From: Escherichia coli
GTDB lineage: Bacteria > Pseudomonadota > Gammaproteobacteria > Enterobacterales > Enterobacteriaceae
NCBI RefSeq assembly: GCF_030384885.1
Contig: NZ_CP128613.1
Direction: 5' to 3' (one strand)
DNA length: 64,000 bases
Shown: positions 1 through 64,000 of the stretch, one piece after another
Layout: every line of letters begins with the position of its first letter
Position numbering within the stretch: the first letter of the stretch is position 1
Translations under genes and position numbers: made by a program
The notes under the pieces: model-generated
Seen by the model: only the letters and a program-made list of their open reading frames with translations
Database searches by the model: none
What the model was told of the DNA's origin: nothing

Positions 1-67
1 TTTTTTAAACATATTTAACATAGCCAAACGGCAGACGGCATCATCTTCTCTCACTGCGGGAATCAAA

Positions 68-472
68 TCAGTAGGTGGCTGATTTACTCCGAATCACCTC
101 AATTATCCCCGTCGTCGACACCGACGGCGTGCGCGGGAAATAGACCACCTCACAAATATACGCAAAGCTATCAAACTTCCCTGCCCAGTCATCGCCCATC
201 ACCAAAGCATCCGCACTGTACCCCCGCAGATATTCCGCTTTCTGCGCCAGCGACTCCTCCAGAAATACGCCATCCACGCACGCCAGCCCGGCGATAATCG
301 CCATGCGGTCATCCTGAGGGTAAACCGGTGCCCTGCCCTTTTTGGCGATATTTAAAGCATCAGAGGATACGCCGACCAGCAGCCGTTCGCCCAGCGTGCG
401 GGCGCGTTGTAAAAGGCGCAGATGACCGACATGAAACACATCGAAGGTGCCGAAGGTGATGACCGTTTTCAT
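68..472 (-). CDS. cytidylyltransferase-like protein (nucleotidyltransferase HxGH motif, glycerol-3-phosphate cytidylyltransferase-like), accessory gene in lateral flagellar cluster
   Basis: ORF 68..505 trimmed to the internal Met of MKTVITFGTFDVFHVGHLRLL; the TFGTFD..HxGH signature is typical of cytidylyltransferases. Confidence 0.55.
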   Translation of the reverse strand: MKTVITFGTFDVFHVGHLRLLQRARTLGERLLVGVSSDALNIAKKGRAPVYPQDDRMAIIAGLACVDGVFLEESLAQKAEYLRGYSADALVMGDDWAGKFDSFAYICEVVYFPRTPSVSTTGIIEVIRSKSATY

Positions 473-474
473 GG

Positions 475-909
475 CTACTCCGCTAATTTTTGCCGCAGCC
501 AGCACTGAACGGCGATGTCATCCACCGCTTTTTGCGCTTTCGCCGTGGCACTTTCTTGCTGCTCGCGGCGTTTGTCATCCAGCGTCAGGGTCACCACTTT
601 TTCTTCGCATGCCGCCGCCGTCAGGTTTTTCTGCATTCGCGTAGCCTTGATGTTTGCCAGCGTTTTTTCCTGCTCCTGCCAGGCGATCACTTTGCGCAAG
701 GTGCCTTTGTAGCCGCTGACGTTTTTCAGCGATTCCACCGACGCCGCCGCGCCCGCAGATGTTTTCTCCACCAGGTAGCCTAACGCTTTGATATTGTTGT
801 CATAGCCCGCGCAAATCTGTTTTTGCTTTGCCAGCTCGACGGTTTTGTCTTTGACCGATTTATCCCGCAGGCGCTGCAATTGCGCGAGGGTGTCGATGAT
901 TTGTCGCAT
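475..909 (-). CDS. lfiJ: flagellar export chaperone FliJ-like (lateral system)
   Basis: 144 aa coiled-coil-type protein directly downstream of and overlapping the FliI-like ATPase gene; position in fliE-F-G-H-I-J order. Confidence 0.6.
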   Translation of the reverse strand: MRQIIDTLAQLQRLRDKSVKDKTVELAKQKQICAGYDNNIKALGYLVEKTSAGAAASVESLKNVSGYKGTLRKVIAWQEQEKTLANIKATRMQKNLTAAACEEKVVTLTLDDKRREQQESATAKAQKAVDDIAVQCWLRQKLAE

Positions 910-911
910 AG

Positions 912-2249
912 TTACTGTTCTGCCTTTTTGGCACCAGGAAAGAGGATTTGCAGGCGGCTTTGTACCAGTTCGAGGGAGGCGGGTTCGCGCATCTCCTGGC
1001 GTAAAAATCGCTCGATGGCCGGGAACATTTTCACCGCTTTGTCGACGCTGGCATCCGCGCCTGCCACGTAGCCACCGAGTGGGATCAGCGGTTTGATCTC
1101 CATATAGGCGGCGTAGTTTTGCTTTAACGCGCGAGCGGATTGCTGATGTTCCGGGCGGGTGACCTGGTTCATGCAGCGGCTGATCGACTGGCCGATATCG
1201 ATGGCCGGATAGTGCCCCGCTTCCGCCAGTTTGCGGGTTAATACGATATGCCCGTCCAGCACCGCGCGGGCGCAGTCGACGATGGGATCTTGCTGATCGT
1301 CGCCTTCCGCCAGCACGGTGTAGATGGCAGTCATCGATCCCGCGCTTTCGCTGTTGCCTGCGCTTTCGACCAGTTTGGGGATCATGCCGAATGCCGACGG
1401 CGGATAGCCTTTGGTGGCGGGTGGTTCGCCAAGCGAGAGCGCAATTTCACGTTGCGCCATCGCATAGCGGGTCAGGGAATCCACCAGCAGTAAAACATGA
1501 TGCCCGCGGTCGCGAAACCAGGCGGCGATGGAGTGGCACAGTTCGGTGGCTTTCAGGCGCATCAGCGGCGATTCATCGGCGGGCGCGACGACGACGATAG
1601 ACTTCGCCAGCCCGTCCGCGCCCAAGGAATGGTCGATAAACTCTTTCACTTCACGCCCGCGTTCGCCAATCAGCCCAACCACCACGATGTCGGCTTTAGT
1701 CTGGCGGGTGATCATCCCCAGCAGCACGCTTTTCCCGACGCCGCTGCCCGCCATTAGCCCGACGCGCTGGCCTTTGCCGATGGTCAGCAGGCCGTTGATC
1801 GCTTTCACGCCCACATCTAAGGGTTCGTCCACCGAACGGCGGGTTAAGGGATTGACCGAGGGCGGTAGCGGCGGCAGAAGGTCGTTGCCGTTCAGGCGGC
1901 CTTTACCATCCAGCGGTTCGCCGAGGCCATTCACCACGCGGCCTAACCAGCTTTCGCCAATCAGGATGTCGTGGGCTTTTTCTTCCGGGAAGACACGCGC
2001 CCCCGCCATCAGGCCAACTGGCTGTTTGAATGGCATTAAATAGGTGATGTCGCGATTAAAGCCCACGGCCTGCGCGTCAATCAGCGTATGATTGGCGCTT
2101 TCTATGCGGCACAGTTGTCCGGTCATTAATGGGCAGCCGACGCTCTCCAGCAGAATGCCGTTCAGGCGCACCAGCCGTCCGGCGACGCGAGCCAGCGGGA
2201 TCGACTCCAGCGAGCGCAGGGCGTTATCGAAAGCAGAAAAATCACTCAC
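912..2249 (-). CDS. lfiI: flagellum-specific ATP synthase FliI-like (lateral system)
   Basis: 445 aa with Walker A GSGVGKS and F1/T3SS-ATPase-like sequence; follows FliH homologue. Confidence 0.9.
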   Translation of the reverse strand: MSDFSAFDNALRSLESIPLARVAGRLVRLNGILLESVGCPLMTGQLCRIESANHTLIDAQAVGFNRDITYLMPFKQPVGLMAGARVFPEEKAHDILIGESWLGRVVNGLGEPLDGKGRLNGNDLLPPLPPSVNPLTRRSVDEPLDVGVKAINGLLTIGKGQRVGLMAGSGVGKSVLLGMITRQTKADIVVVGLIGERGREVKEFIDHSLGADGLAKSIVVVAPADESPLMRLKATELCHSIAAWFRDRGHHVLLLVDSLTRYAMAQREIALSLGEPPATKGYPPSAFGMIPKLVESAGNSESAGSMTAIYTVLAEGDDQQDPIVDCARAVLDGHIVLTRKLAEAGHYPAIDIGQSISRCMNQVTRPEHQQSARALKQNYAAYMEIKPLIPLGGYVAGADASVDKAVKMFPAIERFLRQEMREPASLELVQSRLQILFPGAKKAEQ

Positions 2250-2952
2250 CCTGCGACTCCGGCGTTAGCGTCTCTTGCAGTGCGGTCATGCATTGTTCAA
2301 GGCGATGCTCGCAGCCGATATCCAGTTCTGATTTATCGGTAATCACCCGGCATTCCCCCGGCGGCAAATCCGGCGAAGGCGTCAGCCCCCATTCGTTGAC
2401 CTTTACCGGCACCGCATCGCGCAGGCGGTTAAACTCTTCCGTGCTCAGCATCACTTGCAGGGTTTCCGGCATCGCCGGGAAGGCCGCCAGCGCCTCTTCC
2501 ACCAGCGCCAGTAACTGCGTCGGTTGCAGCGCCAGTTCGCAGCGAATCACCTGGCGGGTGACTTTCTCCACCAGTTGCAGCAAATCTTCCCGCTGTTTAC
2601 GTTCGATATGGGCGAGGAAGTCGTTCACTTTACCGCTGATGGCCTCCAGCGGCTGCGCCGCTTCAATAAACTGCTTGCGCCCTTCCTGCTGCCCGGCGAG
2701 GCTGCCTTCGGTGTAGCCCTGACGTTGCCCCTCGGCAAAACCTTGCTGATGACCTTCGCTAAAGCCCTGCTCCTGCCCCTCGGTCATGCCCTGAGCAAAC
2801 CCTTTTTGCAGCCCTTCCTGAAAACCGTCCATCAACTGGCGCTGGTAATCGGCGGCGCTAATGCTGGCAGTGAGCGGTTCTCCGGTCACCGCACGCTGGC
2901 GCGGCGGGAAACGGTGCAGGCGATAGCGCCCGCGCAGTGTTTCAATGGTCAT
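2242..2952 (-). CDS. lfiH: flagellar assembly protein FliH-like
   Basis: 236 aa, Gln/Glu-rich repeat region, overlaps fliI start by 8 nt; operon position. Confidence 0.65.
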   Translation of the reverse strand: MTIETLRGRYRLHRFPPRQRAVTGEPLTASISAADYQRQLMDGFQEGLQKGFAQGMTEGQEQGFSEGHQQGFAEGQRQGYTEGSLAGQQEGRKQFIEAAQPLEAISGKVNDFLAHIERKQREDLLQLVEKVTRQVIRCELALQPTQLLALVEEALAAFPAMPETLQVMLSTEEFNRLRDAVPVKVNEWGLTPSPDLPPGECRVITDKSELDIGCEHRLEQCMTALQETLTPESQGE

Positions 2953-2955
2953 GGG

Positions 2956-3966
2956 TTACTCCGCCGTCTGTTCCGCAAAGAGCTGTTGCTGAATTTCGCC
3001 CGCCTCTTCCAGTTCACGGGCGATACCCATGATTTCGCGGCGGATTTGTTCGATACGGCTAACCGGCACCGGACCCAGGCGCGCGGTGATCGCTTCCAGT
3101 TGCTGCACCTGACGTTTTGGCATCACCGCATAAATGGAGCGACGTAACAGGGCTTCGGTGCCTTTCAGCGCCACCGCCCAGTCTTCCATTGGCACTTCGT
3201 CGAGCAGGCGACGGCGTACCTCTTCGTTCTGGCGGCTGAGAATAAAGAAGTCGTACATCTCATCCTGCAACTGCTCCAGCACGTCTTCGTCGCGCTCGCG
3301 CATCTGGTCGAGGATCACCTGCTGGTTTCCCTGGAAGCGGTTGACAATATCCGCCGCCTGTTTGATGCCCTTCACCTTCGAGCCGTGCTCTGAAAGCACC
3401 GACAGGCCGCGTTCGATCAGACGATCCAGTTCATCCACCACGTCGCGGTTGACGTCGTTGAGTTTCGCTACCCGGTAGAGAATTTCGTTTTGCACCGATT
3501 CGTTGAGATAAGAGAGCACCGCCGCCGAGATTTCCGGCGTCAGAAACGCGAGGAATACCGCCTGCAATTGCAGATGTTCTTCGGAGATCAGCATCGCCAG
3601 CTGGCGCGGTTCCACCCATTGCAGGCGCGCCATCCGCGAGCGAATCTCATCGCCGTAGATGCCATTGATCACGCTGCTGGCGATCTCGGTGCCCAGCGCC
3701 TTGTTAAGAATGCCCTGCAACATGGATCGCGATGCGCCGTTGATCCCGCTCTGTTCGCGGAACTCATCAAAGAAGTTATTGATCACTTTGCGTGCCATGC
3801 TGGTTTTGACGCCGGAAAGCCGCGCCATGTTTTCGCTCAGGCGCACCACTTCTTCGCGGCTGAGTTTTTGCATCACCGTTGCCGCCGCTTCTTCGCCCAG
3901 ACACAGCAGCAGAATCGCCGCCTGTTCGAGATAGCTGTTGCTCTTATTTATTGTCAATTCGCTCAT
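2956..3966 (-). CDS. lfiG: flagellar motor switch protein FliG-like
   Basis: ORF 2956..3999; N-terminus MSELTINK..AAILLLCLGEE resembles FliG; start trimmed to second Met, uncertain. Confidence 0.8.
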   Translation of the reverse strand: MSELTINKSNSYLEQAAILLLCLGEEAAATVMQKLSREEVVRLSENMARLSGVKTSMARKVINNFFDEFREQSGINGASRSMLQGILNKALGTEIASSVINGIYGDEIRSRMARLQWVEPRQLAMLISEEHLQLQAVFLAFLTPEISAAVLSYLNESVQNEILYRVAKLNDVNRDVVDELDRLIERGLSVLSEHGSKVKGIKQAADIVNRFQGNQQVILDQMRERDEDVLEQLQDEMYDFFILSRQNEEVRRRLLDEVPMEDWAVALKGTEALLRRSIYAVMPKRQVQQLEAITARLGPVPVSRIEQIRREIMGIARELEEAGEIQQQLFAEQTAE

Positions 3967-5590
3967 TGCTGGTAATCCATTGTCTGAGAACTTCGGCAAC
4001 GCGATCGGTGTCGCTCATGGCCAGTTTTTGCAGGAACTCGAGTTTCACTTCGAGGCCAGAACTCTGGGACGGCAGGCTGTCATCGCCAGGCAGCGACGGC
4101 AGGTCGACATTTTTACGCTCCTCTTCCGGCACGGCGATCCACGGTTCGCTGATGGCTTCCGGTTCTGGTGTGATAACCGGCGCACGTACCGCCGTCAGCC
4201 GTTTCATCAGCGGGCGCACCACAAAGAACAGCAGCAACAGCGCCAGCAGGCCGCAGCCAATCAGCCGCCCCCACGCCAGTACACTGTCATCTTTCCACAG
4301 TGGAATAACCGGTTCGACAGGCACCGCCTGCGGCACAAAGTTGAGCAGTGATAAGGTGAGATTGTCACCACGCTGGGCGTCGATTCCGGCGGCATTATTC
4401 AGCAACGCGGTCAGTTGCGTGGTTTGCTCCGGCTTCCAGTTTTTCAGCGCCGGGGCGTTTTGATTGAGCACCACCGCCACGTTGAGGCGTTTCACCGCAA
4501 AGCCGGGATGCTGAATATGCTGGACGCTGCGGTCGTAAGAGTAGTCGCGCTTACTTTCGCTGTGTTTGGAAAGCGCTTCCGGCGAGCGGTTTTCTTCCGC
4601 ACCGTTGGTCATCTGATTCGCTGCAATCGGCGGACGGTTACTGAGCGAACCGGGCACGCCCATCGCCACCTGATTAGTGTCGCTGTCCAGCACGCTCTCT
4701 TCGCGGTTGATTTTCGGCGCGTCACCGTAGTGTTCCTGAGTTTCGTCGATGGTGCTGAGGTCGAGATCCGGCATCACACTGACGCGGTAATTCCCCATGC
4801 CAACCAGCGAATCCAGCACGTTCGCCACGCTGGCACGGGTTTTGTCCTGAATATCTTTGAGGATCTGATCGCGTTTACGGGTCGCGGCAGAAACCGCCTC
4901 GCCCGCGCCAATGCCGTCGGTCAGCAGATTTCCCGCCTGATCGACGACGCTGACTTTGCTGGCCTGTAGCCCCGGAATACTGCCGGACACCAGATGCACA
5001 ATGGCGTTCACCTGGTCCATATTCAGCTTCGCGCCGTAATGCAAGCGCACCACCACCGAGGCACTGTTTTGCGGCTCATCGCTGACCACAAACGAGCTTT
5101 CTTCGTTGAGCGCCAGATGCACCCGCGCGCTTTCCACCGCGTCCAGCGACATGATGCTCTGCGCCAGCTCCCCTTCGAGGCTGCGTTTATAGCGCACGTT
5201 CTGCACGAACTGACTGCTGCCGAGCATTTCGTCTTTGTCCATCAGCTCGTAGCCGCTGGGCAATATCGCCTGCACGCCTTTCGCGGCAAGGGTCATGCGC
5301 GTTTTCGACAGTTCGTCTTCCGGCACCAGTATCTGCCCGCTTTGCGGGTCGATGCGGTAGGTGAGCTTTTCGCCGTCCAGCACGGTGACAATCTGCGACA
5401 CGGGCAGATTTTCCTGGCGTCCGTAGAGCGAGACGTAGCCGCGATTCCCCGTCCATAGCACGCTGACGATAATCGCCGTCGCCGCAACGGCAAGCCCCAC
5501 ACCCGCCATCAACGCCCAGCGTTTGTTATCTGCGAGCCGCAGTCGAAACGCCGGAAAGGCCTGGGTTAACTTCTTTATTTGTGCATTCAT
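3944..5590 (-). CDS. lfiF: flagellar MS-ring protein FliF-like
   Basis: 548 aa, N-terminal TM segment and FliF/YscJ-like domain; operon position. Confidence 0.85.
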   Translation of the reverse strand: MNAQIKKLTQAFPAFRLRLADNKRWALMAGVGLAVAATAIIVSVLWTGNRGYVSLYGRQENLPVSQIVTVLDGEKLTYRIDPQSGQILVPEDELSKTRMTLAAKGVQAILPSGYELMDKDEMLGSSQFVQNVRYKRSLEGELAQSIMSLDAVESARVHLALNEESSFVVSDEPQNSASVVVRLHYGAKLNMDQVNAIVHLVSGSIPGLQASKVSVVDQAGNLLTDGIGAGEAVSAATRKRDQILKDIQDKTRASVANVLDSLVGMGNYRVSVMPDLDLSTIDETQEHYGDAPKINREESVLDSDTNQVAMGVPGSLSNRPPIAANQMTNGAEENRSPEALSKHSESKRDYSYDRSVQHIQHPGFAVKRLNVAVVLNQNAPALKNWKPEQTTQLTALLNNAAGIDAQRGDNLTLSLLNFVPQAVPVEPVIPLWKDDSVLAWGRLIGCGLLALLLLFFVVRPLMKRLTAVRAPVITPEPEAISEPWIAVPEEERKNVDLPSLPGDDSLPSQSSGLEVKLEFLQKLAMSDTDRVAEVLRQWITSNERIDNK

Positions 5591-5594
5591 AGGG

Positions 5595-5936
5595 TTAGAT
5601 CGACATACTCATCAGATCGTTAAATCCGGTGGCGATTTTGTTGCGCACCTGCACCAGCGCGGAGAAAGAGAGCGACGCCTGCTGGCTGGCGATCATCGCC
5701 CCGGCGAGGTCATCACTTTTGCCCGTGTCGACAGCCGTTTGCTGCTGCTCCGCCACCTGCTGGAACTGGTCAACGTGACCGAGCGCGCCGAACATAATAC
5801 GGTTAAACGACACGTCCGGGTCGGTGGAACTGAAGGTCATGGCGGGTAGCACTGGCGCCTGGGCGTTGGCCTGCATCCGCTGCACGTCCTGCATAATTTG
5901 CGCCTGCATGGTGCTGTTGATTGTGGTAATGCTCAT
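5595..5936 (-). CDS. lfiE: flagellar hook-basal body protein FliE-like
   Basis: ORF 5595..6158 trimmed to MSITTINSTMQ (113 aa); the untrimmed ORF would overlap the upstream regulator gene. Confidence 0.7.
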   Translation of the reverse strand: MSITTINSTMQAQIMQDVQRMQANAQAPVLPAMTFSSTDPDVSFNRIMFGALGHVDQFQQVAEQQQTAVDTGKSDDLAGAMIASQQASLSFSALVQVRNKIATGFNDLMSMSI

Positions 5937-5950
5937 TTTTAACTTCCGGG

Positions 5951-6937
5951 TCAGGAGAAAACTTCGATACCGTGCTTGCGCATGGAGGCCAGTCGATAGC
6001 GCAGGGCACGTGGGGTAATGCCTAACAGGTCGGCGATTTTGCTGCGGTTGCCCTGATATTTGCGCATCAGGTCGGCGATATATTGATACTGCGCGCTTCG
6101 TCCGTGCTGGCCTAAATCGCCGGTTTCGGCAATGTGGACGGCGGGCTGAACAGGCCATTGCAGTTCACTGTGGTCAGCAATATCGGTGTCCGGCAGGCCT
6201 AATGCATCCGGGTAAATTACGCCGTCGCGATTTAAAATCATTCCCCGCTGAATGGCGTTTTCCAGTTGGCGCACGTTACCGGGCCAGCGGTAATTAAGCA
6301 GCGCACGGCGGGTGGATTCGGACAGGGTGATATTTTTCACCAGCACCGTGGAGTATTTTTTAATAAATGACTCTGCCAGCGGAATAATATCGTTCAGGCG
6401 TTCACGCAGTGGCGGCATGGTAATAGGGATAACCGCCAGACGATAATAGAGATCTTCACGAAAACGTCCGGCGGCAACTTCCTGCTCCAGGTTTTTATTG
6501 GTGCAGGCAATCAGGCGAAAATTGAGTTTGATTTGTCGGTTACTGCCTAATCGCTCAACCTGTTGTTCCTGCAATACGCGTAATATTTTGGCCTGTAGCG
6601 CCAGCGGCATTTCACCAATTTCATCGAGTAATAAGGTGCCGTTATTTGCCAGTTCCATTTTTCCTGGCACGCTGGCAATTGCGCCGGTAAATGCACCTTT
6701 GTCGTAGCCAAATAACGTCGATTCCAGCATATTTTCCGGGATCGCCGCGCAGTTCACGCCGATATAGGGCGCATTATCATTTTCACCAAAGGCTACGGTG
6801 TGAATATACTTCGCCACGCACTCTTTCCCCGCGCCGGTTTCGCCCTGAATCAGGACCGGCACGTTAAAGGCGGCGACACGCTTTGCCAGAGTAAAAGCGT
6901 TAATGCTGGAGGCGGCAGATGCAATAAGTTCAGACAT
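5951..6937 (-). CDS. lafK: sigma54-dependent transcriptional activator (AAA+ and C-terminal HTH, no receiver domain), lateral flagellar regulator
   Basis: 328 aa; Walker A GETGAGKE near the N-terminus, GAFTGA motif (YDKGAFTGAI), C-terminal HTH; no room upstream for a receiver domain. Confidence 0.85.
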   Translation of the reverse strand: MSELIASAASSINAFTLAKRVAAFNVPVLIQGETGAGKECVAKYIHTVAFGENDNAPYIGVNCAAIPENMLESTLFGYDKGAFTGAIASVPGKMELANNGTLLLDEIGEMPLALQAKILRVLQEQQVERLGSNRQIKLNFRLIACTNKNLEQEVAAGRFREDLYYRLAVIPITMPPLRERLNDIIPLAESFIKKYSTVLVKNITLSESTRRALLNYRWPGNVRQLENAIQRGMILNRDGVIYPDALGLPDTDIADHSELQWPVQPAVHIAETGDLGQHGRSAQYQYIADLMRKYQGNRSKIADLLGITPRALRYRLASMRKHGIEVFS

Positions 6938-7061
6938 AGGGTGAACAATATAAGTAGCGACAATAATCAGGATGTTCTGAAGCGTATCACCGGCGGGATT
7001 AACAAGTTTGAATTAAACGATAATAAAAATATTATTTGTTTACAAACAACGAGTTATCCAT

Positions 7062-7144
7062 GTAGGCCGGATAAGGCGTTTACGCCGCATCCGACAATCT
7101 TGCACCGGTGCCTGATGCGATGCTGCGCGTCTTATCAGGCCTAC
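7062..7144. repeat. BIME: two inverted REP elements (GCCGGATAAGGCGTTTACGCCGCATCC and GCCTGATGCGATGCTGCGCGTCTTATCAGGC types)
   Basis: Canonical E. coli REP sequences read directly in the lafK/lfiM divergent intergenic region. Confidence 0.7.
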
Positions 7145-7323
7145 TGTTCGTGCAATGTTTTATGACGATGCCTGATATCTCACCCTTTAATAATTTAATT
7201 ATTTTTTCACCCTATTAATAATTTGCCCCTTTCACGCCCCGTCTATTTAATACCTCACCTTGTGTCACTGCCGGAATTGCATGCACAAAAACGCCCATAC
7301 CATTACAGCAGAGAAAGTAAGCC

Positions 7324-8175
7324 ATGCTGAAGTACAGTAAAACGCCAGGCATCTTTAAATTAGAAGGTAATCGGCTCGGACGCCCCTACCATCGCCTGCC
7401 GACCCTGTTTACGGGGAATTTTGACGTGATTGATTCGCATCTTGGCAGCTACTTTCTCAAAAAGCATCGCAGCAATATCACTTTAAAAAAGATTGGTTGC
7501 GAAATGGATATTATTAATAAAAACGCCGAGTTGATGGTTTCCCAGGTCGGGCATCTGGCGTTTGATATTGATCGTTCCTTATTGTTAATGCTGCTGGGTA
7601 ATTTTTATGGTCTGGAATCGTCTCTTGAAGAGGCGAAAGCGCATAACGGCCTACCGACCAAAACCGAAACACGATTAAAGAACCGACTCGCGCTGGATAT
7701 CTGCACGCTGATATTTAATCTGCAAACCTCCGGTATTGCACTGAAATTAAAACTGGACAGCAGCACAGTGATTACCCACTGGGCGTATCAATTAACCTTT
7801 ACCCTCGCGGGCGATGAAGAGAGCCGTTTTCGTATTTTGCTCGACGATGCCCACACCGATTTTATTTTAAATCTGATCCGCCACAGTGAGCACAGTAAAC
7901 CGCAGCAGGTGGCGAAATCCGTCAACAAGCCGGCACTGATTAAAGAGATCATCCGCTCCCTGCCGTTGACCCTGAACGTCAAAATCGCCGAGCTGTCGAT
8001 GAATGTTGCCGATCTGGCGCAGGTAAAAGCCGGAGATATTTTACCCATCTCGCTGGGAGAAACGTTCCCGGTGGCGATTGGGCAATCTGAATTATTTAGC
8101 GCCCTGATAGTGGAAGACAAAGACAAACTGTTTTTGTCGGAGCTGGCGGGCAAAAATGAGAATAGCCATGAGTAA
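7324..8175 (+). CDS. lfiM: flagellar motor switch protein FliM-like
   Basis: 283 aa, C-terminal SpoA-like region; precedes fliN homologue with overlap. Confidence 0.65.
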   Translation: MLKYSKTPGIFKLEGNRLGRPYHRLPTLFTGNFDVIDSHLGSYFLKKHRSNITLKKIGCEMDIINKNAELMVSQVGHLAFDIDRSLLLMLLGNFYGLESSLEEAKAHNGLPTKTETRLKNRLALDICTLIFNLQTSGIALKLKLDSSTVITHWAYQLTFTLAGDEESRFRILLDDAHTDFILNLIRHSEHSKPQQVAKSVNKPALIKEIIRSLPLTLNVKIAELSMNVADLAQVKAGDILPISLGETFPVAIGQSELFSALIVEDKDKLFLSELAGKNENSHE

Positions 8176-8539
8176 GCAAGAAGATATTTTAGCCGGGGAT
8201 TTTGGCCTCACCGATGACGTTGCGCCTGTCACGAAATCCGCCGACGCCGAAACGCTGGTCACCCGCCTGGAGGACCGTTTTTCCGACTCGATGACGCTGC
8301 TGAAACGCATTCCGGTGACCTTAACGCTGGAAGTCTCCTCGGTGGAAATCATGTTAGCCGACCTGCTGAACATCGACGATGACACGGTGATTGAACTGGA
8401 TAAACTCGCCGGGGAGCCGCTGGATATCAAAGTGAACAATATCCTGCTGGGCAAAGCGGAAGTGGTAGTGGTCAACGAGAAGTACGGCCTGCGCGTGCTG
8501 GAGTTTAACACCCGCGATATCAACGACCTGGCGCCATGA
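8156..8539 (+). CDS. lfiN: flagellar motor switch protein FliN-like
   Basis: 127 aa, SpoA/FliN C-terminal domain. Confidence 0.8.
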   Translation: MRIAMSKQEDILAGDFGLTDDVAPVTKSADAETLVTRLEDRFSDSMTLLKRIPVTLTLEVSSVEIMLADLLNIDDDTVIELDKLAGEPLDIKVNNILLGKAEVVVVNEKYGLRVLEFNTRDINDLAP

Positions 8540-9288
8540 AACGCCGCACTCAACTGACGCTGGGCCTGGCGCTGCTGGCGCTCGCGCCGCTGGCATTAGC
8601 CCAGGGCGGCGATATTGCGCTGCTTAATGTGGTCACTCACGGCAACACTCAGGAGTACAGCGTCAAAATTCAGGTACTGATTCTGATGACCCTCGTCGGT
8701 TTGTTGCCGACGATGGTGCTGATGATGACCTGCTTTACGCGCTTTATTATCGTGCTTTCACTACTGCGCCAGGCGCTGGGGCTGCAACAAACGCCGCCAA
8801 ACCGCATTCTGATTGGCATTGCGCTCTCCCTCACCCTGCTGGTGATGCGCCCTGTCTGGCTGAATATTTACGACCACGCGGTGGTGCCGTTCGAAAACGA
8901 TCAGATTACCCTGACCGATGCGTTAAGCACCGCCGCGACGCCGCTGAAACGCTTTATGCTGGCGCAGACCGACAAAAAAGCGATGGCGCAAATCATGACC
9001 ATCGGCGGCGCAAAGGGCAATGCCGCCGACCAGGATCTCTCCATCGTGGTGCCCGCCTATGTGCTGAGCGAACTGAAAACCGCTTTCCAGATTGGCTTTA
9101 TGATTTACATCCCGTTTCTGGTTATCGACCTGATTGTCGCCAGCGTATTGATGGCGATGGGGATGATGATGCTGTCGCCGCTGATCGTTTCGCTGCCCTT
9201 TAAGCTGATGCTGTTTGTGCTGATCGACGGCTGGTCGTTGACCATCGGCACGCTCACCACCAGCATTCGCGGACTGGGGCTGGGCTGA
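8536..9288 (+). CDS. lfiP: flagellar export apparatus protein FliP-like
   Basis: 250 aa, signal peptide plus FliP-type membrane segments; 4-nt overlap with fliN. Confidence 0.9.
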   Translation: MKRRTQLTLGLALLALAPLALAQGGDIALLNVVTHGNTQEYSVKIQVLILMTLVGLLPTMVLMMTCFTRFIIVLSLLRQALGLQQTPPNRILIGIALSLTLLVMRPVWLNIYDHAVVPFENDQITLTDALSTAATPLKRFMLAQTDKKAMAQIMTIGGAKGNAADQDLSIVVPAYVLSELKTAFQIGFMIYIPFLVIDLIVASVLMAMGMMMLSPLIVSLPFKLMLFVLIDGWSLTIGTLTTSIRGLGLG

Positions 9289-9290
9289 TT

Positions 9291-9563
9291 ATGCTGACCG
9301 TTGACGTAGCCGCCGACATTGTCGCCAGCGGCATAAAAGTGGTGATTTTACTGGTTTCGGTACTGGTGGTGCCAAGCCTGCTCGTTGGCCTGCTGGTGAG
9401 CGTGTTCCAGGCGGTGACGCAGATTAACGAACAGACCCTGAGCTTTTTGCCGAGGCTGATTGTCACGCTGGTGGTGCTGGGGATATGCGGCAAATGGATG
9501 ATTACCCAGTTGCATGACCTGTGCATTCACCTGTTTAGCCAGGCCGCGTTGCTGGTGCATTAA
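9291..9563 (+). CDS. lfiQ: flagellar export apparatus protein FliQ-like
   Basis: 90 aa two-TM protein, FliQ-like. Confidence 0.85.
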   Translation: MLTVDVAADIVASGIKVVILLVSVLVVPSLLVGLLVSVFQAVTQINEQTLSFLPRLIVTLVVLGICGKWMITQLHDLCIHLFSQAALLVH

Positions 9564-9564
9564 G

Positions 9565-10347
9565 ATGCGCACAAGCGACGTTACGCAACTGACGGATCTG
9601 GCGCTGGGGCTGTGGTTTCCCTTCGTGCGCATTATGGCGTTTCTGCGCTATGTGCCGGTGCTGGATAACAGCGCCCTGACTATGCGCGTGCGGATTATTT
9701 TGTCGCTGGCGCTGGCAATCATCATCACGCCGTTGATCCCCCATCCCATTCCGCATGATTTGCTCTCGCTCAACAGTTTGATCCTGACGGTGGAGCAAAT
9801 CTTATGGGGCATGTTATTCGGGCTGATGTTTCAGTTTCTGTTTCTGGCGCTGCAACTCGCCGGGCAAATTCTCTCGTTCAATATGGGGATGAGCATGGCG
9901 GTGATGAACGACCCGAGCAGCGGCGCATCGACCACCGTGCTGGCGGAGCTTATCAACGTCTACGCGATCCTGCTGTTTTTTGCCATGGACGGGCATCTGT
10001 TGCTGGTGAGCGTGTTGTACAAGGGCTTCACCTACTGGCCGATTGGCAACGCGCTGCATCCGCAAACCCTGCGCACCATTGCGCTGGCCTTTAGCTGGGT
10101 GCTGGCGTCCGCATCGCTGCTTGCGCTGCCGACCACTTTTATCATGCTGATTGTGCAGGGCTGCTTTGGCCTGCTCAACCGCATTGCGCCGCCGCTGAAT
10201 CTCTTTTCACTTGGCTTTCCCATCAACATGCTGGCAGGGCTGGTCTGCTTTGCCACCCTGCTCTACAACCTGCCGGATCACTATCTGCATATGGCGAATT
10301 TTGTGTTGCAGCAGCTCGACGCGCTGAAAGGTCACTATGGCGGATAG
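9565..10347 (+). CDS. lfiR: flagellar export apparatus protein FliR-like
   Basis: ORF 9514..10347 trimmed to the ATG just after the fliQ stop (260 aa); polytopic membrane protein. Confidence 0.85.
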   Translation: MRTSDVTQLTDLALGLWFPFVRIMAFLRYVPVLDNSALTMRVRIILSLALAIIITPLIPHPIPHDLLSLNSLILTVEQILWGMLFGLMFQFLFLALQLAGQILSFNMGMSMAVMNDPSSGASTTVLAELINVYAILLFFAMDGHLLLVSVLYKGFTYWPIGNALHPQTLRTIALAFSWVLASASLLALPTTFIMLIVQGCFGLLNRIAPPLNLFSLGFPINMLAGLVCFATLLYNLPDHYLHMANFVLQQLDALKGHYGG

Positions 10348-11476
10348 CAGCAGCGAAGAAAAAACAGAGAAACCCTCGGCGCAAAAGCTGCGTAAAGCGC
10401 GTGAAGAGGGACAACTGCCGCGCTCAAAGGATATAGGGCTGGCGGCGAGCCTGTTTGCGGCGTTTGTGGTGATCTCCAGCAGCTTCCCGTGGTATGCCGA
10501 TTTTGTACGCGAGAGTTTTATCAGCGTGCATCAGTACGCGCAGGAGATTAATAACCCGGAGGTGATCGGCCAGTTTCTGCGCCATCACCTGTTAATTCTC
10601 GGCAAGTTTATTCTCACCTTGCTACCGATGCCCGCCGCCGCGCTGCTCTCTTCGCTGGTGCCCGGTGGCTGGCTGTTCTTGCCAAAAAAAATCCTCCCGG
10701 ATTTCAGCAAAATCAGTCCGTTAAAAGGGATTGGGCGGCTGTTCTCCAGTGAACATCTTGCGGAAACAGGCAAGATGACGGCGAAGTCGGTGGTGGTGCT
10801 GGTGATGCTGTGGATTAGCCTGCGCAATAACTTTGCCGCCTTCCTCGGCCTGCAAGCGCTGCCGTTCAAACTGGCGATGAATGAGGGTTTGTCGCTCTAC
10901 GCCAGCGTGATGCGCAACTTTGTCATCCTGTTTATTTTCTTCGCGCTTATCGACGTGCCGCTGGCGAAAGCCCTGTTCACCAAAGGGCTGAAGATGACTA
11001 AGCAGGAGCTGAAAGAAGAGTACAAAAATCAGGAAGGCAAGCCGGAAGTGAAGGCGCGCGTGCGGCGGCTGCAACGGCAACTGGCGATGGGGCAAATTCG
11101 CAAAGTGGTGCCGAAAGCCAACGTGGTGATCACCAACCCGACCCACTACGCCGTGGCGTTGCAGTATGACCAGTCACGCGCCGCCGCGCCGTTTGTGGTG
11201 GCAAAAGGTACCGATGAAATCGCCCTCTATATTCGTCAGGTCGCCACTGAAAATCAGGTGGAAGTGGTCGAGTTCCCGCGACTGGCGCGCTCGGTTTACT
11301 ACACCACCCAGGTGAATCAGCAAATTCCGTTTCAGCTTTACCGGGCCATCGCCCACGTTCTGACCTACGTCCTGCAAATGAAACACTGGCGCGACGGCGC
11401 ACAGCCGCGCCCGGCTCTGAACAGACATATTTCCATTCCCAAAGAGGTGCTTAAACTGGATGGCGAAAACAACTAA
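10337..11476 (+). CDS. lfhB: flagellar export apparatus protein FlhB-like
   Basis: 379 aa, contains the FlhB autocleavage motif NPTHY. Confidence 0.9.
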   Translation: MADSSSEEKTEKPSAQKLRKAREEGQLPRSKDIGLAASLFAAFVVISSSFPWYADFVRESFISVHQYAQEINNPEVIGQFLRHHLLILGKFILTLLPMPAAALLSSLVPGGWLFLPKKILPDFSKISPLKGIGRLFSSEHLAETGKMTAKSVVVLVMLWISLRNNFAAFLGLQALPFKLAMNEGLSLYASVMRNFVILFIFFALIDVPLAKALFTKGLKMTKQELKEEYKNQEGKPEVKARVRRLQRQLAMGQIRKVVPKANVVITNPTHYAVALQYDQSRAAAPFVVAKGTDEIALYIRQVATENQVEVVEFPRLARSVYYTTQVNQQIPFQLYRAIAHVLTYVLQMKHWRDGAQPRPALNRHISIPKEVLKLDGENN

Positions 11477-13553
11477 ATCGTTCCTCGCGCTACTGCGCGG
11501 CGGCAATCTCGGCGTGCCGCTGGTGATCTTGTGTATTCTGGCGATGGTTATTTTGCCGCTGCCGCCTGCGCTGCTGGATATTCTGTTCACCTTCAACATT
11601 GTGCTGGCGGTGATGGTGCTGCTGGTGGCGGTGTCGGCGAAACGTCCGCTGGAATTCAGCCTGTTCCCGACTATTTTGCTGATCACCACCTTAATGCGCC
11701 TGACGCTTAACGTTGCTTCTACGCGCGTGGTGCTGCTGCACGGGCATCTCGGCGCGGGCGCAGCGGGTAAGGTGATTGAGTCGTTTGGTCAGGTGGTGAT
11801 TGGCGGCAACTTTGTCGTCGGTTTCGTGGTGTTTATCATCCTGATGATCATCAACTTTATTGTCGTCACCAAAGGGGCCGAGCGTATTTCCGAGGTTTCT
11901 GCCCGCTTTACCCTAGACGCGATGCCCGGCAAGCAAATGGCGATTGACGCCGATCTTAACGCCGGGTTGATCAACCAGGCGCAGGCGCAGACCCGCCGCA
12001 AAGATGTTGCCAGCGAGGCCGATTTCTACGGCGCGATGGACGGGGCATCGAAGTTTGTGCGCGGGGATGCCATCGCCGGGATGATGATTCTGGCGATCAA
12101 CCTGATTGGCGGCGTTTGTATCGGGATCTTCAAATACAACCTGAGCGCCGATGCCGCCTTCCAGCAGTATGTGCTGATGACCATCGGTGACGGGCTGGTA
12201 GCGCAGATCCCGTCCCTGCTGCTCTCTACCGCGGCAGCGATTATCGTCACCCGCGTCAGCGACAACGGCGATATCGCCCATGACGTGCGCCATCAGTTGC
12301 TGGCAAGCCCGTCGGTGCTCTACACCGCCACCGGGATTATGTTCGTGCTGGCGGTGGTGCCGGGAATGCCGCACTTCCCGTTCCTGATGTTCAGCGCCTT
12401 GCTTGGCTTTACCGGCTGGCGAATGAGCAAACGCCCGCAGGCGGCGGAGGCGGAAGAGAAAAGCCTCGAAACGCTGACCCGCACAATCACTGAAACCAGC
12501 GAGCAACAGGTCAGTTGGGAAACCATTCCGCTGATCGAGCCCATCAGTTTAAGCCTCGGTTACAAGCTGGTGGCGCTGGTGGACAAAGCGCAGGGCAACC
12601 CGCTCACCCAGCGTATTCGCGGCGTGCGGCAGGTGATTTCCGACGGCAACGGCGTGCTGCTGCCGGAGATCCGTATTCGCGAAAACTTCCGCCTCAAGCC
12701 CAGCCAGTACGCCATTTTCATCAACGGCATTAAGGCTGATGAAGCTGATATTCCGGCGGATAAACTGATGGCGTTGCCCTCCAGCGAAACCTACGGCGAG
12801 ATAGACGGCGTGCTGGGGAACGACCCGGCGTACGGGATGCCGGTCACCTGGATTCAGCCCGCGCAGAAGGCGAAGGCGCTGAATATGGGGTATCAGGTGA
12901 TCGACAGCGCCAGCGTGATTGCTACCCATGTTAATAAGATTGTGCGCAGCTATATTCCTGATTTGTTTAACTATGACGACATCACGCAGTTGCATAACCG
13001 TTTGTCGTCAATGGCACCGCGCCTGGCAGAGGATTTGAGTGCGGCGCTGAATTACAGCCAGTTGCTGAAAGTGTACCGGGCACTACTGACCGAAGGCGTT
13101 TCCCTGCGCGATATCGTCACCATCGCCACCGTGCTGGTCGCCAGTAGCACCGTCACCAAAGATCATATTCTGCTGGCGGCCGATGTGCGCCTGGCACTGC
13201 GGCGCAGCATTACCCATCCGTTCGTTCGCAAGCAGGAGCTGACGGTGTATACGCTGAATAATGAGCTGGAAAACCTGCTGTCCAACGTGGTGAATCAGGC
13301 GCAACAGGCTGGCAAAGTGATGCTCGATAGCGTGCCGGTGGACCCGAATATGCTCAACCAGTTCCAGAACACGATGCCGCAGGTGAAAGAGCAGATGAAA
13401 GCGGCAGGGAAAGACCCGGTGCTGCTGGTGCCGCCGCAGTTGCGCCCTTTGCTGGCGCGTTATGCGAGGTTGTTTGCGCCGGGGTTGCATGTGCTGTCGT
13501 ATAACGAAGTGCCGGACGAGCTGGAGTTGAAGATTATGGGGGCGTTGAGTTGA
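11460..13553 (+). CDS. lfhA: flagellar export apparatus protein FlhA-like
   Basis: 697 aa, FlhA/InvA-family N-terminal membrane domain and cytoplasmic domain. Confidence 0.9.
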   Translation: MAKTTKSFLALLRGGNLGVPLVILCILAMVILPLPPALLDILFTFNIVLAVMVLLVAVSAKRPLEFSLFPTILLITTLMRLTLNVASTRVVLLHGHLGAGAAGKVIESFGQVVIGGNFVVGFVVFIILMIINFIVVTKGAERISEVSARFTLDAMPGKQMAIDADLNAGLINQAQAQTRRKDVASEADFYGAMDGASKFVRGDAIAGMMILAINLIGGVCIGIFKYNLSADAAFQQYVLMTIGDGLVAQIPSLLLSTAAAIIVTRVSDNGDIAHDVRHQLLASPSVLYTATGIMFVLAVVPGMPHFPFLMFSALLGFTGWRMSKRPQAAEAEEKSLETLTRTITETSEQQVSWETIPLIEPISLSLGYKLVALVDKAQGNPLTQRIRGVRQVISDGNGVLLPEIRIRENFRLKPSQYAIFINGIKADEADIPADKLMALPSSETYGEIDGVLGNDPAYGMPVTWIQPAQKAKALNMGYQVIDSASVIATHVNKIVRSYIPDLFNYDDITQLHNRLSSMAPRLAEDLSAALNYSQLLKVYRALLTEGVSLRDIVTIATVLVASSTVTKDHILLAADVRLALRRSITHPFVRKQELTVYTLNNELENLLSNVVNQAQQAGKVMLDSVPVDPNMLNQFQNTMPQVKEQMKAAGKDPVLLVPPQLRPLLARYARLFAPGLHVLSYNEVPDELELKIMGALS

Positions 13554-13636
13554 TTGAGGATTCTTTTCCATACTTTGCAGCACCTGACACCATTAATTGA
13601 CGTCACACTGCAAAGAGACTACGATGACACCATACA

Positions 13637-13936
13637 ATGACGTCATGGATTGATAGTATGATTAAGGTCAGCGCGCTAGGCTCTCGTCATAGAAAAACAT
13701 TCGACGATGTAATGACGGAGCCGCCAAAATCTGGAATTAAATGGGATGATGTTGTTGCTCTCATTAAAGCGGTGGGTGGCTCAATAAAAAATAACAACGG
13801 CTCCAGACGAAAATTTCAGATTGGAACGACCAAATTCAGCACACATGAGCCGCATCCAAAGAATGTGATGGATAAAGGCGCAGTAGCAGGTCTTAAGGAG
13901 TGGTTTGTTAACTGTGTAGGGGTAGATTATGAATAA
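13637..13936 (+). CDS. HicA-like toxin candidate (mRNA interferase fold) with N-terminal extension
   Basis: 99 aa; ALIKAVGGSIK..GSRRKF..THEPHPKNVMDKGAVAGLKEW resembles the HicA pattern; overlaps the downstream gene by 8 nt; true start may be an internal Met. Confidence 0.45.
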   Translation: MTSWIDSMIKVSALGSRHRKTFDDVMTEPPKSGIKWDDVVALIKAVGGSIKNNNGSRRKFQIGTTKFSTHEPHPKNVMDKGAVAGLKEWFVNCVGVDYE

Positions 13937-14285
13937 AGCATCGAACATTATCACAATTAAAGGTCAACCAGCCGCAGTGACATTTGAAGCCGATATCAAC
14001 GCATTTCGCGGCAAGTTCCTCAATGTAAACGGTTATTGTGACTTTGTAGCCACAAGTATTGAGGCATTATATCGTGAAGGCGAAAGCGCTCTGGATGAGT
14101 GGATGGCGGATTGTGAAGAGGACGGTATTGCCCCTTTTCGTGAAGAAGAAGAGCAAAAACGCCTGACGCTTCGTGTGCCGCATCACATCGATTCGCGGCT
14201 GACCATCGTCGCCAGACAACATTCCATTTCAAAAAACCAGCTCATTATTGATGTCTTAGAACGTGAGTTTTCAGCCCAGATGTAA
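13929..14285 (+). CDS. HicB-like antitoxin candidate with C-terminal ribbon-helix-helix DNA-binding domain
   Basis: 118 aa; C-terminus KRLTLRVPHHIDSRLTIVARQHSISKNQLIIDVLEREF is RHH/CopG-like; coupled to the upstream small gene. Confidence 0.45.
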   Translation: MNKASNIITIKGQPAAVTFEADINAFRGKFLNVNGYCDFVATSIEALYREGESALDEWMADCEEDGIAPFREEEEQKRLTLRVPHHIDSRLTIVARQHSISKNQLIIDVLEREFSAQM

Positions 14286-14317
14286 ACAGGTCGGATGCCG
14301 CGTGGCATCCGACCTGT
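14286..14317. terminator. perfect 14-bp stem hairpin between convergent genes (bidirectional terminator candidate)
   Basis: ACAGGTCGGATGCC-GCGT-GGCATCCGACCTGT read directly. Confidence 0.4.
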
Positions 14318-14341
14318 TGCCAGTTCGTCAATATTACCCAT

Positions 14342-15100
14342 TTACAAAATCGTCTCTTCCGTCAAAATCCGCCGCGCGCCTAAAAAATGATCATGCCAGA
14401 AAGGTTCAGCTAACCGACTTACCCGAATGGTTTCCCCGGTGCGCGGCGACTCGATAAACTGACCGTCTCCCAGATACACGCCCATATGGTCGGCAATCTC
14501 GCGGCTGTGAATATGGAAAAACAGCAAATCTCCCCGGCGCAGGTCGTTATTTGCCACAATGGTTGCCCGACGGTAGTGATACATCTCATTGGCCGTGCGC
14601 GGGAGTTTCGCCTCGAGGATCTTGTTGTAGGCATAAAAAACCAACCCGCTACAGTCGAAGCCTTGATCGGGTCGCGTGCCGCCCCAGACGTATGGCTTGC
14701 CAAGCTGCTGCTCCAGACGGTGAATCGCCACTTCGGTGATATTATGCAGGTGGTTACTGCTGAGGAAATGATTGTTTTCCGCCAGCGCCTGCCAGCGTCT
14801 GTCACTCGCCTTGAGCGGCGCAGGAAACCATTCTGGATGCTGTTTTATCTGTTCGCGGTTGTGTTGCCGCAGTGCCCTTCTGCTTTCGGCATTGCCTTCC
14901 ACAATATAGCTGGCCTGCTTTTTCAGATGAATTTGGTACTGTTTTAATAAACGCGCACGGTTTTGCATCCGCTGGCGGGCGGCGTAGCTGAAAGAGATAT
15001 GTGATGTGGTGGCGCTGGCGAGTAAAGGGAGCAAAACGCATAACGAAAACACGCCTGGATGCAGAAATCTGCCGAGCAAGAACGAAGACATGAAGGACAT
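14342..15100 (-). CDS. yafL: NlpC/P60-family peptidoglycan endopeptidase
   Basis: 252 aa; NlpC/P60 catalytic region GFDCSGLV; synteny with yafK. Confidence 0.8.
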   Translation of the reverse strand: MSFMSSFLLGRFLHPGVFSLCVLLPLLASATTSHISFSYAARQRMQNRARLLKQYQIHLKKQASYIVEGNAESRRALRQHNREQIKQHPEWFPAPLKASDRRWQALAENNHFLSSNHLHNITEVAIHRLEQQLGKPYVWGGTRPDQGFDCSGLVFYAYNKILEAKLPRTANEMYHYRRATIVANNDLRRGDLLFFHIHSREIADHMGVYLGDGQFIESPRTGETIRVSRLAEPFWHDHFLGARRILTEETIL

Positions 15101-15391
15101 AAACCGGCTGAATGAAGGTGAGAATTTTAAAAGACCGGAGGAGTAAACGGGATTATTAATTGCTTATTTGCATATTACTATTGAGGTTTCATAATCTTAG
15201 GAAATAAATGATACATGCGCTTTTCGGACTAATGAAAACTGCCCTTGTGCTAAATTTGTAAACCCTGCGCCGACAGGCTTGCGTAAAACTCTTTTGGTGA
15301 TAATGTGAGCCTTCCAAATCCAGACTATTCCGATTTGGGATCCATTTTGCCGTCCTGGCGTGTGTAACCGTTTTATCAAGGAATAAGCAGT

Positions 15392-16132
15392 ATGCGTAAA
15401 ATCGCATTAATTCTTGCGATGTTGTTGATCCCGTGCGTTTCGTTTGCCGGTTTGCTGGGCAGCAGTAGCTCGACCACGCCAGTGAGCAAAGAGTATAAGC
15501 AGCAGTTGATGGGATCCCCTGTCTACATCCAGATCTTCAAGGAAGAACGTACGCTCGATCTCTACGTCAAAATGGGCGAGCAATATCAACTGCTCGACAG
15601 CTATAAAATCTGTAAATATTCCGGCGGCTTGGGGCCAAAACAGCGTCAGGGCGATTTCAAAAGCCCGGAAGGGTTTTATAGCGTCCAGCGTAATCAGTTA
15701 AAACCAGACAGCCGTTACTACAAGGCGATTAATATCGGTTTCCCCAATGCCTATGACCGTGCGCATGGTTATGAAGGGAAATACCTGATGATCCACGGCG
15801 ATTGTGTTTCCATCGGCTGCTACGCGATGACCAATCAGGGTATTGATGAGATCTTCCAGTTCGTTACTGGTGCGCTGGTGTTTGGTCAGCCGAGCGTGCA
15901 AGTGAGTATTTACCCGTTCCGCATGACCGACGCCAATATGAAGCGCCATAAATATTCCAACTTTAAGGACTTCTGGGAGCAACTGAAGCCGGGCTACGAC
16001 TACTTTGAGCAAACCCGTAAGCCACCGACCGTTTCTGTGGTCAATGGCCGTTACGTGGTCAGCAAGCCGTTAAGCCACGAAGTTGTGCAACCACAGCTGG
16101 CATCAAACTACACGCTCCCCGAGGCAAAATAA
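15392..16132 (+). CDS. yafK: L,D-transpeptidase-like periplasmic protein
   Basis: 246 aa with signal peptide and YkuD-like region ([12 protein letters not shown]). Confidence 0.85.
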
Positions 16133-16870
16133 GCGCCATTCGCCTGGCATAATCTTTTGCCAGGTTTCATTGCCCGTCAGCGGCTGTGTTGCAATCACCG
16201 TGACCACATCATTCGGTGTGGTCTGCGAGCTGAAGTCGATTTCCACATCCTGATCCAGCAACGTTGCCACGCCAAACGGCGCGCGGCGGGTGATCCAGTG
16301 TAAATTAGTCGAGCAATACGCCATTACATAGCGCCCGTCCGAAAGCAGCATGTTGAAAACGCCCTTCTGCCGCAGTTCATCCGCCAGTGAGGCGATATAT
16401 TTAAATACCGCCGCCATGTTGCCCGGTGTGCGCGGGTAACGCTGCGTTAATTTATGTAGGAGCCAGCAGAAGGCTTTTTCGCTGTCGGTTTCGCCTACCG
16501 GGCGGAAGTTGCCGGTTTCCAGTGATTTGTAGCCCGTCAGTTGTCCGTTATGGGCATAAGTCCAGTTACGCCCCCATAACTCGCGGGTAAATGGGTGAGT
16601 ATTTTCCAGCGCCACCTCGCCCCGATTAGCCTGGCGAATATGAGCCACCACCGAACAGGATTTTATCGGGTAGTCCTGGACAAGTTTGGCGATGGGGGAA
16701 TTAAAGCTGGGTTGTGGATCTTTAAATGTGCGACAGCCTTTACCTTCGTAAAAGGTAATGCCCCAGCCATCTTTATGTGGCCCGGTTCCACCACCACGCT
16801 GTACAAGTCCGGTGAAACTAAAGCAGATATCGGTAGGGACGTTGGCGCTCATCCCGAGCAATTCGCACAT
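16103..16870 (-). CDS. yafJ: class II glutamine amidotransferase-like protein
   Basis: ORF 16103..16885 trimmed to [11 protein letters not shown]; N-terminal Cys after Met is typical of class II GATase. Confidence 0.85.
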
Positions 16871-16958
16871 CGGTAACCTCCACAACAGCGGGAGCGCATG
16901 GCCCCCGGCGAAGATTGATTAAAAAGTAATAAGGTGCAGGCTGTTACCCTCACCCCGG

Positions 16959-16981
16959 CCCTCTCCCTGATAGGGAGAGGG
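16959..16981. terminator. perfect 9-bp hairpin CCCTCTCCC-TGATA-GGGAGAGGG downstream of gmhA (no clear U-tract)
   Basis: Read directly from sequence between gmhA and yafJ. Confidence 0.35.
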
Positions 16982-16991
16982 AGAAAAGCCC

Positions 16992-17570
16992 TTACTTAGC
17001 CATCTCTTTTTCAATTAACTGGATCAGGATATGGATCACTTTAATGTGAATCTCCTGAATGCGGTCGGCATAACCAAAGTGCGGAACGCGAATTTCGATA
17101 TCCGCCGTGCCAGCCATTTTGCCGCCGTCTTTACCGGTCAGGGTGATCACTTTCATCCCCTTCTCACGCGCCGCTGCGATCGCTTTGATCACGTTTGCAG
17201 AGTTACCAGAGGTGGAGATCCCCAGCAGTACATCGCCTTCGCGACCTACCGCTTCAACGTAACGGGAGAAAATATCATTGAAACCGAAATCGTTACCGAC
17301 GCAGGAAATATGACTAACGTCAGAAATGGCAATCGCCGGATAGCCCGGACGGTTTTCACGGTAGCGCCCCGTCAACTCTTCGGCAAAGTGCATGGCGTCG
17401 CAATGGGAACCGCCATTACCGCAGGAAAGCACCTTACCACCGGCTTTAAAGCTATCTGCTAACAGGACCGCCGCGCGCTGAATGGCGTGAATATTGGCGT
17501 CATCTTTTAAAAAGTTAGCCAGCGTTTCCGCCGCTTCGTTCAGTTCGTTACGAATAAGATCCTGGTACAT
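16992..17570 (-). CDS. gmhA: D-sedoheptulose 7-phosphate isomerase
   Basis: ORF 16992..17732 trimmed to [10 protein letters not shown] (192 aa); SIS domain. Confidence 0.9.
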
Positions 17571-17809
17571 GAGGATATCCTTCAGCATAAATGTAATAGA
17601 CAAAATGCAGTGTACCGGATACCGCCAAAAGCGAGAAGTACGGGCAGGTGCGATGACCAGGACTTTTTGACCTGAAGTGCGGATAAAAACAGCAACAATG
17701 TGAGCTTTGTTGTAATTATATTGTAAACACATTGCTAAATATTTTTACATCCACTACAACCATATCATCACAAGTGGTCAGACCTCCTACAAGTAAGGGG
17801 CTTTTCGTT

Positions 17810-20254
17810 ATGATGATTTTGAGTATTCTCGCTACGGTTGTCCTGCTCGGCGCGTTGTTCTATCACCGCGTGAGCTTATTTATCAGCAGTCTGATTTTGC
17901 TCGCCTGGACAGCCGCCCTCGGCGTCGCTGGTCTGTGGTCGGCGTGGGTACTGGTGCCTCTGGCCATTATCCTCGTGCCATTTAACTTTGCGCCTATGCG
18001 TAAGTCGATGATTTCCGCGCCGGTATTTCGTGGATTCCGTAAGGTGATGCCACCGATGTCACGCACTGAAAAAGAAGCGATTGATGCAGGCACTACCTGG
18101 TGGGAAGGCGACTTGTTCCAGGGTAAGCCGGACTGGAAAAAGCTGCATAACTATCCGCAGCCGCGCCTGACCGCAGAAGAGCAAGCGTTTCTCGACGGCC
18201 CGGTAGAAGAAGCCTGCCGGATGGCGAATGATTTCCAGATTACTCATGAGCTGGCTGATTTGCCGCCGGAGCTGTGGGCGTACCTTAAAGAGCATCGCTT
18301 CTTCGCGATGATCATCAAAAAAGAGTACGGCGGGCTGGAGTTCTCGGCTTATGCCCAATCTCGTGTGCTGCAAAAACTCTCCGGCGTGAGCGGGATCCTG
18401 GCGATTACCGTCGGCGTGCCGAACTCATTAGGCCCGGGCGAGCTGCTGCAACATTACGGCACTGACGAGCAGAAAAATCACTATCTGCCGCGTCTGGCGC
18501 GTGGTCAGGAGCTCCCTTGCTTTGCACTGACCAGCCCGGAAGCGGGTTCCGATGCGGGCGCGATTCCGGATACCGGGATTGTCTGCATGGGCGAGTGGCA
18601 GGGCCAGCAGGTGCTGGGGATGCGACTGACCTGGAACAAACGCTACATTACGCTCGCGCCAATTGCTACCGTGCTTGGGCTGGCGTTTAAACTCTCCGAC
18701 CCGGAAAAACTGCTGGGTGGTGCAGAAGATTTAGGCATTACTTGTGCGCTGATCCCGACCACCACGCCAGGCGTGGAAATTGGTCGTCGCCACTTTCCGC
18801 TGAACGTACCGTTCCAGAACGGACCGACGCGCGGCAAAGATGTCTTCGTACCGATCGACTACATTATCGGCGGACCAAAAATGGCCGGGCAAGGCTGGCG
18901 GATGCTGGTGGAGTGTCTCTCCGTGGGCCGCGGCATCACCCTACCTTCCAACTCAACCGGCGGCGTGAAATCGGTAGCGCTGGCAACGGGCGCGTATGCG
19001 CACATTCGCCGTCAGTTCAAAATCTCTATCGGTAAGATGGAAGGGATTGAAGAGCCGCTGGCGCGTATTGCCGGGAACGCTTATGTAATGGATGCTGCGG
19101 CATCGCTGATTACCTACGGCATTATGCTCGGTGAAAAACCTGCCGTGCTGTCGGCTATCGTTAAGTATCACTGTACCCACCGCGGGCAGCAGTCGATTAT
19201 TGATGCGATGGATATCACCGGGGGCAAAGGCATTATGCTCGGGCAAAGCAACTTCCTGGCCCGTGCTTACCAGGGCGCACCGATTGCCATCACCGTTGAA
19301 GGGGCCAACATTCTGACCCGCAGCATGATGATCTTCGGTCAGGGAGCGATTCGTTGCCATCCGTACGTGCTGGAAGAGATGGAAGCGGCGAAGAACAATG
19401 ACGTTAACGCGTTCGATAAACTGCTATTCAAACATATCGGCCACGTCGGCAGTAACAAAGTTCGCAGCTTCTGGCTGGGCCTGACGCGCGGTTTAACCAG
19501 CAGCACACCAACCGGCGATGCCACTAAACGTTATTATCAGCACCTGAACCGCCTGAGTGCCAACCTCGCCCTGCTTTCTGATGTTTCGATGGCGGTGCTG
19601 GGCGGCAGCCTGAAACGTCGCGAACGCATCTCGGCACGTCTGGGGGATATTTTAAGTCAGCTTTACCTCGCCTCTGCCGTTCTGAAGCGTTATGACGACG
19701 AAGGCCGTAATGAAGCCGACCTGCCGCTGGTGCATTGGGGCGTACAGGATGCGCTGTATCAGGCTGAACAGGCAATGGACGATTTACTGCAAAACTTCCC
19801 GAACCGCGTGGTTGCCGGGCTGCTGAATGTGGTGATCTTCCCGACCGGACGCCATTATCTGGCACCGTCTGACAAACTGGATCATAAAGTGGCGAAGATT
19901 TTACAAGTGCCTAACGCCACCCGTTCACGTATTGGTCGCGGTCAGTACCTGACGCCGAGCGAGCATAACCCGGTTGGTTTACTGGAAGAGGCGCTGGTGG
20001 ATGTGATTGCCGCCGATCCGATTCATCAGCGGATCTGTAAAGAGCTGGGTAAAAACCTGCCATTTACCCGTCTGGATGAACTGGCGCACAACGCGCTGGC
20101 AAAGGGGCTGATTGATAAAGATGAAGCCGCTATTCTGGTGAAAGCTGAAGAGAGTCGTCTGCGCAGTATTAACGTTGATGACTTTGAGCCGGAAGAGCTG
20201 GCGACGAAGCCGGTAAAGTTGCCGGAGAAAGTGCGGAAAGTTGAAGCCGCATAA
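17810..20254 (+). CDS. fadE: acyl-CoA dehydrogenase
   Basis: ORF 17732..20254 trimmed to [11 protein letters not shown] (814 aa); N-terminal TM segments plus acyl-CoA dehydrogenase domains. Confidence 0.9.
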
Positions 20255-20262
20255 TTGAATAA

Positions 20263-20286
20263 CGGAGCCGAAAGGCTCCGTTTCAT
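20263..20286 (+). terminator. intrinsic terminator after fadE
   Basis: CGGAGCC-GAAA-GGCTCCG followed by TTTC. Confidence 0.5.
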
Positions 20287-20296
20287 TATCCGCTAA

Positions 20297-20770
20297 TTAT
20301 TTAAAATTAAAGCCATCCGGATGATTTTCCAGGCTGCCGGTCAACGCCGCGAATAGCACCGTTTTACCATCAATCGAAAGCGCATCATTCACATTCAACC
20401 AGGTGAGTTTCTCTTGCGACGTTTTCTCATCAATGGTCGAGAACAGCCCCGTCATCTGATTAGATTTCTCGGACCACATCACAGCGATACGTTGCGAGCC
20501 ACAGTCATGCGGTTTGCACGCGCTCATCACCTGATACGTCTCATCTCCCAACGTTACGGTTTGTGCAGGGGTATAAGTCCCGCCTTTCATCACCCAGGCA
20601 GGCAGCTTATGCCCTTGCACCATCTGATTAAACGCAGCTTTGGTGGTTTCGCCCTTTGCAAGGCTGCTAATGGTTAAATCATCCTGCGCCATTGCACTGG
20701 TGGCGATGACCAGAGCGGCGACTGTTGTTATTGCCTTAAACATCATTCCTCCCGAGCTTATCCTGCCCAT
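20297..20770 (-). CDS. ivy: inhibitor of vertebrate (C-type) lysozyme, periplasmic
   Basis: 157 aa with signal peptide; contains the Ivy loop motif CKPHDC. Confidence 0.85.
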   Translation of the reverse strand: MGRISSGGMMFKAITTVAALVIATSAMAQDDLTISSLAKGETTKAAFNQMVQGHKLPAWVMKGGTYTPAQTVTLGDETYQVMSACKPHDCGSQRIAVMWSEKSNQMTGLFSTIDEKTSQEKLTWLNVNDALSIDGKTVLFAALTGSLENHPDGFNFK

Positions 20771-20923
20771 GTTATTAACCTCCTAAAGCCTGGCGATAAC
20801 ACGATAATTTGCAAATCAGATATTTCCAATATCAGCATTTGTTATCAATTTATTCTGCGCTAAGGCAACTGCCTGATAAGGTGTTAAAGTTATAAAACCC
20901 TTCACATAAAGGAGTTGTACACC

Positions 20924-21694
20924 GTGCCTGGCTTGAAGATTACGCTTTTGCAGCAACCACTGGTGTGGATGGATGGTCCTGCCAACCTGCGCCATTTTGA
21001 TCGTCAACTAGAAGGTATTACCGGGCGCGATGTGATCGTTCTACCGGAGATGTTTACCAGCGGCTTTGCCATGGAAGCGGCAGCTTCGTCGCTAGCACAA
21101 GATGACGTAGTGAACTGGATGACAGCTAAAGCGCAGCAGTGCAATGCGCTGATTGCAGGCAGTGTTGCATTACAAACGGAGTCTGGTTCGGTTAACCGCT
21201 TTTTGCTGGTTGAGCCGGGCGGCACGGTACATTTTTATGATAAGCGTCATCTGTTCCGAATGGCAGATGAGCATCTGCATTATAAAGCGGGCAATGCGCG
21301 AGTGATTGTGGAATGGCGCGGCTGGCGTATTTTGCCGCTGGTGTGCTACGACCTGCGTTTTCCGGTGTGGTCGCGCAATCTCAACGATTATGACCTCGCC
21401 ATCTACGTTGCCAACTGGCCTGCACCGCGCTCTCTGCACTGGCAGGCATTGCTGACGGCCCGCGCGATTGAGAATCAGGCGTATGTGGCGGGATGCAATC
21501 GCGTCGGCAGCGATGGCAACGGCTGCCATTATCGCGGTGACAGCCGGGTGATTAATCCACAGGGCGAGATTATTACTACTGCCGACGCGCATCAGGCAAC
21601 GCGCATTGATGCCGAGTTGTCGATGGCGGTGTTAAGGGAATATAGAGAAAAGTTTCCAGCATGGCGGGATGCGGATGAGTTTAGGTTGTGGTGA
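20924..21694 (+). CDS. yafV: nitrilase-family omega-amidase (2-oxoglutaramate amidase)
   Basis: ORF 20915..21694; GTG start at 20924 preceded by AAAGGAG gives 256 aa; CN-hydrolase fold motifs. Confidence 0.85.
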   Translation: MPGLKITLLQQPLVWMDGPANLRHFDRQLEGITGRDVIVLPEMFTSGFAMEAAASSLAQDDVVNWMTAKAQQCNALIAGSVALQTESGSVNRFLLVEPGGTVHFYDKRHLFRMADEHLHYKAGNARVIVEWRGWRILPLVCYDLRFPVWSRNLNDYDLAIYVANWPAPRSLHWQALLTARAIENQAYVAGCNRVGSDGNGCHYRGDSRVINPQGEIITTADAHQATRIDAELSMAVLREYREKFPAWRDADEFRLW

Positions 21695-21734
21695 GTGGGG
21701 GTTGTGTTTAGGGCCGGGGAGAGTCGGGGTAAGA

Positions 21735-22808
21735 CTACGAAAGCCCGCTCCCAGCAAGGACTGACGCCAGATAGTTTCTGTCCATGGCTGCTTTTCGCAT
21801 CTTACGTCTTAACCCTGCCTTGAATACCTTATCATTCGTTAAAATATTAATAGCGATGTGCCGTATCCCTGAAAATAATTCTGCGGCGTTTCCTCTTCGT
21901 ATTTTGCAGTCGTCTTCATTCATTACCACGTCCAGACGCCAGTGCAGCTTATTCTCCACGTGCCAGTGATTTCGGATCGCTGTGGCGAACTTTTCTGCGG
22001 TTAAATCAGCAGAACTGATATAATATCTGACCGTCATTTCTGGCTCTTTCTTTTGTTCTGCTATTATTGACCGAAAGGAGAATGCCACGCATAATTTCTT
22101 CAGTCCTTTCCATTCAAACGTGAAATCAATAAGTTCATCACGGACATCGCAAACAATATGAAGACGGATTTCTTCTCTGCCGTGACTCTTTTCACTCATT
22201 GCGTAACTGTCATGCTCTGGATTATTTAATTCTTTCAGCGGAAATTTTTCCTCGAAGGCTTTATTTAGCCGCCCCTGGTTTCCTTTTACAGCGAATAAAT
22301 AATCACCTCCCTGTTTTTGTATCTTCTCTGCAATATCTTTCTGGCAACCCATCGCATCAGTTGTGATGATTTTTCCTTTAATATCCAGAATGTTAAGAAG
22401 TTCTGGGATAGCTGTAATCTCATTGGATTTCTCATCCGTCCTGATCTGTCCGATGACCAGACTGTGCATTGTTGAGAATGCACTAATGACATGAATCGCT
22501 CCCCTGCGGCGACTCTTGTCATAAGAATGCCGGAGTGTTTTTCCATCAATTGCGATGACGTCTTTATCATCTGAAGTATGGCAATCTCGCATCCAGTTAA
22601 TAAAGCACTCGTGAAATTTTGAAGGACTGATACAGGATACAACTCTGGCGATGGTATCGTGAACAGGAATACCATTTTCAAAATCACCATATTGTTTTAA
22701 AAAATCGCGATGTGCTTCCCCAAACTCCTCTATATGTTCCCAGCCTTCTGCACCAGAAATAACGGCACAAATAGTCAACAGTAGAATATCCGACAATTTA
22801 TGTTTCAC
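21735..22808 (-). CDS. H-repeat-associated protein (ISAs1-family transposase-like); N-terminus apparently frameshifted
   Basis: 357 aa ORF starting at GTG; an ATG with strong SD (AAGGAG) at 22872 opens a 24-codon ORF ([24 protein letters not shown]) in another frame that stops at the start of the long ORF. Confidence 0.8.
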
Positions 22809-22999
22809 TTTTGCAGGATTGTCTGTAATCGGGAATAACAGAAATATGTTCCATCAATTTTTTAAGTTCCATTCTTTTCTCCTTAATTATGTAAGGAGTA
22901 TTTGATCATGTATAAGCAATAAAAAAACAGCTTCAGGCAATGAGGAATATCTCAATTTTTAAACATAAAATGCGAATTGTTTAGTACAAAAAAGCAGCG

Positions 23000-24889
23000 T
23001 TAAGTGAGTAGGCCACCGGAACCTCCCCGACAGCCTCTCGCAGAACCGTACGTGAAACTCTCGCTTCATACGGCTCCCGTCAGGCAAACGCGCTTCCTGG
23101 TCCTGCTTTCCAGTGGGCAAACAACTCCGGCTTCTCTTTTGACAGCCTTTCCATTAGCTGACACGCCTTCGTCTTTCTATACCGCAGGGTTTTATATTTC
23201 TTTCTCGCCCACGCAATCAGCGTCAGATTAATATATCTGCATACTTTCTTCATCGCTGATTTGTGGTATCTCGCGTAATAATTCAGCCACCCCGATATTA
23301 TCGGATTCAGCCACTTCGCAATATCTTCGAGACTCATCTCCACCCTGCGTCTGATCCACAGTTTCCTGAGTTTTCCAATCATGCCTTTCTGCGCACGGTT
23401 ACTCGCCGCCGGGCTGAAACTCGTAAAGAGGTTTCCCCGCCGGTGGTTACGTGCTCTTCGCGCTCTGAACGTATACCCCAGAAAATCAAACTGCACTGTT
23501 TCATGGTTCGCCTGTCGTTCGCTGTCTTTGCAGTAAACTATTTTCGTTTTCTCCGGATGTAATTCCAGTCCACATTCCTGAAAACGTTTTGCCAGCTTAT
23601 TCAGTAATTCCTCTGCCTGTTGTTTACTGCCACAATGAATTAATCCATCATCTGCATAACGGCACCAGGGAATTTCCGGATAATGTAACGTCAGCCATTT
23701 ATCAAACACATAGTGCAGAAATAAATTCGCCAGTACCGGGCTGATGACTCCACCCTGTGGCGTACCTTTATTTCTTTCCTTCAGTGTTCCATCCGGCATC
23801 TGCACCGGCGCTGTCAGCCACCGGCGAATAGACAGTCTTACCCATTTATCCGCACAATGTTTATCCACTGCCCTGAGTAATAAATCGTGGGGGATATTAT
23901 CGAATAACCCTTTAATATCAAACTCAAGACACCAGTCGTATTGCCAGCAACGTTTTCTGGTGACTGCTATTGCATCCAGCGCTGATTTTCCATGCCGGTA
24001 TCCGTATGAATCATTCAGGAAATAACGCTCCACTAATGGTTCAAACGTTACCAGCACCGTCATCTGCGCTATTCGATCGCTTACTGTCGGTATTCCTAAA
24101 AGTCTTTTGCTGCCATCCTTCTTCGGAATTTCCACCGCACGCACTGGCGGCGGCATCCAGCTTCCCGACGATAACCTGTTCCAGATTTTGTACAGATTTC
24201 CTTTCAGATCCCGCTCAAAATCTTTCAGCGTCTGGTTATCCACTCCGGCAGCTCCGGCATTCGCCTTTATCCGCCGGTACGCTTCCACCACATGCAATTT
24301 ACTGACCTGAAACGGTTTTGTCTGTTCACACACAGCCTCCTCCTGCCTACAGTTGGGCTGTGATGCAGACTGCCCGACGCTGTCCCTTCGCTCCACGTTC
24401 ATTACAAACGCTTCCTCACTACTACGAACAGCTCTGCCCCGGTTTCGCACATCGATACTCTCATACTCATAATTTCGGTTATTTGTATTTCTCTCTTGAC
24501 ATTGCGACGACCGGTTCCCGTAGTTCCTGCAAAGAGCCCGATACAGCGTCATGCCTGCTATACACCGGACATCATTCACGCAGCATTCGGAATTCACCCG
24601 TAAATTAATCCCGGCGGTATCACGAAACCTCCGGTTTTGATGTCACTTAGGACTAACGACGTTTCAACACAGGTTCGGGTTTACTCATCTCACTGTATCT
24701 CACATAGGATCAGATCTCGTCTGATCGTTCCCCCTGCGCTCACTACCATGGCTCTTTACCACAGCAGCCGGGGTTGTTTGGGACCGACTTCCGACAGCAG
24801 ATCCCGGTGGGCCTGCCACCATCTCTTCACAAGCTTATGCTTATTACATGCAAAACGTCCCGTTTTGCATCTTTGTGCCTACGGCACAC
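23000..24889 (-). mobile_element. group II intron (approximate boundaries), carrying an intron-encoded protein
   Basis: Minus strand: candidate 5' end GUGUG at 24889; domain V GAGCCGTATGAAGCGAGAGTTTCACGTACGGTTC at 23078..23041 immediately after the IEP stop; 3' end not precisely mapped. Confidence 0.6.
23080..24402 (-). CDS. group II intron reverse transcriptase/maturase, no endonuclease domain
   Basis: ORF 23080..24597 trimmed to MNVERRD; RT motifs including YADD (CRYADDGLIHC) and a maturase (X) domain; ends without an HNH region. Confidence 0.85.
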   Translation of the reverse strand: MNVERRDSVGQSASQPNCRQEEAVCEQTKPFQVSKLHVVEAYRRIKANAGAAGVDNQTLKDFERDLKGNLYKIWNRLSSGSWMPPPVRAVEIPKKDGSKRLLGIPTVSDRIAQMTVLVTFEPLVERYFLNDSYGYRHGKSALDAIAVTRKRCWQYDWCLEFDIKGLFDNIPHDLLLRAVDKHCADKWVRLSIRRWLTAPVQMPDGTLKERNKGTPQGGVISPVLANLFLHYVFDKWLTLHYPEIPWCRYADDGLIHCGSKQQAEELLNKLAKRFQECGLELHPEKTKIVYCKDSERQANHETVQFDFLGYTFRARRARNHRRGNLFTSFSPAASNRAQKGMIGKLRKLWIRRRVEMSLEDIAKWLNPIISGWLNYYARYHKSAMKKVCRYINLTLIAWARKKYKTLRYRKTKACQLMERLSKEKPELFAHWKAGPGSAFA

Positions 24890-25138
24890 CGTGATCTTTC
24901 CCTAGCATATCGCCCTGACGCGCCGCTGGTTTTACGCTCATGGTATCTCCTTAAATTATTTTGGGCTGTATTCTGGCACCATAGACTCTGATTTATCACC
25001 AATACTCAAAACACCATTAATCAGAAAAATCAGCATCTACATATAATTAATTAGAATAATTCAATAAATTATTTTTCTGCCATTATTGACTTGGCTTTTT
25101 ATTGAATGAAATAAAAGAAAAAATCATCACCTAAAAAT

Positions 25139-25756
25139 TTAGTAGACGTTTCTTGTTACTATATGCGCATCATCAACCAAACGCCCGGAACTATCTGTTT
25201 CCTCATGATCAGATACACACATTTCTGGTGCATATCCTGAAAAATCAGAAGTCGCATTCGGATAATTTGTGACATCTAATCTTAATTTAAAACTATATAT
25301 CTCCCAAAATAATTCAGGAGATCTTTCAGGCAAAAAATCATAAATATCAATAAGTATCTTCATCCCCCTTACACGGAACTCCCTCCTGTGTCCATATAAC
25401 GGATGATCTTTACATCCACCAATGATTTGGGACAGAAAAAATCTTGCTCGTGTTTCTGTTACTCCCCAATTAGCAACAGGTTGAAAAATTTCAGAACCAT
25501 CTTTCACACTAAAAAATTTACATTGGTAAAAGCCTGAAAACGTACCATATTCTCCAATATATTTTTCTGATTCATTATAATCCATGCAAACAAAAACATA
25601 TTCAATATCTCCATTTTTTGCCATAACATCATGGATAATAAATGGATTGTTTTGTGATACAGAGAAAATACTATGTACGTTCTGCACTTCAACATTTAAA
25701 GCCCATATATCACTGGGAAAGAAAATCAAACATATCAAATACAACCAAAATTTCAT
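25139..25756 (-). CDS. putative immunity protein for the upstream Rhs C-terminal toxin
   Basis: 205 aa, low GC, hydrophobic N-terminus; start overlaps the Rhs stop (TAATG); the usual position of rhsI genes. Confidence 0.45.
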   Translation of the reverse strand: MKFWLYLICLIFFPSDIWALNVEVQNVHSIFSVSQNNPFIIHDVMAKNGDIEYVFVCMDYNESEKYIGEYGTFSGFYQCKFFSVKDGSEIFQPVANWGVTETRARFFLSQIIGGCKDHPLYGHRREFRVRGMKILIDIYDFLPERSPELFWEIYSFKLRLDVTNYPNATSDFSGYAPEMCVSDHEETDSSGRLVDDAHIVTRNVY

Positions 25757-26748
25757 TATTGCGTACCACTCGGACAACTCATATCATCAGGTATAGTAAT
25801 TATTACATCTTGAATGCCCATATCCTTCTCTAGCCCTGGTATTTCAAGAATCAACTTTCCGGGATTTTTATCCATTAACTTTTGCTGAGGGTTTATATTA
25901 TTTCTACGCAAAGCCGAATCATCAACGATGTCCCTGACACAACTAAACAGCTGAGTACCATCAGCTTTTAATTTTCCGCTAATAGAATTTATTTTATTTC
26001 TGGCAGATGGTTTATCCCTAAATCCCCATTGAGAAGGGATAATTGCTGTCGAGTCAGTTGTTACTCCGTATTTATCCAAATTTGAAGGACTAGTGTTATA
26101 TCCACCACCTTTCCCAACTAGTCTCGAATTTCCTTGTAATACTCGTGCGCTGCCTATACATTCTTTTAACCCCAAAGGATCTATATACCCCACAGGATCC
26201 AGCGGATACGCATACAGGTTCCAGCCCCCCTTCAGCCCTATCGGATCCTGGGTAATATACCTCCCCTGCAACGGGTCATAGTACCGGTGATGGTTGTAAT
26301 ACAGTCCCGACTCCTCATCATACTGCTGCCCCGGCAGACGGAGTGACTGTTGCAGGTGCAGCGTGCTTTCCTCTCCCAGCAGGTTTCCCCACTCGTCATA
26401 CTCCCCCTGCCACGCCGTTTCCCCTTCCGGGCTGATGAGCGCCTGCGGCAGCCCACGGTGGTCACAGTGGTAAAGATGAAGTTTCCTCTCCGGGATGTAT
26501 TCCGCCTCCATCTGCGCCGCCATCTGTTCCGCCGTCAGCCCGCACTGCGCAAGCCACTGCTGGCTTTCCTCACTCACCGCGCCCGTGCGCAGCTCCCGCT
26601 CCAGCCTTCCCAGCATCACCGCCAGCTCCGCCGGTAGCGTCACCCCCGTGTCCTCCTGCAACATCTCCGCCAGGCTATCCTGCATCGCCGTCTGGCCGGA
26701 AAGCCTGCAACAGCAGCAGGCTACGACACAATGGAATGAAGCACTCAA
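25756..26748 (-). CDS. orphan Rhs fragment: C-terminal part of Rhs core plus variable toxin tip
   Basis: Contains the Rhs core end [52 protein letters not shown] followed by ~139 aa of low-GC unrelated sequence; the large N-terminal Rhs body is absent. Confidence 0.8.
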
Positions 26749-27079
26749 AACCCGCGCACAGAGTAGCCCACAGTTGCGTGGCTGGTTGCAGACCCGCCAG
26801 GACTTACATGCTTTTGCAGATCTCGTGATGCAGCGCGAGAAAGAGGGATTAACCCTTTCCTATATCAAAAATGTCATCTGGCAGGCGGAGCGGGGGCTGG
26901 GGCAGGAAACGCCTGTGGAATCTCTGCTGACGCAGTACCAGGATGCCCGTGCGCAGAAGCAGAATACAGATGCGCTGGAAAAACAGATTAACGAGCGGAT
27001 GGACGGCGTGTTAAGTCGCTGGCTGCTGCTGAAGAATAATACGATACCGACGATAAAAAAAGACATTGAATTTCAATAA
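26705..27079 (+). pseudogene. 3' remnant of an unidentified gene, abutting the truncated Rhs fragment head-to-head
   Basis: ORF 26495..27079; only the part beyond ~26705 has plausible coding character, the upstream part is antisense to the Rhs core. Confidence 0.3.
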
Positions 27080-27105
27080 CATTCATGAATACAAAGGAGC
27101 TTTAA

Positions 27106-27585
27106 ATGGCGAATTTAATTTATTTAACACTAAATGGTGATAATCAAGGGCTCATTTCAAGTGGTTGTTCATCACAACCATCCATTGGAAATAAAGCTCA
27201 AACAGCACACATTGATCAAATTATGATTTATGAATTCATGCATGGATTAAATCGAGATCAAAACGTCAACCATCATCATTTGACAATAAAAAAACCTATA
27301 GATAAAGCATCACCCTTATTAGGCAAAGCAATTTGCGACAATGAATTATTGACATGTGATTTTTCCTTTTATCGTACAAATAAATTTGGAATTAATGAAC
27401 TGTACTATAAAATCAAATTAACTGGAGCAAAGATAAGCGACATTCATGTCTCTATATCACATATTGTTGTTGATAACAGCGTTCAACCCGAAGAGTCAGT
27501 TTCTTTCAGTTATGAGTCAATTATATGGGAGCATTGTTCCGCTGGCACTAGTGCATACAGTTTATGGGAAGATCGTCTTTTTTAA
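27106..27585 (+). CDS. hcp: Hcp-family protein (type VI secretion tube/effector-carrier)
   Basis: 159 aa; Hcp-like pattern LIYLTLNGD..HHHLTIKKPIDKASPLLGKAI..SVSFSYESIIWEH; SD AAAGGAG upstream. Confidence 0.8.
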   Translation: MANLIYLTLNGDNQGLISSGCSSQPSIGNKAQTAHIDQIMIYEFMHGLNRDQNVNHHHLTIKKPIDKASPLLGKAICDNELLTCDFSFYRTNKFGINELYYKIKLTGAKISDIHVSISHIVVDNSVQPEESVSFSYESIIWEHCSAGTSAYSLWEDRLF

Positions 27586-27605
27586 AAATATCTGGGATTA
27601 TTATA

Positions 27606-28502
27606 ATGGCTAACAATATTTTACACTCTTCAACATCAGACAGTGAAAACAAAAATACAAGCACTGACAGTACGTTATTTAATGAAAAATTCCCATTTCA
27701 ACTAAGGCAAGATTTCGCATCAAGAATAACAGAAGATGAAAGTGATTTTTTTAAATGGAAAAAAATAAGAGAGTTGGCATTTGTGAGCAATCATAAAGAA
27801 TGGAATAAATATGACTTATTAATTTTAAAATCTGTTAATGAAATCAACATTCATTTGTCCAGCACTCCATACTTTCAGCCGTTGGATTGGTATATAATAA
27901 AAGCCATGCTCTGGACTGAAAACGATGCGGCAAATACTTCTCAGTGGAATGGTTATCCATTACAAATTGGTCGTTTTCGGAAAGATAAAGCGATGCCTGC
28001 TTTAATTTCTGGAGAAAAATCCACAGCCCTTGTTACCCCCCCACAATGGAGAAACAAAGCATTCAATGGGTTAAAAGATCCAGAAAGAAATTACTGGGCA
28101 AAAGAACAAATAACTGGCTCTCCAGAAGAGAATATCAAAGCAGCAATTACTTACTTAATGATGAAACTTTCTAATACAAAGGAAGAGTCAACTATCGTTC
28201 AATATGACTCAACTCTATATAGCACCATTGTCCAAAAAGGCGATTTGGCTGACAACATCAGAAAAGAGAGAAAAACGACCATACCTAACTTAACGAAAAA
28301 CAACCCTGGAAAAAATCTCGATAAAATACACCCGGGAGATATTTTATATTATCAAAAAGCATCCATGAAAGTAATAATTACTGGATGGAAACCTATCACA
28401 ATAAAAAATGTAGCGATGAATTATAATGGTGGTGGAGATCCCAAGTATGCAATAAAACTTCAGTTCGTTTATACATTGCTCACAAAAAACAGAGTGTTAT
28501 AA
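27606..28502 (+). CDS. candidate Hcp-linked effector: cysteine-free protein with putative lysozyme-like region and C-terminal LysM-like segment
   Basis: ORF 27564..28502 trimmed to MANNILHSS (298 aa); no signal peptide, no Cys; segment WTENDAANTSQWNGYPLQIGRF and TIVQKGDLADNI..IHPGDILYY; family assignment tentative. Confidence 0.4.
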   Translation: MANNILHSSTSDSENKNTSTDSTLFNEKFPFQLRQDFASRITEDESDFFKWKKIRELAFVSNHKEWNKYDLLILKSVNEINIHLSSTPYFQPLDWYIIKAMLWTENDAANTSQWNGYPLQIGRFRKDKAMPALISGEKSTALVTPPQWRNKAFNGLKDPERNYWAKEQITGSPEENIKAAITYLMMKLSNTKEESTIVQYDSTLYSTIVQKGDLADNIRKERKTTIPNLTKNNPGKNLDKIHPGDILYYQKASMKVIITGWKPITIKNVAMNYNGGGDPKYAIKLQFVYTLLTKNRVL

Positions 28503-28504
28503 GA

Positions 28505-28954
28505 ATGGGAAAAATAACAATTATTCTACTGCTTACATTCTCATGTACAAAAGGTCTGGCATTTGACATTTCCATGTCTAAAGAATGTAGTGGCGTTGAT
28601 GAACTTGAATTTGTTGATTGTGTTAAAAACTCATTTATTATGAGCACTATTACACTTAAAAAAGCAGAAGTAAATATAAAAGAGAAAATTAAAAAATGGA
28701 ATAACGATGAGGACGAAGCAATAAGAAAAGAAGCAGTTATTTCTTTAAAAAGACTAGAATCTTCTAATCGGGAATTTATACGTTACAGATTTGCTCAATG
28801 CTCTTTTGCTCTAACCTGGGGGGCCAGAGTAGGACGTCTGGCATTCTCTCGACTATATCCATGCTATACTGAGTTAAACAAAATTAGAGCCATGCAACTA
28901 AACAATGCTTTCATTTCAGATTTTCAAAACCCAGATGAGATATCCAGCAAATGA
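28505..28954 (+). CDS. secreted small protein, candidate immunity protein (DUF1311/LprI lysozyme-inhibitor-like pattern)
   Basis: 149 aa; Sec-type signal peptide MGKITIILLLTFSCTKGLA; conserved-Cys pattern with REFIRYRFAQC. Confidence 0.4.
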   Translation: MGKITIILLLTFSCTKGLAFDISMSKECSGVDELEFVDCVKNSFIMSTITLKKAEVNIKEKIKKWNNDEDEAIRKEAVISLKRLESSNREFIRYRFAQCSFALTWGARVGRLAFSRLYPCYTELNKIRAMQLNNAFISDFQNPDEISSK

Positions 28955-29307
28955 TTATTATAAAATTAAGATTAACATTACTATTTATACTGGCCACAAT
29001 TACATATTCAGTACAATCAGACGAATTCGATGATCAAACCACTTACACGAAATACCGTTATTTTTCCACAGCCATACCAGAAGATATACGTAGATTTATG
29101 TTCTACGTAGATTATTGCTTTGTAGATTTAGCATTCGATATCGAAACTGACTCAATGACAGCTAAAAATGATATTATTAATGAATGTACTCCATTAAAAG
29201 AAAGAAACAAAACATTAAAAGAAAAATATAAAAAAGATGAAGAGATAATAGCAATTCTTTCCATTGCAGATGATACCATTTTAATTTATGAAGAATTAAA
29301 AAAATAA
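28951..29307 (+). CDS. secreted small protein, second candidate immunity protein
   Basis: 118 aa; signal peptide MIIIKLRLTLLFILATITYSVQS; 4-nt overlap with the upstream gene; very AT-rich. Confidence 0.35.
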   Translation: MIIIKLRLTLLFILATITYSVQSDEFDDQTTYTKYRYFSTAIPEDIRRFMFYVDYCFVDLAFDIETDSMTAKNDIINECTPLKERNKTLKEKYKKDEEIIAILSIADDTILIYEELKK

Positions 29308-29433
29308 CTCACATGCAATTCACTGGCAATATATATTATAATTTTATAAAAAAAATAATATTTACATTATAGAAATACTCAGCTCCTGTTTGCTGCCCGC
29401 CCTAAACTACAGGCGGCAGCATAACAATAACGA

Positions 29434-30234
29434 TTACTGGAATCGACTCACCAAGTCTTTCACCATCGATACATATGTTTTTTGTTTCAAATTAAACAGT
29501 TGCACTTCCGTAACATGGTCCTTTGATAGTTCTTTATTGCTCGTTTTTGTTATTCCAGCCGGCGGAAAAATTACTCTCGATTCATAATTCACCGGCGACC
29601 AGGTAGCCCACTCACCTGTTGCCACATCCACCAGCGTGAAACGTACCAGGTAGCGCAGGGAGATAGTGTCAGTGAGTTTTTCATTTTTATAGTCGGACCA
29701 TACTGTTGATTTCAGCGCAGAGTCATATTTTCCTGTCTGCAACGTATCATGGTAAACAATAATCGCTTTCTGATGCCCTTTCGCAGCCACAAAACGCAAT
29801 GCCTGCATCCAGTTCATATTTTCAGCACTGGCAACATCCTCGTTCTCATTTTTATCTTTATTTTTGTTACAAGTCAGAGGCTTTTGCCTGTCCGGGATAC
29901 CAGAGAATGTGGAAACAGTATAATATTTTCTCATCTCCTCCTGCATAATGGTTTCCGGTGCGCGACTGCCAGACTGGACAAGTATTACGGGAGAATTGAG
30001 AGGCACACGAAACTCATCTCCTTCAAGCGCAGCCTGAATATCCTCCTCGGATACAGCCAGAGTGGTTTCATTACCGAATAAATCTTTGTCTGTCAGTTGC
30101 GGGGGAATGTTTTTATTAATATTACTTTGTGTAACTTGAGCTTTTTTCTTTTTTTCATCAATAGAAGATTGAGAGGCACATCCTGCAAGCAGCGAGAATA
30201 ATACACATATGCAACAAACTTTTTTTGAATTCAT
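29434..30234 (-). CDS. yafT: lipoprotein of unknown function
   Basis: 266 aa with lipobox LLAGC; position adjacent to the tRNA-Asp gene. Confidence 0.7.
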
Positions 30235-30500
30235 AATCGGACACTCCCTCGCCTGTCATAATGATTAGAATATTTAGCACTGATAACGGACTCTAATTAT
30301 ATACCCCACTTAAATAATAACAAACAAAATCAACATGAAATATACATTCATTTAGTCAATATAAAATTATTCTCTAAAAATATATTTAAGTTGAATGGTT
30401 CGATATCATTATTGAATTTTAATAAATGAGACAACAAGCGAGAGTTACGCACTTACGCCAGAGTAAAATCATTGAACAGAGAAATAGCGGGATTTAAATG

Positions 30501-30532
30501 CAAAAAACCGCAAAATTAAAAATCTTGCGGTT
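30501..30532 (-). terminator. intrinsic terminator downstream of tRNA-Asp (aspV)
   Basis: On the minus strand AACCGCAA-loop-TTGCGGTT followed by TTTTTG. Confidence 0.5.
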
Positions 30533-30559
30533 CTCTGAACTCATTTTCATGAGTAAATT

Positions 30560-30636
30560 TGGCGGAACGGACGGGACTCGAACCCGCGACCCCCTGCGTG
30601 ACAGGCAGGTATTCTAACCGACTGAACTACCGCTCC
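30560..30636 (-). tRNA. aspV: tRNA-Asp (GUC)
   Basis: Exact 77-nt match to the remembered E. coli tRNA-Asp sequence, CCA-encoded. Confidence 0.95.
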
Positions 30637-30768
30637 GCGTTGTGTTCCGTTGGGAACGAGGCGAATATTACGGATTGCCTCACCCTTCGTCAACGGTTTT
30701 TCTCATCTTTTGAATCGTTTGCTGCAAAAATCGCCCAAGTCGCTATTTTTAGCGCCTTTTACAGGTAT

Positions 30769-31500
30769 TTATGCCCGCCAGAGGCAGCTTCCGCCCTTTT
30801 TCTGCACCAGATCGAGACGGGCTTCATGTGCCGCAAGCTCTTCATCTGTCGCAAAAACAACGCGTAACTTACTTGCCTGACGCACAATGCGCTGAATTGT
30901 TGTTTCACCTTGTTGCTGTTGTGTCTCTCCTTCCATCGCAAAAGCCATCGACGTTTGACCACCAGTCATCGCCAGATAAACTTCCGCAAGGATCTGGGCA
31001 TCGAGTAATGCCCCGTGCAGCGTTCGTTTACTGTTATCTATTTCATAACGAGCACATAACGCATCAAGGCTGTTGCGCTTGCCAGGAAACATTTTCCTCG
31101 CCACCGCAAGGCTATCTGTGACCTTACAGAAGGTATTGGTCTTCGGAATATCGCGCTTGAGCAACGAAAACTCATAGTCCATAAAGCCGATATCGAACGC
31201 TGCGTTATGGATCACGAGCTCCGCGCCGCGAATATAGTTCATGAACTCATCGGCTACTTCGGCAAATGTGGGCTTATCGAGCAAAAACTCATCGGCAATA
31301 CCATGTACGCCAAAGGCTTCTGGATCCACCAGCCGATCGGGTTTGAGATAAACGTGAAAGTTATTGCCCGTCAGGCGACGGTTCACCACTTCAACGGCAC
31401 CAATCTCAATGATCTTGTGGCCTTCATAGTGCGCACCAATCTGGTTCATACCGGTGGTTTCGGTATCGAGAACGATCTGGCGTGTAATTGCAGTGCTCAT
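30769..31500 (-). CDS. dnaQ: DNA polymerase III epsilon subunit (3'-5' proofreading exonuclease)
   Basis: ORF 30769..31509 trimmed to [17 protein letters not shown] (243 aa). Confidence 0.95.
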
Positions 31501-31564
31501 AGCGGTCATTTATGTCAGACTTGTCATTTTACAGTTCGATTCAATTACAGGAAGTCTACCAGAG

Positions 31565-32032
31565 ATGCTTAAACAGGTAGAAATTTTCACCGATGGTTCG
31601 TGTCTGGGTAATCCTGGACCCGGGGGTTACGGCGCTATTTTACGCTATCGCGGACGCGAGAAAACCTTTAGCGCTGGCTACACCCGCACCACCAACAACC
31701 GTATGGAGTTGATGGCCGCTATTGTCGCGCTGGAGGCGTTAAAAGAACATTGCGAAGTCATTTTGAGTACCGACAGCCAGTATGTCCGCCAGGGGATCAC
31801 CCAGTGGATCCATAACTGGAAAAAACGTGGCTGGAAAACAGCAGACAAAAAACCAGTAAAAAATGTCGATCTCTGGCAACGTCTTGATGCTGCATTGGGG
31901 CAGCATCAAATCAAATGGGAATGGGTTAAAGGCCATGCCGGACACCCGGAAAACGAACGCTGTGATGAACTGGCTCGTGCTGCGGCGATGAATCCCACAC
32001 TGGAAGATACAGGCTATCAAGTCGAAGTTTAA
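31565..32032 (+). CDS. rnhA: ribonuclease HI
   Basis: ORF 31454..32032 trimmed to [23 protein letters not shown] (155 aa); divergent from dnaQ. Confidence 0.95.
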
Positions 32033-32751
32033 GCCTGTGGTTTACGACATTGCCGGGTGGCACCAACCGCCTGGCGAATTCGTGGCTTGTTTTTACTCTG
32101 TTTCATCGGATTTAGCGTTAAAGGAATAGTCCGTTTCCGGGCAACGATAAGTTGTAAGCAACCAAGCGCAGGAATATGCGCATTCAATAGTTTTCCACCG
32201 TGTTTGTTCCACGGGAGAACGTGGAAACGGCTGGCGTGCAGCACTTCAAAATTCAACAAAGAGAGCCAGTCCAGTTGCCGCATCAGAGTAAACATCCGGC
32301 TGTTATAGGGCGAGTTTTTTCGCAATACCGGCACAAGTTTGCGCAATCCCATTAAACTGATGGGATTAAAGCCACTAATGACCAGCCAGCCATCATCAAT
32401 CAATACCCGATCGGTTTCACGCAATAAACGATGCGGATCGGTGCACCACGGCAATGTATGTGCCAGTAGACAAACATCAACGGATTTATCGGCAAAAGGA
32501 AGATGAAGTGGGTCCGCCTGCACCTGGACGGGCATTCCTTGCGCAGAAACATTCACTTGATGAGAAACCGCGCACGCTTCGCAATTGATTTCTGCGCTTA
32601 AATTGCCAATCTTAAGCAGATGAAAACCATACATTTTAGTGAACCACGGGTTGAGCTGGCGCTCCAGCGCCTTGCGATAAAGCTCTCCCCAGGGCAAATC
32701 GCCCCAGCAATCAGGAGCCACGACAGTTTGAGGGACTCTTGCTGGTTTCAT
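32029..32751 (-). CDS. yafS: SAM-dependent methyltransferase-like protein
   Basis: ORF 32029..32769; start possibly the internal Met; synteny between rnhA and gloB. Confidence 0.8.
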
Positions 32752-32781
32752 CACAACCTTCCGTTTCACACTGAGAGGTAA

Positions 32782-33540
<759 letters not shown>

Positions 33541-33611
33541 TAAAACTTTCTTGTCATCGGCTCCGTTCGCCGTTATGATCGGTCGTCTTTTAAGCAACTA
33601 TTGACACACAC

Positions 33612-34970
33612 ATGAAGGCAAAAGCGATATTACTCGCCTCTGTCCTGCTCGTGGGTTGCCAGAGTACCGGCAACGTTCAACAGCACGCACAGAGCCTTTC
33701 TGCAGCTGGTCAAGGGGAAGCAGCAAAGTTTACAAGTCAGGCACGATGGATGGACGATGGGACGTCTATCGCGCCAGATGGTGACTTGTGGGCTTTCATT
33801 GGCGACGAGCTAAAGATGGGAATTCCGGAAAATGACCGGATTCGCGAACAGAAACAGAAATATTTACGCAATAAGAGCTATCTCCACGATGTAACTTTAC
33901 GGGCAGAGCCGTATATGTACTGGATAGCTGGGCAAGTTAAAAAACGTAACATGCCTATGGAACTGGTACTACTACCCATAGTGGAGAGCGCTTTTGATCC
34001 TCACGCGACGTCTGGCGCCAATGCCGCAGGCATCTGGCAGATCATTCCGAGCACGGGGCGCAATTATGGTTTGAAACAGACCCGCAATTATGACGCGCGT
34101 CGCGATGTTGTTGCTTCAACGACTGCCGCGCTGAACATGATGCAGCGTCTGAACAAGATGTTTGACGGCGACTGGCTTCTGACCGTAGCGGCTTATAACA
34201 GCGGCGAAGGTCGGGTCATGAAGGCAATTAAAACGAACAAAGCGCGTGGGAAATCCACGGACTTCTGGTCGTTACCGTTGCCGCAGGAAACGAAACAGTA
34301 CGTGCCTAAAATGCTGGCATTGAGTGATATTCTCAAAAACAGCAAGCGTTATGGTGTACGTCTGCCAACGACTGATGAAAGCCGTGCTCTGGCGCGTGTG
34401 CACCTGAGCAGCCCGGTTGAAATGGCGAAGGTTGCAGATATGGCGGGAATTTCCGTCAGCAAGCTGAAGACATTCAACGCTGGCGTGAAAGGCTCCACGC
34501 TGGGCGCAAGTGGCCCGCAGTACGTGATGGTGCCAAAGAAGCATGCAGATCAACTGCGTGAATCTCTGGCTTCAGGCGAAATTGCTGCTGTACAGTCGAC
34601 GCTGGTTGCCGACAATACGCCGCTTAACAGCCGTGTTTACACCGTACGCTCTGGCGACACGCTTTCAAGTATCGCTTCACGTCTCGGCGTAAGCACCAAA
34701 GATTTGCAGCAGTGGAACAAACTGCGCGGATCTAAGCTGAAGCCAGGCCAAAGTTTGACGATTGGTGCAGGCAGTAGCGCACAGCGGTTGGCAAACAACA
34801 GCGATAGCATTACGTATCGTGTGCGCAAAGGCGATTCGCTTTCAAGCATTGCTAAACGCCACGGCGTGAACATCAAAGATGTGATGCGCTGGAACAGCGA
34901 CACTGCGAATCTGCAACCAGGCGATAAGCTGACGTTGTTTGTGAAAAACAACAACATGCCAGATTCCTGA
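33612..34970 (+). CDS. mltD: membrane-bound lytic murein transglycosylase D
   Basis: 452 aa; lipoprotein signal (LLVGC), SLT domain and two C-terminal LysM repeats. Confidence 0.9.
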   Translation: MKAKAILLASVLLVGCQSTGNVQQHAQSLSAAGQGEAAKFTSQARWMDDGTSIAPDGDLWAFIGDELKMGIPENDRIREQKQKYLRNKSYLHDVTLRAEPYMYWIAGQVKKRNMPMELVLLPIVESAFDPHATSGANAAGIWQIIPSTGRNYGLKQTRNYDARRDVVASTTAALNMMQRLNKMFDGDWLLTVAAYNSGEGRVMKAIKTNKARGKSTDFWSLPLPQETKQYVPKMLALSDILKNSKRYGVRLPTTDESRALARVHLSSPVEMAKVADMAGISVSKLKTFNAGVKGSTLGASGPQYVMVPKKHADQLRESLASGEIAAVQSTLVADNTPLNSRVYTVRSGDTLSSIASRLGVSTKDLQQWNKLRGSKLKPGQSLTIGAGSSAQRLANNSDSITYRVRKGDSLSSIAKRHGVNIKDVMRWNSDTANLQPGDKLTLFVKNNNMPDS

Positions 34971-34985
34971 CAAACCAGATAATAA

Positions 34986-35016
34986 AAAGGCACCGATTCC
35001 CCCGGTGCCTTTTTTA
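34986..35016 (+). terminator. intrinsic terminator after mltD (bidirectional with yafE)
   Basis: GGCACCG-ATTCCCC-CGGTGCC followed by TTTTTTATTT. Confidence 0.6.
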
Positions 35017-35017
35017 T

Positions 35018-35788
35018 TTATGCCGCTTTATGTGCTTCTACCATGATGATATCACTGGTGAAAGAGCCATCATTCTGCAAGGCAAAATACGTTTTCACCT
35101 CTGTCGATGCGCTCTGTTGGTAAATGCGAATAGCGTCTACTAACGCTTCTGGCGTACGCATTCTCACGACCCATGAAGAAAATTCCAGCGGTAACTTATC
35201 TGTAATTAAATTATCAACTATCAGATTGGCTTCATTGATTAACGTCAACCACTCACCGCTGGCGTAGTTTCGTACGTGTGAGGTATCGCGTAATGCTTCT
35301 GCCGTCTGTAACCAGATGTCGCGCACTGGGTGACCCGGAGACATTACGTCCATCACAATCAGCTTACCGCCAGGTTTCAATATCCGATTCACTTCACGCA
35401 GTGCTGCACCAACATCATGCCAGTGATGGGCAGAATAACGGCTGATAACAATATCAAATGCGTTATCGGCAAATGGCAGACTTTCGGCATAACCCTGGCG
35501 GGTGGTGATATTTTTCAGTTGCCGGGCTTCCGCAGCTTGTGCCACGACATCCAGCATTTGGGCAGATAAGTCATACGCCACCACCGCGCTAACGTTCTGC
35601 GCAGCGACAAAGCTGGCATGCCCTGCTCCGCAGCCCATATCAAGTACACTTGCATCAGGATAATCAGCCAGACGCACCGCCAGGCGCTGTAAATCTCGCC
35701 CGGATGCATGTACGGTACTGGTTAAATACTCACTGGCCTGCGAGCTAAACTGCTTTTCTACGTGGTCATGGTGGGATTGTGTTGTCAT
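35018..35788 (-). CDS. yafE: SAM-dependent methyltransferase
   Basis: 256 aa; methyltransferase motif I VLDMGCGAGH. Confidence 0.8.
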   Translation of the reverse strand: MTTQSHHDHVEKQFSSQASEYLTSTVHASGRDLQRLAVRLADYPDASVLDMGCGAGHASFVAAQNVSAVVAYDLSAQMLDVVAQAAEARQLKNITTRQGYAESLPFADNAFDIVISRYSAHHWHDVGAALREVNRILKPGGKLIVMDVMSPGHPVRDIWLQTAEALRDTSHVRNYASGEWLTLINEANLIVDNLITDKLPLEFSSWVVRMRTPEALVDAIRIYQQSASTEVKTYFALQNDGSFTSDIIMVEAHKAA

Positions 35789-35864
35789 TGCGCTGTCCTT
35801 TTATTGTTTGATTAAAAAGGGCAGCGCCAAACGTTGGTCTGCCCTGTGGCAGACCTGACATACC

Positions 35865-36716
<852 letters not shown>

Positions 36717-36905
36717 CTACTGTTATAGGGATTTTAGCTCACTCTTTCAACGAGCAATTGTATATTGTTATGTAAGCAAGTGCTTACACCGGTCAGAAAT
36801 TTGCTCATTATTGAGAACATTAAATCGGATGACATATCACGCATCCTGATGGTTTAATGACAAATAAATTCAAAATATCTCATCTATTTTGCAACAGGAG
36901 CAAAA

Positions 36906-37820
36906 ATGAAAGCCACGTCGGAAGAACTCGCCATTTTTGTTTCGGTCGTCGAAAGCGGCAGCTTTAGCCGGGCAGCGGAACAATTAGGGCAAGCAAACTC
37001 AGCGGTAAGCCGGGCGGTGAAAAAGCTGGAGATGAAACTTGGCGTTAGCCTGCTTAATCGGACCACGCGGCAACTTAGCCTGACGGAAGAAGGCGAGCGT
37101 TATTTTCGTCGCGTACAGTCAATTTTGCAGGAGATGGCAGCGGCAGAATCAGAAATTATGGAGACGCGTAATACACCGCGTGGACTGTTGCGCATCGATG
37201 CCGCAACTCCAGTGGTGCTGCACTTTCTGATGCCGTTAATTAAGCCTTTCCGTGAACGCTATCCGGAAGTTACTTTATCGCTAGTCTCCTCCGAAACGAT
37301 TATTAATTTGATCGAAAGAAAAGTGGATGTCGCGATACGCGCCGGTACGTTAACGGATTCCAGCTTACGTGCCAGGCCGTTATTTAACAGTTATCGAAAA
37401 ATTATCGCCTCCACCGATTATATTTCCCGCTATGGGAAGCCAGAAACGCTCGACGATTTAAAGCAACATGTTTGCCTGGGATTCACTGAACCCGCTTCCC
37501 TTAATACTTGGCCGATAGCCTGTAGCGATGGACAATTACATGAGGTGAAGTACGGTTTGTCATCCAATAGTGGGGAAACACTGAAACAGCTTTGCCTGAG
37601 TGGCAACGGGATTGCGTGTTTGTCCGACTACATGATCGACAGAGAAATCGCTCACGGAGAATTGGTGGAGTTAATGGCAGATAAAGTGTTGCCAGTGGAA
37701 ATGCCATTTAGTGCAGTCTATTACAGCGACCGTGCGGTAAGTACGCGTATCCGGGCTTTTATCGATTTCCTTAGCGAGCATGTAAAAACAGCTCCCGAAG
37801 GAGCTGTCAGAGAGTCTTAA
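36906..37820 (+). CDS. yafC: LysR-family transcriptional regulator
   Basis: 304 aa; N-terminal LysR HTH. Confidence 0.85.
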
Positions 37821-38620
37821 TCCCATTCAGGAGCCAGACCTGCCGGGCTAACCAGGCGGTCGTTGCAATCCAGTGCGGCGATCGCTTTTTTATCTTCGGC
37901 ATCAAGCTGTAAATTTTGTGCCTTAAGATTACTCTCCAGGTTTTCACGTTTAGTAGAAGAAGGAATTACTGAGTAACCTTCCCCCATAGCCCACGCCAGA
38001 ATCACTTGTGCCGGAGTCGCATTGTGTTTAGCTGCAATACGAGCAATAACCTCATCTTTCAGGGCATTCCCATATGCCAGCGTCATATAGGAAGTAATAT
38101 GGATGCCGTGCTGTTTAGCCCAATCGACTACTTTACGGTATTGCAGATAAGGAGAGAGTTCAATCTGGTTGGTAGCGATATTTTCAGCGCCAACAGCAGC
38201 AATCGCTTTTTCCATCAATGGGATCGTGAAGTTGGAAATACCGATCTCACACGTCAGACCTTGTTTTTTGGCTTCCAGCAGCGCCTGCATAAACTCTTCA
38301 ACAGAGACTTCATCGTTTGGTGACGGCCAGTGGATTAGCGCCAGATCAACATAATCGGTACGCAATTTTTGCAGACTCTCTTTCAGACTCGGGATCAGTT
38401 TGTCTTTGCTGAGATTTTCAATCCAGATTTTAGTGGTGATATAGAGTTCATTACGAGGCACGCCACTTTCTGCAATCGCCTGACCTACTGCGGCTTCGTT
38501 ATCATAGATTTGTGCGGTATCGATTGCGCGATAACCAAGTTCAAGCGCCGTTTTCACAGATGAAATAACAACGTCGTCTTTCAGACGAAAAGTACCTAAA
38601 CCAAATGCAGGGATAGCCAT
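37817..38620 (-). CDS. dkgB: 2,5-diketo-D-gluconate reductase B (aldo-keto reductase)
   Basis: 267 aa aldo-keto reductase; convergent 4-nt overlap with yafC. Confidence 0.9.
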
Positions 38621-38742
38621 AATATGCCTCTTTTGATGCTATGTTCGTTAACTGAGATGATTATGGACTTTAGACTGTTGCGGGAAAAGGGCGTAAAACG
38701 CAGAGGATTTTTGCGATTTTGGCAATAATAGAAATACAGACG

Positions 38743-38771
38743 AAAAAAAAACCTCGAGCGTTAACTCGAGG
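38743..38771 (-). terminator. rRNA operon terminator
   Basis: Minus strand CCTCGAG-TTAACG-CTCGAGG followed by a T9 run. Confidence 0.55.
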
Positions 38772-38783
38772 CTTCTTAATAAG

Positions 38784-38860
38784 TGGCGGAACGGACGGGA
38801 CTCGAACCCGCGACCCCCTGCGTGACAGGCAGGTATTCTAACCGACTGAACTACCGCTCC
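38784..38860 (-). tRNA. aspU: tRNA-Asp (GUC), distal gene of the rRNA operon
   Basis: 77 nt, identical to the aspV copy at 30560..30636. Confidence 0.95.
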
Positions 38861-38912
38861 ACCGAATTCTTTTACAACCACCGGTTTTATGACCGGCTTA
38901 CTGCTTAATTTG

Positions 38913-39032
38913 ATGCCTGGCAGTTCCCTACTCTCGCATGGGGAGACCCCACACTACCATCGGCGCTACGGCGTTTCACTTCTGAGTTCGGCATGGGGTC
39001 AGGTGGGACCACCGCGCTAAGGCCGCCAGGCA
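38913..39032 (-). rRNA. rrfH: 5S ribosomal RNA
   Basis: 120 nt matching E. coli 5S (TGCCTGGCGGCC...GCCAGGCAT). Confidence 0.95.
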
Positions 39033-39130
39033 AATTCTGTTTATCAACACGTCATGTTCTGACCTGTCGATGTCATCTGTATCAAGCTTACTTGTCGATG
39101 TCTCTTCCGCCAAAACACCTTCGGCGTTGT

Positions 39131-42035
<2,905 letters not shown>

Positions 42036-42218
42036 TCACAACCCGAAGATGTTTCTTGCGATTCATCATCGTGTTGCGAAAATTTGAGAGACTCACGAAC
42101 AACTTTCGTTGTTCAGTGTTTCAATTTTCAGCTTGATCCAGATTTTTAAAGAGCAAAACTTCGCAGTGAACCTTTGCAGGTACACTCTGAAGTATTTTTT
42201 ATTTAATCACTACAGAGA

Positions 42219-42294
42219 TGGTGGAGCTATGCGGGATCGAACCGCAGACCTCCTGCGTGCAAAGCAGGCGCTCTCCCAGCTGAGCTATAGCCCC
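42219..42294 (-). tRNA. alaV: tRNA-Ala (UGC), spacer tRNA
   Basis: 76 nt, GGGGCTATAGCTCAGCTGGGAGAGCGCCTGCTTTGCACGCAGG... Confidence 0.95.
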
Positions 42295-42336
42295 ATAACA
42301 TGTAGTTAAAACCTCTTCAAATTTGCGGTGCAAATT

Positions 42337-42413
<77 letters not shown>

Positions 42414-42481
42414 GTAGAGGTTTTACTGCTCATTTTCATCAGACAATCTGTGTGAGCACTGCAAAGTACAGTTCTTTAAGG

Positions 42482-44023
<1,542 letters not shown>

Positions 44024-44190
44024 AAAAGTTTGATGCTCAAAGAATTAAACTTCGTAATGAATTACGTGTTCACTCTTGAGACTTGGTATTCATTTTTCGT
44101 CTTGCGACGTTAAGAATCCGTATCTTCGAGTGCCCACACAGATTGTCTGATAAATTGTTAAAGAGCAGTTGCGACGCGGCTTTCAGCTCA

Positions 44191-44237
44191 CTGTCGCGAG
44201 GTGGCGTATATTACGCTTTCCTCTTTCAGAGTCAACC
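44191..44237 (-). promoter_or_regulatory. rRNA operon promoter P2
   Basis: Minus strand TTGACTCTGAAAGAGGAAAGCGTAATATACGCCACCTCGCGACAGTG (-35 TTGACT, -10 TAATAT). Confidence 0.6.
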
Positions 44238-44304
44238 CTGAATTTCAGGATTTTTTCTCTTCAACCGAACCGGCTGTTTGTGTGAAGTGATTCACATCCG
44301 CCGT

Positions 44305-44375
44305 GTCGATGGAGGCGCATTATAGGGAGTCGTCTCAGGAAGACAAGCGGAAAAATGCATTTTTATTTCAACCGC
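44305..44375 (-). promoter_or_regulatory. rRNA operon promoter P1 with AT-rich UP element
   Basis: Minus strand CTTGTCTTCCTGAGACGACTCCCTATAATGCGCCTCC; AT-rich tract upstream. Confidence 0.6.
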
Positions 44376-44389
44376 TCATCTTTTAATCA

Positions 44390-44962
44390 TTACGCCGGTT
44401 TTTGCTGCTTTTTTATCGCTTGCGGCAGGTCTGCCAGGCTATTTAACACCCAATCCGCCGCGTTTTCTGCTTCAGGCGTAATAGGTTTTCCCGTACGCAC
44501 CAGCACTTTTGTTCCCACGTTCGCCGCAGCCGCTGCCTGCATATCTTCTAATTTATCGCCCACCATATAAGAAGCGGCCATATCAATATGCAAATAATCG
44601 CGTGCTGACAAAAGCATCCCCGGATGTGGTTTGCGGCAGTCGCAGACCTGGCGAAACTCTTCAACACTACCCTGCGGATGATGCGGGCAATAATAGATAC
44701 CATCCAGATCGACATCGCGGTCCGCCAGCGACCAGTCCATCCACTCGGTCAGCGTTTCAAACTGTGCTTCAGTAAATTTACCGCGAGCAATGCCAGACTG
44801 GTTGGTTACTACCACCAGCGCAAAGCCCATTTTTTTTAGCTCGCGCATGGCGTCAATAACACCGTCGATAAATTCAAAGTTGTCGATCTCATGGACATAG
44901 CCGTGATCGACATTAATGGTGCCATCACGGTCAAGAAAAATTGCGGGTACGCTCTTCGCCAC
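44390..44962 (-). CDS. gmhB: D-glycero-D-manno-heptose 1,7-bisphosphate phosphatase
   Basis: 190 aa HAD-family; DRDGT motif. Confidence 0.9.
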
Positions 44963-45043
44963 CTTTTATAGCTCCTTAATAAGGCATGTGACGCTAGTAT
45001 CGCATGTTTCGACCTGCAAGAAAGTGCTCTTCGCATAAACCTG

Positions 45044-45075
45044 ATTGATTTAGACGTCTGGATGCCTTAACATCC
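45044..45075 (+). promoter_or_regulatory. putative MetJ operator (tandem met boxes) upstream of metN
   Basis: AGACGTCT consensus box at 45052..45059 followed by degenerate 8-bp repeats (GGATGCCT, TAACATCC). Confidence 0.45.
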
Positions 45076-45149
45076 ATTTCATTGACGGCTTTGACCGTTT
45101 CAGGCATTCGAAATGCCACGACTAACTTAATGACGATAATAAATAATCA

Positions 45150-46181
45150 ATGATAAAACTTTCGAATATCACCAAAGTGTTCCACCAGGGCACCCGCACC
45201 ATCCAGGCGTTGAACAACGTCAGCCTGCATGTGCCAGCTGGACAAATTTATGGCGTTATCGGTGCCTCAGGTGCGGGTAAAAGTACGCTTATCCGTTGTG
45301 TAAACCTGCTGGAGCGCCCAACCGAGGGTAGCGTGCTGGTCGATGGTCAGGAACTGACCACGCTGTCAGAATCCGAGTTGACCAAAGCTCGCCGCCAGAT
45401 TGGTATGATTTTCCAGCATTTTAACCTGCTCTCTTCGCGCACTGTTTTTGGCAACGTGGCACTGCCGCTGGAGCTGGACAACACGCCGAAAGACGAGATT
45501 AAACGTCGCGTGACAGAATTACTGTCATTGGTTGGTCTTGGCGATAAGCATGATAGTTACCCGTCTAACCTTTCCGGTGGGCAGAAACAACGTGTGGCGA
45601 TTGCCCGTGCGTTAGCCAGCAATCCCAAAGTATTGCTGTGTGATGAGGCCACCAGCGCGCTGGACCCGGCAACAACACGTTCTATTCTCGAACTGCTGAA
45701 AGACATCAATCGTCGTCTGGGTTTGACGATTCTGTTGATCACCCACGAAATGGACGTTGTGAAGCGCATTTGTGATTGCGTGGCGGTGATCAGTAATGGC
45801 GAGTTGATCGAGCAGGACACGGTAAGTGAAGTGTTCTCGCATCCGAAAACGCCGCTAGCGCAGAAGTTTATTCAGTCGACCCTGCATCTGGATATCCCGG
45901 AAGACTATCAGGAACGACTGCAAGCGGAACCATTCGCTGACTGCGTGCCGATGCTGCGTCTGGAGTTTACCGGTCAATCGGTCGATGCCCCGCTGCTTTC
46001 TGAAACCGCGCGTCGTTTCAACGTCAATAACAACATTATTAGCGCGCAGATGGATTACGCCGGTGGCGTTAAGTTCGGCATCATGCTGACTGAAATGCAC
46101 GGCACACAACAAGATACGCAAGCCGCCATTGCCTGGCTGCAGGAACACCATGTAAAAGTAGAGGTACTGGGTTATGTCTGA
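45150..46181 (+). CDS. metN: methionine ABC transporter ATP-binding protein
   Basis: 343 aa; Walker [13 protein letters not shown] signature LSGGQKQR. Confidence 0.95.
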
Positions 46182-46827
46182 GCCGATGATGTGGCTGCTG
46201 GTTCGTGGCGTATGGGAAACGCTGGCAATGACCTTCGTATCCGGTTTTTTTGGTTTTGTGATTGGCCTGCCGGTTGGCGTCCTGCTTTATGTCACGCGTC
46301 CGGGGCAAATTATTGCTAACGCGAAGCTGTATCGTACCGTTTCTGCGATTGTGAACATTTTCCGATCCATCCCGTTCATTATCTTGCTGGTATGGATGAT
46401 TCCGTTTACTCGCGTTATTGTCGGTACATCGATTGGTTTGCAAGCAGCGATTGTTCCGCTGACAGTTGGTGCAGCACCGTTTATTGCCCGTATGGTCGAG
46501 AACGCTCTGCTGGAGATCCCAACCGGGTTAATTGAAGCTTCCCGCGCAATGGGTGCCACGCCAATGCAGATCGTCCGTAAAGTGCTGTTACCGGAGGCGT
46601 TGCCAGGTCTGGTGAATGCGGCAACTATCACCCTGATTACCCTGGTTGGTTATTCCGCAATGGGTGGCGCAGTCGGTGCCGGTGGTTTAGGTCAGATTGG
46701 CTATCAGTATGGCTACATCGGCTACAACGCGACGGTGATGAATACGGTACTGGTATTGCTGGTCATTCTGGTTTATTTAATTCAGTTCGCAGGCGACCGC
46801 ATCGTCCGGGCTGTCACTCGCAAATAA
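46174..46827 (+). CDS. metI: methionine ABC transporter permease
   Basis: 217 aa polytopic permease; 8-nt overlap with metN. Confidence 0.95.
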
Positions 46828-46866
46828 CGTTCAACACAACATAAATAATTGAAGAAGGAATAAGGT

Positions 46867-47682
46867 ATGGCGTTCAAATTCAAAACCTTTGCGGCAGTGG
46901 GAGCCCTGATTGGATCACTGGCACTGGTAGGCTGCGGTCAGGATGAAAAAGATCCAAACCACATTAAAGTCGGCGTGATTGTTGGTGCCGAACAGCAGGT
47001 TGCAGAAGTCGCGCAGAAAGTCGCGAAAGACAAATATGGCCTGGACGTTGAGCTGGTCACCTTCAACGACTATGTTCTGCCAAACGAAGCATTGAGCAAA
47101 GGCGATATCGACGCCAACGCCTTCCAGCATAAACCGTACCTTGATCAGCAACTGAAAGATCGTGGCTACAAACTGGTCGCAGTAGGCAACACGTTTGTGT
47201 ATCCGATTGCCGGTTACTCCAAGAAAATCAAATCGCTGGATGAACTGCAGGATGGTTCGCAGGTTGCCGTGCCAAACGACCCGACTAACCTTGGTCGTTC
47301 ACTGCTGCTGCTGCAAAAAGTGGGCTTGATCAAACTGAAAGATGGCGTTGGCCTGTTGCCAACAGTTCTTGATGTTGTTGAGAACCCAAAAAACCTGAAA
47401 ATTGTTGAGCTGGAAGCACCGCAGCTGCCGCGCTCTCTGGACGATGCGCAAATCGCTCTGGCGGTTATCAACACCACCTATGCCAGCCAGATTGGCCTGA
47501 CTCCGGCGAAAGACGGTATCTTTGTCGAAGATAAAGAGTCTCCGTACGTAAACCTGATCGTGACGCGTGAAGATAATAAAGACGCAGAGAACGTGAAGAA
47601 ATTCGTCCAGGCTTATCAGTCTGACGAAGTTTACGAAGCAGCGAACAAAGTGTTTAACGGTGGCGCTGTTAAAGGCTGGTAA
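46867..47682 (+). CDS. metQ: methionine-binding lipoprotein
   Basis: 271 aa; lipobox LVGC; NlpA-family. Confidence 0.95.
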   Translation: MAFKFKTFAAVGALIGSLALVGCGQDEKDPNHIKVGVIVGAEQQVAEVAQKVAKDKYGLDVELVTFNDYVLPNEALSKGDIDANAFQHKPYLDQQLKDRGYKLVAVGNTFVYPIAGYSKKIKSLDELQDGSQVAVPNDPTNLGRSLLLLQKVGLIKLKDGVGLLPTVLDVVENPKNLKIVELEAPQLPRSLDDAQIALAVINTTYASQIGLTPAKDGIFVEDKESPYVNLIVTREDNKDAENVKKFVQAYQSDEVYEAANKVFNGGAVKGW

Positions 47683-47717
47683 TTTTTAGGCTGTTTCCAC
47701 AATTTGTAATATCATTC

Positions 47718-47748
47718 AGGACGGGCGCTTGCCCGTCTTGTCATTTTT
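47718..47748 (+). terminator. intrinsic terminator after metQ
   Basis: GACGGGC-GCTT-GCCCGTC followed by a T-rich tract. Confidence 0.55.
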
Positions 47749-47799
47749 ACAAGCTCCTGATTCAATATTGACGTTTTGATCATACATTGAGGAAATACT

Positions 47800-48204
47800 A
47801 TGCGTGCTTTACCGATCTGTTTAGTAGCACTCATGCTAAGCGGCTGTTCCATGTTAAGCAGATCCCCTGTCGAACCCGTTCAAAGCACTGCACCCCAGCC
47901 GAAAGCGGAGCCTGCAAAACCGAAAGCACCGCGCGCCGCGCCGGTCCGAATTTATACCAATGCAGAAGAATTAGTCGGCAAACCATTCCGCGATCTCGGT
48001 GAAGTCAGTGGCGATTCTTGCCAGGCCTCTAATCAGGACTCTCCGCCGAGCATTCCAACCGCGCGTAAGCGGATGCAAATCAATGCCTCTAAAATGAAAG
48101 CCAATGCGGTATTACTGCATAGCTGCGAAGTTACCAGCGGTACGCCAGGCTGCTATCGTCAGGCTGTATGTATCGGTTCTGCGCTTAACATTACGGCGAA
48201 ATGA
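47800..48204 (+). CDS. rcsF: outer membrane lipoprotein sensor of the Rcs phosphorelay
   Basis: 134 aa; lipobox LSGC, Pro-rich linker, four Cys in the C-terminal domain. Confidence 0.9.
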   Translation: MRALPICLVALMLSGCSMLSRSPVEPVQSTAPQPKAEPAKPKAPRAAPVRIYTNAEELVGKPFRDLGEVSGDSCQASNQDSPPSIPTARKRMQINASKMKANAVLLHSCEVTSGTPGCYRQAVCIGSALNITAK

Positions 48205-48908
48205 GCAGTTTCCAGTTCGAGCAAATAGGCGTTATTCGCTCGCCCTATAAAGAAAAATTCGCCGTTCCGCGCCAGCCAGGTCTGGTAAAAAGCGCCAACG
48301 GTGAACTGCATCTCATTGCTCCCTACAACCAGGCCGACGCCGTTCGCGGCCTGGAAGCGTTTAGCCATTTATGGATCCTTTTTGTCTTTCATCAAACAAT
48401 GGAAGGCGGCTGGCGTCCGACTGTGCGTCCACCGCGCCTCGGCGGTAACGCCAGAATGGGCGTTTTCGCCACACGCTCTACTTTCCGCCCTAACCCGATT
48501 GGTATGTCGCTGGTAGAGCTGAAGGAAGTTATTTGTCATAAAGATAACGTGATTCTGAAGCTCGGCAGTCTGGATCTGGTCGATGGTACGCCGGTGGTAG
48601 ATATCAAACCGTATCTTCCCTTTGCCGAATCGCTTCCTGATGCCAGTGCCAGCTATGCGCAAAGTGCACCAGCGGCAGAGATGGCGGTGAGTTTTACCTT
48701 AGAGGTCGAAAAGCAGCTTTTGACATTGGAGAAGCGCTATCCGCAGTTAACGCTGTTTATCCGCGAAGTACTGGCGCAGGACCCGCGTCCAGCCTATCGT
48801 AAAGGTGAGGAAACGGGCAAAACCTATGCCGTCTGGCTGCATAATTTTAACGTTCGCTGGCGCGTCACCGACGCTGGTTTTGAAGTCTTTGCGCTGGAAC
48901 CGCGTTAA
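48201..48908 (+). CDS. tsaA: tRNA (adenine37-N6)-methyltransferase
   Basis: 235 aa; 4-nt overlap with rcsF; YaeB-family. Confidence 0.9.
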   Translation: MSSFQFEQIGVIRSPYKEKFAVPRQPGLVKSANGELHLIAPYNQADAVRGLEAFSHLWILFVFHQTMEGGWRPTVRPPRLGGNARMGVFATRSTFRPNPIGMSLVELKEVICHKDNVILKLGSLDLVDGTPVVDIKPYLPFAESLPDASASYAQSAPAAEMAVSFTLEVEKQLLTLEKRYPQLTLFIREVLAQDPRPAYRKGEETGKTYAVWLHNFNVRWRVTDAGFEVFALEPR

Positions 48909-49018
48909 ATTCGCGCCCTTCTCTTTTGACATTTCTTTTGCACTGGTAAACTAAATCACTTTTTTTGTCCCAGGCTCGCCTTGAGCCTGCTCTACCTTCC
49001 AACTGGAACCGTAACAAC

Positions 49019-50737
49019 ATGCGTACTAGCCAATACCTGCTCTCCACTCTTAAGGAGACACCTGCCGACGCCGAGGTGATCAGCCATCAGCTGATGTTAC
49101 GCGCCGGGATGATCCGCAAGCTGGCCTCCGGGTTATACACCTGGCTGCCGACCGGCGTGCGCGTTCTGAAAAAAGTCGAAAACATCGTGCGTGAAGAGAT
49201 GAACAACGCCGGTGCGATCGAGGTGTTAATGCCGGTGGTTCAGCCATCTGAACTGTGGCAAGAGAGTGGTCGTTGGGAACAGTATGGCCCGGAATTGCTG
49301 CGTATTGCTGACCGTGGTGACCGTCCGTTCGTACTTGGCCCAACTCATGAAGAAGTGATTACCGACCTGATTCGTAACGAGCTGAGCTCTTACAAACAGC
49401 TGCCGCTGAACTTCTATCAGATCCAAACCAAGTTCCGTGATGAAGTACGCCCGCGTTTCGGCGTCATGCGTTCCCGCGAATTCCTGATGAAAGATGCTTA
49501 CTCTTTCCATACCTCTCAGGAATCCCTGCAGGAAACCTACGATGCAATGTATGCGGCCTACAGCAAAATCTTCAGCCGCATGGGGCTGGATTTCCGCGCC
49601 GTACAGGCCGATACCGGTTCTATCGGCGGCAGCGCCTCTCACGAATTCCAGGTGCTGGCGCAGAGCGGTGAAGACGATGTGGTCTTCTCCGACACCTCTG
49701 ACTATGCAGCGAACATTGAGCTGGCAGAAGCTATCGCGCCGAAAGAACCGCGCGCTGCTGCTACCCAGGAAATGACGCTGGTTGATACGCCGAACGCGAA
49801 AACCATCGCTGAACTGGTAGAACAATTCAATCTGCCGATTGAAAAAACGGTTAAGACTCTGCTGGTTAAAGCCGTTGAAGGCAGTAGCTTCCCGCTGGTT
49901 GCGCTGCTGGTTCGCGGTGACCACGAGCTGAACGAAGTTAAAGCTGAGAAACTGCCGCAGGTTGCAAGCCCGCTGACTTTCGCGACTGAAGAAGAAATTC
50001 GTGCCGTGGTTAAAGCCGGTCCGGGTTCACTGGGTCCGGTAAACATGCCGATTCCGGTAGTAATTGACCGTACTGTTGCGGCGATGAGTGATTTTGCTGC
50101 TGGTGCTAACATCGATGGCAAACACTACTTCGGTATCAACTGGGATCGCGATGTCGCAACCCCGGAAGTTGCGGATATCCGTAACGTAGTGGCTGGCGAT
50201 CCAAGCCCGGATGGACAGGGTACGCTGCTGATCAAACGTGGTATCGAAGTCGGTCACATCTTCCAGCTGGGTACTAAGTACTCCGAAGCACTTAAAGCCT
50301 CCGTTCAGGGTGAAGATGGCCGTAATCAGATCCTGACTATGGGTTGCTACGGTATCGGCGTAACGCGCGTAGTAGCGGCGGCAATTGAGCAGAACTACGA
50401 CGAACGCGGCATCGTATGGCCTGACGCTATCGCACCTTTCCAGGTGGCGATTCTGCCGATGAACATGCACAAATCCTTCCGCGTACAGGAGCTGGCTGAG
50501 AAACTGTATAGCGAACTGCGCGCACAGGGTATCGAAGTGCTGCTGGATGATCGCAAAGAACGTCCGGGCGTGATGTTTGCTGATATGGAACTGATCGGTA
50601 TTCCGCACACTATCGTGTTGGGCGACCGTAACCTCGACAACGACGATATCGAATACAAATACCGTCGTAACGGTGAGAAACAGTTAATTAAGACCGGTGA
50701 CATCGTCGATTATCTGGTGAAACAGATTAAAGGCTGA
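49019..50737 (+). CDS. proS: prolyl-tRNA synthetase
   Basis: ORF 48965..50737 trimmed to [20 protein letters not shown] (572 aa); class II aaRS. Confidence 0.95.
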
Positions 50738-50743
50738 TGCCAG

Positions 50744-50772
50744 AAAGGGTCCTGAATTTCAGGACCCTTTTT
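50744..50772 (+). terminator. intrinsic terminator after proS
   Basis: GGGTCCTGAA-AT-TTCAGGACCC followed by TTTTTT. Confidence 0.6.
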
Positions 50773-50789
50773 TACATGGATTGTATAAA

Positions 50790-51614
50790 ATGGATAAACC
50801 AAAGGCGCACTGGTGCCTGCTTCTCCCCTGCTTTCTTTTACTTTCGGCCTGTACCGTTGATATCAGCCAACCAGACTCATCAGCCACAGCGGTAGATGCC
50901 AAGGCAAAAACATGGGCAGTCAAATTCCAGCATCAAAGCTCTTTCACCGAACAATCAATAAAAGAAATAACAGAACCTGATCTCAAACCCGGCGATTTAC
51001 TGTTCTCCTCAAGCCTTGGGGTAACTTCATTTGGTATCCGCGTCTTCAGCACTTCCTCAGTGAGCCACGTTGCAATCTTTTTGGGAGATAATAACGTTGC
51101 AGAAGCGACAGGAGATGGCATCCAGATTGTTTCCCTTAAAAAAGCGATGAAGCATAGTGATAAGCTTTTCGTCTTACGAGTCCCGGATCTTACCCCGCAA
51201 CAAGCCACAGAAATTACCGCGTTTGCCAATAAAATCAAAGATAGCGGTTATAACTATCGCGGCATTGTCGAATTTATTCCATTTATGGTGACTCGCCAGA
51301 TGTGCTCACTGAATCCGTTCTCCGAGGATTTTCGCCAACAGTGCGTCAGCGGCCTGGCGAAAGCGCAGTTAAGCAGTGTGAGCGAAGGAGACAAAAAGTC
51401 GTGGTTTTGTTCGGAATTTGTCACTGATGCATTTGCCAAAGCCGGACATCCGCTTACGCTGGCACAGTCTGGCTGGATTAGCCCTGCCGATCTGATGCAT
51501 ATGCGTACTGGCGATGTCTCTGTGTTTAAGCCAGAAACGCAATTAGAGTATATTGGGCACTTGAAGCCAGGGATTTATATCAAAGCGGGTCGCTTCGTTG
51601 GGTTGACTCAGTGA
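50790..51614 (+). CDS. yaeF: lipoprotein, putative papain-like peptidase
   Basis: ORF 50781..51614; lipobox LLSAC; start trimmed to MDKPKAH, uncertain. Confidence 0.8.
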   Translation: MDKPKAHWCLLLPCFLLLSACTVDISQPDSSATAVDAKAKTWAVKFQHQSSFTEQSIKEITEPDLKPGDLLFSSSLGVTSFGIRVFSTSSVSHVAIFLGDNNVAEATGDGIQIVSLKKAMKHSDKLFVLRVPDLTPQQATEITAFANKIKDSGYNYRGIVEFIPFMVTRQMCSLNPFSEDFRQQCVSGLAKAQLSSVSEGDKKSWFCSEFVTDAFAKAGHPLTLAQSGWISPADLMHMRTGDVSVFKPETQLEYIGHLKPGIYIKAGRFVGLTQ

Positions 51615-51628
51615 TAAAAGCCAGCCTC

Positions 51629-51739
51629 GTCCACAAAATACCGGATGAGGCGTGAGCGCCTTACCCGGCCTACAAAATCGTGCTAATACAAAATGTTGCA
51701 TTATTGGCTGTAGGCCTGATAAGCGCTGCGCATCAGGCA
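51629..51739. repeat. BIME-like pair of REP elements between yaeF and nlpE
   Basis: CCGGATGAGGCGTGAGCGCCTTACCCGGCCTAC and GTAGGCCTGATAAGCGCTGCGCATCAGGCA. Confidence 0.65.
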
Positions 51740-51769
51740 ATTTTTCGTTTGTTTCTGTCTCACGATGGC

Positions 51770-52480
51770 TTACTGCCCCAAACTACTGCAATCCTGGTGC
51801 GGGTAAAATTTACCTGCCGTATCGGGCGCAAATACTTTGGTCGGCGCACCAGTATCCGGATTAGCCTCAAGCGTAAAGTGACCTTCTACTGACAGTAACA
51901 CCGGTTTCTCGCTGTTGCCGCGGGCAGCCAAATAGCCCCGTTCCAGCTCAGCGTTATTCGCTACCATGAAACGTTTTCCGGTCGCACAATCAGTAAAGGT
52001 TGCCGCATCAGCCATATAAAAATACATGCCGCGTAGAGTCATCGGCGTCACTGGCAGGCTGGATTTTGCCGGTTCCAGTGTATAGTTGAACTGCGATTCG
52101 ATCGGATTGCCTTCACGATCGAGCATCTCCAGCGCATCTCCTTTCGCCCGATAATATGACTTTTCACCTTTACTGTCGGTTAATACCAGTTTGTCAGCGG
52201 TTCGCGCCCATGTACCGTAGGAGGCGAAAGAGGAAGGCTCTTCACGCGCGCCCAGATAACGTTCATTCATCACCCATGTTCCGTCTTTTTCGAGGAACAG
52301 TGAGGTTTCGATACCTTCGCAATCAGCACACGGCAGCACGCCGCGCCAGCTTTGCGGCATCGGCTTCAGTTCAGCGGCCTGCGCCGGGGAAAGCGTATCG
52401 ACTTCGGCCCGATTATTACATCCCATCAGTGTAAAGAGGCTGATTACAGCCATCGCTGTCACTATCGCTTTTTTCACCAT
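51770..52480 (-). CDS. nlpE: outer membrane lipoprotein (envelope stress sensor)
   Basis: 236 aa; lipobox LMGC; CxxC motif. Confidence 0.9.
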   Translation of the reverse strand: MVKKAIVTAMAVISLFTLMGCNNRAEVDTLSPAQAAELKPMPQSWRGVLPCADCEGIETSLFLEKDGTWVMNERYLGAREEPSSFASYGTWARTADKLVLTDSKGEKSYYRAKGDALEMLDREGNPIESQFNYTLEPAKSSLPVTPMTLRGMYFYMADAATFTDCATGKRFMVANNAELERGYLAARGNSEKPVLLSVEGHFTLEANPDTGAPTKVFAPDTAGKFYPHQDCSSLGQ

Positions 52481-52493
52481 CCATTCCTTCTTT

Positions 52494-52916
52494 TTATTCC
52501 CGACCGCCGCGCACTTTGCCGCGCAACGCCTTCACGCTTGATTTTTGTGCTTTCGATACCAGCCTGCGCTCTTTTGATGCGCGGGTAGGTCGTGTCGGTC
52601 GCCGGGTTTTTTGTTCTGTTGTTAATTCTTTAATCACTGCCACCAACCGTGCCAGCGCCGCTTCGCGGTTCAGTTCCTGGCTGCGATATTCCTGTGCCTT
52701 GATGACAATCACTCCATCGCTGCTAATCAGATGATGGCTGGCAGCGAGCAGGCGCTCTTTGTAATACTCTGGCAGGCTGGACGCTCGAATGTCAAAACGT
52801 AGATGAATAGCCGTTGAGGTCTTATTCACATGCTGCCCGCCCGCGCCCTGCGCACGAATGGCGGTGATCTCAAGCTCGCCATCGGGGATAGCAACATGTC
52901 GGGAAATCATAATCAT
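52494..52916 (-). CDS. arfB: peptidyl-tRNA hydrolase ArfB (alternative ribosome rescue factor)
   Basis: 140 aa; GGQ motif ([10 protein letters not shown]); basic C-terminal tail. Confidence 0.9.
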
Positions 52917-53458
52917 GAAGGTTGTTGCCAGGCGATTAAGTTTACTTCCAGATTATTCTTATCATCCGATAACCAAATCACCCCATCCTGAATCGTTGCC
53001 TGCAGCGTCATGGTACGATCGGCAAAGGCGCTCACTTTTGCCAGTTGCTCGTCGTCCAGATACCAGATGGAAAGATTGGCAAACTGCGCACATTTGCTCT
53101 GATTTTGCTGCCACCAGATTTGCGCTGCCCGACTATTATAGGCAAACAGCGCCACTTCTGCGGCCTGGGTGCAGGCTTTCTTAATCCGCCGCTCATCCGG
53201 CAATCCCAGTTCAATCCACAAATCAATGCCCAGATGATCATTACGCAGCCACGCTTCCGGCTCATCATCGGCACACAAACCTCGGGTAAATTGCAGACGC
53301 TCATCGGCATATTTCAGCCACGCCAGCAGGCGCAGCATCATGCGCTCCTGTGTTTCTGAAGGGTGGCGCGCCAGCGTCAGAGAGGCATCGAGAAACTGGT
53401 TGCGGTCGAGATCGGCCACATTAACCGTCGCTTTATAAATTGTCGCTTTAAGCGCCAT
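52913..53458 (-). CDS. yaeQ: YaeQ-family protein
   Basis: 181 aa; 4-nt overlap with arfB; synteny. Confidence 0.85.
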
Positions 53459-53623
53459 AAGAAAACTCCTTTCGAATCAGGAGGCCATTGTAACGGAATA
53501 CGTGCAGTTGCGACGCTGATATTGCAGAAATGAGTGTGGTATAGTCACCTTGCGAAACAGAGTTTATCTTCGTAGGCTTAGACTTGCATCCACGGTTAAG
53601 TCAGAGTGCTGACAGGAGGGCAT

Positions 53624-53824
53624 GTGGAAAAATATTGTGAGTTAATACGCAAGCGGTACGCGGAAATCGCCAGCGGAGACTTAGGATACGTTCCGGACGC
53701 GCTGGGCTGCGTTTTGAAAGTGCTGAATGAAATGGCTGCCGACGATGCCCTTTCTGAGGCTGTCAGGGAAAAAGCAGCATACGCTGCGGCAAACTTACTG
53801 GTGAGCGATTATGTCAATGAATGA
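53624..53824 (+). CDS. yaeP: small protein YaeP (UPF0253)
   Basis: ORF 53606..53824; GTG start at 53624 preceded by AGGAGG gives 66 aa ([12 protein letters not shown]...). Confidence 0.8.
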
Positions 53825-54071
53825 TACGTATCAACCAATCAATTGTGATGATTACGATAATCTTGAGCTCGCCTGCCAGCATCATTTAATGCTGACACTT
53901 GAGCTGAAAGATGGCGAAAAACTGCAGGGGAAGGCCAGCGATTTAGTCTCCCGCAAAAATGTGGAATATCTGGTCGTCGAAGCTGCTGGCGAAACCCGCG
54001 AGCTACGTCTGGATAAAATTACCAGCTTTAGCCACCCGGAAATCGGTACGGTGGTGGTGAGCGAGTCCTGA
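53817..54071 (+). CDS. rof: Rho-binding antiterminator Rof
   Basis: ORF 53811..54071 trimmed to [13 protein letters not shown] (84 aa); overlaps yaeP end. Confidence 0.85.
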
Positions 54072-54123
54072 TTTACTTTCGCCGGATGCGACGTTTGATG
54101 CGTCTTATCCGGCTTTCACTTAA

Positions 54124-55419
54124 CTAAGCGTTTCGCCGCCAGACAAAACTTACGCCATTCTCACCTTCAGCCACACCTTCTTGCGTCACAAATACCTCTG
54201 CCGCTGCAATCAGCGTTTCGCCATAAAACAGCAGTGGCGTGGTGTCACGCAACCACGGCGGTACGCCCAGTTCCTGCCAGATTTTCTTTAACTTACGCCC
54301 ACCATTGCGCCCGACAATATGCAGCAATCCTGGCGCTTTGAAACGCACACTGACCGCTTCGTCTGCACGCGGAGGGCGAATATCGCCTCCCGCAGTAAGC
54401 TGTACACTTCCCAGCGCCGCCGGTAATTCCAGCGGTTGTAACCACGTCTGCCACGGCACAATGGTTTCGCTTTGCCCAGTGACGGATTTAATCCACCACA
54501 GTTGCGATTGATAGCGGCGGATTTCAAACGCCCCCAAACGTAAACAGGGGGAAGCATCTTCTCGCGCCAGCGCCACTTCCTGCCAGATCCTCACCAACGC
54601 GTCGCGGGAAGGCATCGGTGCATTCTGCCCTGCCAGCCAGCGGCGGATAATCGCCGCGCGACGGGCATCACTCATCGCCAGCATTGGCGCAATCTGCAGC
54701 GTCCCCTGCGGCGTTTGACAGTGTGCTAAATCATCTGCCAGCAGTTCATCCAGCAGGCTCTCTTGCTCAGCACAAAGTGCAGCGCTGCGGGCCGTTGCTT
54801 CGGCAAAATGCGGCCAACGCTGCTGCAATAACGGCACTACGCGTAGGCGCAGGAAGTTACGATCGTATGAGTCGTCCTGATTACTTTCGTCTTCAATCCA
54901 ACGTAAACCATGCGCCAACGCCCACTGCTCCAGTTCTCCCCGTGTGCGGGCGAGCAACGGTCGGATCAGCCGCGTTCCGGCAAACTCCGAGACTTCCGCC
55001 ATAGCCGAAAGCCCTGCAGGGCCGCTACCACGTTTTAACGCCAGCAGAAACGTTTCACATTGATCGTCGAGATGTTGCGCTGTAACCAGCACTTCACCAG
55101 GTAACAGGGTACGAGCAAATGCCTGATAACGTGCCTGCCGCGCCTGAGCCTCAATACCTAGCCCCTCTTGCGCAAGTTGCACACGCTCAACCACCAGCGG
55201 CACCTGCCACTGCTGGCAGATATTTTCACAATGTTTCACCCAAGCATCAGCGTTGGCACTTAAACCATGATGCACATGAATAGCGCGCAGGGTGACGCCC
55301 GGATTTTCCGTCCGCCACTGCACCAACTGATGCAGCAGAACGGTGGAGTCAAGCCCGCCGCTAAAGGCCACCAGAATCTGGCGTGAGATGAGAAGTTGTC
55401 TATTGAGAGTGAGTGTCAT
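54124..55419 (-). CDS. tilS: tRNA(Ile)-lysidine synthetase
   Basis: 431 aa; PP-loop SGGLDS near the N-terminus. Confidence 0.9.
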
Positions 55420-55483
55420 GATGGTGCGATTTTACAGTAGCAATGCCCGGCACGTTACCGGGCAAATATGGCGATGACAAGCC

Positions 55484-55873
55484 TTACTGCTCATACAGTT
55501 CCAACGGCAGTCCGTCCGGATCGTTAAAGAATGTGAAGCGCTTTTGCGTGTAGGGATCGACACGTATGGCTTCACATTTCACGTTATGGCTTTCAAGATG
55601 CGCCACTGCCGCATCGATATCATCAACGCTAAAAGCCAGATGACGCAGGCCGCAAGCTTCCGGTCTGCTGGGGCGCTCCGGCGGGAACGGAAATGAGAAA
55701 AGCTCAATCACATATTGCCCATTAAGCGCCAAATCCCCTTTCCACGAATCGCGCGCTTCGCGATAGACTTCGCTTTGCAGCGTGAAACCGAGAATATCGC
55801 AGTAGAAAGCTTTGCTCACCGCATAATCCGTCGCAATAATCGCAATATGGTGAACCTGTTTTAAACCCAGCAT
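55484..55873 (-). CDS. yaeR: glyoxalase/VOC-family protein
   Basis: ORF 55484..55900 trimmed to MLGLKQVHHIAIIATDY (129 aa). Confidence 0.8.
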   Translation of the reverse strand: MLGLKQVHHIAIIATDYAVSKAFYCDILGFTLQSEVYREARDSWKGDLALNGQYVIELFSFPFPPERPSRPEACGLRHLAFSVDDIDAAVAHLESHNVKCEAIRVDPYTQKRFTFFNDPDGLPLELYEQ

Positions 55874-55929
55874 AACGCCTCCTTTATTTGTTAACAGCAC
55901 GTTACTCGCCCGGAAGCCGCTCTGGCAAG

Positions 55930-58071
55930 TTATCCCGCCATTTTTAGGACTCGTACGCGGTAAACGCCATCTTCGTCCTGTTTCGCGCCGTGAATATCCG
56001 TTTCAAAGCCGGGGTAGCGCTGGCCCACTGAACAGAGCATCAGCAGAAAATCGAGTACCGTGCGGCTCTCCTCGGTCAGCATTTCTCCTGGCATCAGTAG
56101 CGGTACGCCAGGCGGATAAGGCAGGATCATATTTGCCGATACTCTACCGACCAGTTGTTCCAGCGCAATGGTTTCTACTTCGCCTTTAATCTGCCGTTGC
56201 CATGCCTGATGTGGCGTCATGATCATCTCCGGTAAAGTATCAAATGCTCGCAACATCAAACCGGGAAGATCGTGTTTACGAATCAGCTTATGGATCCCTT
56301 GCGCCAGATCCTGAATACGCATATTGCGATAAAAATCGGGATCTTCTGCATAGAGATCGGGCAGCATATTTTTGATCCGCAGGTTGAGATCGTAAGAGCG
56401 CTTAAATTCCGTCAACCCACGCAATAATCCCATTGCTTTGGTTTTATCGATGCCAATACTAAAGAGAAACAGCAGGTTATAAGGGCCGGTTTTCTCTACT
56501 ACGATCCCACGTTCGTCGAGGAATTTTGCCACCAGCGCCGCCGGGATCCCCTCATCGCTCATATTGCCCTGCTCGTCCATCCCCGGTGTCAAAATAGTGA
56601 CTTTAACCGGATCGAGAAACATATGATCGGCATCCGCATCGTTAAAGCCGTGCCACTGTTCGCCAGGCGCAACGGGCCAGCATTCGGCTTCATCCACCTG
56701 CGGCGGTTGCCAGATATCGAAAAACCAGCCGTCAGACTCTTCCCGCAGCCGCTGGACCTCTTTGCGAAAATGCAGCGCTCGTTCTACTGAACGGTTAATC
56801 AGCCGTTTGCCCGGATTACCACGCAGCATCGCCGCCGCTGTCTCAACCGAAGCAACAATGGGATAACTGGGCGAAGTGGTGGTATGCATCATAAAGGCTT
56901 CATTAAACGCCTCTTCGTCGTACTCACCTTTAATGTGGATCAGTGATGCCTGCGACAACGCCGCCAGCATTTTGTGGGTCGATTGCGTTTCGAAGAAAAC
57001 TTTTCCTGCCACCCGATCGCCACTCATACCACTTTTGCCCTGATAGATCGGATGAAAATGAGTATACGGGACCCAGGCGGAATCGAAGTGGATCGAGGGG
57101 ACATCCAGCGTCTGTTTGATCCAGTCGGTGTTGTAGAGCAAGCCATCATAGGTTGAGTTGGTGATCACCGCATGAACCGGCCATTGTGCCTGCGTGGTAG
57201 CAGCGACTTTCTCTTCGATACTGTCGCGGGTAAATTCTCGTCGCGGGATCCCACCCAGAATCCCCAACGCATTACGTGTTGGTTTTAGCCAGACCGGCAC
57301 GACATCGTTCATCATCAACAGATGCGCCAGCGATTTATGACAATTGCGGTCAATTAACAGCGTACTGCCGGATGGCGCGGCGTACATACCCACAATTTTG
57401 TTCGACGTCGATGTTCCGTTGGTGACGATATAACTCTGTTCCGCGCCGAAAGTCCGTGCGATGTACTCTTCCGCTTCCAGATGTGGCCCGGTGTGGTCGA
57501 GCAACGAACCTAGCTCGGTTACCGAAATAGAGACGTCCGCCTTGAGGGTATTCCCGCCGAAAAAATCATAAAACAGACAGCCTACCGGGCTTTTCTGATA
57601 CGCGGTACCACCCATATGCCCCGGCGTACAAAAGGTGTACTTCCGCTCTTTGACATAAGTAAACAAGGCTTTAGTGAATGGCGGGGTAATGTTATCGAGA
57701 TATTCGTTGGTGTACTGACGCATACGAATGGCGATATCTTCTGCCTGCCCCAGCGCATATTCAAAGAACCAGAGCGCCATCCGCATATCCTGCACGCTGA
57801 CATCCATCGTCGAGTGAGTATTGATGAAGGCATAAAGCGGGAGATATTCATTAAGTTGATTGATATCGCTACATAAATCGAGACTGTATTCATCCCAGTC
57901 AAAAATCACGCCGCATATTCGTGGGTTGTGTTCGATAAATTTCAGCAAATCAACGCTGTTTTGTGGCCAGATAATCTGAAAACCTTGCGCCACCAGCGCC
58001 GACTCCAGTTCTTTGATGGGCTCATCTTTATAAAAGACGCCATGCGGTCCCATAATGGCAATGATGTTCAT
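55930..58071 (-). CDS. ldcC: lysine decarboxylase, constitutive
   Basis: 713 aa Orn/Lys/Arg decarboxylase; identified as ldcC rather than cadA by its position next to accA. Confidence 0.9.
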   Translation of the reverse strand: MNIIAIMGPHGVFYKDEPIKELESALVAQGFQIIWPQNSVDLLKFIEHNPRICGVIFDWDEYSLDLCSDINQLNEYLPLYAFINTHSTMDVSVQDMRMALWFFEYALGQAEDIAIRMRQYTNEYLDNITPPFTKALFTYVKERKYTFCTPGHMGGTAYQKSPVGCLFYDFFGGNTLKADVSISVTELGSLLDHTGPHLEAEEYIARTFGAEQSYIVTNGTSTSNKIVGMYAAPSGSTLLIDRNCHKSLAHLLMMNDVVPVWLKPTRNALGILGGIPRREFTRDSIEEKVAATTQAQWPVHAVITNSTYDGLLYNTDWIKQTLDVPSIHFDSAWVPYTHFHPIYQGKSGMSGDRVAGKVFFETQSTHKMLAALSQASLIHIKGEYDEEAFNEAFMMHTTTSPSYPIVASVETAAAMLRGNPGKRLINRSVERALHFRKEVQRLREESDGWFFDIWQPPQVDEAECWPVAPGEQWHGFNDADADHMFLDPVKVTILTPGMDEQGNMSDEGIPAALVAKFLDERGIVVEKTGPYNLLFLFSIGIDKTKAMGLLRGLTEFKRSYDLNLRIKNMLPDLYAEDPDFYRNMRIQDLAQGIHKLIRKHDLPGLMLRAFDTLPEMIMTPHQAWQRQIKGEVETIALEQLVGRVSANMILPYPPGVPLLMPGEMLTEESRTVLDFLLMLCSVGQRYPGFETDIHGAKQDEDGVYRVRVLKMAG

Positions 58072-58121
58072 GTGTTCCTCCTGGAAAATCCTTCCTTAAT
58101 CATAGCCCGCTCAAACCATGG

Positions 58122-58150
58122 CGATAAAAAAGGGCCACCGAAGTGACCCT
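58122..58150 (-). terminator. intrinsic terminator after accA
   Basis: Minus strand GGGTCAC-TTCG-GTGGCCC followed by TTTTTTAT. Confidence 0.5.
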
Positions 58151-58168
58151 TTTCAGAACATTTGCGAA

Positions 58169-59128
58169 TTACGCGTAACCGTAGCTCATCAGGCGCTGAT
58201 AACGACGATTTTTTAAATCTTCAGTGCTTAACACGTCGAGATCGGCCAGATCCGCCAGCAGCTGCGCTTTCAGAGACGCCGCCATCGCTTCCGGGTTACG
58301 GTGAGCACCGCCCAGCGGTTCCGGGATGATGGAGTCGATCAGTTTCAGTTCTTTCAAACGCGGAGCGATGATCCCCATCGCTTCAGCCGCCAGCGGCGCT
58401 TTGTCGGCGCTCTTCCACAGAATGGACGCACAACCTTCCGGCGAGATAACAGAATAGGTGCTGTATTGCAGCATATTCACTTTATCGCCCACGCCAATCG
58501 CCAGCGCGCCGCCAGAACCACCTTCACCGATAACGGTGCAAATAGTCGGTACGCTAAGGCGAGACATTTCACGCAGGTTGCGTGCAATGGCTTCAGACTG
58601 ACCGCGTTCTTCTGCGCCCACACCCGGATAAGCCCCCGGGGTGTCGATAAAGGTGATGATTGGCATCTTAAAGCGTTCAGCCATTTGCATCAGACGCAGT
58701 GCTTTGCGGTAACCTTCTGGCGCTGGCATACCAAAGTTACGGCGAATTTTTTCTTTGGTTTCACGACCTTTTTGATGACCAATGATCATCACCGGACGAC
58801 CATCGAGACGGGCGATACCCCCGACGATAGCTTTATCGTCTGCATACGCGCGGTCGCCAGCCAGTTCGTCAAATTCATCAAAGGCCAGGCGAACGTAATC
58901 CAGGGTATAAGGACGCTGTGGATGGCGTGCCAGTTGCGCAATCTGCCATGCACCGAGATCGGCGAAGATTTTACGCGTCAGTTCTACGCTTTTTTCACGC
59001 AGACGATGCACTTCTTCATCGATATTAATATCCAGTTTCTCATCCTGGCGGCTAACCGCAGTCAGAGAATCGATTTTCGCTTCCAGCTCTGCAATCGGCT
59101 GTTCAAAATCAAGGAAATTCAGACTCAT
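58169..59128 (-). CDS. accA: acetyl-CoA carboxylase carboxyltransferase alpha subunit
   Basis: 319 aa; [23 protein letters not shown]-terminus. Confidence 0.95.
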
Positions 59129-59140
59129 AGTATTCCTGTA

Positions 59141-62100
59141 TTAGTCAAACTCCAGTTCCACCTGCTCCGAACCAATGAGGCCACGGAGATCGTTTAATAA
59201 ACGATCGCTCGGAGAGACACGCCACGTCGCGCCAAAACGCAACCGCGCGCGTGCATCCGCCCTCTGATAGTAGAGATGTACTGGAATTGTCCCAGAGCGG
59301 TGGGGTTCCAGAGACTGACGGAGTCGGTTTAAAAGCTGGTCATCAATTTGCCTGTCCGTCAGCGAGATAGCAAGCCCGCGAGCATATTTTTCCCGGGCTT
59401 CGTCAATATCCATCACTTCGCGAGCGGTCATTTTAAGCCCACCGCTGAAGTCATCAAAGCTGACCTGTCCGCTGACGATAAGTATGCGGTCTTTTTCCAG
59501 CAATTGCTGGTATTTATCCAGGGCGTCAGTAAACAACATCACTTCCAGCCGCCCGGAACGGTCATCCAGCGTGCAGATACCGATACGATTGCCGCGCTTG
59601 GTGACCATAACCCGCGCAGCAACAACGAGCCCCGCAGCCGTGGTGACTTTACCACGTTCTGTCGGGTGCATGTCTTTCAGCCTTACGCCTCCGACATAAC
59701 GCTCAATCTCTTTTAAATACTGGTTGATAGGGTGTCCCGTCAGGTACAGACCTAACGTTTCACGTTCCCCATCTAACACCACCTGCTCCGGCCACGGTTG
59801 GCAACTGGCGTAGGATTGTTCAATTTGTTCCGGCTCTTCTGCCAGCACGCCGAACATATCAGCCTGACCGATGGCTTCTGCTTTCGCGTGTTGATCAGCC
59901 GCCTTTAACGCATCGCCCAGCGAGTTCATCAGCGCCGCGCGGTGTGGCCCAAGACGGTCAAACGCCCCGGACATGATCAGTTTTTCCAGCACTCGCCGGT
60001 TTAACTTTTTGGTGTCTGTACGGGCGCAGAGATCAAACAGTTCACGGAAATAGCCGCCTTTATTACGGGCTTCGATGATCGCCTCAATCGGACCTTCACC
60101 TACCCCTTTGATCGCGCCAATACCATACACGATTTCGCCGTCGTCGTTGACGTGGAAATGGTAAAGACCGGAGTTTATATCTGGTGGCAGGATTTTCAGC
60201 CCCATCCGCCAGCACTCATCCACCAGGCCCACCACCTTCTCGGTGTTGTCCATATCGGCGGTCATTACTGCCGCCATAAACTCCGCTGGATAGTGCGCTT
60301 TCAGCCATAACGTTTGATATGAAACCAAAGCATAGGCCGCAGAGTGCGATTTGTTAAATCCGTAACCGGCGAATTTCTCCACCAGGTCGAAGATTTTCAT
60401 CGCCAGTTCGGCGTTGATCCCGTTCTTTTCTGCGCCTTCAGCAAATACAGAACGCTGCTTGGCCATCTCTTCCGGCTTTTTCTTACCCATCGCACGACGC
60501 AGCATATCCGCGCCACCGAGGGTATAACCAGAAAGCACCTGGGCAATCTGCATGACCTGTTCCTGATACAGGATGATGCCGTAGGTTGGCTCCAGTACCG
60601 GTTTCAGGCTTTCATGCTGCCACTGCACATCCGGATAGGAGATCTCTTCGCGACCATGTTTACGGTCGATAAAGTTATCCACCATCCCTGATTGCAACGG
60701 GCCGGGGCGGAACAGTGCCACCAGTGCGATCATATCTTCGAAGCAGTCAGGTTGCAGACGCTTGATCAGGTCCTTCATGCCGCGCGATTCAAGCTGGAAT
60801 ACCGCCGTGGTTTCCGAGCGTTGCAGCATGTCGAAACTTTTCTTGTCATCCAGCGGGATCGCGGCGATATCCAGCGGCGGCTCGCCATTCTTCGCCCGCC
60901 GCTTGTTGATCATCTCCAGCGCCCAGTTGATGATGGTGAGCGTACGCAAACCAAGGAAGTCGAACTTCACCAGCCCGGCGTATTCAACGTCGCTTTTATC
61001 AAACTGGGTAACCGGATGTTTGCCCTCTTCATCGCAATAAAGCGGCGCAAAATCGGTAATTTTGGTCGGCGCGATAACCACCCCACCGGCGTGCTTACCA
61101 GCGTTACGGGTGACCCCTTCCAGTTTGCACGCCATGTCGATCAGCGCCTTAACTTCTTCGTCCGCTTCGTAGATTTCCGGCAGTTGCGGCTCGGCTTCAA
61201 ACGCTTTCGCCAGCGTCATCCCCGGATCGGGCGGGATCAGTTTCGAGATACGATCGACAAAGCCGTATGGATGCCCCAGCACGCGGCCTACGTCGCGGAT
61301 CACCGCTTTTGCCGCCATTGTACCGAAGGTGATGATCTGCGATACCGCATCACGACCGTACATGTCTGCCACGTGTTCGATAACCTGATCGCGTTTCTCC
61401 ATACAGAAGTCAACGTCAAAGTCAGGCATGGAGACACGTTCCGGGTTAAGGAAACGTTCGAACAGCAGGTCAAATTCCAGCGGATCGAGGTCGGTAATTT
61501 TCAGCGCGTAGGCCACCAGTGACCCTGCACCGGAACCACGGCCAGGCCCTACCGGTACGCCGTTATCCTTCGACCACTGGATAAATTCCATAACGATGAG
61601 GAAGTAACCCGGGAAGCCCATCTGGTTGATAACCTGAAGTTCAGTATCCAGACGCTCGTCATACTCCGGGCGACGCTTAAGACGTTCTTCCTCGTCAGGG
61701 AATAAAAACGCCAGACGCTCTTCCAGGCCTTCTTTTGCACGCTTGACCAGATAATCTTCGGTGCTCATGTCCCCGGTCGGGAACTGCGGCAGGAAGTATT
61801 CACCCAGACGCACAGTCACGTTACAGCGTTTGGCGATCTCAACAGTGTTGGCAAGGGCTTCGGGGATGTCGGCAAACAGCTCGCACATCTCCTCTTCGCT
61901 GCGCATATATTGCTGCGGCGAATAATTACGCGGGCGTTTGGGATCGTCGAGAGTAAAGCCGTCATGGATCGCGACGCGGATTTCGTGCGCGTCAAAGTCG
62001 CTGCTGTCGATAAAGCGCACGTCATTGGTCGCCACGACGGGCAAACCGCGCGCTTCCGCCAGCTCCACTGCCGCGTGCAGATAACTTTCTTCGTCCGGCC

Positions 62101-62623
62101 TGCCGGTGCGGATCAGCTCGAGAAAATAGCGATCCGGGAAGTGCTCTTCATAAAATGCAACGCACTCATCTACCAGCGCGCTGTTACCACGCAAAAGGCT
62201 GCGCCCGACGTCGCCCATGCGCCCGCCGGAAAGGAGGATCAGCCCTTCGTTTAATTCGATAAGCCAGTCGCGATCGATGATAGGCCCAGCGGCACCGTAC
62301 CCGCGCTGATACGCTTTTGAGATCAGCAACGTCAGATTCTGATAGCCGGTATTGTTTGCCGCCAGCACCGTCAGGTGGGTTAACTCATCACCCAGCAGGT
62401 CGCACTGGACATTAAAATCTGCCCCGACGATAGGCTTAATCCCTGCGCCATGTCCCGCTCCGTAGAACTTCACCAGACCGCAAAGGTTGGTGAAATCGGT
62501 GATCGCCAGTGCTGGCATACCCAACGCCGCCGCCTTTTTTACCAGCGGCGCGGTTTTGGCCAGGCCATCGATCATCGAGTAGTCGCTGTGCACCCGCAGG
62601 TGTACGAAACGTGGTTCAGACAT
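59141..62623 (-). CDS. dnaE: DNA polymerase III alpha subunit
   Basis: 1160 aa; PHP domain N-terminus [20 protein letters not shown]. Confidence 0.95.
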
Positions 62624-62659
62624 CTTCAGATTCCGGTTTACTTAATCTCGACACAAGAA

Positions 62660-63256
62660 TCAGGACGCAAGTCCCAGTGCGCGTTTGACAGGCCCAAAGC
62701 TGCGACGATGATGTTCAGTCGCGCCATATTCAGCCAGTTTTTCCAGATGAAAAGCGGTTGGATACCCTTTGTGCTGGGCAAAACCATATTGCGGGAAAAC
62801 AATATCCAGCGCCGCCATTTCAGCGTCGCGCGTCACTTTCGCCAGGATAGACGCAGCACTGATTTCCGGTACGCGGCTATCGCCTTTCACCACTGCCATC
62901 GAAGGCATCGGTAATTTTGGGCAGCGGTTACCATCAATCAACACATATTCCGGCGCAATATGCAGCCCCGCGACGGCGCGCTGCATCGCCAGCATGGTCG
63001 CGTGTAAAATATTCAGTTCGTCGATTTCGTGGGGTTCCGCGCGGCCCAGACTCCAGCTTAACGCTTTCTCTTTGATCTCTTCGCAGAGCGCCAGACGGCG
63101 TTTTTCGCTCAGCTTTTTGGAATCATTCAGCCCAGCAATCGGGCGCGCCGGGTCAAGGATCACCGCAGCGGTAACCACCGCGCCAACCAACGGCCCGCGT
63201 CCAACTTCATCCACACCCGCAACCAGCTGCGTGTGTGGATAAACAAATTCGATCAT
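62660..63256 (-). CDS. rnhB: ribonuclease HII
   Basis: 198 aa; [27 protein letters not shown]. Confidence 0.95.
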
Positions 63257-64000
63257 TGTGCTAACTCCAGAACGGCTTGTGCCGCCTGCTCATCGGCATT
63301 GCAGCGGATCTGCTGATGCAGTTCACGGAAGGTATCGTGCATCGCGTGGCTGGTTTTCCCGTTCGCCAACAGCGGTAACAGCGCCGCAGCCAGTTTTTGC
63401 GGCTCACACTCTTCCTGCAATAATTCTTTGACTAACTCTCTGCCCGCCAGCAAATTTGGCAGCGAGACATACTCGGTTTTCACCAGCCTCTTCGCCAGCC
63501 AGAAGGTAAAAGGCTTCATGCGATATCCCACCACCATCGGGCATTTCGCCAGCATGCACTCCAGGGCTGCCGTACCCGACGCCAGTAGCGCCGCATCACT
63601 GGCGACCATCGCCTCACGGCCCATCCCATCCAGCAGATGAACCGAAAGATCTGGCGCAACTTCCGCTTTGATACGCTCAAACTGCTCACGGCGTTTGGCA
63701 TTCACCAGCGGCACCACGATCTCCAGATCGGGGTACGTCTGGCGCAAAAGCTGGGCCGTTTTCAGGAAATCGGCACTAAGCATCTCCACTTCCGCACCAC
63801 GACTTCCCGGCAGCAACGCAAGACAGTGAGCATCGTGAGGGATCCCCAGCACATCACGGGCGGCATTTTTATCTGGATCTAACGGCATGGCATCAGCCAT
63901 GGTGTGACCGATAAAACGGCACGGCACGTTGTATTTGTCATAAAACGCTTTTTCGAAAGGCAGAAATGCGAGCACCAGATCGGTGGCTCTGCCTATTTTG
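63253..64000 (-). CDS. lpxB: lipid-A-disaccharide synthase (3' part; gene continues beyond the window end)
   Basis: Open frame to the window edge; 4-nt overlap with rnhB; lpxB-rnhB-dnaE synteny. Confidence 0.9.

What the first reader, a model, noticed from the sequence alone, without database searches (positions are those of the whole stretch)
16959..16981. Perfect 9-bp hairpin without U-tract between gmhA and yafJ
CCCTCTCCC-TGATA-GGGAGAGGG lies just downstream of gmhA on the coding strand but is not followed by a T-run, so it is not a classic intrinsic terminator. It may be an RNA-stabilising stem-loop or protein-binding site separating gmhA from yafJ.
Basis: seen in the sequence. Interest (0 to 1): 0.15.

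Follow-up and report, generated by a model that had tools for sequence, protein, structure and literature searches.

The report
BoxC triplex-motif repeat after gmhA
The hairpin is real, but it is the stem of a copy of BoxC, a known short repeat scattered around E. coli genomes (also called PIT or TMECO), so it is ordinary; its most likely effect here is to protect the end of the gmhA message from degradation.

Summary
The hairpin sits exactly where reported (16959-16981) and has no T-run on either strand. On the gmhA sense strand (minus in this window) it reads TTTTCT-CCCTCTCCC-TATCA-GGGAGAGGG-CCG-GGGTGAGGG. That matches the published BoxC/PIT/TMECO pattern with no mismatch, as type B. A 57-nt unit recurs about 7 times (up to 16) per E. 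coli genome.

The hairpin is not a conserved gmhA feature. Of 5426 E. coli genomes, 4558 carry three REP elements at this spot, as K-12 does, and only 328 carry BoxC. In other genera the site is empty or holds REP or ERIC elements; two Buttiauxella species hold BoxC-like copies.

Published work reports no promoter or terminator activity for these elements, and triplex formation in vitro only. In published K-12 Term-seq tables I found RNA 3' ends 3-4 nt (in one case 10 nt) after the BoxC-type hairpin at five loci. Three of them lie between co-directional genes; one scores as non-intrinsic and lies in a Rho termination region.

Most likely reading: a known repeat whose RNA hairpin blocks 3'-to-5' exonucleases. 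That role is inferred for this locus, not shown. Low interest; already known.

The parts
16931..16987 (-). Whole BoxC repeat unit, about 57 nt: 5' flank TTTTCT, the three-block motif, and the 3' flank TAACAGCCTGCAC.
   Evidence: BLAST alignments to other genomic copies cover query positions 5-61 of window 16991-16925. The alignment with K-12 hrpB-mrcB (TMECO 1/2) and rhaD-rhaA copies shows shared flanks. Published BoxC length is 50-56 bp (PMC2267715).
16973..16981 (-). C-rich arm CCCTCTCCC, the 5' arm of the hairpin in gmhA sense. It starts 10 nt after the gmhA stop codon.
16968..16972 (-). First loop, TATCA. Six other E. coli strains with this allele that I aligned have TTTCA.
16959..16967 (-). 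First G-rich block GGGAGAGGG, the 3' arm of the hairpin and the purine strand of the potential triplex.
   Evidence: Invariant in 7 aligned alleles.
16956..16958 (-). Second loop CCG, which defines 'type B' TMECO. By analogy with K-12 copies, the predicted RNA 3' end falls at about 16955.
   Evidence: Type definition in PMC4666352. K-12 ppiC, lldD and glnH 3' ends lie 4 nt after the hairpin.
16947..16955 (-). Third block GGGTGAGGG, the potential Hoogsteen strand.
   Evidence: Pattern match. All nine triads are canonical for the purine motif: 7 G*G.C, 1 T*A.T, 1 A*A.T.
16992..17570 (-). gmhA (lpcA) coding sequence, 192 aa. Its stop codon TAA is at 16994-16992.
   Evidence: RefSeq annotation of identical loci.
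16103..16870 (-). yafJ coding sequence (class II glutamine amidotransferase), 121 nt downstream of gmhA and co-directional with it.
16890..16906 (-). Older small GC hairpin GGGGGC-CATGC-GCTCCC just upstream of the yafJ ribosome-binding site (GGAGG at 16881-16877). It belongs to the flank shared by all alleles, not to BoxC.
   Evidence: Shared with K-12. Present as a G-run/C-run hairpin in the short intergenic regions of Enterobacter, Lelliottia, Leclercia, Citrobacter, Kluyvera and others.

Best explanation
The hairpin is the duplex part of one copy of BoxC, a dispersed enterobacterial repeat also published as the PIT element and as TMECO; this copy is type B. In a minority of E. coli lineages it fills a spot right after the gmhA stop codon that holds three REP elements in most strains.

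Shown here: sequence membership in the family, many copies per genome, and presence/absence variation at this locus.

Known from the literature: the G-rich strand folds into an intrastrand purine-motif triplex in vitro, which was not detected in vivo. The elements showed no promoter or terminator activity. Their loci are unusually variable between strains.

Inferred for this locus: when gmhA is transcribed, the RNA forms a 10-bp hairpin of -18 kcal/mol with no U-tract, and this hairpin blocks 3'-to-5' exonucleases (PNPase, RNase II). Transcripts that end or are cut further downstream would be trimmed back to about 4 nt past the stem, near window 16955 on the minus strand. That would leave a stable gmhA message and uncouple its level from yafJ. 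REP elements would plausibly do the same job in the K-12 allele.
For: Membership:
- The published pattern CCCTCNCCC-N3-6-GGGNGAGGG-N3-GGGNGAGGG matches 16947-16981 (minus) with 0 mismatches; 0 matches are expected by chance (pattern from PMC4666352).
- The 67-nt query finds 32,343 places in 4592 E. coli genomes, median 7 and maximum 16 per genome.
- The best other copy in K-12 lies between hrpB and mrcB, which is the published TMECO 1/2.
- The flanks TTTTCT and CAGC-GCAC are shared among type B copies.
- All nine triads are canonical.

Not locus-specific:
- K-12 has three REP elements here.
- 4558 genomes carry that allele, against 328 with BoxC.
- Across 80 Enterobacterales species the gmhA-yafJ spacer has a median of about 50 nt. 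In some species it holds REP or ERIC elements, and two Buttiauxella species hold BoxC-like copies.

RNA role, by analogy:
- K-12 Term-seq 3' ends lie just after BoxC-type hairpins: 4 nt at ppiC 3959467(-), lldD 3781065(+) and glnH-glnP 847200(-), 3 nt at yjbD 4231270(-), and 10 nt at cstA-ybdD 632098(+) (PMC7815308 Supplementary file 1). I verified the positions on the K-12 sequence at ppiC, lldD and glnH-glnP and checked the gene context at yjbD and cstA-ybdD.
- About 0.06-0.08 such coincidences are expected by chance in the LB 0.4 set, against 4 seen.
- The lldD end has an intrinsic-terminator score of 1.3 (threshold 3) and lies in a significant Rho termination region.
- A Rho termination site lies about 290 nt beyond the ppiC end.
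- Dar and Sorek showed that stable stem-loops without a U-tract define the steady-state 3' ends of Rho-terminated mRNAs by stopping PNPase and RNase II (PMC6061677).
Against: - There are no transcript data for a strain carrying this allele, so the RNA role here rests on five sister copies in K-12.
- Earlier functional tests of PIT elements found no effect on transcription (reported in PMC4666352).
- The element is missing from 94% of E. coli genomes and from most genera at this site, so gmhA does not need it.
- Within the BoxC allele the C-rich arm is decaying in some strains: a 6-nt deletion shortens the stem to 6 bp, and PCN033 has a C-to-T change. This argues against strong selection on the hairpin.
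- yafJ starts only 121 nt downstream, and an older hairpin at 16890-16906 could already serve as the protective structure.
- The family was not traced to a mobilising enzyme, so how it spreads is unknown.
Confidence: 0.8

Rival explanations
1. It is a neutral or selfish repeat with no function at this locus. On this reading the hairpin and the RNA ends seen at sister copies are by-products of a stable structure, not something selection keeps.
For: - The locus varies in presence and absence: 328 genomes with BoxC against 4558 with REP elements.
- The C-rich arm has decayed in some strains.
- The element is absent from most genera at this site.
- Published tests found no promoter, terminator or polymerase effects in vivo, and no link to the classes of flanking genes (PMC4666352).
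Against: - RNA 3' ends do pile up at five K-12 copies with tens of thousands of reads, so the hairpin has a molecular effect on transcripts whether or not it is selected.
- The site is always filled with some hairpin-forming repeat in Escherichia (REP or BoxC).
- This rival differs from the best explanation only on whether the effect matters for fitness.
Confidence: 0.4
2. It acts at the DNA level. The single-stranded G-rich strand folds into an intrastrand purine-motif triplex during replication or transcription, which stalls polymerases and promotes local rearrangement. The element would then be a source of genome instability rather than an RNA signal.
For: - All nine triads are canonical.
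- CD and NMR show stable triplexes for type A and type B oligonucleotides, melting at 70-82 C.
- TMECO loci are rearranged between strains far more often than control intergenic sites (PMC4666352).
- This locus fits that picture, with at least four alleles: three REP elements, fewer REP elements, BoxC, and truncated BoxC.
Against: - In vivo DMS footprinting did not detect the triplex, and adding the complementary strand gave duplex signals.
- Variability may simply reflect gain and loss of a repeat at a permissive site. REP and ERIC elements occupy the same site in other lineages without any triplex motif.
- This reading does not exclude the RNA role.
Confidence: 0.25
3. It is a hairpin placed 10 nt after the gmhA stop codon that stalls the terminating ribosome and lowers GmhA output through mRNA cleavage, as reported for REP elements within 15 nt of a stop codon.
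For: - The stem starts 10 nt after TAA.
- Several K-12 copies lie 11-23 nt after the stop codon of the upstream gene: hrpB 13, lldD 11, ilvC 14, tauD 17, adk 23 (Table S2 of PMC4666352).
- The effect of REP elements within 15 nt of a stop codon is described in PMC12306157, citing Liang, Rudd and Deutscher 2015.
- The K-12 REP allele also starts about 10 nt after the stop codon.
Against: - This has not been tested for any BoxC copy. The original paper could not be read here.
- Spacing to the upstream gene ranges from 11 to 164 nt across copies, with no preferred distance.
Confidence: 0.1
4. It is an intrinsic (Rho-independent) terminator or a protein-binding operator that separates gmhA from yafJ.
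For: The hairpin is GC-rich and stable and lies between two genes.
Against: - There is no U-tract on either strand, and the scan finds no terminator here.
- The sister copy at lldD has an intrinsic-terminator score of 1.3, below the threshold of 3.
- No terminator activity was found for PIT elements.
- No binding protein is known, and the sequence recurs at unrelated loci.
- No Rfam family reaches threshold.
Confidence: 0.03

Closest known systems
BoxC, also published as PIT (potential intrastrand triplex) element and as TMECO; type B
   Same: - It matches the published three-block pattern exactly, with CCG as the second loop.
- It shares the TTTTCT and CAGC-GCAC flanks with K-12 type B copies (hrpB-mrcB, ilvC-ppiC).
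- It is intergenic and present in many copies per genome.
- Its locus varies between strains.
   Different: Nothing in the sequence differs. K-12 has no copy at gmhA-yafJ, so this copy is not among the 23 listed for MG1655. I could not check whether it is among the 62 conserved loci catalogued in 56 strains, because the stored supplement is cut. It stands alone rather than in an inverted type A plus type B pair.
REP / BIME elements
   Same: - They are short, hairpin-forming, dispersed intergenic repeats.
- They occupy exactly this site in K-12, in most E. coli and in E. albertii.
- Their hairpins have no U-tract and protect upstream mRNA from exonucleases (PMC6061677).
   Different: The sequence family is different: no REP motif is present in the window's spacer. 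REP elements have no third block and no triplex potential. They also have a known mobilising enzyme family (RAYT transposases; my own knowledge), and none is known for BoxC.
Protective 3' stem-loops of Rho-terminated mRNAs (Dar and Sorek 2018)
   Same: It is a stable stem-loop without a U-tract. [quoted passage not shown]
   Different: This is a functional class, not a sequence family. The 3' end has not been mapped at this locus. Here a translated gene (yafJ) follows within 121 nt, so downstream ends would come from processing or read-through decay rather than from nearby Rho termination.
Intrinsic terminator
   Same: It has a GC-rich hairpin downstream of a stop codon.
   Different: It has no U-tract. 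No terminator activity is reported for the family, and the intrinsic-terminator score at a sister copy is low.

Membership tests
BoxC / PIT / TMECO | Three-block pattern 5'-CCCTCNCCC N3-6 GGGNGAGGG N3 GGGNGAGGG-3' (Holder et al. 2015) | tested here: met
   Exact match at 16947-16981 on the minus strand, with 0 matches in 100 shuffles. The pattern is quoted from PMC4666352.
BoxC / PIT / TMECO | Dispersed, multi-copy and intergenic in E. coli genomes | tested here: met
   32,343 places in 4592 genomes, median 7 per genome, nearly all chromosomal. The copies I examined lie between hrpB and mrcB, rhaD and rhaA, ilvC and ppiC, and lldD and trmL.
BoxC / PIT / TMECO | Sequence similarity to accepted members that extends beyond the motif (unit of about 50-56 bp) | tested here: met
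   86% identity over 57 nt to the K-12 hrpB-mrcB copy, which is TMECO 1. Flanks are shared in the alignment. Unit length is given in PMC2267715.
BoxC / PIT / TMECO | Third block can pair with the purine arm by purine-motif triads (G*G.C, A*A.T, T*A.T) | tested here: met
   9 of 9 triads are canonical.
BoxC / PIT / TMECO | Sub-type defined by the second loop: type A is TTA, type B is CCG | tested here: met
   The second loop is CCG at 16958-16956, so this is type B with no mismatched triplet.
BoxC / PIT / TMECO | Folds into a stable intrastrand triplex as single-stranded DNA | not testable with these tools
   Shown by CD and NMR for type A and type B consensus oligonucleotides, and not detected in vivo (PMC4666352). 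Not measured for this exact sequence.
REP / BIME | REP consensus palindrome (GCCGGATG / CATCCGGC-type arms) | tested here: not met
   No REP motif is present in the window's spacer, whereas the K-12 and E. albertii alleles have REP motifs.
Intrinsic terminator | GC-rich hairpin followed directly by a U-rich tract | tested here: not met
   The hairpin is present, but the next bases are CCGGGGUGAGGG in gene sense and AGAAAAGCCC in antisense, and the scan reports nothing at this site.
Protective 3' stem-loop of Rho-terminated or processed mRNA | Stable stem-loop without a U-tract | tested here: met
   -18.4 kcal/mol, 10 bp.
Protective 3' stem-loop of Rho-terminated or processed mRNA | Steady-state RNA 3' end mapped just downstream of the stem, extended in pnp/rnb mutants | not testable with these tools
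   There are no transcript data for this allele. Five K-12 sister copies have Term-seq ends 3-10 nt after the stem. Dependence on exonucleases has not been examined for them.

The most novel reading that the evidence does not exclude
BoxC elements, which have been left without any function for thirty years, would be a second REP-like class of mRNA 3'-end protectors in E. coli. The gmhA-yafJ site, where BoxC and a three-REP cluster are alternative alleles, would then be a natural swap experiment showing that the two repeat families are interchangeable for this role. The Term-seq coincidence at five K-12 BoxC loci comes from my reading of published tables. I found no paper that states it, though my literature searches were limited.
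Probability: 0.35. Interest if true: 0.4.

Novelty: already known. Interest (0 to 1): 0.15.

Why it matters
For annotation, the value is mostly negative. This hairpin should be labelled as a BoxC/TMECO repeat copy, not as a gmhA regulatory signal. The obvious check, K-12 transcript maps, would mislead, because K-12 carries REP elements here instead.

Two modest points of wider use came out of the check:
- Published K-12 3'-end maps place strong RNA ends right after BoxC hairpins at five loci. That gives this long-orphan repeat a testable RNA-level role.
- The few bases after the gmhA stop codon are a recurrent landing site for three different small repeat families across Enterobacterales. Together with the natural alleles within E. 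coli, this makes the locus a convenient place to compare their effects on an operon.

Tried and rejected
- Rfam scan of 16500-17400 at a permissive threshold: only sub-threshold noise, with ctRNA_pGA1 at 21 bits against a gathering score of 45. Rejected.
- Promoter and terminator scan: nothing at the hairpin and no promoter-like site in the spacer.
- A second copy in the window: none, even allowing 3 mismatches.
- A 31-aa ORF at 16919-17014 (minus) that overlaps the hairpin: it overlaps the gmhA 3' end in another frame and consists of repeat sequence, so I did not pursue it.
- First literature search on 'box C' with REP and ERIC returned only typing papers. The second search found the relevant ones.
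- Hoyne and Maher's functional PIT paper and Liang et al. 2015 are not held, so their results are cited second-hand through PMC4666352 and PMC12306157.
- The Dar and Sorek supplement is not held, so only the Adams et al. tables could be mined.
- Searching the Holder supplement for gmhA, lpcA or yafJ found nothing, and the stored file is cut. I cannot say whether this locus was already catalogued.
- Covariation test on the older GC hairpin upstream of yafJ: 4 consensus pairs and no compensatory changes, so uninformative.

Full report
**Observation.** The plus strand at 16959-16981 reads CCCTCTCCC-TGATA-GGGAGAGGG, as reported. Both neighbouring genes are on the minus strand: gmhA at 17570-16992 and yafJ at 16870-16103, with a 121-nt spacer between them. 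Read in gene sense, the region after the gmhA stop codon is TAA-GGGC-TTTTCT-CCCTCTCCC-TATCA-GGGAGAGGG-CCG-GGGTGAGGG-TAACAGCCTGCACC. As RNA it folds into a 10-bp stem with a 3-nt loop at about -18.4 kcal/mol. No T-run follows on either strand, and the terminator scan reports nothing here. A perfect GC-rich 9-bp hairpin of any sequence is not very improbable in 64 kb: about 0.23 are expected, and the window holds 8 distinct perfect hairpins of 9 bp or more. What is far beyond chance is the longer motif described next.

**Identity.** Three bases further on lies a third block, GGGTGAGGG, which nearly repeats the purine arm. The 35-nt stretch at 16947-16981 (minus) matches, with no mismatch, the pattern 5'-CCCTCNCCC N3-6 GGGNGAGGG N3 GGGNGAGGG-3'; 0 of 100 shuffles contain a match. 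Holder et al. 2015 (PMC4666352) published this pattern for the element they call TMECO. It was described earlier as BoxC and as the PIT (potential intrastrand triplex) element. The CCG second loop makes this copy type B. All nine base triads that the third block would form with the hairpin are canonical for the purine motif.

A BLAST search with the 67 nt after the gmhA stop codon finds 32,343 places in 4592 of 5426 complete E. coli genomes. The median is 7 and the maximum 16 per genome, almost all on chromosomes. In K-12 the best match lies between hrpB and mrcB. That site is TMECO 1/2 in Table S2 of the paper. Another copy pair lies between rhaD and rhaA in strain D1. Aligned copies share flanks beyond the motif, TTTTCT upstream and CAGC-GCAC downstream. 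This gives a unit of about 57 nt (16931-16987), which fits the 50-56 bp quoted for BoxC (PMC2267715). No Rfam family reaches threshold.

**The locus is not conserved.** K-12 has no such hairpin after gmhA. Its 205-nt spacer holds three REP elements in the same place, and the two alleles become alignable again only about 50 nt before yafJ.
- Among 5426 E. coli genomes, 4558 carry the K-12-like REP allele over at least 80% of its length.
- Only 328 carry the BoxC allele. The remainder have other versions.
- Among seven BoxC alleles I aligned, the two G-rich blocks are invariant but the C-rich arm is not. Two strains have lost one TCTCCC unit, leaving a 6-bp stem, and PCN033 has a C-to-T change. 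The window's TATCA loop is TTTCA in the other six.

Across 80 Enterobacterales species, gmhA and yafJ stay adjacent and co-directional, and the spacer has a median of about 50 nt. In many Enterobacteriaceae that short spacer consists only of a small GC hairpin and the yafJ ribosome-binding site. The bases just after the gmhA stop codon have been filled independently by different repeats:
- REP elements in E. albertii and some Citrobacter;
- ERIC elements in other Citrobacter and in a Photorhabdus;
- BoxC-like type A copies in two Buttiauxella species.

The hairpin is a lineage-specific repeat insertion at a permissive site. This matches the published finding that TMECO loci are rearranged between strains far more often than control intergenic regions.

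**What it does.** The literature assigns no function. The G-rich strand forms a very stable intrastrand triplex as an oligonucleotide (melting at 70-82 C by CD and NMR), but in vivo DMS footprinting did not detect it. Earlier work found no promoter or terminator activity, no effect on RNA polymerase, and no link to the classes of flanking genes. Purine-motif triplexes do not form in RNA, so at the RNA level only the hairpin matters.

I therefore looked for RNA 3' ends at sister copies in the K-12 Term-seq tables of Adams et al. 2021 (PMC7815308, Supplementary file 1). The sequence column holds 50 nt upstream, the end nucleotide, and 10 nt downstream; I checked this on thrL and sgrS. Five BoxC-type hairpins carry a curated 3' end. 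I verified the positions on the K-12 sequence at ppiC, lldD and glnH-glnP and checked the gene context at yjbD and cstA-ybdD.

| K-12 locus | 3' end | Distance after stem | Notes |
|---|---|---|---|
| ppiC | 3959467 (-) | 4 nt | Same type and orientation as the window; 28,044 reads |
| lldD | 3781065 (+) | 4 nt | Classified 'primary' |
| glnH-glnP | 847200 (-) | 4 nt | Listed three times in the three-condition table; 30,332 and 130,459 reads in the two entries read |
| yjbD | 4231270 (-) | 3 nt | 42,363 reads |
| cstA-ybdD | 632098 (+) | 10 nt | Seen in another growth condition |

With 1175 ends in the LB 0.4 set, about 0.06-0.08 such coincidences are expected by chance against four seen, giving a Poisson P of about 1e-6. 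The lldD end has an intrinsic-terminator score of 1.3 (threshold 3) and lies in a significant Rho termination region. A Rho termination site also lies about 290 nt beyond the ppiC end. This is the pattern Dar and Sorek described: transcripts end diffusely downstream and are trimmed back by PNPase and RNase II to a stable stem-loop that lacks a U-tract (PMC6061677). It also agrees with the reported lack of terminator activity. Three of the five loci (glnH-glnP, cstA-ybdD, lldD-trmL) lie between co-directional genes, like gmhA-yafJ.

**Best explanation.** The hairpin belongs to a known repeat (BoxC/PIT/TMECO, type B). This part is shown. When transcribed, it most likely acts as a 3'-to-5' exonuclease barrier, leaving a stable gmhA message that ends near window 16955 (minus). 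REP elements would plausibly do the same in the K-12 allele. This part is inferred from sister copies, not shown here. Whether selection maintains that effect is open: the element is absent from most strains and is partly decayed in some, and an older hairpin at 16890-16906 could serve the same purpose.

**Rivals.**
- A purely neutral repeat. This differs from the best explanation only on whether the effect matters for fitness.
- A DNA-level triplex that promotes instability. The published evidence is in vitro only.
- Ribosome stalling by a hairpin 10 nt after the stop codon, as reported for REP elements within 15 nt of a stop (PMC12306157). This is untested for BoxC.
- An intrinsic terminator or protein-binding site. 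The evidence is against both.

**Verdict.** The novelty class is 'already known' and the interest is low. The one lead that may be new is the link between BoxC hairpins and mapped RNA 3' ends.

Noticed in passing
window 16982-16991 and the same spot in L001, L006, L013, L026-L030, L033, L037, L061: The few bases right after the gmhA stop codon are a recurrent landing site for different small repeats. Most E. coli and E. albertii have three REP elements there. Some Citrobacter have REP elements, other Citrobacter and a Photorhabdus have ERIC elements, and two Buttiauxella have BoxC-like type A copies. Many genera have nothing there (spacer about 45-50 nt). In E. coli both alleles keep GTCT on the left (GGCT in the window itself) and CT...AATCAAT on the right, so the swap is confined to one short segment.
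   Followed up: partly
window 16890-16906 (minus), with the yafJ ribosome-binding site at 16881-16877: A small GC hairpin (GGGGGC-CATGC-GCTCCC) followed by GCTGTTGTGGAGG sits just before yafJ. It recurs as a G-run/C-run hairpin in Enterobacter, Lelliottia, Leclercia, Citrobacter, Kluyvera and others. Hairpins of different sequence occupy the same place in Pantoea and Kosakonia, and in some of these TTTT follows. This may be the original attenuator or 3'-end structure between gmhA and yafJ. RNAalifold found 4 consensus pairs and no compensatory changes.
   Followed up: partly
L005 1490-1520, L093, L091 (E. coli Ecol_881, NRZ96052a, PCN033): Among seven BoxC alleles aligned at this locus, the C-rich arm varies while both G-rich blocks are invariant. 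Two strains have lost one unit of the TCTCCC TCTCCC direct repeat, shortening the stem to 6 bp. PCN033 has a C-to-T change in the arm.
   Followed up: partly
L086 (K-12 3959467-3959530, minus strand, downstream of ppiC): At ppiC a separate hairpin (AGGCCTTCTCC-AG-GAGAAGGCCT) lies directly upstream of the BoxC copy, so the BoxC 5' flank TTTTCT supplies it with a U-rich tail. Even so, the mapped Term-seq end lies after the BoxC hairpin, not after that tail.
   Followed up: no
window 20261-20282: A perfect 9-bp hairpin, AACGGAGCC-TTTC-GGCTCCGTT, lies just after the fadE stop codon. The same sequence carries a Term-seq 3' end in K-12 at 240856(+), classified as the primary end of ivy and antisense to fadE. 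It is probably a shared bidirectional terminator.
   Followed up: no
window 14289-14314, 24848-24870, 31884-31909, 34987-35011, 42318-42338, 50745-50769: These are other perfect hairpins of 9 bp or more in the window. Together with the two above there are 8 distinct ones, where about 2 registrations are expected by chance. The one at 14289 has GGTCGGATGCC arms and looks REP-like. None was examined.
   Followed up: no
window 16947-16967 (minus): The G-rich half, GGGAGAGGGCCGGGGTGAGGG, has four G-runs with loops of 3, 2 and 3 nt, which is a canonical G-quadruplex motif. Holder et al. excluded a quadruplex for the full DNA oligonucleotide by NMR. RNA was not examined, and a purine-motif triplex cannot form in RNA.
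   Followed up: no

Follow-up and report, generated by a model that had tools for sequence, protein, structure and literature searches.

What is the AT-rich stretch between yafV and the tRNA gene aspV: a set of mobile and toxin modules that arrived one by one, or the remains of a single locus? The window, that is, the whole stretch of Escherichia coli DNA analyzed here, is 64,000 nucleotides long, and a preliminary description made from its sequence alone had read the interval as AT-rich mosaic DNA carrying three juxtaposed modules, with a tRNA flank of the kind classically used for island integration.

Composition and mobile elements of the interval

The compositional part of that description holds: in windows of 500 nt, the compositionally aberrant island between yafV and aspV (21695–30559) has a mean GC content of 0.409, or 41% (range 0.298–0.614), against 0.525 ± 0.045, or 52.5%, outside. 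GC falls below 40% in 16 of 34 windows inside but in only 3 of 221 outside, one of which spans the boundary, and the tetranucleotide distance also has its maximum here, at 27001–30000. Broken down by feature, the island is a true mosaic, ranging from the Rhs core remnant (0.61), the group II intron (0.49), yafT (0.42) and the ISAs1 element (0.40) through the Rhs C-terminal domain (0.38), etse4 and etsi4 (0.34 each), and rhsI and hcp (0.33 each) down to orf118 (0.27). The genes listed in the preliminary description are likewise correct, with an Rhs C-terminus, an immunity gene, an intron, and an H-repeat gene on the minus strand, hcp, an effector, and two secreted proteins on the plus strand, and yafT at the end. 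The right-hand boundary is tRNA-Asp (GUC), aspV (30560–30636, minus strand; identified by ARAGORN, 67.7 bits with Rfam), the island lying on its 3' side. Next to it, a yafT-like lipoprotein gene (29434–30234, minus strand) encodes a protein with 86.5% amino acid identity to K-12 YafT; its 3' end is unlike that of K-12, and DNA similarity to K-12 returns only from 29580.

At the other end lies a defective insertion sequence of the ISAs1 (H-repeat) family (21727–24903 including the intron, minus strand; NF033564), with both a transposase gene and terminal repeats. Other ISAs1 copies are similar from 21727 onward, and the segment 21695–22015 is common to K-12, where it is the yafF pseudogene. The transposase pseudogene (21735–22872, with an open reading frame at 21735–22808, minus strand; 414 bits against NF033564) carries an N-terminal frameshift, which is seen in the translation and is annotated as frameshifted in a 99.9%-identical strain too. 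We regard this copy as defective because of the frameshift near the transposase N-terminus and because the intron interrupts its terminal repeat.

The intron is a full-length group II intron of 1,887 nt (23003–24889, minus strand), with a 5' GUGUG at 24889, an RT/maturase reading frame (23080–24402, or to 24597, minus strand; TIGR04416, 427 bits with a cutoff of 300), domain V/VI RNA at 23003–23078 and domains 1–4 at 24703–24820 (Rfam; RF00029, 62.8 bits with a gathering score of 40, and RF01999, 93.1 bits with a gathering score of 36). RNA domains I–IV and V/VI, the 5' GUGYG, and the RT/maturase are all in place; the 3' end at 23003 is set by the end of the Rfam model and by an equal-length reconstruction of the IS end. 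When intron-less ISAs1 ends are aligned to the window, the insertion site is the terminal repeat of the element, so the intron sits inside the IS and not beside it. It is probably E.c.I9, an intron that homes into Rhs-associated insertion sequences of the ISAs1/ISEc1 kind and has left fragments in BL21, EDL933, and Sakai (PMC3522654). Like E.c.I9, it occupies an Rhs-associated ISAs1 element, and its fragments occur in BL21 and O157:H7, genomes listed for E.c.I9 fragments (PMC3522654). In contrast to those fragments, the copy in the window is full-length with an intact RT, a state shared by only 83 of 5,426 complete E. coli genomes, although any match, 5' fragments included, is found in 2,565. 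The intron is a retroelement homing into ISAs1 ends and a passenger at this locus. No separate mobile elements other than the ISAs1 element and this intron lie in the interval.

The deletion junction and the missing T6SS core

Comparison with E. coli 2013C-4282 shows what lies between the remaining pieces. This genome matches the window with 99.94% identity at 20000–26677 and 99.8% at 26692–40000, and between these matched flanks it holds a complete type VI secretion system (T6SS) cluster, of which the corresponding 25,878 bp are missing from the window. The genes of this cluster are rhs, vgrG, hcp, tssB/C/E/F/G, tagH, tssJ/K, dotU, tssH, vasI, tssA, tssM, and vasL. Both flanks are collinear with the complete aspV-linked cluster, and at the junction itself (26676–26694, plus strand) a relic of 19 nt is identical to an internal piece of tssM in 2013C-4282, with 14 unique nt and microhomologies of TA and CTG on either side. 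Next comes a 3' fragment (26692–27140, plus strand) of the VasL-domain gene with which the structural part of the T6SS operon ends; it is 100% identical to a sequence annotated in 2013C-4282 as a VasL domain-containing protein. The tssA–M set of about 13 core genes is not present at the locus: only hcp (tssD) is intact, vasL is reduced to a fragment and tssM to 19 nt, and no T6SS genes were found elsewhere in the 64-kb window. The locus is unable to build a T6SS.

With a probability of about 0.9, we read the interval as what decay has left of the chromosomal T6SS island linked to aspV, of the EHEC/O55:H7 type (T6SS-2, subtype i1). Three juxtaposed modules would imply independent insertions, which is unsupported: the Rhs and hcp arms are opposite ends of a single T6SS cluster that has lost its core by deletion. 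In place of three acquisitions there is a single decayed weapon locus, a distinction of use mainly for annotation. The ancestral locus would have been about 35 kb long and have run from yafV through ISAs1 with its intron, rhsI, rhs, vgrG, hcp2, tssB to tssM, vasL, hcp1, etse4, etsi4, orf118, and yafT to aspV. A single complex illegitimate deletion, or two in succession, acting through microhomologies of 2–3 nt, would have joined rhs, cut in mid-gene, to the 3' end of vasL, removing all structural genes with the exception of hcp1 and leaving 14–19 nt of tssM at the join. It should be noted that Flag-2 genes are present in the window and absent from 2013C-4282, which is therefore not the literal ancestor, and we infer the deletion relative to an ancestor shared by both. 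The 19-nt relic dates the decay precisely.

The same evidence bears on integration at the tRNA. A genomic island or islands inserted by an integrase at the tRNA-Asp 3' end, bringing the Rhs toxin, the hcp–effector cassette, and the IS with its intron independently, would agree with AT-rich DNA that directly adjoins the aspV 3' end, and aspV is described as an insertion hot spot, occupied by SPI-6 and SPI-20 in Salmonella (PMC2907695). However, no integrase is found among the open reading frames of the window, nor does the annotation of the complete 2013C-4282 island include one. The 3' 21-mer of tRNA-Asp occurs in the window only in aspV and in aspU, the second tRNA-Asp gene, with up to three mismatches allowed, no repeats were found at the island boundaries, and the two toxin arms are collinear with a single cluster, of which they form the ends. 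We consider such an origin very improbable and largely refuted.

Nor does the fusion of rhs to vasL look like a collapsed or chimeric contig, an explanation to which we give hardly any credence. It is true that the junction is known from a single sequence and shared by no other complete genome, and that Rhs regions are repeat-rich and easily misassembled; but the templated tssM relic and the 2–3 nt microhomologies are a signature of illegitimate recombination, the long repeat expected of a collapse is absent, and comparable natural deletions occur in several finished genomes. Independent deletions have end points in rhs and icmF in ETEC L7_E1373, in rhs and vasL in E. coli C (at a position different from that in the window), and in vgrG and vasL in AR_0085.

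Toxin and immunity genes at the two ends

What remains of the Rhs arm is the 3' end of a T6SS-linked PAAR–Rhs toxin gene (25756–26677, minus strand), about 307 of 1,394 codons; in 2013C-4282, where rhs has 4,185 nt (1,394 aa), the corresponding 3' portion matches it with 99.9% identity. Its core end with the DPLGL motif (26167–26677, minus strand; NF041261, TIGR03696, and Pfam RHS) covers only positions 1082–1261 of the 1,261 in the NF041261 model and scores 88 bits with TIGR03696, and the unique tail after this motif forms a C-terminal domain of 137 aa (25759–26166, minus strand). The gene is identified as that of an Rhs polymorphic toxin by its PxxxxDPxGL core end, the variable domain C-terminal to it, and the neighboring immunity gene. 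A complete Rhs protein, with an N-terminal PAAR/delivery domain and a full YD-repeat shell, is not encoded: the part for the PAAR/YD-shell N-terminus is gone, as are the start codon and the promoter. A stub of a PAAR-type gene (24903–24941, minus strand), recognized from its translation, which begins MSVKPAARQGDML, and truncated by the ISAs1 end, was compared with the Rhs N-terminus of 2013C-4282, MGGKPAARQGDM.

The putative immunity gene rhsI (25139–25756, minus strand) encodes 205 aa with an N-terminal signal peptide and shares 1 nt at its start with the stop codon of rhs. Searches of Pfam, NCBIfam, PADLOC, and PHROG returned no match for it, its few homologues being in Citrobacter and Lelliottia, and the C-terminal domain together with its 205-aa partner likewise had no match in these databases or in PDB. 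Outside one of 5,426 complete E. coli genomes, the pair is found only in Citrobacter, Lelliottia, and a fragment in E. fergusonii. We tentatively raise the possibility, which we think less probable than its converse, that the two represent an undescribed periplasm-acting toxin/immunity family, maybe kept, once the secretion machinery was gone, because the immunity gene protects against armed relatives.

The opposite arm begins with an intact hcp (27106–27585, plus strand; TIGR03344, 197.9 bits), encoding the TssD tube protein called Hcp1 in the EHEC cluster and lying in a block identical in 2013C-4282. It is followed by an intact gene for an Etse4-type effector (27606–28502, plus strand) of 298 aa, or 312 aa from an upstream ATG at 27564, the 298-aa protein being 98% identical to cluster P0001. 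Sequence identity and the gene order hcp1–etse4–etsi4 identify the Etse4/Etsi4 pair, the cassette being 97.6% identical to that of O157:H7 genomes. Codon 74 of etse4 is TTA, the ancestral intact allele (Leu74), whereas it is a TAA stop in EDL933, where the change splits the gene (PMC12981562). The EHEC Etse4 is toxic in the periplasm and rescued by Etsi4 (PMC12981562); secretion of Hcp1 was undetected in EHEC even with the cognate machinery (PMC12981562).

Etse4 is predicted to be a peptidoglycan glycosidase with a lysozyme/SLT fold, an inserted LysM domain, and an invariant Glu105. In an alignment of the family, E105 is invariant and SLT-like motifs are seen; of 60 members, 47 carry LysM and 9 give weak SLT matches. 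The Pfam SLT profile has no match for the protein in the window and sub-threshold ones in those 9 homologues (best E 0.0026), and a PDB profile search gave EmtA with E = 0.5. An AF2 model (pLDDT 87) shows a lysozyme-like alpha-helical fold with a catalytic-type Glu in an "ES"-type motif, and its best structural matches are the lytic transglycosylases MltF, Slt70, and MltE. A catalytic role for Glu105 is predicted from the motif and the similarity of fold, and the modeled enzyme may be either a hydrolase or a lytic transglycosylase; the 2026 study of Etse4 described it as LysM-like only (PMC12981562). The Tge family (Tse3/Tge1, Tge2) and lysozyme-like effectors with DUF1311/LprI immunity proteins have no significant sequence similarity to Etse4, which differs from them in that its best structural matches are housekeeping lytic transglycosylases and in that LysM is inserted in the catalytic domain.

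The Etsi4-type immunity protein (28505–28954, plus strand) has 149 aa and a signal peptide and is assigned to the DUF1311/LprI lysozyme-inhibitor family, the name given by RefSeq, with a weak match to Pfam LprI (E = 0.007). An inhibitor of this type is predicted to block the Etse4 glycosidase. The last gene of the cassette, orf118 (28951–29307, plus strand), is an open reading frame for a 118-aa signal-peptide protein without a match in family searches, and it accompanies the cassette in 363 genomes.

On the reading of a decayed T6SS cluster, hcp1 and the intact etse4 would be stranded without the operon promoter; with this promoter gone, the DNA AT-rich, and the EHEC cluster reportedly silenced by H-NS, they are likely to be silent or usable only with another T6SS elsewhere. 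Promoter-like sites number 22 against 20.2 expected, no better than chance, which makes the scan uninformative on internal promoters. It has to be weighed, too, whether hcp–etse4–etsi4 is a functional orphan hcp module with its own promoter, loaded onto a T6SS elsewhere, in which case the locus would still be a weapon: all three reading frames are intact, etse4 retains the Leu74 codon at which O157:H7 has a stop (PMC12981562), and many E. coli carry multiple T6SS per genome (PMC5363993). We judge this unlikely, as the upstream operon is lost and the module begins with a gene fragment, EHEC Hcp1 secretion went undetected despite its own machinery (PMC12981562), and the window has no other T6SS gene. 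What may still matter in the decayed cluster are the two signal-peptide immunity genes, and rhsI and etsi4 could protect the periplasm against kin still firing the matching Rhs-CT and Etse4 toxins.

Occupancy of the locus and comparison with known T6SS remnants

Comparison of multiple genomes gave no sign of uniform conservation, in agreement with the hypervariability proposed in the preliminary description: the exact arrangement of the window is found in none of 5,426 complete E. coli genomes, the tssBC core of the T6SS in 2,280, the hcp–etse4 cassette in 364, and the Rhs-CT/rhsI pair in a single one. The yafT–impA cluster has been reported as the most variable region studied, some strains having small nonfunctional remnants (PMC5422975). 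The locus is of an already known kind, real but ordinary, and adds a further case to the documented pattern of repeated loss of the aspV T6SS core in E. coli lineages, with the effector and immunity ends kept.

The closest known system is the 37-kb aspV T6SS of EHEC, which is repressed by H-NS (PMC5363993). The window shares with it the chromosomal site from yafV to aspV, an rhs-linked opposite end, an H-repeat IS beside yafV, and the hcp1–etse4–etsi4–orf118–yafT end, with 97.6% nucleotide identity to O157:H7 genomes; degeneration of this cluster is also documented (PMC12981562, PMC5422975). In EHEC, however, there are point mutations and small indels, whereas here the entire structural core (25.9 kb) is lost; etse4, split by a stop codon in EDL933, is intact here, and the Rhs C-terminal domain and immunity gene of the window are a rare allele (1 of 5,426 genomes).

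The preliminary description gave K-12 only a short remnant at this site, and a remnant of 2.4 kb, yafT–ykfM–yafU'–yafF', was indeed found. Locus and process are the same: a T6SS island has shrunk to a handful of genes, yafF (a piece of ISAs1) adjoins yafV, and yafT adjoins aspV, but the 2.4 kb derive from another hcp-linked cassette and include no hcp, no piece of Rhs, and no intron. K-12 yafU corresponds to the C-terminal 112 aa of a 304-aa protein encoded behind hcp in E. coli C, where ykfM comes next; yafU and ykfM of K-12 are thereby explained as what is left of an alternative hcp-linked effector/immunity cassette.

Composition and boundaries of the aspV-linked island

Between the end of yafV (2-oxoglutaramate amidase, NF007757) at 21694 and the tRNA-Asp (GUC) gene aspV (30560–30636, minus strand), base composition is aberrant over 8.9 kb. 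Averaged over 500-nt windows, GC is 0.409 inside the island (range 0.298–0.614) versus 0.525 ± 0.045 in the rest of the window, and 16/34 windows fall below 40% GC versus 3/221 outside; tetranucleotide distance to the remainder of the window is greatest at 27001–30000. The GC of the individual features shows a real mosaic: ISAs1 0.40, the group II intron 0.49, the putative Rhs immunity gene rhsI 0.33, the Rhs C-terminal domain 0.38, the Rhs core 0.61, hcp 0.33, its effector and immunity genes 0.34 each, orf118 (a 118-aa ORF) 0.27, and yafT 0.42. The AT-rich mosaic DNA reported beside aspV in the preliminary description is thus borne out, and every gene that it named is present.

Its suggestion of a classical tRNA-integrated island finds no support. 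A search for direct repeats of the tRNA-Asp 3' end found the 3' 21-mer (≤3 mismatches allowed) only in aspV and in aspU, the second tRNA-Asp gene, which closes the rrnH operon (38784–38860); a repeat search of 21000–31000 returned only short pairs at chance level as possible boundary repeats, and no integrase was found among the ORFs. In Salmonella, aspV is likewise the site of the T6SS islands SPI-6 and SPI-20, the latter of which also has no obvious direct repeats (PMC2907695). In the yafT-like gene (window 29434–29580, minus strand) the 3' end, about the last 45 codons, is unlike that of K-12 yafT; since similarity to K-12 DNA resumes only at 29580, within this gene, the variable segment starts inside yafT.

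Core deletion and decay of the T6SS cluster

Aligned by megablast against 5,426 complete E. coli genomes, the interval 20500–32000 has its island flanks present everywhere and its whole arrangement in none (0/5,426). The close relative 2013C-4282, which carries a complete aspV-linked T6SS, is 99.94% identical over 20000–26677 and 99.8% over 26692–40000, and holds between the two matching blocks 25,878 bp missing from the window: the remainder of a PAAR-Rhs gene of 4,185 nt, vgrG, hcp, tssB, tssC, tssE, tssF, tssG, tagH, tssJ, tssK, dotU, tssH/clpV, vasI, tssA, tssM, and the larger part of a gene with a VasL domain. This comparison identifies the minus-strand Rhs-CT/immunity arm and the plus-strand hcp arm, previously listed as two of three juxtaposed modules, as opposite ends of a single T6SS cluster.

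At the rhs/vasL junction, the 14 nt of 26678–26691 correspond to neither breakpoint sequence; joined to the TA and CTG that flank them (26676–26694), they form an exact 19-nt piece of tssM (22219–22237 of the 2013C-4282 locus). Judged from its sequence, this junction proves descent from a full cluster, and the tssM relic with its TA and CTG microhomologies indicates that the core would have been deleted at 2–3-nt microhomologies, in two successive events or in one templated complex event. The two remnants now face each other head to head, each truncated at its 5' end: that of Rhs has no start codon, PAAR domain, or YD shell and covers only positions 1082–1261 of the RHS core model, and the hcp arm begins with a vasL fragment and has lost its long upstream operon.

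The cluster type is that of the aspV-linked T6SS of EHEC EDL933, which spans 37 kb and is subject to H-NS repression (PMC5363993). The yafT/aspV cluster has been named E. coli T6SS-2 or subtype i1 (PMC12981562, PMC5422975) and was the most variable region examined, with small, probably non-functional versions in several strains (PMC5422975). Among the 5,426 complete genomes, the tssB–tssC core occurs in 2,280, the hcp–effector–immunity cassette of the window in 364 (O157:H7 among them), and its Rhs-CT/immunity pair in one, 2013C-4282. Independent decay of the cluster is visible in finished genomes: in ETEC L7_E1373 an rhs fragment is fused to the icmF/tssM C-terminal portion, in E. coli C the rhs–vasL join lies at another position and three rhs fragments are present, in AR_0085 a truncated vgrG is joined to vasL, and K-12 is left with yafT-ykfM-yafU'-yafF' alone (2.4 kb). 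The short K-12 remnant given in the preliminary description and its idea of a hypervariable locus are therefore both right, given these counts, the varied occupancy, and the independent decay across strains.

The K-12 pseudogene yafU matches, with 100% identity, the C-terminal 112 aa of a 304-aa protein that E. coli C encodes directly after hcp and that is followed by ykfM (segments 4258–5085 of the K-12 locus and 8463–10392 of the E. coli C locus); YkfM is a predicted membrane protein. From this match and the position of ykfM, K-12 yafU/ykfM look like a truncated effector and a membrane immunity protein, what is left of a different hcp-linked cassette at this site. Homology of K-12 ykfM (159 aa) to hcp, also 159 aa, was considered and rejected, there being no similarity.

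The window and 2013C-4282 also differ in the neighboring lateral-flagella (Flag-2) region, whose genes are intact at 1–13553: fliI (912–2249, minus strand), fliH, fliG, fliF (3944–5590, minus strand), a sigma-54 activator gene (5951–6937, minus strand), fliP, fliR, flhB, and flhA (11460–13553, plus strand). Otherwise 99.9% identical, 2013C-4282 matches only from 11841 onward and has the common lafU/flhA' Flag-2 deletion, so that Flag-2 loss in 2013C-4282 and T6SS core loss in the window strain are reciprocal losses between relatives. Coordinates transferred from 2013C-4282 would put a hicA-hicB toxin-antitoxin pair beside the Flag-2 end; dinJ-yafQ, located in K-12 between dpaA and yafL, is absent from the 2013C-4282 annotation, and the comparison of the two pairs spans window ~13658–14285 and ~15091–15392 in transferred coordinates.

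The Rhs and hcp arms and the inserted elements

Directly after the end of the Rhs core remnant follows a 137-aa tail that has no match in Pfam, NCBIfam, PADLOC, PHROG, or PDB; among 5.8 billion proteins, a word-indexed search turned up only an Rhs fragment from Citrobacter amalonaticus (85% identity) and one fragment from E. fergusonii, and an AF2 model built from three sequences was unusable (pLDDT 42). The 205-aa rhsI (25139–25756, minus strand) shares 1 nt with the rhs stop codon and starts with a signal peptide; its product has no match in Pfam, NCBIfam, PADLOC, or PHROGs, and its few homologues come from Citrobacter and Lelliottia. The signal peptide suggests that the Rhs toxin would act in the periplasm, and the pair is, tentatively and with doubt outweighing confidence, a putative new family of periplasmic toxins. 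Kinship of the Rhs tail with hen egg-white lysozyme (phmmer E = 0.14) was tempting in view of the periplasmic immunity protein; the match vanished in a profile search, has no catalytic Glu, and was dismissed as chance. Downstream of rhsI, a 13-codon stub MSVKPAARQGDML (24903–24941, minus strand) with a good Shine-Dalgarno mirrors the N-terminal PAAR part of the complete Rhs protein, MGGKPAARQGDM; from this likeness we read it as the beginning of another PAAR-type gene, truncated by the end of ISAs1.

In the ISAs1 (H-repeat) element, the transposase gene (NF033564, 414 bits) carries a frameshift ~22 codons from its start. Alignment with intron-less ISAs1 ends from ETEC L7_E1373 and O157:H7 places the group II intron inside the ISAs1 terminal repeat AGGGAAAGATCA. 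The intron (23003–24889, 1,887 nt) was placed by its ends, RNA domains, and RT/maturase (427 bits), its 3' boundary being inferred; it has 5' GUGUG at 24889, D1–D4 at 24703–24820, and domains V/VI at 23003–23078 with a bulged A in domain VI. It is full-length in 83/5,426 genomes; any match occurs in 2,565/5,426, BL21 and O157:H7 included, mostly as 5' fragments comprising the first 150–207 nt that persist beside ISAs1 copies, and in BL21 and others the fragment maps to the same yafV–aspV locus. In O157:H7 (strain SS TX 754-1, 1943–2175 of its locus), duplicated pieces of the IS terminal repeat lie on both sides of the fragment. Introns E.c.I2 and E.c.I9 target Rhs-associated IS (ISEc1–5), and E.c.I9 fragments are described in BL21, REL606, EDL933, and Sakai (PMC3522654); from this target and these genomes, the intron of the window is probably E.c.I9.

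The hcp gene (27106–27585, TIGR03344) is intact. The following effector ORF, Etse4 (27606–28502), encodes 298 aa, or 312 aa from an upstream ATG overlapping hcp, and alone has no Pfam or NCBIfam match. Its family comprises 360 representative homologues, and a 60-sequence alignment shows an invariant Glu105 within 'MLW-x-E-S/N', then 'MQIG' and 'YNGGGD', motifs that recall ES / GLMQ / AYNAG of SLT lytic transglycosylases. Pfam detects LysM in 47/60 members and a sub-threshold SLT in 9/60; a PDB profile search gave a strong LysM match and EmtA only at E = 0.5. The 2013C-4282 ORF (27028–27924 of its locus) is 100% identical, one open frame of 298 codons; RefSeq splits it into a truncated 73-codon pseudogene and a 198-aa protein, an annotation probably carried over from the O157:H7 nonsense allele. 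The immunity protein Etsi4 (28505–28954, 149 aa) carries a signal peptide and matches LprI/DUF1311 weakly, and DUF1311 proteins have precedent as immunity proteins against lysozyme-like T6SS effectors (PMC12135965). The adjoining orf118 (28951–29307) also encodes a signal peptide and has no match in Pfam, NCBIfam, PADLOC, or PHROGs.

Functional status and comparison with described clusters

Assembly of a T6SS from this locus is impossible; its Rhs toxin gene no longer functions and its IS is a defective copy. Against kin that remain armed, rhsI and etsi4 may still offer protection. hcp and etse4 appear stranded, and would be either silent, because the DNA is AT-rich, the cluster is reported to be H-NS-repressed, and the operon promoter is lost, or usable only with another T6SS encoded outside the window. 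Scans of 24800–30700 were uninformative, with 22 promoter-like sites versus 20.2 expected and 5 terminator-like sites versus 4.4 expected. The island was also considered as a carrier of anti-phage defence genes, for which PADLOC found nothing.

All components belong to described families, and decay of the same cluster is already in the literature. Specific here are the deletion allele with its tssM relic, which is unrecorded, the very rare Rhs-CT/immunity pair, and the retention of an intact etse4, for which the predicted lysozyme/SLT fold is a modest step past the published 'LysM' description.

Follow-up and report, generated by a model that had tools for sequence, protein, structure and literature searches.

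The H-repeat transposase gene on the minus strand of the window (the whole stretch of 64,000 nucleotides of Escherichia coli, contig NZ_CP128613.1, analyzed here) is split into two reading frames. By far the best explanation of its state is that we are looking at an ISEc1 transposase gene inactivated by a +1 frameshift, with the frameshift lying in a short patch of sequence that probably came from an ybfD-type copy of the same element. As such, the gene is an ordinary broken copy of a common E. coli insertion sequence (IS) gene, and broken copies of this kind are already known. What is added here is the origin of the lesion, which probably sits in a small imported patch, with the haplotype of the ybfD pseudogene as its source.

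A transposase gene in two frames

Judged by its sequence, the gene at 22872-21735 is a copy of ISEc1, the 'H-repeat' of Rhs elements, in the ISAs1 family. The long open reading frame (ORF) matches the Pfam model PF01609 DDE_Tnp_1 (DDE transposase) with 106 bits (cutoff 23) and the NCBIfam ISAs1 equivalog NF033564 with 414 bits (cutoff 70). Solved structures for this transposase family are not detectable by sequence. Of 5,426 complete E. coli genomes, 5,354 contain matches to a 1451-nt query made up of the transposase gene with part of yafV and part of ltrA, and the match places number 26,807 in all. In most records the best match place is 90-99% identical to this query, and the matches carry the annotation 'ISAs1-like element ISEc1 family transposase'.

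The window copy has 96-97% nucleotide identity to thousands of ISEc1/H-repeat (H-rpt) copies, and it resembles them in its Shine-Dalgarno (SD) sequence, ATG and stop, in its PF13808 plus PF01609 architecture, in its left end (CAGGGAAAGATCAC), and in its location at the distal end of an Rhs element. It differs from them in three respects: the reading frame breaks at codon 21-22 through +1 nt, a group II intron stands between the left inverted repeat and the IS body, and the right inverted repeat, at the yafV site, is degenerate. Both element ends can be recognized, the left one as AGGGAAAGATCAC at 24903-24891 and the right one in degenerate form at 21740-21725. The right end of typical copies is TCGTAATCTTTCCCTG, and its reverse complement CAGGGAAAGATTACGA matches the left end. 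The features of the locus are collected in Table 1.

Table 1. Features of the split H-repeat copy and of its immediate surroundings, in window coordinates
Feature	Coordinates	Strand	Remarks
Whole ISEc1/H-repeat transposase pseudogene	21735..22872	(-)	1138 nt vs 1137 nt intact
Shine-Dalgarno AAGGAG	22884-22879	(-)	6 nt 5' of transposase ATG 22872-22870
Native 5' end of transposase gene, now 24-codon ORF	22798..22872	(-)	stop TAA 22800-22798; alignment to 378-aa copies
Remaining transposase frame, 357 codons	21735..22808	(-)	GTG 22808 to TAG 21737-21735, +1 frame vs short ORF
A-run AAAA with extra base (intact AAA), the frameshift	22809..22812	(-)	intact CCTG-GAAAGTG vs window CCTGCAAAAGTG
Private substitution TGG (Trp20) to TGC, G to C	22813	(-)	site table
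Second private substitution, GTGGAA to GTGAAA, G to A	22805	(-)	site table; GAA to AAA, 4 nt past A-run
Minimal gene-conversion patch (proposed)	22794..22839	(-)	maximal extent 22867-22747; 46-121 bp
IS right end, degenerate inverted repeat TCGTAGTCTTACCCCG	21725..21740	(-)	homology among copies stops here
IS left end AGGGAAAGATCACG	24890..24903	(-)	split from IS body by group II intron
Group II intron, 1886-1887 nt	23003..24889	(-)	3' boundary uncertain by 1 nt (23003/4)
ltrA, intron-encoded reverse transcriptase/maturase, 440 aa, intact	23080..24402	(-)	RVT_1 145 bits, GIIM 50 bits
First 12 codons of Rhs core ORF MSVKPAARQGDM, with own SD	24906..24941	(-)	read from sequence

The initial annotation had described a strong SD (AAGGAG) and an ATG at 22872 that open a 24-codon ORF, and had placed the end of this short ORF at a TAA exactly where the H-repeat ORF begins with a GTG in the +1 frame. 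Both descriptions are correct on the minus strand, which reads TTAAGGAGAAAAGA ATG GAA CTT ... CAA TCC TGC AAA AGT GAA ACA TAA, and the two ORFs overlap by 11 nt. Codons 1-21 of the short ORF are in the ancestral frame, and the final three are out of frame. The AAGGAG is kept in every aligned H-repeat copy, and its duplex with the 3' end of 16S rRNA at the transposase ATG has an energy of -9.2 kcal/mol, a value that places it among the best ~1.6% of random 20-mers drawn from the window. Moreover, residues 1-19 of the 24-codon peptide are the N-terminus of intact ISEc1 transposases with 1-2 mismatches. Given this strong SD pairing and the N-terminal match, the short ORF is not a product of chance.

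Intact copies are 1137 nt long, encode 378 aa, and start at the native ATG of the window copy. As intact comparators we use the BL21 lineage, with a copy at the same yafV site as the window copy, MFDS1022581, and the copy at the yiiX site of 2013C-4282 (WP_106907682.1). The last of these is a sister of the window copy; it shares its unusual amino-acid variants and also carries the intron. An alignment with intact H-repeat genes had been suggested as a check on the initial annotation; in it, all intact copies start at ATG and have the conserved N-terminal extension. This alignment to 378-codon copies with a single ORF supports the earlier reading of the window gene as a frameshifted pseudogene.

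The domain content tells the same story. In the intact protein, PF13808 (DDE_Tnp_1-associated) covers residues 8-94 (profile positions 2-88) with 116 bits, whereas in an ORF started at the GTG only profile positions 17-88 are left, with 96 bits. The domain is thus split, with positions 2-16 in the 24-codon ORF and positions 17-88 in the long ORF, in different frames. The ~20 bits that are lost over 15 positions amount to the same per-position density as in the remaining domain. From this loss, together with the intact copies that start at the same ATG, we conclude that the 24-codon ORF is the true conserved N-terminus of the transposase, and the counter-finding named in the initial annotation, intact homologues with a natural GTG start, is not borne out. 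A functional member of the ISAs1/ISEc1 family has a single uninterrupted ORF of ~378 codons; the window copy, with 1138 nt and +1 at 22812-22809, has none, and from its sequence we class it as a pseudogene member of the family and not as a functional one.

The extra base and how it might be read

Where intact copies read CAA GCC TGG AAA GTG GAA CAT (Q A W K V E H), the window copy reads CAA TCC TGC AAA AGT GAA ACA TAA, with a net change of +1 nt. Relative to its closest intact relatives, the change is G to CA and not a lone A. Position 22813 is C in the window, 2013C-4282, EC42405, and N96, and it is G in ybfD and in the aligned intact copies. The ybfD allele, CCTGGAAAAGTG, is the pure +A state, TGG AAAA GTG against the intact TGG AAA GTG, and this clean step from AAA to AAAA bears out the earlier proposal of a single-nucleotide indel in an A-run.

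The expected consequence is simple. Ribosomes would start at the native SD and ATG, would read 21 native codons with Trp20 changed to Cys, and would then meet the AAAA at 22812-22809, one base too long, which would put them out of frame and bring them to the TAA after 24 codons. No full-length transposase would be produced, while the remaining 357 codons would be otherwise undamaged; indeed, no further indels or stops are found in 22808-21735. We infer that the window allele makes no functional protein. The lineage-specific substitutions are few, ~7 non-synonymous to 7 synonymous, and no relaxed constraint is visible. Since the intact sister shares them, most of these substitutions predate the lesion. 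With the substitutions mostly older than the lesion, and with no other lesion downstream, sequence decay does not provide an independent proof of lost function.

A pseudogene call for a nearly identical copy is already in the public annotation. In 2013C-4282 (NZ_CP027579.1), PGAP labels a 99.9% identical copy 'ISAs1 family transposase, frameshifted'. That copy, C6996_RS12540, has the same yafV-Rhs locus, intron and lesion as the window, and it differs from the window copy by one base in 1451 nt, a substitution near the 3' end (window AAC vs AAG at 21774); identity is 99.95% over 14.8 kb. On the other hand, the ydcC-site H-repeat of Z1322HEC0005 (locus positions 4240-5358), which has a different 1-nt deletion at codon 3, is annotated as a shorter ORF from Met7 and has no pseudogene flag. 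Thus, 5' lesions in the H-repeat family are annotated inconsistently.

How frequent is the allele? We searched the 5,426 complete E. coli genomes with a lesion probe, a 45-mer whose every 28-nt seed spans the lesion. The probe is found in 3 of these genomes, at one place each. The match is exact at the yafV site of 2013C-4282 and at the ydcC site of N96, both with the intron upstream, and it has one mismatch, away from the lesion, at the yiiX site of EC42405, where there is no intron upstream. There are thus four independent genomes with the allele when the window is included. By comparison, the part of the H-repeat across the lesion has 23,346 match places in 5,211 genomes, which makes the window-type allele, at ~3 in 23,000 H-repeat copies, rare. 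The EC42405 copy has a second frameshift, equivalent to window position 22381, as expected for a dead gene. The in-frame version with one A fewer, probed as a 44-mer, is absent from the 5,426 E. coli genomes. A gapped pattern for the window-type haplotype, in-frame or frameshifted, has no match in a set of one genome per species; this pattern required the private GTGAAAC and left ybfD-type alleles uncovered.

Could the remaining frame still be translated from a start of its own? Reinitiation at GTG 22808 or at TTG 22796 would give a transposase without its first 21-25 residues, either a working enzyme or a truncated regulator or inhibitor. We find this unlikely. The GTG lies 8 nt 5' of the short-ORF stop and the TTG 1 nt past it, and such start/stop geometry permits termination-reinitiation in bacteria. 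The 357-codon frame is also otherwise whole, and the NCBIfam ISAs1 core model scores 414 bits without the N-terminus and 416 bits with it, although NF033564 starts at residue 29 of the intact protein and is blind to the N-terminal question. But there is no SD at either codon (+0.4 kcal/mol at the GTG and -1.8 kcal/mol at the TTG, vs a random median of -2.4), the lost residues belong to the conserved PF13808, with ~20 of its 116 bits gone, and none of the intact homologues that were compared starts at a GTG. Moreover, this is an allele of ~3 in 23,000 copies, one carrier of which already has its second frameshift. Dependence on the internal GTG, the alternative offered in the initial annotation, is left without support by the missing SD and the truncated domain. 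Some low-level reinitiation at GTG 22808 or TTG 22796 may nonetheless follow termination at TAA 22800.

Some IS families control their transposase by recoding, and one could read the split frame as such a device, with a programmed +1 slip on AAA-A (tRNA-Lys re-pairing from AAA A to A AAA before AGU) or RNA polymerase slippage limiting the amount of transposase, as in IS1 and IS3. We regard this as highly improbable. The sequence AAA AGU does allow a perfect +1 re-pairing of tRNA-Lys, and the arrangement of two overlapping frames with an A-run at the junction is common to the window copy and to the IS1 and IS3 families. In those families, however, essentially all members share a conserved -1 slippery heptamer (A AAA AAG) and a structure downstream of it, while the window copy would need a +1 shift, has four As, and represents a rare allele. 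The extra A is found in 68 of 23,346 copies (3 of the window type and 65 of the ybfD type), so the configuration is not conserved, and the ybfD-type copies carry multiple other breaks. All other family members, and the Pfam domain architecture, have a single ORF. The site lacks a recognized slippery motif and stimulatory element; the stretch immediately 5' of the shift contains nothing SD-like, and the codon in the A-site is neither a stop nor a rare one. As for transcriptional slippage, the runs known to support it are far longer than four As.

A homopolymer error in sequencing or assembly, with the gene really intact, is scarcely credible, for while such a run is the classic place for indel errors, this one is short at four bases, the very same allele, with two substitutions and five to six patch markers linked to it, recurs in three other independently sequenced genomes at three loci, and the +A state is present at ybfD in 65 further genomes. 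The comparison of these genomes indicates that the allele is genuine and inherited, and not a sequencing artefact. Being genuine in independent genomes and yet very rare, it can be neither a sequencing error nor a conserved recoding signal.

The intron and the island around the gene

The group II intron sits 14 nt into the ISEc1 left end and points the same way as the transposase. It has the ribozyme domains, with Rfam matches to RF01999 (93 bits) and RF00029 (63 bits), a 5' GUGUG, and a bulged A in the helix of domain VI, and it has a reverse transcriptase/maturase ORF, labeled ltrA by PGAP at the compared locus in 2013C-4282 (L001); the insertion is at an ISEc1 site for which a matching empty site exists. 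The intron junctions are identical in six loci, where filled alleles read GATCACG/GTGTG...CTCAC/TTAACG (slashes mark the junctions), and filled and empty alleles were compared at yiiX. The common empty site GATCACG/TAACG (GATCACGTAACG) comes back only when the T at 23003 is counted as the last base of the intron, which would then have a non-canonical ...CACU 3' end. The canonical ligated-exon empty site, GATCACGTTAACG, is absent from the 5,426 genomes, and for this reason the 3' boundary is uncertain by 1 nt. EC42405 has an unusual empty site, GATCACTTAACG (locus positions 4819-4840), which fits an imprecise loss of the intron between two TCAC repeats.

The Rhs IS (= ISEc1) is the specific target, at two positions, of the group II introns E.c.I2 and E.c.I9, and one E.c.I9 fragment is listed for BL21 (Leclercq & Cordaux 2012, PMC3522654). 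Upstream of the BL21 yafV-site H-repeat we find a 159-nt fragment that is 100% identical to the 5' end of the window intron. The intron is probably E.c.I9, an assignment made from the BL21 fragment and from that publication and not from a reference sequence. In the BL21 lineage, locus positions 2832-2990 hold an extra IS left end and the first 159 nt of the intron, and a complete intact ISEc1 follows. This arrangement suggests that an older intron-bearing copy at the BL21 site was overwritten or re-invaded.

The frameshift does not come from the intron: the same intron is present in the intact sister, and the EC42405 copy is frameshifted although it lacks the intron.

Within the aspV-yafV island, the IS occupies the distal end of an Rhs element. 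The start of an Rhs core ORF is broken by the IS at codon 12/13 (for comparison, the start of an intact RHS core protein has MSGKPAARQGDM), and the piece at 24906-24941 is, as far as its sequence can tell, a displaced Rhs N-terminal fragment of the kind typical of Rhs element ends. Compared with the 2013C-4282 locus, most of the neighboring Rhs core gene is gone from the window genome, and so is the type VI secretion (T6SS) cluster. The Rhs core gene at 25756-27585 is truncated at ~26677, so that its last ~307 codons with the RHS motif are left, and this remnant is joined to a C-terminal piece of VasL, after which comes hcp. The window locus lacks the full vgrG-hcp-tss type VI secretion cluster that 2013C-4282 has there, from which we conclude that the aspV island had a large deletion. 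A tRNA-Asp gene (aspV) is found at 30560-30636, and an rRNA operon with tRNA-Ile/Ala and a second tRNA-Asp at ~38.7-44.3 kb. Collinearity with 2013C-4282 is lost to the left of 11841: in the window, a full-length ORF of 697 codons occupies 11460-13553, where 2013C-4282 has an N-terminally truncated flagellar FlhA pseudogene beside lafU (lateral-flagella region).

A patch shared with the ybfD pseudogene

The extra A most likely arose elsewhere, and not as a fresh slip in the window copy. When the window is compared with the intact yiiX sister in 2013C-4282, there are 22 differences in 3,156 aligned bases, and 7 of the 22 are inside the 46 bp at 22839-22794. In a clustering test, 0 of 100,000 permutations reach 7 differences in 46 bp (p<1e-5), and for the CDS alone p = 4e-4. 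Are these 46 bp found in any other H-repeat? A sensitive 71-mer search over the patch, and then an exact 45-mer search, led to the haplotype of the ybfD H-repeat, which reads CAATCCTGGAAAAGTGGAAC in 65 genomes and differs there from the window patch at two positions, with no gap. The ybfD copy adjoins ybgA at the RhsC locus and is annotated 'frameshifted; internal stop; missing C-terminus'.

Inside the patch, the window sides with ybfD against the sister at 22839, 22834, 22818, the extra base, and 22794 (and also at 22767). Upstream of it, at 23003, 22938, 22927, 22876, 22874 and 22868, the window agrees with the sister and not with ybfD, and the same holds downstream, at 22746, 22743, 22736, 22715, 22708 and beyond. 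The window and ybfD alleles have the same extra A in the same run, the same premature TAA, and the flanking markers GTT, ATT, TCC, TTG and TGT in common. In contrast, ybfD keeps TGG and GTGGAA where the window has TGC and GTGAAA, it is further damaged by an internal stop, a second indel and truncation at the 3' end, and outside the patch it is a different H-repeat lineage.

We propose that ectopic gene conversion between paralogous IS copies, over a short patch of 46-121 bp, brought sequence of an ybfD-type pseudogene into an ISEc1 that was intact and bore the intron, and that two more substitutions (22813 and 22805) would have been gained afterwards. A conversion from an ybfD-type source is suggested because the patch matches ybfD while the remaining element is nearly identical to the intact sister. 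The direction, from ybfD to the window copy, is drawn from the fact that the ybfD allele is the commoner and simpler state and carries multiple other lesions. The frameshift was thus probably imported by short-patch gene conversion, with both direction and mechanism deduced from the alignments.

The donor itself may have been a different one. The patch could have been inherited from an unsampled H-repeat lineage instead of being converted from ybfD itself. The ybfD-type allele is apparently absent from the three carrier genomes (65 exact-match records vs 66 non-carrier records in the matching identity band), and among the sampled donors none carries the two private substitutions.

Gene conversion seems to have acted more than once. 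The N96 copy is a mosaic, with a window-type 5' tract in a ydcC-type body. With at least 22927-22794, its window-like tract exceeds the patch in length and takes in 5'-UTR markers of the sub-lineage itself, so that N96 would have been converted from a window-type donor in a second event. The same inactivating patch is found at three chromosomal H-repeat loci (yafV, ydcC, and yiiX) in different strains. These alignments indicate repeated gene conversion among dispersed IS copies.

Is there any advantage in the spread of such a patch? One can imagine that a patch moving among H-repeat copies is favored for silencing the transposase, with the rest of the element and the 24-residue leader kept, or that low-level +1 slippage or reinitiation throttles the transposase. 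We consider this a long shot.

Defective H-repeat/ISEc1 copies are common in E. coli, and one more of them carries little weight for general biology. For the annotation of this genome, the consequence is that the window gene should be annotated as a pseudogene and not as a 357-aa protein with a GTG start. Importantly, the extra A is a genuine inherited allele, and it should not be 'polished' away. For the H-repeat family, the case suggests that an inactivating mutation can pass between dispersed IS copies by short-patch gene conversion, and that a pseudogene may in this way 'infect' its intact paralogues.

What the first reader, a model, noticed from the sequence alone, without database searches (positions are those of the whole stretch)
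23000..24889. Group II intron with a reverse transcriptase/maturase lacking an endonuclease domain, inserted between the Rhs immunity gene and the H-repeat gene
Seen in sequence: on the minus strand a canonical domain V (GAGCCGTATGAAGCGAGAGTTTCACGTACGGTTC) lies immediately after the stop of a 440-aa ORF with the RT motif YADD and a maturase region but no HNH tail. A plausible 5' end GUGUG lies at 24889, giving about 1.9 kb, a typical bacterial intron length. Just upstream of the putative 5' splice site there is a strong SD plus ATG (AAGGAGATACC-ATG, MSVKPAARQGDMLGKIT) that would be interrupted 17 codons in, so the intron may sit in the 5' end of a small or now-lost gene. Group II introns associated with Rhs/H-repeat regions in E. 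coli are established.
Basis: partly seen in the sequence, partly recalled or inferred. Interest (0 to 1): 0.55.

Follow-up and report, generated by a model that had tools for sequence, protein, structure and literature searches.

The report
Known E. coli group II intron E.c.I9
This is a complete copy of an already catalogued self-splicing mobile intron of E. coli (E.c.I9), sitting in the terminal repeat of a dead insertion sequence next to an Rhs toxin locus; it is real but ordinary.

Summary
A full-length 1887-nt group II intron lies on the minus strand at 24889..23003. Rfam finds domain I (93 bits) and domains V-VI (62.8 bits). The 440-aa ORF carries RVT_1 and GIIM domains, passes the NCBIfam group II RT/maturase cut-off, and has no endonuclease tail.

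The intron is not new. It is 96.4% identical to E.c.I9 of E. coli ATCC 8739, with the same ends and the same length. E.c.I9 is catalogued as bacterial class D (IIB3) and is known to home into the Rhs-associated IS (H-rpt/ISEc1).

The short ORF upstream (MSVKPAARQGDM) is the first 12 codons of an Rhs core gene that was cut off by the H-rpt element. The intron itself sits at the inner edge of that element's 15-bp terminal inverted repeat (TAGGGAAAGATCACG|intron|TAACGC). EBS1 (CGUGAU) pairs perfectly with the repeat's last six bases.

Copies that are 99.8% identical lie in other H-rpt elements, once in the right-hand repeat and once in an element only 90% identical. That argues for recent retrohoming.

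About 47% of complete E. coli genomes carry a piece of this intron, and only 1.5% carry a full copy. Interest is low and the element is already known.

The parts
23003..24889 (-). Complete group II intron, 1887 nt (5' GUGUG ... CUCACU 3'); a copy of E.c.I9, bacterial class D / IIB3
   Evidence: The ends are fixed by comparison with uninterrupted H-rpt left ends. The same junction occurs in 6 other loci. It aligns end to end with NC_010468 2411599-2413485 at 96.4%, which is the database entry for E.c.I9.
24703..24820 (-). Part of ribozyme domain I
   Evidence: Rfam RF01999 group-II-D1D4-2, 93.1 bits against a gathering score of 36, full model 1-118.
24619..24624 (-). EBS1 (CGUGAU, intron positions 266-271), in the loop of a 7-bp stem
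   Evidence: It is a perfect 6-bp complement of the last six exon bases, AUCACG. E.c.I2 has CGUCCAG at the homologous place, which matches its own exon CUGGACG.
24649..24652 (-). Tentative EBS2 (UCCU, intron positions 238-241)
   Evidence: It could pair with AGGG at exon positions -14..-11. It lies in a stretch that differs between E.c.I9 and E.c.I2. This is weak and not established.
23080..24402 (-). Intron-encoded protein gene in domain IV: reverse transcriptase plus maturase (X), no DNA-binding or endonuclease domain; 440 aa from the ATG. The start codon is uncertain; the database lists 405 aa.
   Evidence: Pfam RVT_1 4.9e-42 and GIIM 3.2e-13. TIGR04416 427 bits, cut-off 300. YADD is present. 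The C-terminus reads MERLSKEKPELFAHW. dN/dS against the ATCC 8739 copy is 0.22.
23043..23076 (-). Domain V (34 nt; AGC triad, 2-nt bulge, GAGA tetraloop)
   Evidence: RF00029 alignment and fold.
23006..23039 (-). Domain VI with the bulged branch-point A at 23009, 7 nt from the 3' end
   Evidence: RF00029 alignment. In the fold the single unpaired base on the 3' strand is A at index 74.
24890..24904 (-). 5' exon: the left terminal inverted repeat of the H-rpt/ISEc1 (ISAs1-family) element, TAGGGAAAGATCACG. IBS1 is 24895..24890.
   Evidence: H-rpt copies share CAGGGAAAGAT(C/T)ACG at both ends, and homology between copies starts here.
21725..23002 (-). 3' exon: the rest of the H-rpt element. It holds the transposase pseudogene 22872..21735 (frameshift near 22810-22820) and a degenerate right repeat at 21739..21725. 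The element is 1293 nt without the intron.
   Evidence: NF033564 ISAs1 transposase, 414 bits. The ORF is split. It is annotated as frameshifted in L002. The right end matches the consensus at 12 of 15 positions.
24905..24940 (-). Vestige of an Rhs core gene start (SD plus 12 codons, MSVKPAARQGDM), cut off by the H-rpt insertion. It is not part of the intron.
   Evidence: The Rhs core protein in L002 starts MGGKPAARQGDMT. Homology to the H-rpt begins at 24904.

Best explanation
The region is a full-length and apparently intact copy of the known E. coli group II intron E.c.I9 (bacterial class D, RNA type IIB3). It is a self-splicing ribozyme with a reverse transcriptase/maturase gene in domain IV and no endonuclease domain.

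Location (shown). The intron sits at the inner edge of the 15-bp left terminal inverted repeat of an H-rpt (ISEc1, ISAs1-family) insertion sequence. That element had earlier landed in the start of an Rhs core gene downstream of an Rhs toxin/immunity pair. The host IS is itself dead.

Mechanism (inferred from the family). When the site is transcribed, the maturase helps the RNA splice as a lariat, using A23009 as the branch point. The lariat-protein particle finds other H-rpt ends by pairing EBS1 (CGUGAU) with the repeat's last six bases, and it reverse-splices there. Having no endonuclease, it is then copied into DNA using a nascent strand at a replication fork as primer, as shown for RmInt1.

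Consequence. Because the target is the IS's inverted repeat, each IS offers two sites. The intron leaves the repeat and the transposase ORF intact.
For: Ribozyme and protein:
- Domain I and domains V-VI both score above Rfam gathering scores.
- Domains V and VI fold with the 2-nt bulge, a GNRA loop and a bulged A 7 nt from the 3' end.
- The protein has RVT_1 and GIIM, and scores 427 bits on TIGR04416 against a cut-off of 300.

Identity:
- 96.4% identity over all 1887 nt to NC_010468 2411599-2413485.
- Those are exactly the coordinates and length listed for E.c.I9, class D (PMC3552965 Table S1).
- PMC3522654 says E.c.I9 targets the Rhs IS.

Target site:
- Seven loci show the same junction...AGATCACG|GUGUG...CUCACU|.
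- Both H-rpt ends carry CAGGGAAAGAT(C/T)ACG.
- L012 has a 99.8% identical copy in the right repeat, AGATTACG|intron|AAAGCCC, where the U is tolerated as a G-U pair.
- EBS1 and IBS1 form 6 of 6 pairs. E.c.I2 shows the matching change at the homologous loop.

Recent mobility and selection:
- Between the window and L007 the intron is 99.8% identical, but the host H-rpt is only 89.8% identical.
- IEP dN/dS is 0.22.
- The intron runs in the same direction as the rrnH operon in the window. Its sense strand is therefore the lagging-strand template, which is the orientation RmInt1-type introns prefer (PMC8914252 abstract).
Against: - No experiment shows that this copy splices or moves.
- No promoter-like site was found on the minus strand between the immunity gene and the intron. 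The scan found 5 sites in the region against 3.8 expected, so transcription would depend on read-through.
- EBS2 and EBS3 could not be assigned with confidence.
- The class D C-terminal motif is only partly matched: M and S stand where the consensus has L and A.
- The intron ends in CU rather than the usual AY.
- Class D placement rests on identity to a catalogued member, not on a phylogeny made here.
Confidence: 0.93

Rival explanations
1. It is E.c.I9, but an inert relic. The copy is carried vertically in a dead IS, is not transcribed or not spliced, and is no longer mobile.
For: - The host H-rpt has a frameshifted transposase and a degenerate right repeat.
- No promoter-like site lies upstream on the intron strand.
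- Most E. coli genomes hold only fossils: 2565 genomes have a piece and 83 have a full copy. This fits the extinction dynamics described in PMC3522654.
Against: - The ORF is intact and dN/dS is 0.22.
- The EBS1-IBS1 match is perfect.
- The conserved Pro of the class D motif is kept, unlike in the ATCC 8739 copy.
- Copies 99.8% identical sit in at least three different H-rpt contexts, one of them in the right repeat and one in an H-rpt only 90% identical.
Confidence: 0.25
2. The intron did not home here by itself. It was carried in passively when an intron-bearing H-rpt element transposed or recombined into this locus.
For: - The terminal repeat outside the intron is complete, so an IS-plus-intron composite could in principle still be moved by the transposase.
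- BL21(DE3) has an H-rpt with a 159-nt intron fossil at the same yafV locus, so the association at this site is old.
Against: - Between loci the intron is much more similar (99.8%) than the H-rpt that carries it (89.8%).
- The copy in L012 is in the opposite end of the IS. That cannot arise by moving the same composite.
Confidence: 0.15
3. The RT belongs to a retron, a defence RT (Drt) or a free-standing group II intron-like RT, and the ribozyme-like pieces are coincidental.
For: There are weak partial matches to the Drt3a, Drt2 and retron St85 models and to retron-type RT structures. These are expected from shared RT folds.
Against: - All of those matches are far below their curated cut-offs (78 against 200, 60 against 390, 55 against 235), while TIGR04416 passes.
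- Domains I, V and VI flank the ORF at the right places.
- Exact exon junctions are seen against empty sites.
Confidence: 0.01

Closest known systems
E.c.I9 (E. coli ATCC 8739, CP000946 2411599-2413485; Zimmerly group II intron database; class D)
   Same: - Same length (1887 nt) and the same first and last bases.
- Same insertion point in the H-rpt terminal repeat.
- 96.4% nucleotide identity. This is above the database's 95% rule for giving two introns the same name (PMC3552965).
- Same 440-aa ORF frame.
   Different: - There are 67 substitutions.
- Four of them cluster in or beside EBS1. The window has CGUGAU, which matches its exon. The reference has GAUGAU, which mismatches its own exon at -1 and -2 but fits the H-rpt subtype ...ATCATC|.
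- The window keeps the Pro of the PxLFAHW motif, where the reference has Leu.
- The chromosomal locus differs: next to yafV here, next to ydcC/pptA in ATCC 8739. At the yafV locus only a 159-nt fossil (E.c.I9-tr2, in B strains) had been reported.
E.c.I2 (X77508 518-2408; class D; inside the ISEc1/H-rpt transposase ORF of Rhs elements)
   Same: - Same host IS family, same intron class and no endonuclease domain.
- Domain I aligns throughout (86% mean column identity over the first ~510 nt); megablast aligns 68% of the 2-kb query at 72% identity.
- EBS1 lies in the homologous loop.
   Different: - The homing site differs: it lies inside the transposase coding sequence (RLDV|VMNEDD), not in the terminal repeat.
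- EBS1 is CGUCCAG.
- It is 1891 nt long with a 416-aa ORF.
RmInt1 and RmInt2 of Sinorhizobium meliloti (class D archetypes)
   Same: - RT-X protein without D/En domains.
- IIB-type ribozyme.
- Homing into insertion sequences.
- RmInt2 specifically targets the inverted repeats of ISRm17, giving two sites per IS on opposite strands (PMC4615759). E.c.I9 shows the same arrangement with H-rpt.
- The C-terminal PxLF[V/A]HW core is present.
   Different: - Different host phylum branch and a different IS family.
- E.c.I9 has never been tested experimentally, as far as the searched literature shows. Only one paper in the library names it.
- The first two fixed residues of the class D motif are M and S instead of L and A.

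Membership tests
Group II intron (ribozyme plus intron-encoded protein) | Domain V: ~34-nt hairpin with an AGC catalytic triad, a 2-nt bulge and a GNRA loop | tested here: met
   23076..23043. RF00029 62.8 bits (gathering score 40). The fold shows a 15-pair stem, a 2-nt bulge and a GAGA loop.
Group II intron (ribozyme plus intron-encoded protein) | Domain VI with a bulged branch-point adenosine 7-8 nt from the 3' splice site | tested here: met
   A at 23009 is the only unpaired base on the 3' strand of the helix. It is 7 nt from the 3' end at 23003.
Group II intron (ribozyme plus intron-encoded protein) | 5' end GUGYG and a recognisable domain I | tested here: met
   GUGUG at 24889..24885. RF01999 93.1 bits at 24820..24703.
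Group II intron (ribozyme plus intron-encoded protein) | EBS1 in domain I complementary to the last bases of the 5' exon | tested here: met
   CGUGAU (266-271) pairs with AUCACG, 6 of 6 Watson-Crick pairs. E.c.I2 has a matching change at the homologous loop.
Group II intron (ribozyme plus intron-encoded protein) | EBS2-IBS2 and EBS3-IBS3 pairings | tested here: inconclusive
   There is only a 4-bp candidate (UCCU with AGGG), and no unique EBS3 was found.
Group II intron (ribozyme plus intron-encoded protein) | ORF in domain IV with RT and maturase (X) domains | tested here: met
   RVT_1 4.9e-42 and GIIM 3.2e-13. TIGR04416 427 bits against a cut-off of 300.
Group II intron (ribozyme plus intron-encoded protein) | Precise insertion relative to an empty allele of the target | tested here: met
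   Empty H-rpt ends read GATCACGTAACGC (L003, L004, L011). The occupied site reads GATCACG[1887 nt]TAACGC.
Group II intron (ribozyme plus intron-encoded protein) | Self-splicing through a lariat; retrohoming | not testable with these tools
   This needs RT-PCR or primer extension and a mobility assay.
Bacterial class D (IIB3) group II introns | IEP ends after domain X with a short extension and has no D/En (HNH) domain | tested here: met
   GIIM ends at residue 411 of 441 in the query as submitted (which began one codon before the ATG). There is no HNH or other domain hit.
Bacterial class D (IIB3) group II introns | C-terminal class D motif LX3AX3PXLF[V/A]HW (PMC4615759) | tested here: inconclusive
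   The window has M-ERL-S-KEK-P-E-LFAHW. The PxLFAHW core is exact. The first two fixed positions are M and S instead of L and A.
Bacterial class D (IIB3) group II introns | Phylogenetic placement of the IEP within the class D clade | not tested
   This rests on 96.4% identity to E.c.I9, which is listed among the class D introns (entry D176) in PMC3552965 Table S1 and as class D in PMC3522654 Table S2.
E.c.I9 (named intron) | More than 95% nucleotide identity over the full length to the reference, with the same boundaries | tested here: met
   1887 of 1887 nt aligned, 67 mismatches, no gaps. The reference coordinates match.
E.c.I9 (named intron) | Homing site in the Rhs-associated IS (H-rpt/ISEc1), at a position other than that of E.c.I2 | tested here: met
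   The junction is at the inner edge of the 15-bp terminal repeat in all 7 full-length copies examined. See also PMC3522654.
Retron or defence-type reverse transcriptases | Score above the curated cut-off of a retron or Drt model; an adjacent msr/msd-type non-coding RNA instead of ribozyme domains | tested here: not met
   Retron St85 scores 54.6 against 235, Drt3a 78 against 200 and Drt2 60 against 390. The flanks are group II domains I, V and VI.

The most novel reading that the evidence does not exclude
The window carries the currently active lineage of E.c.I9, distinct from the database reference.

- This lineage's EBS1 (CGUGAU) is tuned to the ...ATCACG form of the H-rpt terminal inverted repeat.
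- The ATCC 8739 lineage carries GAUGAU, which fits the ...ATCATC form.
- On this reading there are two specificity variants of one intron, co-evolving with two subtypes of the same IS. Both use the IS's inverted repeats, so each IS offers two sites.
- This would also be the first full-length copy described at the yafV-side Rhs locus, where only a 159-nt fossil was known.
Probability: 0.4. Interest if true: 0.25.

Novelty: already known. Interest (0 to 1): 0.1.

Why it matters
It matters little for discovery. The intron type, its class, its association with Rhs/H-rpt elements and the existence of its fossils are all published (PMC3522654, PMC3552965), and NCBI's annotation already calls the ORF a group II intron RT/maturase.

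What this work adds is bookkeeping:
- Exact boundaries in this window.
- The intron's target is the IS's terminal inverted repeat, at either end, as for RmInt2 with ISRm17.
- The upstream mini-ORF is an Rhs start vestige.
- This variant looks better matched to its target than the reference copy.

It could serve as a natural E. coli class D intron for retrohoming studies, but nothing here changes current understanding.

Tried and rejected
- Thermodynamic folding of the 5' 485 nt gave a weak signal (z = -1.87) and a structure that does not resemble a group II domain I. I did not use it to draw domains I to III.
- A search for EBS2 by complementarity found no 6-bp or longer partner other than EBS1 and one chance hit inside the ORF. 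The 4-bp candidate is reported as tentative only.
- The promoter and terminator scan of 22750..25250 found no more sites than shuffled sequence, and none upstream of the intron on its strand. The transcription source therefore stays open.
- I first took the two-piece BLAST matches in about 40% of genomes for intron-less alleles. They turned out to be 5' intron fossils followed by a fresh H-rpt end.
- I first mapped the Rhs core start from the L002 coordinates and got a non-start sequence. The window diverges from L002 above 26677, so I compared with the Rhs start in L002 itself.
- The upstream 251 nt occur in only one of the 5426 genomes, so no empty allele of this exact locus was available. 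Empty sites from other H-rpt copies and from BL21(DE3) were used instead.
- The retron, Drt and G2L reading was rejected on model cut-offs and on the presence of the ribozyme.
- No structure prediction or large protein database search was run, because the identity was settled by DNA comparison and the literature.

Full report
**1. What is in the sequence**

On the minus strand, Rfam at gathering thresholds finds two group II intron pieces. One is a domain I segment (RF01999, 24820..24703, 93.1 bits). The other is domains V-VI (RF00029, 23078..23003, 62.8 bits).

Between them lies an ORF, 24402..23080, of 440 aa from the ATG. It contains YADD. It matches Pfam RVT_1 (4.9e-42) and the group II maturase domain GIIM (3.2e-13), and nothing resembling an HNH endonuclease follows. 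It scores 427 bits on NCBIfam TIGR04416, 'group II intron reverse transcriptase/maturase', whose cut-off is 300. Retron and Drt models stay far below their cut-offs.

Domain V (23076..23043) folds as a 34-nt hairpin with the AGC triad, a 2-nt bulge and a GAGA loop. Domain VI (23039..23006) has a single bulged A at 23009, 7 nt from the 3' end. Only the 3' coordinate needs a 3-nt correction.

**2. Exact boundaries and the real host site**

The window is E. coli. The nearest complete genome is strain 2013C-4282, which is collinear with window 17000..26677 at 99.96%.

Uninterrupted copies of the Rhs-associated H-rpt element (ISEc1, ISAs1 family) begin ...CAGGGAAAGATCACGTAACGCTGC... (L003, L004, L011). 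The window reads TAGGGAAAGATCACG[GTGTG....CTCACT]TAACGCTGC. That fixes the intron unambiguously as 24889..23003, 1887 nt.

Comparing both ends of several H-rpt copies shows that the element carries 15-bp terminal inverted repeats, CAGGGAAAGAT(C/T)ACG. The intron therefore sits exactly at the inner edge of the left repeat, inside the IS and upstream of the transposase gene. With the intron removed, the element spans 24904..21725 and is 1293 nt long.

Its first 12 codons, MSVKPAARQGDM, are the start of an Rhs core protein; the Rhs core in L002 begins MGGKPAARQGDMT. The remaining codons are read from the IS repeat and from the intron. The history is therefore layered: an H-rpt landed in an Rhs gene start, and the intron landed in the H-rpt.

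The H-rpt itself is dead. Its transposase is frameshifted and its right repeat matches the consensus at only 12 of 15 positions.

**3. Identity**

The intron aligns end to end, without gaps, with NC_010468 (E. coli ATCC 8739) 2411599..2413485 at 96.4% identity. Those exact coordinates and the same 1887-nt length are listed for E.c.I9, with an RT-X ORF, in the class D table of Toro and Martinez-Abarca 2013 (PMC3552965 Table S1).

Leclercq and Cordaux 2012 (PMC3522654) also list E.c.I9 as class D. They describe it as lying 'in a Rhs region' and say that it targets the Rhs IS at a position different from that of E.c.I2. They report 193-bp and 159-bp fossils in other strains.

The database convention gives the same name to introns that are more than 95% identical. 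This is therefore E.c.I9. The related intron found at 72% identity inside an ISAs1 transposase ORF (L005, 1891 nt) matches E.c.I2.

**4. How it recognises its site**

Intron positions 266-271 (window 24624..24619) read CGUGAU. This is a perfect complement of the last six exon bases, AUCACG. It lies in the loop of a 7-bp stem. At the homologous loop E.c.I2 has CGUCCAG, which matches its own exon CUGGACG. This is the expected EBS1-IBS1 pairing, and it is supported by a change on both partners.

EBS2 and EBS3 could not be assigned firmly.

The C-terminus of the protein (MERLSKEKPELFAHW) carries the PxLF[V/A]HW core of the class D motif LX3AX3PXLF[V/A]HW, with M and S at the first two fixed positions.

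**5. Evidence that this lineage has moved recently**

All seven full-length copies examined share the same 5' junction, and the DNA outside the repeat differs among their loci. The loci seen are:
- the yafV side (the window and L002);
- the ydcC/pptA (RhsE) side (L006, L009, L010);
- a vgrG/PAAR cluster (L007, L008);
- the nfrA side (L012).

In L012 the intron sits in the right repeat, antisense to the transposase: CAGGGAAAGATTACG|intron|AAAGCCCGC. The T pairs as G-U with EBS1.

Between the window and L007 the introns differ at 4 of 1887 positions, while the host H-rpt sequences are only 89.8% identical. That pattern fits retrohoming and does not fit passive carriage.

dN/dS of the protein gene between the window type and the ATCC type is 0.22.

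Targeting an IS's inverted repeats, which gives two sites per IS on opposite strands, is documented for the class D intron RmInt2 in ISRm17 (PMC4615759).

The intron runs in the same direction as the rrnH operon in the window. Its sense strand is therefore the lagging-strand template, which is the orientation favoured by endonuclease-less class D introns. This is consistent with that mechanism but is not a test of it.

**6. Population picture**

Of 5426 complete E. coli genomes, 2565 hold some piece of this intron and only 83 hold at least 80% of it.

Four kinds of fossil were seen:
- 159 nt at the yafV locus of BL21(DE3), the same locus as the window;
- 193 nt at ydcC;
- 460 nt on the nfrA side;
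- 757 nt between gnd and ugd.

Every one keeps the intron's 5' end and stops exactly at a complete H-rpt left repeat. The simplest reading is inferred, not tested: a second H-rpt inserted into the intron, and recombination between the two H-rpt bodies then removed the intron's 3' part.

**7. Differences from the reference copy**

Four of the 67 substitutions cluster at EBS1. The ATCC 8739 copy has GAUGAU. This mismatches its own exon at -1 and -2 but would fit the H-rpt subtype that ends ...ATCATC.

The reference also has Leu in place of the conserved Pro of the class D motif.

The window-type EBS1 region occurs at 99 places in 90 genomes, and the ATCC type occurs in 43 genomes.

The window type may therefore be the fitter lineage, possibly a specificity variant. 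This is the only mildly new point, and it has not been tested.

**8. Verdict**

This is a real, complete and probably functional group II intron, and it is a known one. Novelty: already known. Interest: low.

Noticed in passing
L011:3993-4190 (BL21(DE3)), L001:3001-3240, L013/L014:2248-2750, L015/L016:2248-3040: Four independent E.c.I9 fossils (159, 193, 460 and 757 nt) all keep the intron 5' end and stop exactly at a complete H-rpt left inverted repeat. This suggests repeated H-rpt insertion into the intron, followed by recombination that deletes the intron's 3' part.
   Followed up: partly
L006:3263-3271 and L006 ltrA codon 425 (ATCC 8739 reference E.c.I9): The reference copy's EBS1 is GAUGAU, which is mismatched at -1 and -2 to its own exon AUCACG. 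Its IEP has Leu instead of the conserved Pro of the class D PxLFAHW motif. The window copy has the matched EBS1 and the Pro.
   Followed up: partly
window 21725-22872 (-): The host H-rpt/ISEc1 element is defunct. The transposase reading frame is broken near 22810-22820, and the right inverted repeat (21739..21725) matches the consensus at only 12 of 15 positions. BL21(DE3) shows a similarly degenerate right end at this locus.
   Followed up: partly
window 25756-26748 (-) and 26677 upward: Only a 330-aa C-terminal piece of an Rhs core protein remains. The window is collinear with strain 2013C-4282 up to 26677 and then diverges inside the Rhs core, where that strain has a full Rhs gene preceded by vgrG. 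In the window the neighbouring DNA carries a plus-strand Hcp/TssD gene (27106..27585).
   Followed up: partly
window 24890-25140 (-): The 251 nt between the putative immunity gene and the intron, including the Rhs start vestige, occur in only 1 of 5426 complete E. coli genomes. This particular Rhs-tail arrangement is therefore rare.
   Followed up: no
L008:2890-3000 (strain 82.0312; also H37, strain 82.0311): A second intron 5' end (GTGTGCCGTAGGCAC) lies 111 nt upstream of the full-length copy. It may be a partial head-to-tail duplication, of the kind reported for RmInt2.
   Followed up: no
L012:2982-6925 (strain 2013C-4282, nfrA-side Rhs locus): A full-length copy 99.8% identical to the window intron lies in the right inverted repeat of an H-rpt that itself interrupts another, inverted H-rpt. 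This is a nested arrangement of mobile elements.
   Followed up: partly
window 7065-7141 (+); 42043-42151 (-); 30560-30636 (-): Three other RNA features were seen: an Rfam naRNA4 (CssrE) match; a StyR-44 match at 42043-42151, just upstream of the 23S gene in the rrn operon; and tRNA-Asp (aspV), which borders the T6SS/Rhs island. All are ordinary E. coli features.
   Followed up: no

Follow-up and report, generated by a model that had tools for sequence, protein, structure and literature searches.

In Rhs effectors the Rhs shell encases a toxin tip, cleavage at the end of the core frees the tip, and the T6SS fires the effector. The T6SS-delivered Rhs-CT/RhsI systems of the Enterobacteriaceae, which are linked to PAAR and VgrG, are characterized by a PxxxxDPxGL core end, a variable low-GC C-terminal toxin and an overlapping immunity gene. 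The same arrangement is found in the locus described here, which lies within a stretch of 64,000 nucleotides from an Escherichia coli contig (NZ_CP128613.1; hereafter the window), and the identical tip and partner are carried by E. coli 2013C-4282 on a full-length Rhs protein of 1394 aa behind VgrG and Hcp. Unlike these systems, the window contains no complete YD-repeat shell, no N-terminal delivery region and no VgrG/T6SS genes, and neither its toxin domain nor its immunity domain has a match among the catalogued families. A further comparison is with the classical orphan rhs-CT/rhsI cassettes, which the locus resembles in possessing a 5′-truncated rhs fragment, that is, about 500 nt of conserved core end followed by a tip and an immunity gene; it differs from them in that there is no intact upstream rhs, and in that it was truncated when 25.9 kb of the T6SS cluster were deleted, and not by displacement. 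The locus is thus what a deletion has left of a T6SS rhs gene; we regard it as somewhat probable that its tip is a periplasm-acting and most likely peptidoglycan-cleaving double-psi beta-barrel (DPBB) toxin, accompanied by a periplasmic immunity protein.

The minus-strand ORF at 25756..26748 (330 aa) was confirmed, as was a second ORF at 25139..25777, which encodes 205 aa if counted from the ATG at 25756; the toxin stop and the start of the partner overlap in the sequence TAATG (Table 1). A sequence-only reading of this DNA had recognized the end of an Rhs core on the first ORF, a sharp change of composition after it and a low-GC partner at the overlap, all of which were borne out. The peptide that it quoted is found in the sequence, and the GC content is 0.61 in the core remnant before PxxxxDPxGL, 0.38 in the tip after it and 0.34 in the partner ORF, with 0.51 for the whole window. 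The core remnant is matched by the NCBIfam model RHS_core (NF041261; E 3.8e-94, profile positions 1082-1261 of 1261), by TIGR03696 (E 3.3e-25) and by Pfam RHS (PF03527; E 4.9e-15), and its Rhs identity, as judged from these profiles, is far above chance. Since the core end is approximately 90% identical to that of other E. coli rhs genes, tip-swapping recombination is conceivable. The tip had been described as about 139 aa of unrelated sequence; the unrelated, low-GC character stands, whereas the length after DPLGL is 136 aa. Only 25756..26677 of the 330-aa ORF is derived from rhs, its first 24 codons (26678..26748) consisting of a 14-nt junction filler and the antisense of a VasL gene remnant. 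This remnant marks the far side of the deletion; read in antisense, it gives the ORF a spurious 5′ end.

Table 1. Features of the truncated rhs locus and its deletion junction; positions are those of the window.
Feature	Position	Strand	Basis
Rhs core C-terminal remnant, 170 aa	26167..26677	-	NF041261, TIGR03696, Pfam RHS; match to 2013C-4282 rhs
PxxxxDPxGL demarcation motif	26167-26196	-	Inside the core remnant, at its end
Toxin tip, 136 aa, plus stop codon; ends CPSGTQ	25756..26166	-	Predicted double-psi beta-barrel, unannotated family
Cognate immunity gene (supported), 205 aa	25139..25756	-	ATG overlaps toxin stop; homologues follow homologous tips
Sec signal-peptide-like segment, immunity residues 1-19	25700-25756	-	Appearance of N-terminus
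14-nt filler, TCCTGCATCGCCGT on + strand	26678..26691	.	Junction of 25,878-bp deletion; matches neither flank
T6SS VasL-domain gene, 3′ remnant	26692..27079	+	100% identity to 2013C-4282; RefSeq "VasL domain-containing protein"

The tip and the immunity gene are 100% identical between the window and 2013C-4282, and the core remnant is 99.9% identical to the 3′ part of the 2013C-4282 rhs gene. BLAST comparison of the window with that locus aligned positions 24443-26677 with locus positions 1-2235, and positions 26692-30500 with 28114-31922. The two flanks are 99.9-100% identical; between them the window lacks 25,878 bp, with one breakpoint within rhs, the other within the VasL gene, and 14 nt joining the two. 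The genes annotated in the lost segment are rhs, vgrG, hcp, tssB/C/E/F/G, tagH, tssJ/K, icmH, tssH, vasI, tssA, and tssM. Although 2013C-4282 has the full Rhs, its own VasL gene carries a frameshift. The comparison shows the locus to be the 3′ end of the gene for the main Rhs effector of the aspV (yafT-yafV) T6SS island, together with its immunity gene. It also shows that the 25.9-kb deletion, which ended inside the VasL gene, took vgrG, hcp and the T6SS core genes along with the N-terminal 1,088 rhs codons. The Rhs body had rightly been reported as missing; the alignment shows that it was lost by deletion and not by displacement. The cassette had for this reason been called an orphan, a term that fits in so far as the body is gone, but what remains is the truncated main effector of a T6SS island and not a classical displaced orphan. 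No second rhs sequence is present within the 64-kb window.

Relatives of the tip form 228 clusters at 50% identity with E<=1e-3, and 109 at E<=1e-10; they occur in enterobacteria and in bins from metagenomes that carry the labels Terriglobia, Methylococcales, and Thiobacillaceae. The domain ends 13 residues or fewer from the C-terminus in 122 of 123 full-length matches, and all seven of the longer carriers tested possess Rhs/YD core domains. One member (P0028) stands alone, with its own Sec signal, and retains the same immunity gene. Alignment of 103 diverse sequences reveals an invariant E108 and an acidic residue (D or E) at position 79 throughout, together with R8 (102 sequences), Q46 (101), N13 and D115 (100 each). 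Positions 3 and 131 are both Cys in 101 of the 103 and have lost it jointly in one, and this co-varying pair is likely to form a disulfide. None of the 103 tips was matched in a Pfam search, the window tip matched no model in Pfam or NCBIfam, and the source annotations of the homologues found named no toxin domain, all of which is congruent with the original description of the tip family as unrecognized. Judged by its homologues, the tip is a member of a real family of predicted toxins that has no catalogued model.

A homologous ORF of approximately 200 aa is found directly 3′ of homologous tips in 2013C-4282, Citrobacter, Lelliottia, and at six more loci, some of them metagenomic (L013-L017, L019); the immunity homologues are 59-99% identical. 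Conserved pairing of tip and partner across genomes had been set beforehand as a check on the downstream ORF as an immunity candidate, and it was found at every locus examined; the partner is thereby supported as the cognate immunity protein of the tip. Two immunity proteins that were left out of profile building match the profile with E values of 1e-27 and 7e-32. The family has no match in Pfam, NCBIfam or the PDB sequences, so that the profile searches proposed at the outset place neither tip nor partner in a catalogued family. One immunity homologue stands alone in an orphan-immunity array, among Imm57, Rap1a, and MafI2 genes, and Tlde1 tips and Rap1a-type immunity genes co-occur with the tip family in arrays.

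The N-termini of the immunity proteins were judged by eye and not by a predictor; nearly all of the homologues examined appear signal-peptide-like, the exception being the ORF at L013 by its called start, and three Cys are invariant in eight aligned proteins. From these features and the Cys3/Cys131 pair of the toxin we infer that the toxin acts in the periplasm. Such a site would set the locus apart from the T6SS-delivered Rhs systems at large, the repeats of which are usually fused to cytoplasm-acting toxins (PMC12994826). That generalization is the counterpoint to our reading and favors a toxin acting in the cytoplasm, for example on nucleic acids or nucleotides, in which case one would have to regard the hydrophobic start of the partner as a membrane anchor or as artefactual. 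A search of the PDB with the family profile also gave a weak match to MTA/SAH nucleosidase (E 0.79); it is not significant, conflicts with the predicted fold, which is not PNP-like, and was dropped. The N-termini and invariant Cys of the immunity proteins, the co-varying Cys pair of the toxin, the Sec signal of the stand-alone member, and the existence of Rhs fragments with the periplasm-acting Tlde1 domain argue against cytoplasmic action, which we consider very improbable.

The fold of the tip could not be assigned by eye, and structure prediction had been proposed. An earlier model built from four sequences was unusable (pLDDT 46); the set of 103 diverse sequences, obtained by a representative search, yielded a high-confidence AF2 model in which the tip is predicted to be a mainly-beta double-psi barrel with helices at 84-88 and 93-100. 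The structural matches of this model are DPBB proteins, the bacterial envelope enzymes among them being MltA, RlpA, and YuiC; a lysozyme or goose-type/SLT alpha-helical fold was not predicted. A C-type lysozyme had been considered because phmmer comparison of the tip with the PDB returned hen lysozyme (E 0.14), and was dropped in view of the high-confidence DPBB model. Motifs (R...S...E; Cys pairs) had also suggested an ADP-ribosyltransferase or deaminase, and this too was dropped after fold prediction.

The tip resembles MltA and YuiC (3D domain) and RlpA in its predicted fold, its extracytoplasmic or periplasmic setting and its conserved acidic residues. In MltA the motifs are D261 (VASDRSIIP), D297 (ALDVGGAI), and the catalytic D308 (HFDIY) (PMC4499186); D308 and its YuiC counterpart D162 are the catalytic carboxylates, while D297 and YuiC D151 are the sugar-binding Asp residues. 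By eye, the family motifs VTxxSAAVIP, GVxDVIGG, and LIxELPG occur in the same order (xxD-SxxIP, D-V-G-G, and an acid at a strand end), but hhalign does not reproduce this: the tip family profile could not be aligned with RlpA of E. coli, with full MltA or with the C-terminal domain of MltA (probabilities below 1%). The equivalence of E108 and D308 therefore stays a by-eye lead. No sequence homology to these enzymes is detectable, and neither the tip nor its 103 relatives belong by sequence to Pfam 3D (PF06725) or DPBB_1 (PF03330). The tip also differs from them in that its candidate catalytic acid is Glu where theirs is Asp, in a helical insert of about 20 residues between the second and third motifs, and in that Rhs carries it as a toxin, paired with an immunity protein of its own. 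The periplasmic T6SS wall effectors (Tae, Tge, Tlde1, SleB-like T6EC3) are comparable in that a presumably periplasmic toxin faces an immunity protein bearing a signal peptide; by contrast, the tip model matches DPBB proteins and not lysozyme-like, amidase or L,D-transpeptidase-like enzymes.

Where the rhs gene is intact, as in 2013C-4282, the 136-aa tip would be enclosed in the Rhs shell. Cleavage after DPLGL would free it, and the T6SS would fire it into neighboring cells, to act in the periplasm of the target. There it would putatively cleave the glycan strands of peptidoglycan, as do the DPBB lytic transglycosylases MltA, YuiC, and RlpA, with E108 as the candidate catalytic acid, D/E79 and D115 presumably assisting, and the 205-aa protein would neutralize it in the periplasm by binding. 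The substrate might be another one in the periplasm or envelope, such as lipid-linked precursors, LPS or capsule sugars, or a peptide bond. The signal-peptide-like immunity N-termini and the conserved Cys pair would suit such an enzyme, and the fold superfamily also holds beta-glucanases (GH45) and other activities; however, the bacterial envelope DPBB enzymes that were matched are peptidoglycan lytic transglycosylases, and the order of the conserved motifs resembles the 3D domain, so that we think an alternative substrate improbable. Nor do we give much credence to a non-enzymatic tip that binds or blocks a periplasmic target (an essential cell-wall enzyme, lipid II or a glycan strand). Other small DPBB proteins do act as inhibitors or wall-looseners, but an invariant Glu accompanied by two near-invariant acids and by Arg, Asn, and Gln, conserved at a sequence identity of only about 35%, is more suggestive of an active site than of a binding surface. 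If only a few copies arrive with each firing of the T6SS, a toxin that works by stoichiometric binding would presumably make a weak weapon.

Returning to a peptidoglycan-cleaving tip, we tentatively raise the possibility that it represents the first DPBB (MltA/RlpA/expansin-like) family of polymorphic toxins, a Glu-using peptidoglycan cleaver that is packed in Rhs/YD shells yet works in the periplasm, and its partner a new family of immunity proteins that are periplasmic and contain disulfide bonds. The literature searched, the coverage of which was incomplete, contained no relevant paper on DPBB-type folds as T6SS, Rhs or polymorphic toxins, no prior link of the double-psi beta-barrel to T6SS or Rhs effectors and no description of either family, for which Pfam and NCBIfam also have no model; PMC3482391, PMC11148199, and PMC12994826 likewise yielded nothing on DPBB toxins. 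If the proposal is correct, a toxin family of 228 clusters and its matching immunity family would join the catalogue of interbacterial weapons, wall-targeting Rhs cargo would be a case for the release of toxins by Rhs shells into different compartments, and the tip could provide a compact (136-aa) cell-wall-active enzyme reagent.

As regards the present strain, the toxin fragment is a non-deliverable relic, since it has no genuine start codon, shell or PAAR/VgrG partner and the island has no T6SS core genes. Only the immunity gene can still matter here, by protecting against relatives with the full weapon, although the toxin fragment could be drawn on by other rhs genes in recombination. We think it rather unlikely that the deletion of the T6SS has left the entire cassette as a silent relic in which even the immunity gene has no present function. 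It is true that the rhs promoter and 5′ end are gone, that the fragment abuts the antisense of the VasL remnant, and that a promoter scan of the region found no signal above chance (five sites, against 4.9 expected in shuffled sequence). Furthermore, among complete E. coli genomes the deletion junction is confined to this one, which points to a recent event. On the other hand, the immunity ORF is uninterrupted and does not differ from its counterpart in 2013C-4282, the armed strain, and lone immunity homologues are retained in immunity arrays. Independent deletions in E. coli C and LR-64-1 have also retained an rhs-CT and a small ORF after it; at the aspV island the T6SS core has been lost and the immunity gene kept independently in at least three E. 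coli lineages.

An Rhs core end lies in the upstream minus-strand ORF, which matches NCBIfam RHS_core over positions 1082-1261 of 1261 (E 3.8e-94), TIGR03696 (E 3.3e-25) and Pfam RHS (E 4.9e-15), all of them significant, and the motif PxxxxDPxGL closes this core. The sequence-only reading had called both ORFs, the core end and the TAATG overlap of the toxin stop with the ATG of the partner, and each is present; the unrelated tip that it placed after the core is also there, at 136 residues and not about 139. The drop in composition that it described past the core end is likewise seen, with a GC of 0.61 for the core remnant but only 0.38 for the tip; the partner ORF has 0.34 and the window as a whole 0.51. 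Codons 1-24 of the upstream ORF are junction filler and antisense VasL, not Rhs. The tip itself has no match in Pfam or NCBIfam. Overall, this is a polymorphic toxin-immunity module of the ordinary Rhs kind, degraded in the window.

The window is a piece of E. coli-type chromosome, and its genes run in the order yafL, dpaA, yafJ, lpcA, fadE, ivy, yafV, ISAs1 transposase, group II intron, immunity gene, rhs fragment, VasL remnant, hcp, three small ORFs, the gene called yafT in the E. coli C annotation, and tRNA-Asp. Of 5,426 complete genomes of E. coli, one alone, 2013C-4282, has the tip and partner (99.9% identity); there the tip ends a full-length 1394-aa "RHS element core protein" and the partner follows; this rhs gene lies directly behind vgrG and hcp and adjoins a complete T6SS cluster. 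Alignment of the two loci reveals that 25,878 bp of the 2013C-4282 locus (L008) are absent from the window, with 14 nt, TCCTGCATCGCCGT, in their place. The deletion took away vgrG, hcp, most of the VasL gene and the 1,088 N-terminal codons of rhs, as well as tssB, tssC, tssE, tssF, tssG, tagH, tssJ, tssK, icmH, tssH, vasI, tssA and tssM. The fragment is therefore the island's main effector, beheaded, and not a displaced spare; the sequence-only reading was right that the Rhs body is missing. The deletion junction occurs in none of the collection's complete genomes. E. coli C (L009) and LR-64-1 (L010) carry analogous, independent rhs|VasL deletions with other breakpoints and other tips; this island has therefore repeatedly lost its T6SS core while keeping the rhs 3′ end and the gene downstream of it.

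Positions of the features discussed (window coordinates unless a locus is named)
Feature	Position	Details
Upstream ORF	25756..26748 (-)	330 aa
Partner ORF	25139..25777 (-)	205 aa from ATG at 25756
First block shared with L008	24443-26677	L008 1-2235, 2 mismatches
Second block shared with L008	26692-30500	L008 28114-31922, 1 mismatch
rhs-VasL fusion, window		Rhs remnant 922 nt, VasL remnant 388 nt
rhs-VasL fusion, E. coli C	L009 4673-6520	Rhs remnant 1227 nt, VasL remnant 624 nt
rhs-VasL fusion, E. coli LR-64-1	L010 4481-6298	Rhs remnant 1383 nt, VasL remnant 444 nt
VasL-domain gene, 2013C-4282	L008 27152-28562	annotated frameshifted
ISAs1-family (H-repeat) transposase ORF	21735-22808 (-)	adjoins yafV
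Group II intron	23003-24820 (-)	RF01999 at 24703-24820, RF00029 at 23003-23078 (Rfam); reverse-transcriptase/maturase ORF 23080-24597
hcp and three following ORFs	27106-29307 (+)
hcp	27106-27585	intact; TIGR03344, E 1e-58
Second ORF after hcp	28505-28954	DUF1311/LprI "lysozyme inhibitor" family
Orphan-immunity array	L006 8001-15903 / L007 1701-9603	beside msrB
Run of short Rhs-tip ORFs	L015 1-8305	metagenomic; small ORF after each

The group II intron, situated between ISAs1 and the immunity gene, is inserted in 2013C-4282 as well (ltrA reverse transcriptase/maturase gene), where the ISAs1 transposase copy is annotated as frameshifted. So is the VasL-domain gene of that strain, though it keeps the whole T6SS and a full-length Rhs; its cluster may already be impaired.

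Homologues of the partner show 59-99% identity. In Citrobacter farmeri one comes directly after the Rhs gene, and the locus is again the yafV-side one; in Lelliottia wanjuensis, at a different locus, another directly follows a 1335-aa Rhs with DUF6531. The tips of both are homologous to that of the window (~83-87% identity). Six distant family members were also taken, five from metagenomic or run-assembly contigs (L013, L015, L016, L017, L019) and one from an NCBI genome assembly (L014); their tips share roughly 35-67% identity with that of the window. In all six a 199-213-aa ORF homologous to the partner (BLASTP E 2e-44 to 9e-12) follows the tip, so that the pairing across genomes, which the sequence-only reading had put forward as its own test, is conserved. 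Two partner homologues left out of the profile match it at E 1e-27 and 7e-32. By this comparative sequence evidence, the partner can be taken as the cognate immunity gene. The family has no match in Pfam, NCBIfam or PDB sequence searches. Almost all members, that of the window included, start with a Sec-signal-peptide-like N-terminus (e.g., MTKKRFVAAGLLLSLTPAWA, MKTSLIICFALLLIPGFASPARA); only the L013 ORF has no such segment at its called start, which may be mis-set. Cys is invariant at three positions across eight aligned proteins. A 59%-identical homologue without any toxin heads an orphan-immunity array comprising two Imm57, Rap1a, MafI2, DUF7668 and unknowns.

When 5.8 billion proteins were searched by word index, only three close relatives of the tip came up; searching 1.84 billion cluster representatives with a profile yielded 228 clusters at E<=1e-3, 109 of them at E<=1e-10. 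In 122 of 123 full-length matches the domain ends no more than 13 residues short of the C-terminus, and all seven longer carriers tested, proteins of 4733 and 2081 aa included, have Rhs/YD core domains; many short metagenomic matches show the Rhs core end immediately ahead of the tip, and in at least one case the member is a stand-alone, Sec-secreted protein. All 103 diverse members searched are without a match to any Pfam family, and named homologues are labeled "hypothetical" or "RHS repeat-associated" at source. The tip thus belongs to a real, unannotated family of predicted toxins. Across these 103, whose identity to the window tip is mostly 35-50%, G12 and E108 are each conserved in 103, R8 in 102, Q46 in 101, and N13 and D115 in 100; position 79 is Asp in 95 and Glu in eight. 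C3 and C131 are both Cys in 101, replaced together in one, and C3 alone is replaced in one. At L015, Tlde1 domains occur in two tips beside a DPBB-tip/immunity pair, so that Rhs-linked toxins acting in the periplasm are found together there.

AlphaFold2 failed with four input sequences (pLDDT 46); with the 103-sequence alignment it returned a model of pLDDT 98.1 and pTM 0.91, which very probably represents a double-psi beta-barrel (DPBB). The model scored 7.1 against the Streptomyces papain inhibitor (SPI), 6.0, 5.8, 5.6 and 5.5 against MltA lytic transglycosylases, 6.0 and 5.8 against expansins, 5.8 and 5.7 against GH45 endoglucanases, 5.5 against kiwellin, 5.3 against an RlpA-like loosenin, 5.2 against PA4485 and 4.0 against YuiC. 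Foldseek against AFDB50 ranks three tip-family members first (E 1e-11 to 4e-9), and almost all of the next matches listed are expansin, RlpA-like or barwin DPBB proteins (E 5e-3 to 7e-2, TM ~0.45). Comparison of the family profile with E. coli RlpA, MltA and the MltA C-terminal domain using hhalign gave nothing; the kinship to DPBB proteins is at fold level only. By sequence the tip falls outside the 3D and RlpA families, and is therefore described here as one that "works like" them rather than "is a member of" them.

The tip probably acts in the periplasm, since the immunity proteins are signal-peptide-like and Cys-rich and the toxin Cys pair co-varies. This also fits the Sec-secreted stand-alone member, which retains the same immunity gene, and the co-occurrence of the family with Tlde1 tips and Rap1a-type immunity genes. 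There is perhaps an even chance that it cleaves peptidoglycan glycan strands, because the bacterial envelope enzymes among the matched DPBB proteins are the lytic transglycosylases MltA, YuiC and RlpA, and because the family keeps an enzyme-like carboxylate set. MltA has three conserved Asp residues, D261 (VASDRSIIP), D297 (ALDVGGAI) and D308 (HFDIY), of which D297 binds the -2 sugar and D308 is catalytic (PMC4499186). The tip-family motifs VTxxSAAVIP, GVxD79VIGG and LIxE108LPG follow the same order, a match made by eye that hhalign does not reproduce.

Rhs carriers are said to hold mostly cytoplasm-acting toxins (PMC12994826), from which this presumably periplasm-acting tip differs though it sits on an Rhs carrier. 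No link of the DPBB fold to T6SS or polymorphic toxins was found in the literature searched. What is new is the cargo: neither the family of the toxin domain nor that of the immunity protein has a Pfam or NCBIfam model, and together they are a solid, testable lead to a new effector family, in principle no surprise.

The copy in the window is itself only a relic. Its toxin is undeliverable because the shell, N-terminal delivery region, VgrG and T6SS core genes are missing from the island; the fragment, if translated at all, would stay in the cytoplasm. The immunity gene is intact, 100% identical to that of 2013C-4282, and could still protect the strain from armed relatives; a promoter scan of the region was at chance level, so its expression here is only putative. 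Beyond the junction, hcp is followed by an ORF of about 300 aa with no Pfam match ("peptidoglycan-binding protein" in some RefSeq records), the LprI-family ORF and one of 118 aa, an arrangement that resembles another effector/immunity set, linked to Hcp and left stranded when the T6SS was deleted.
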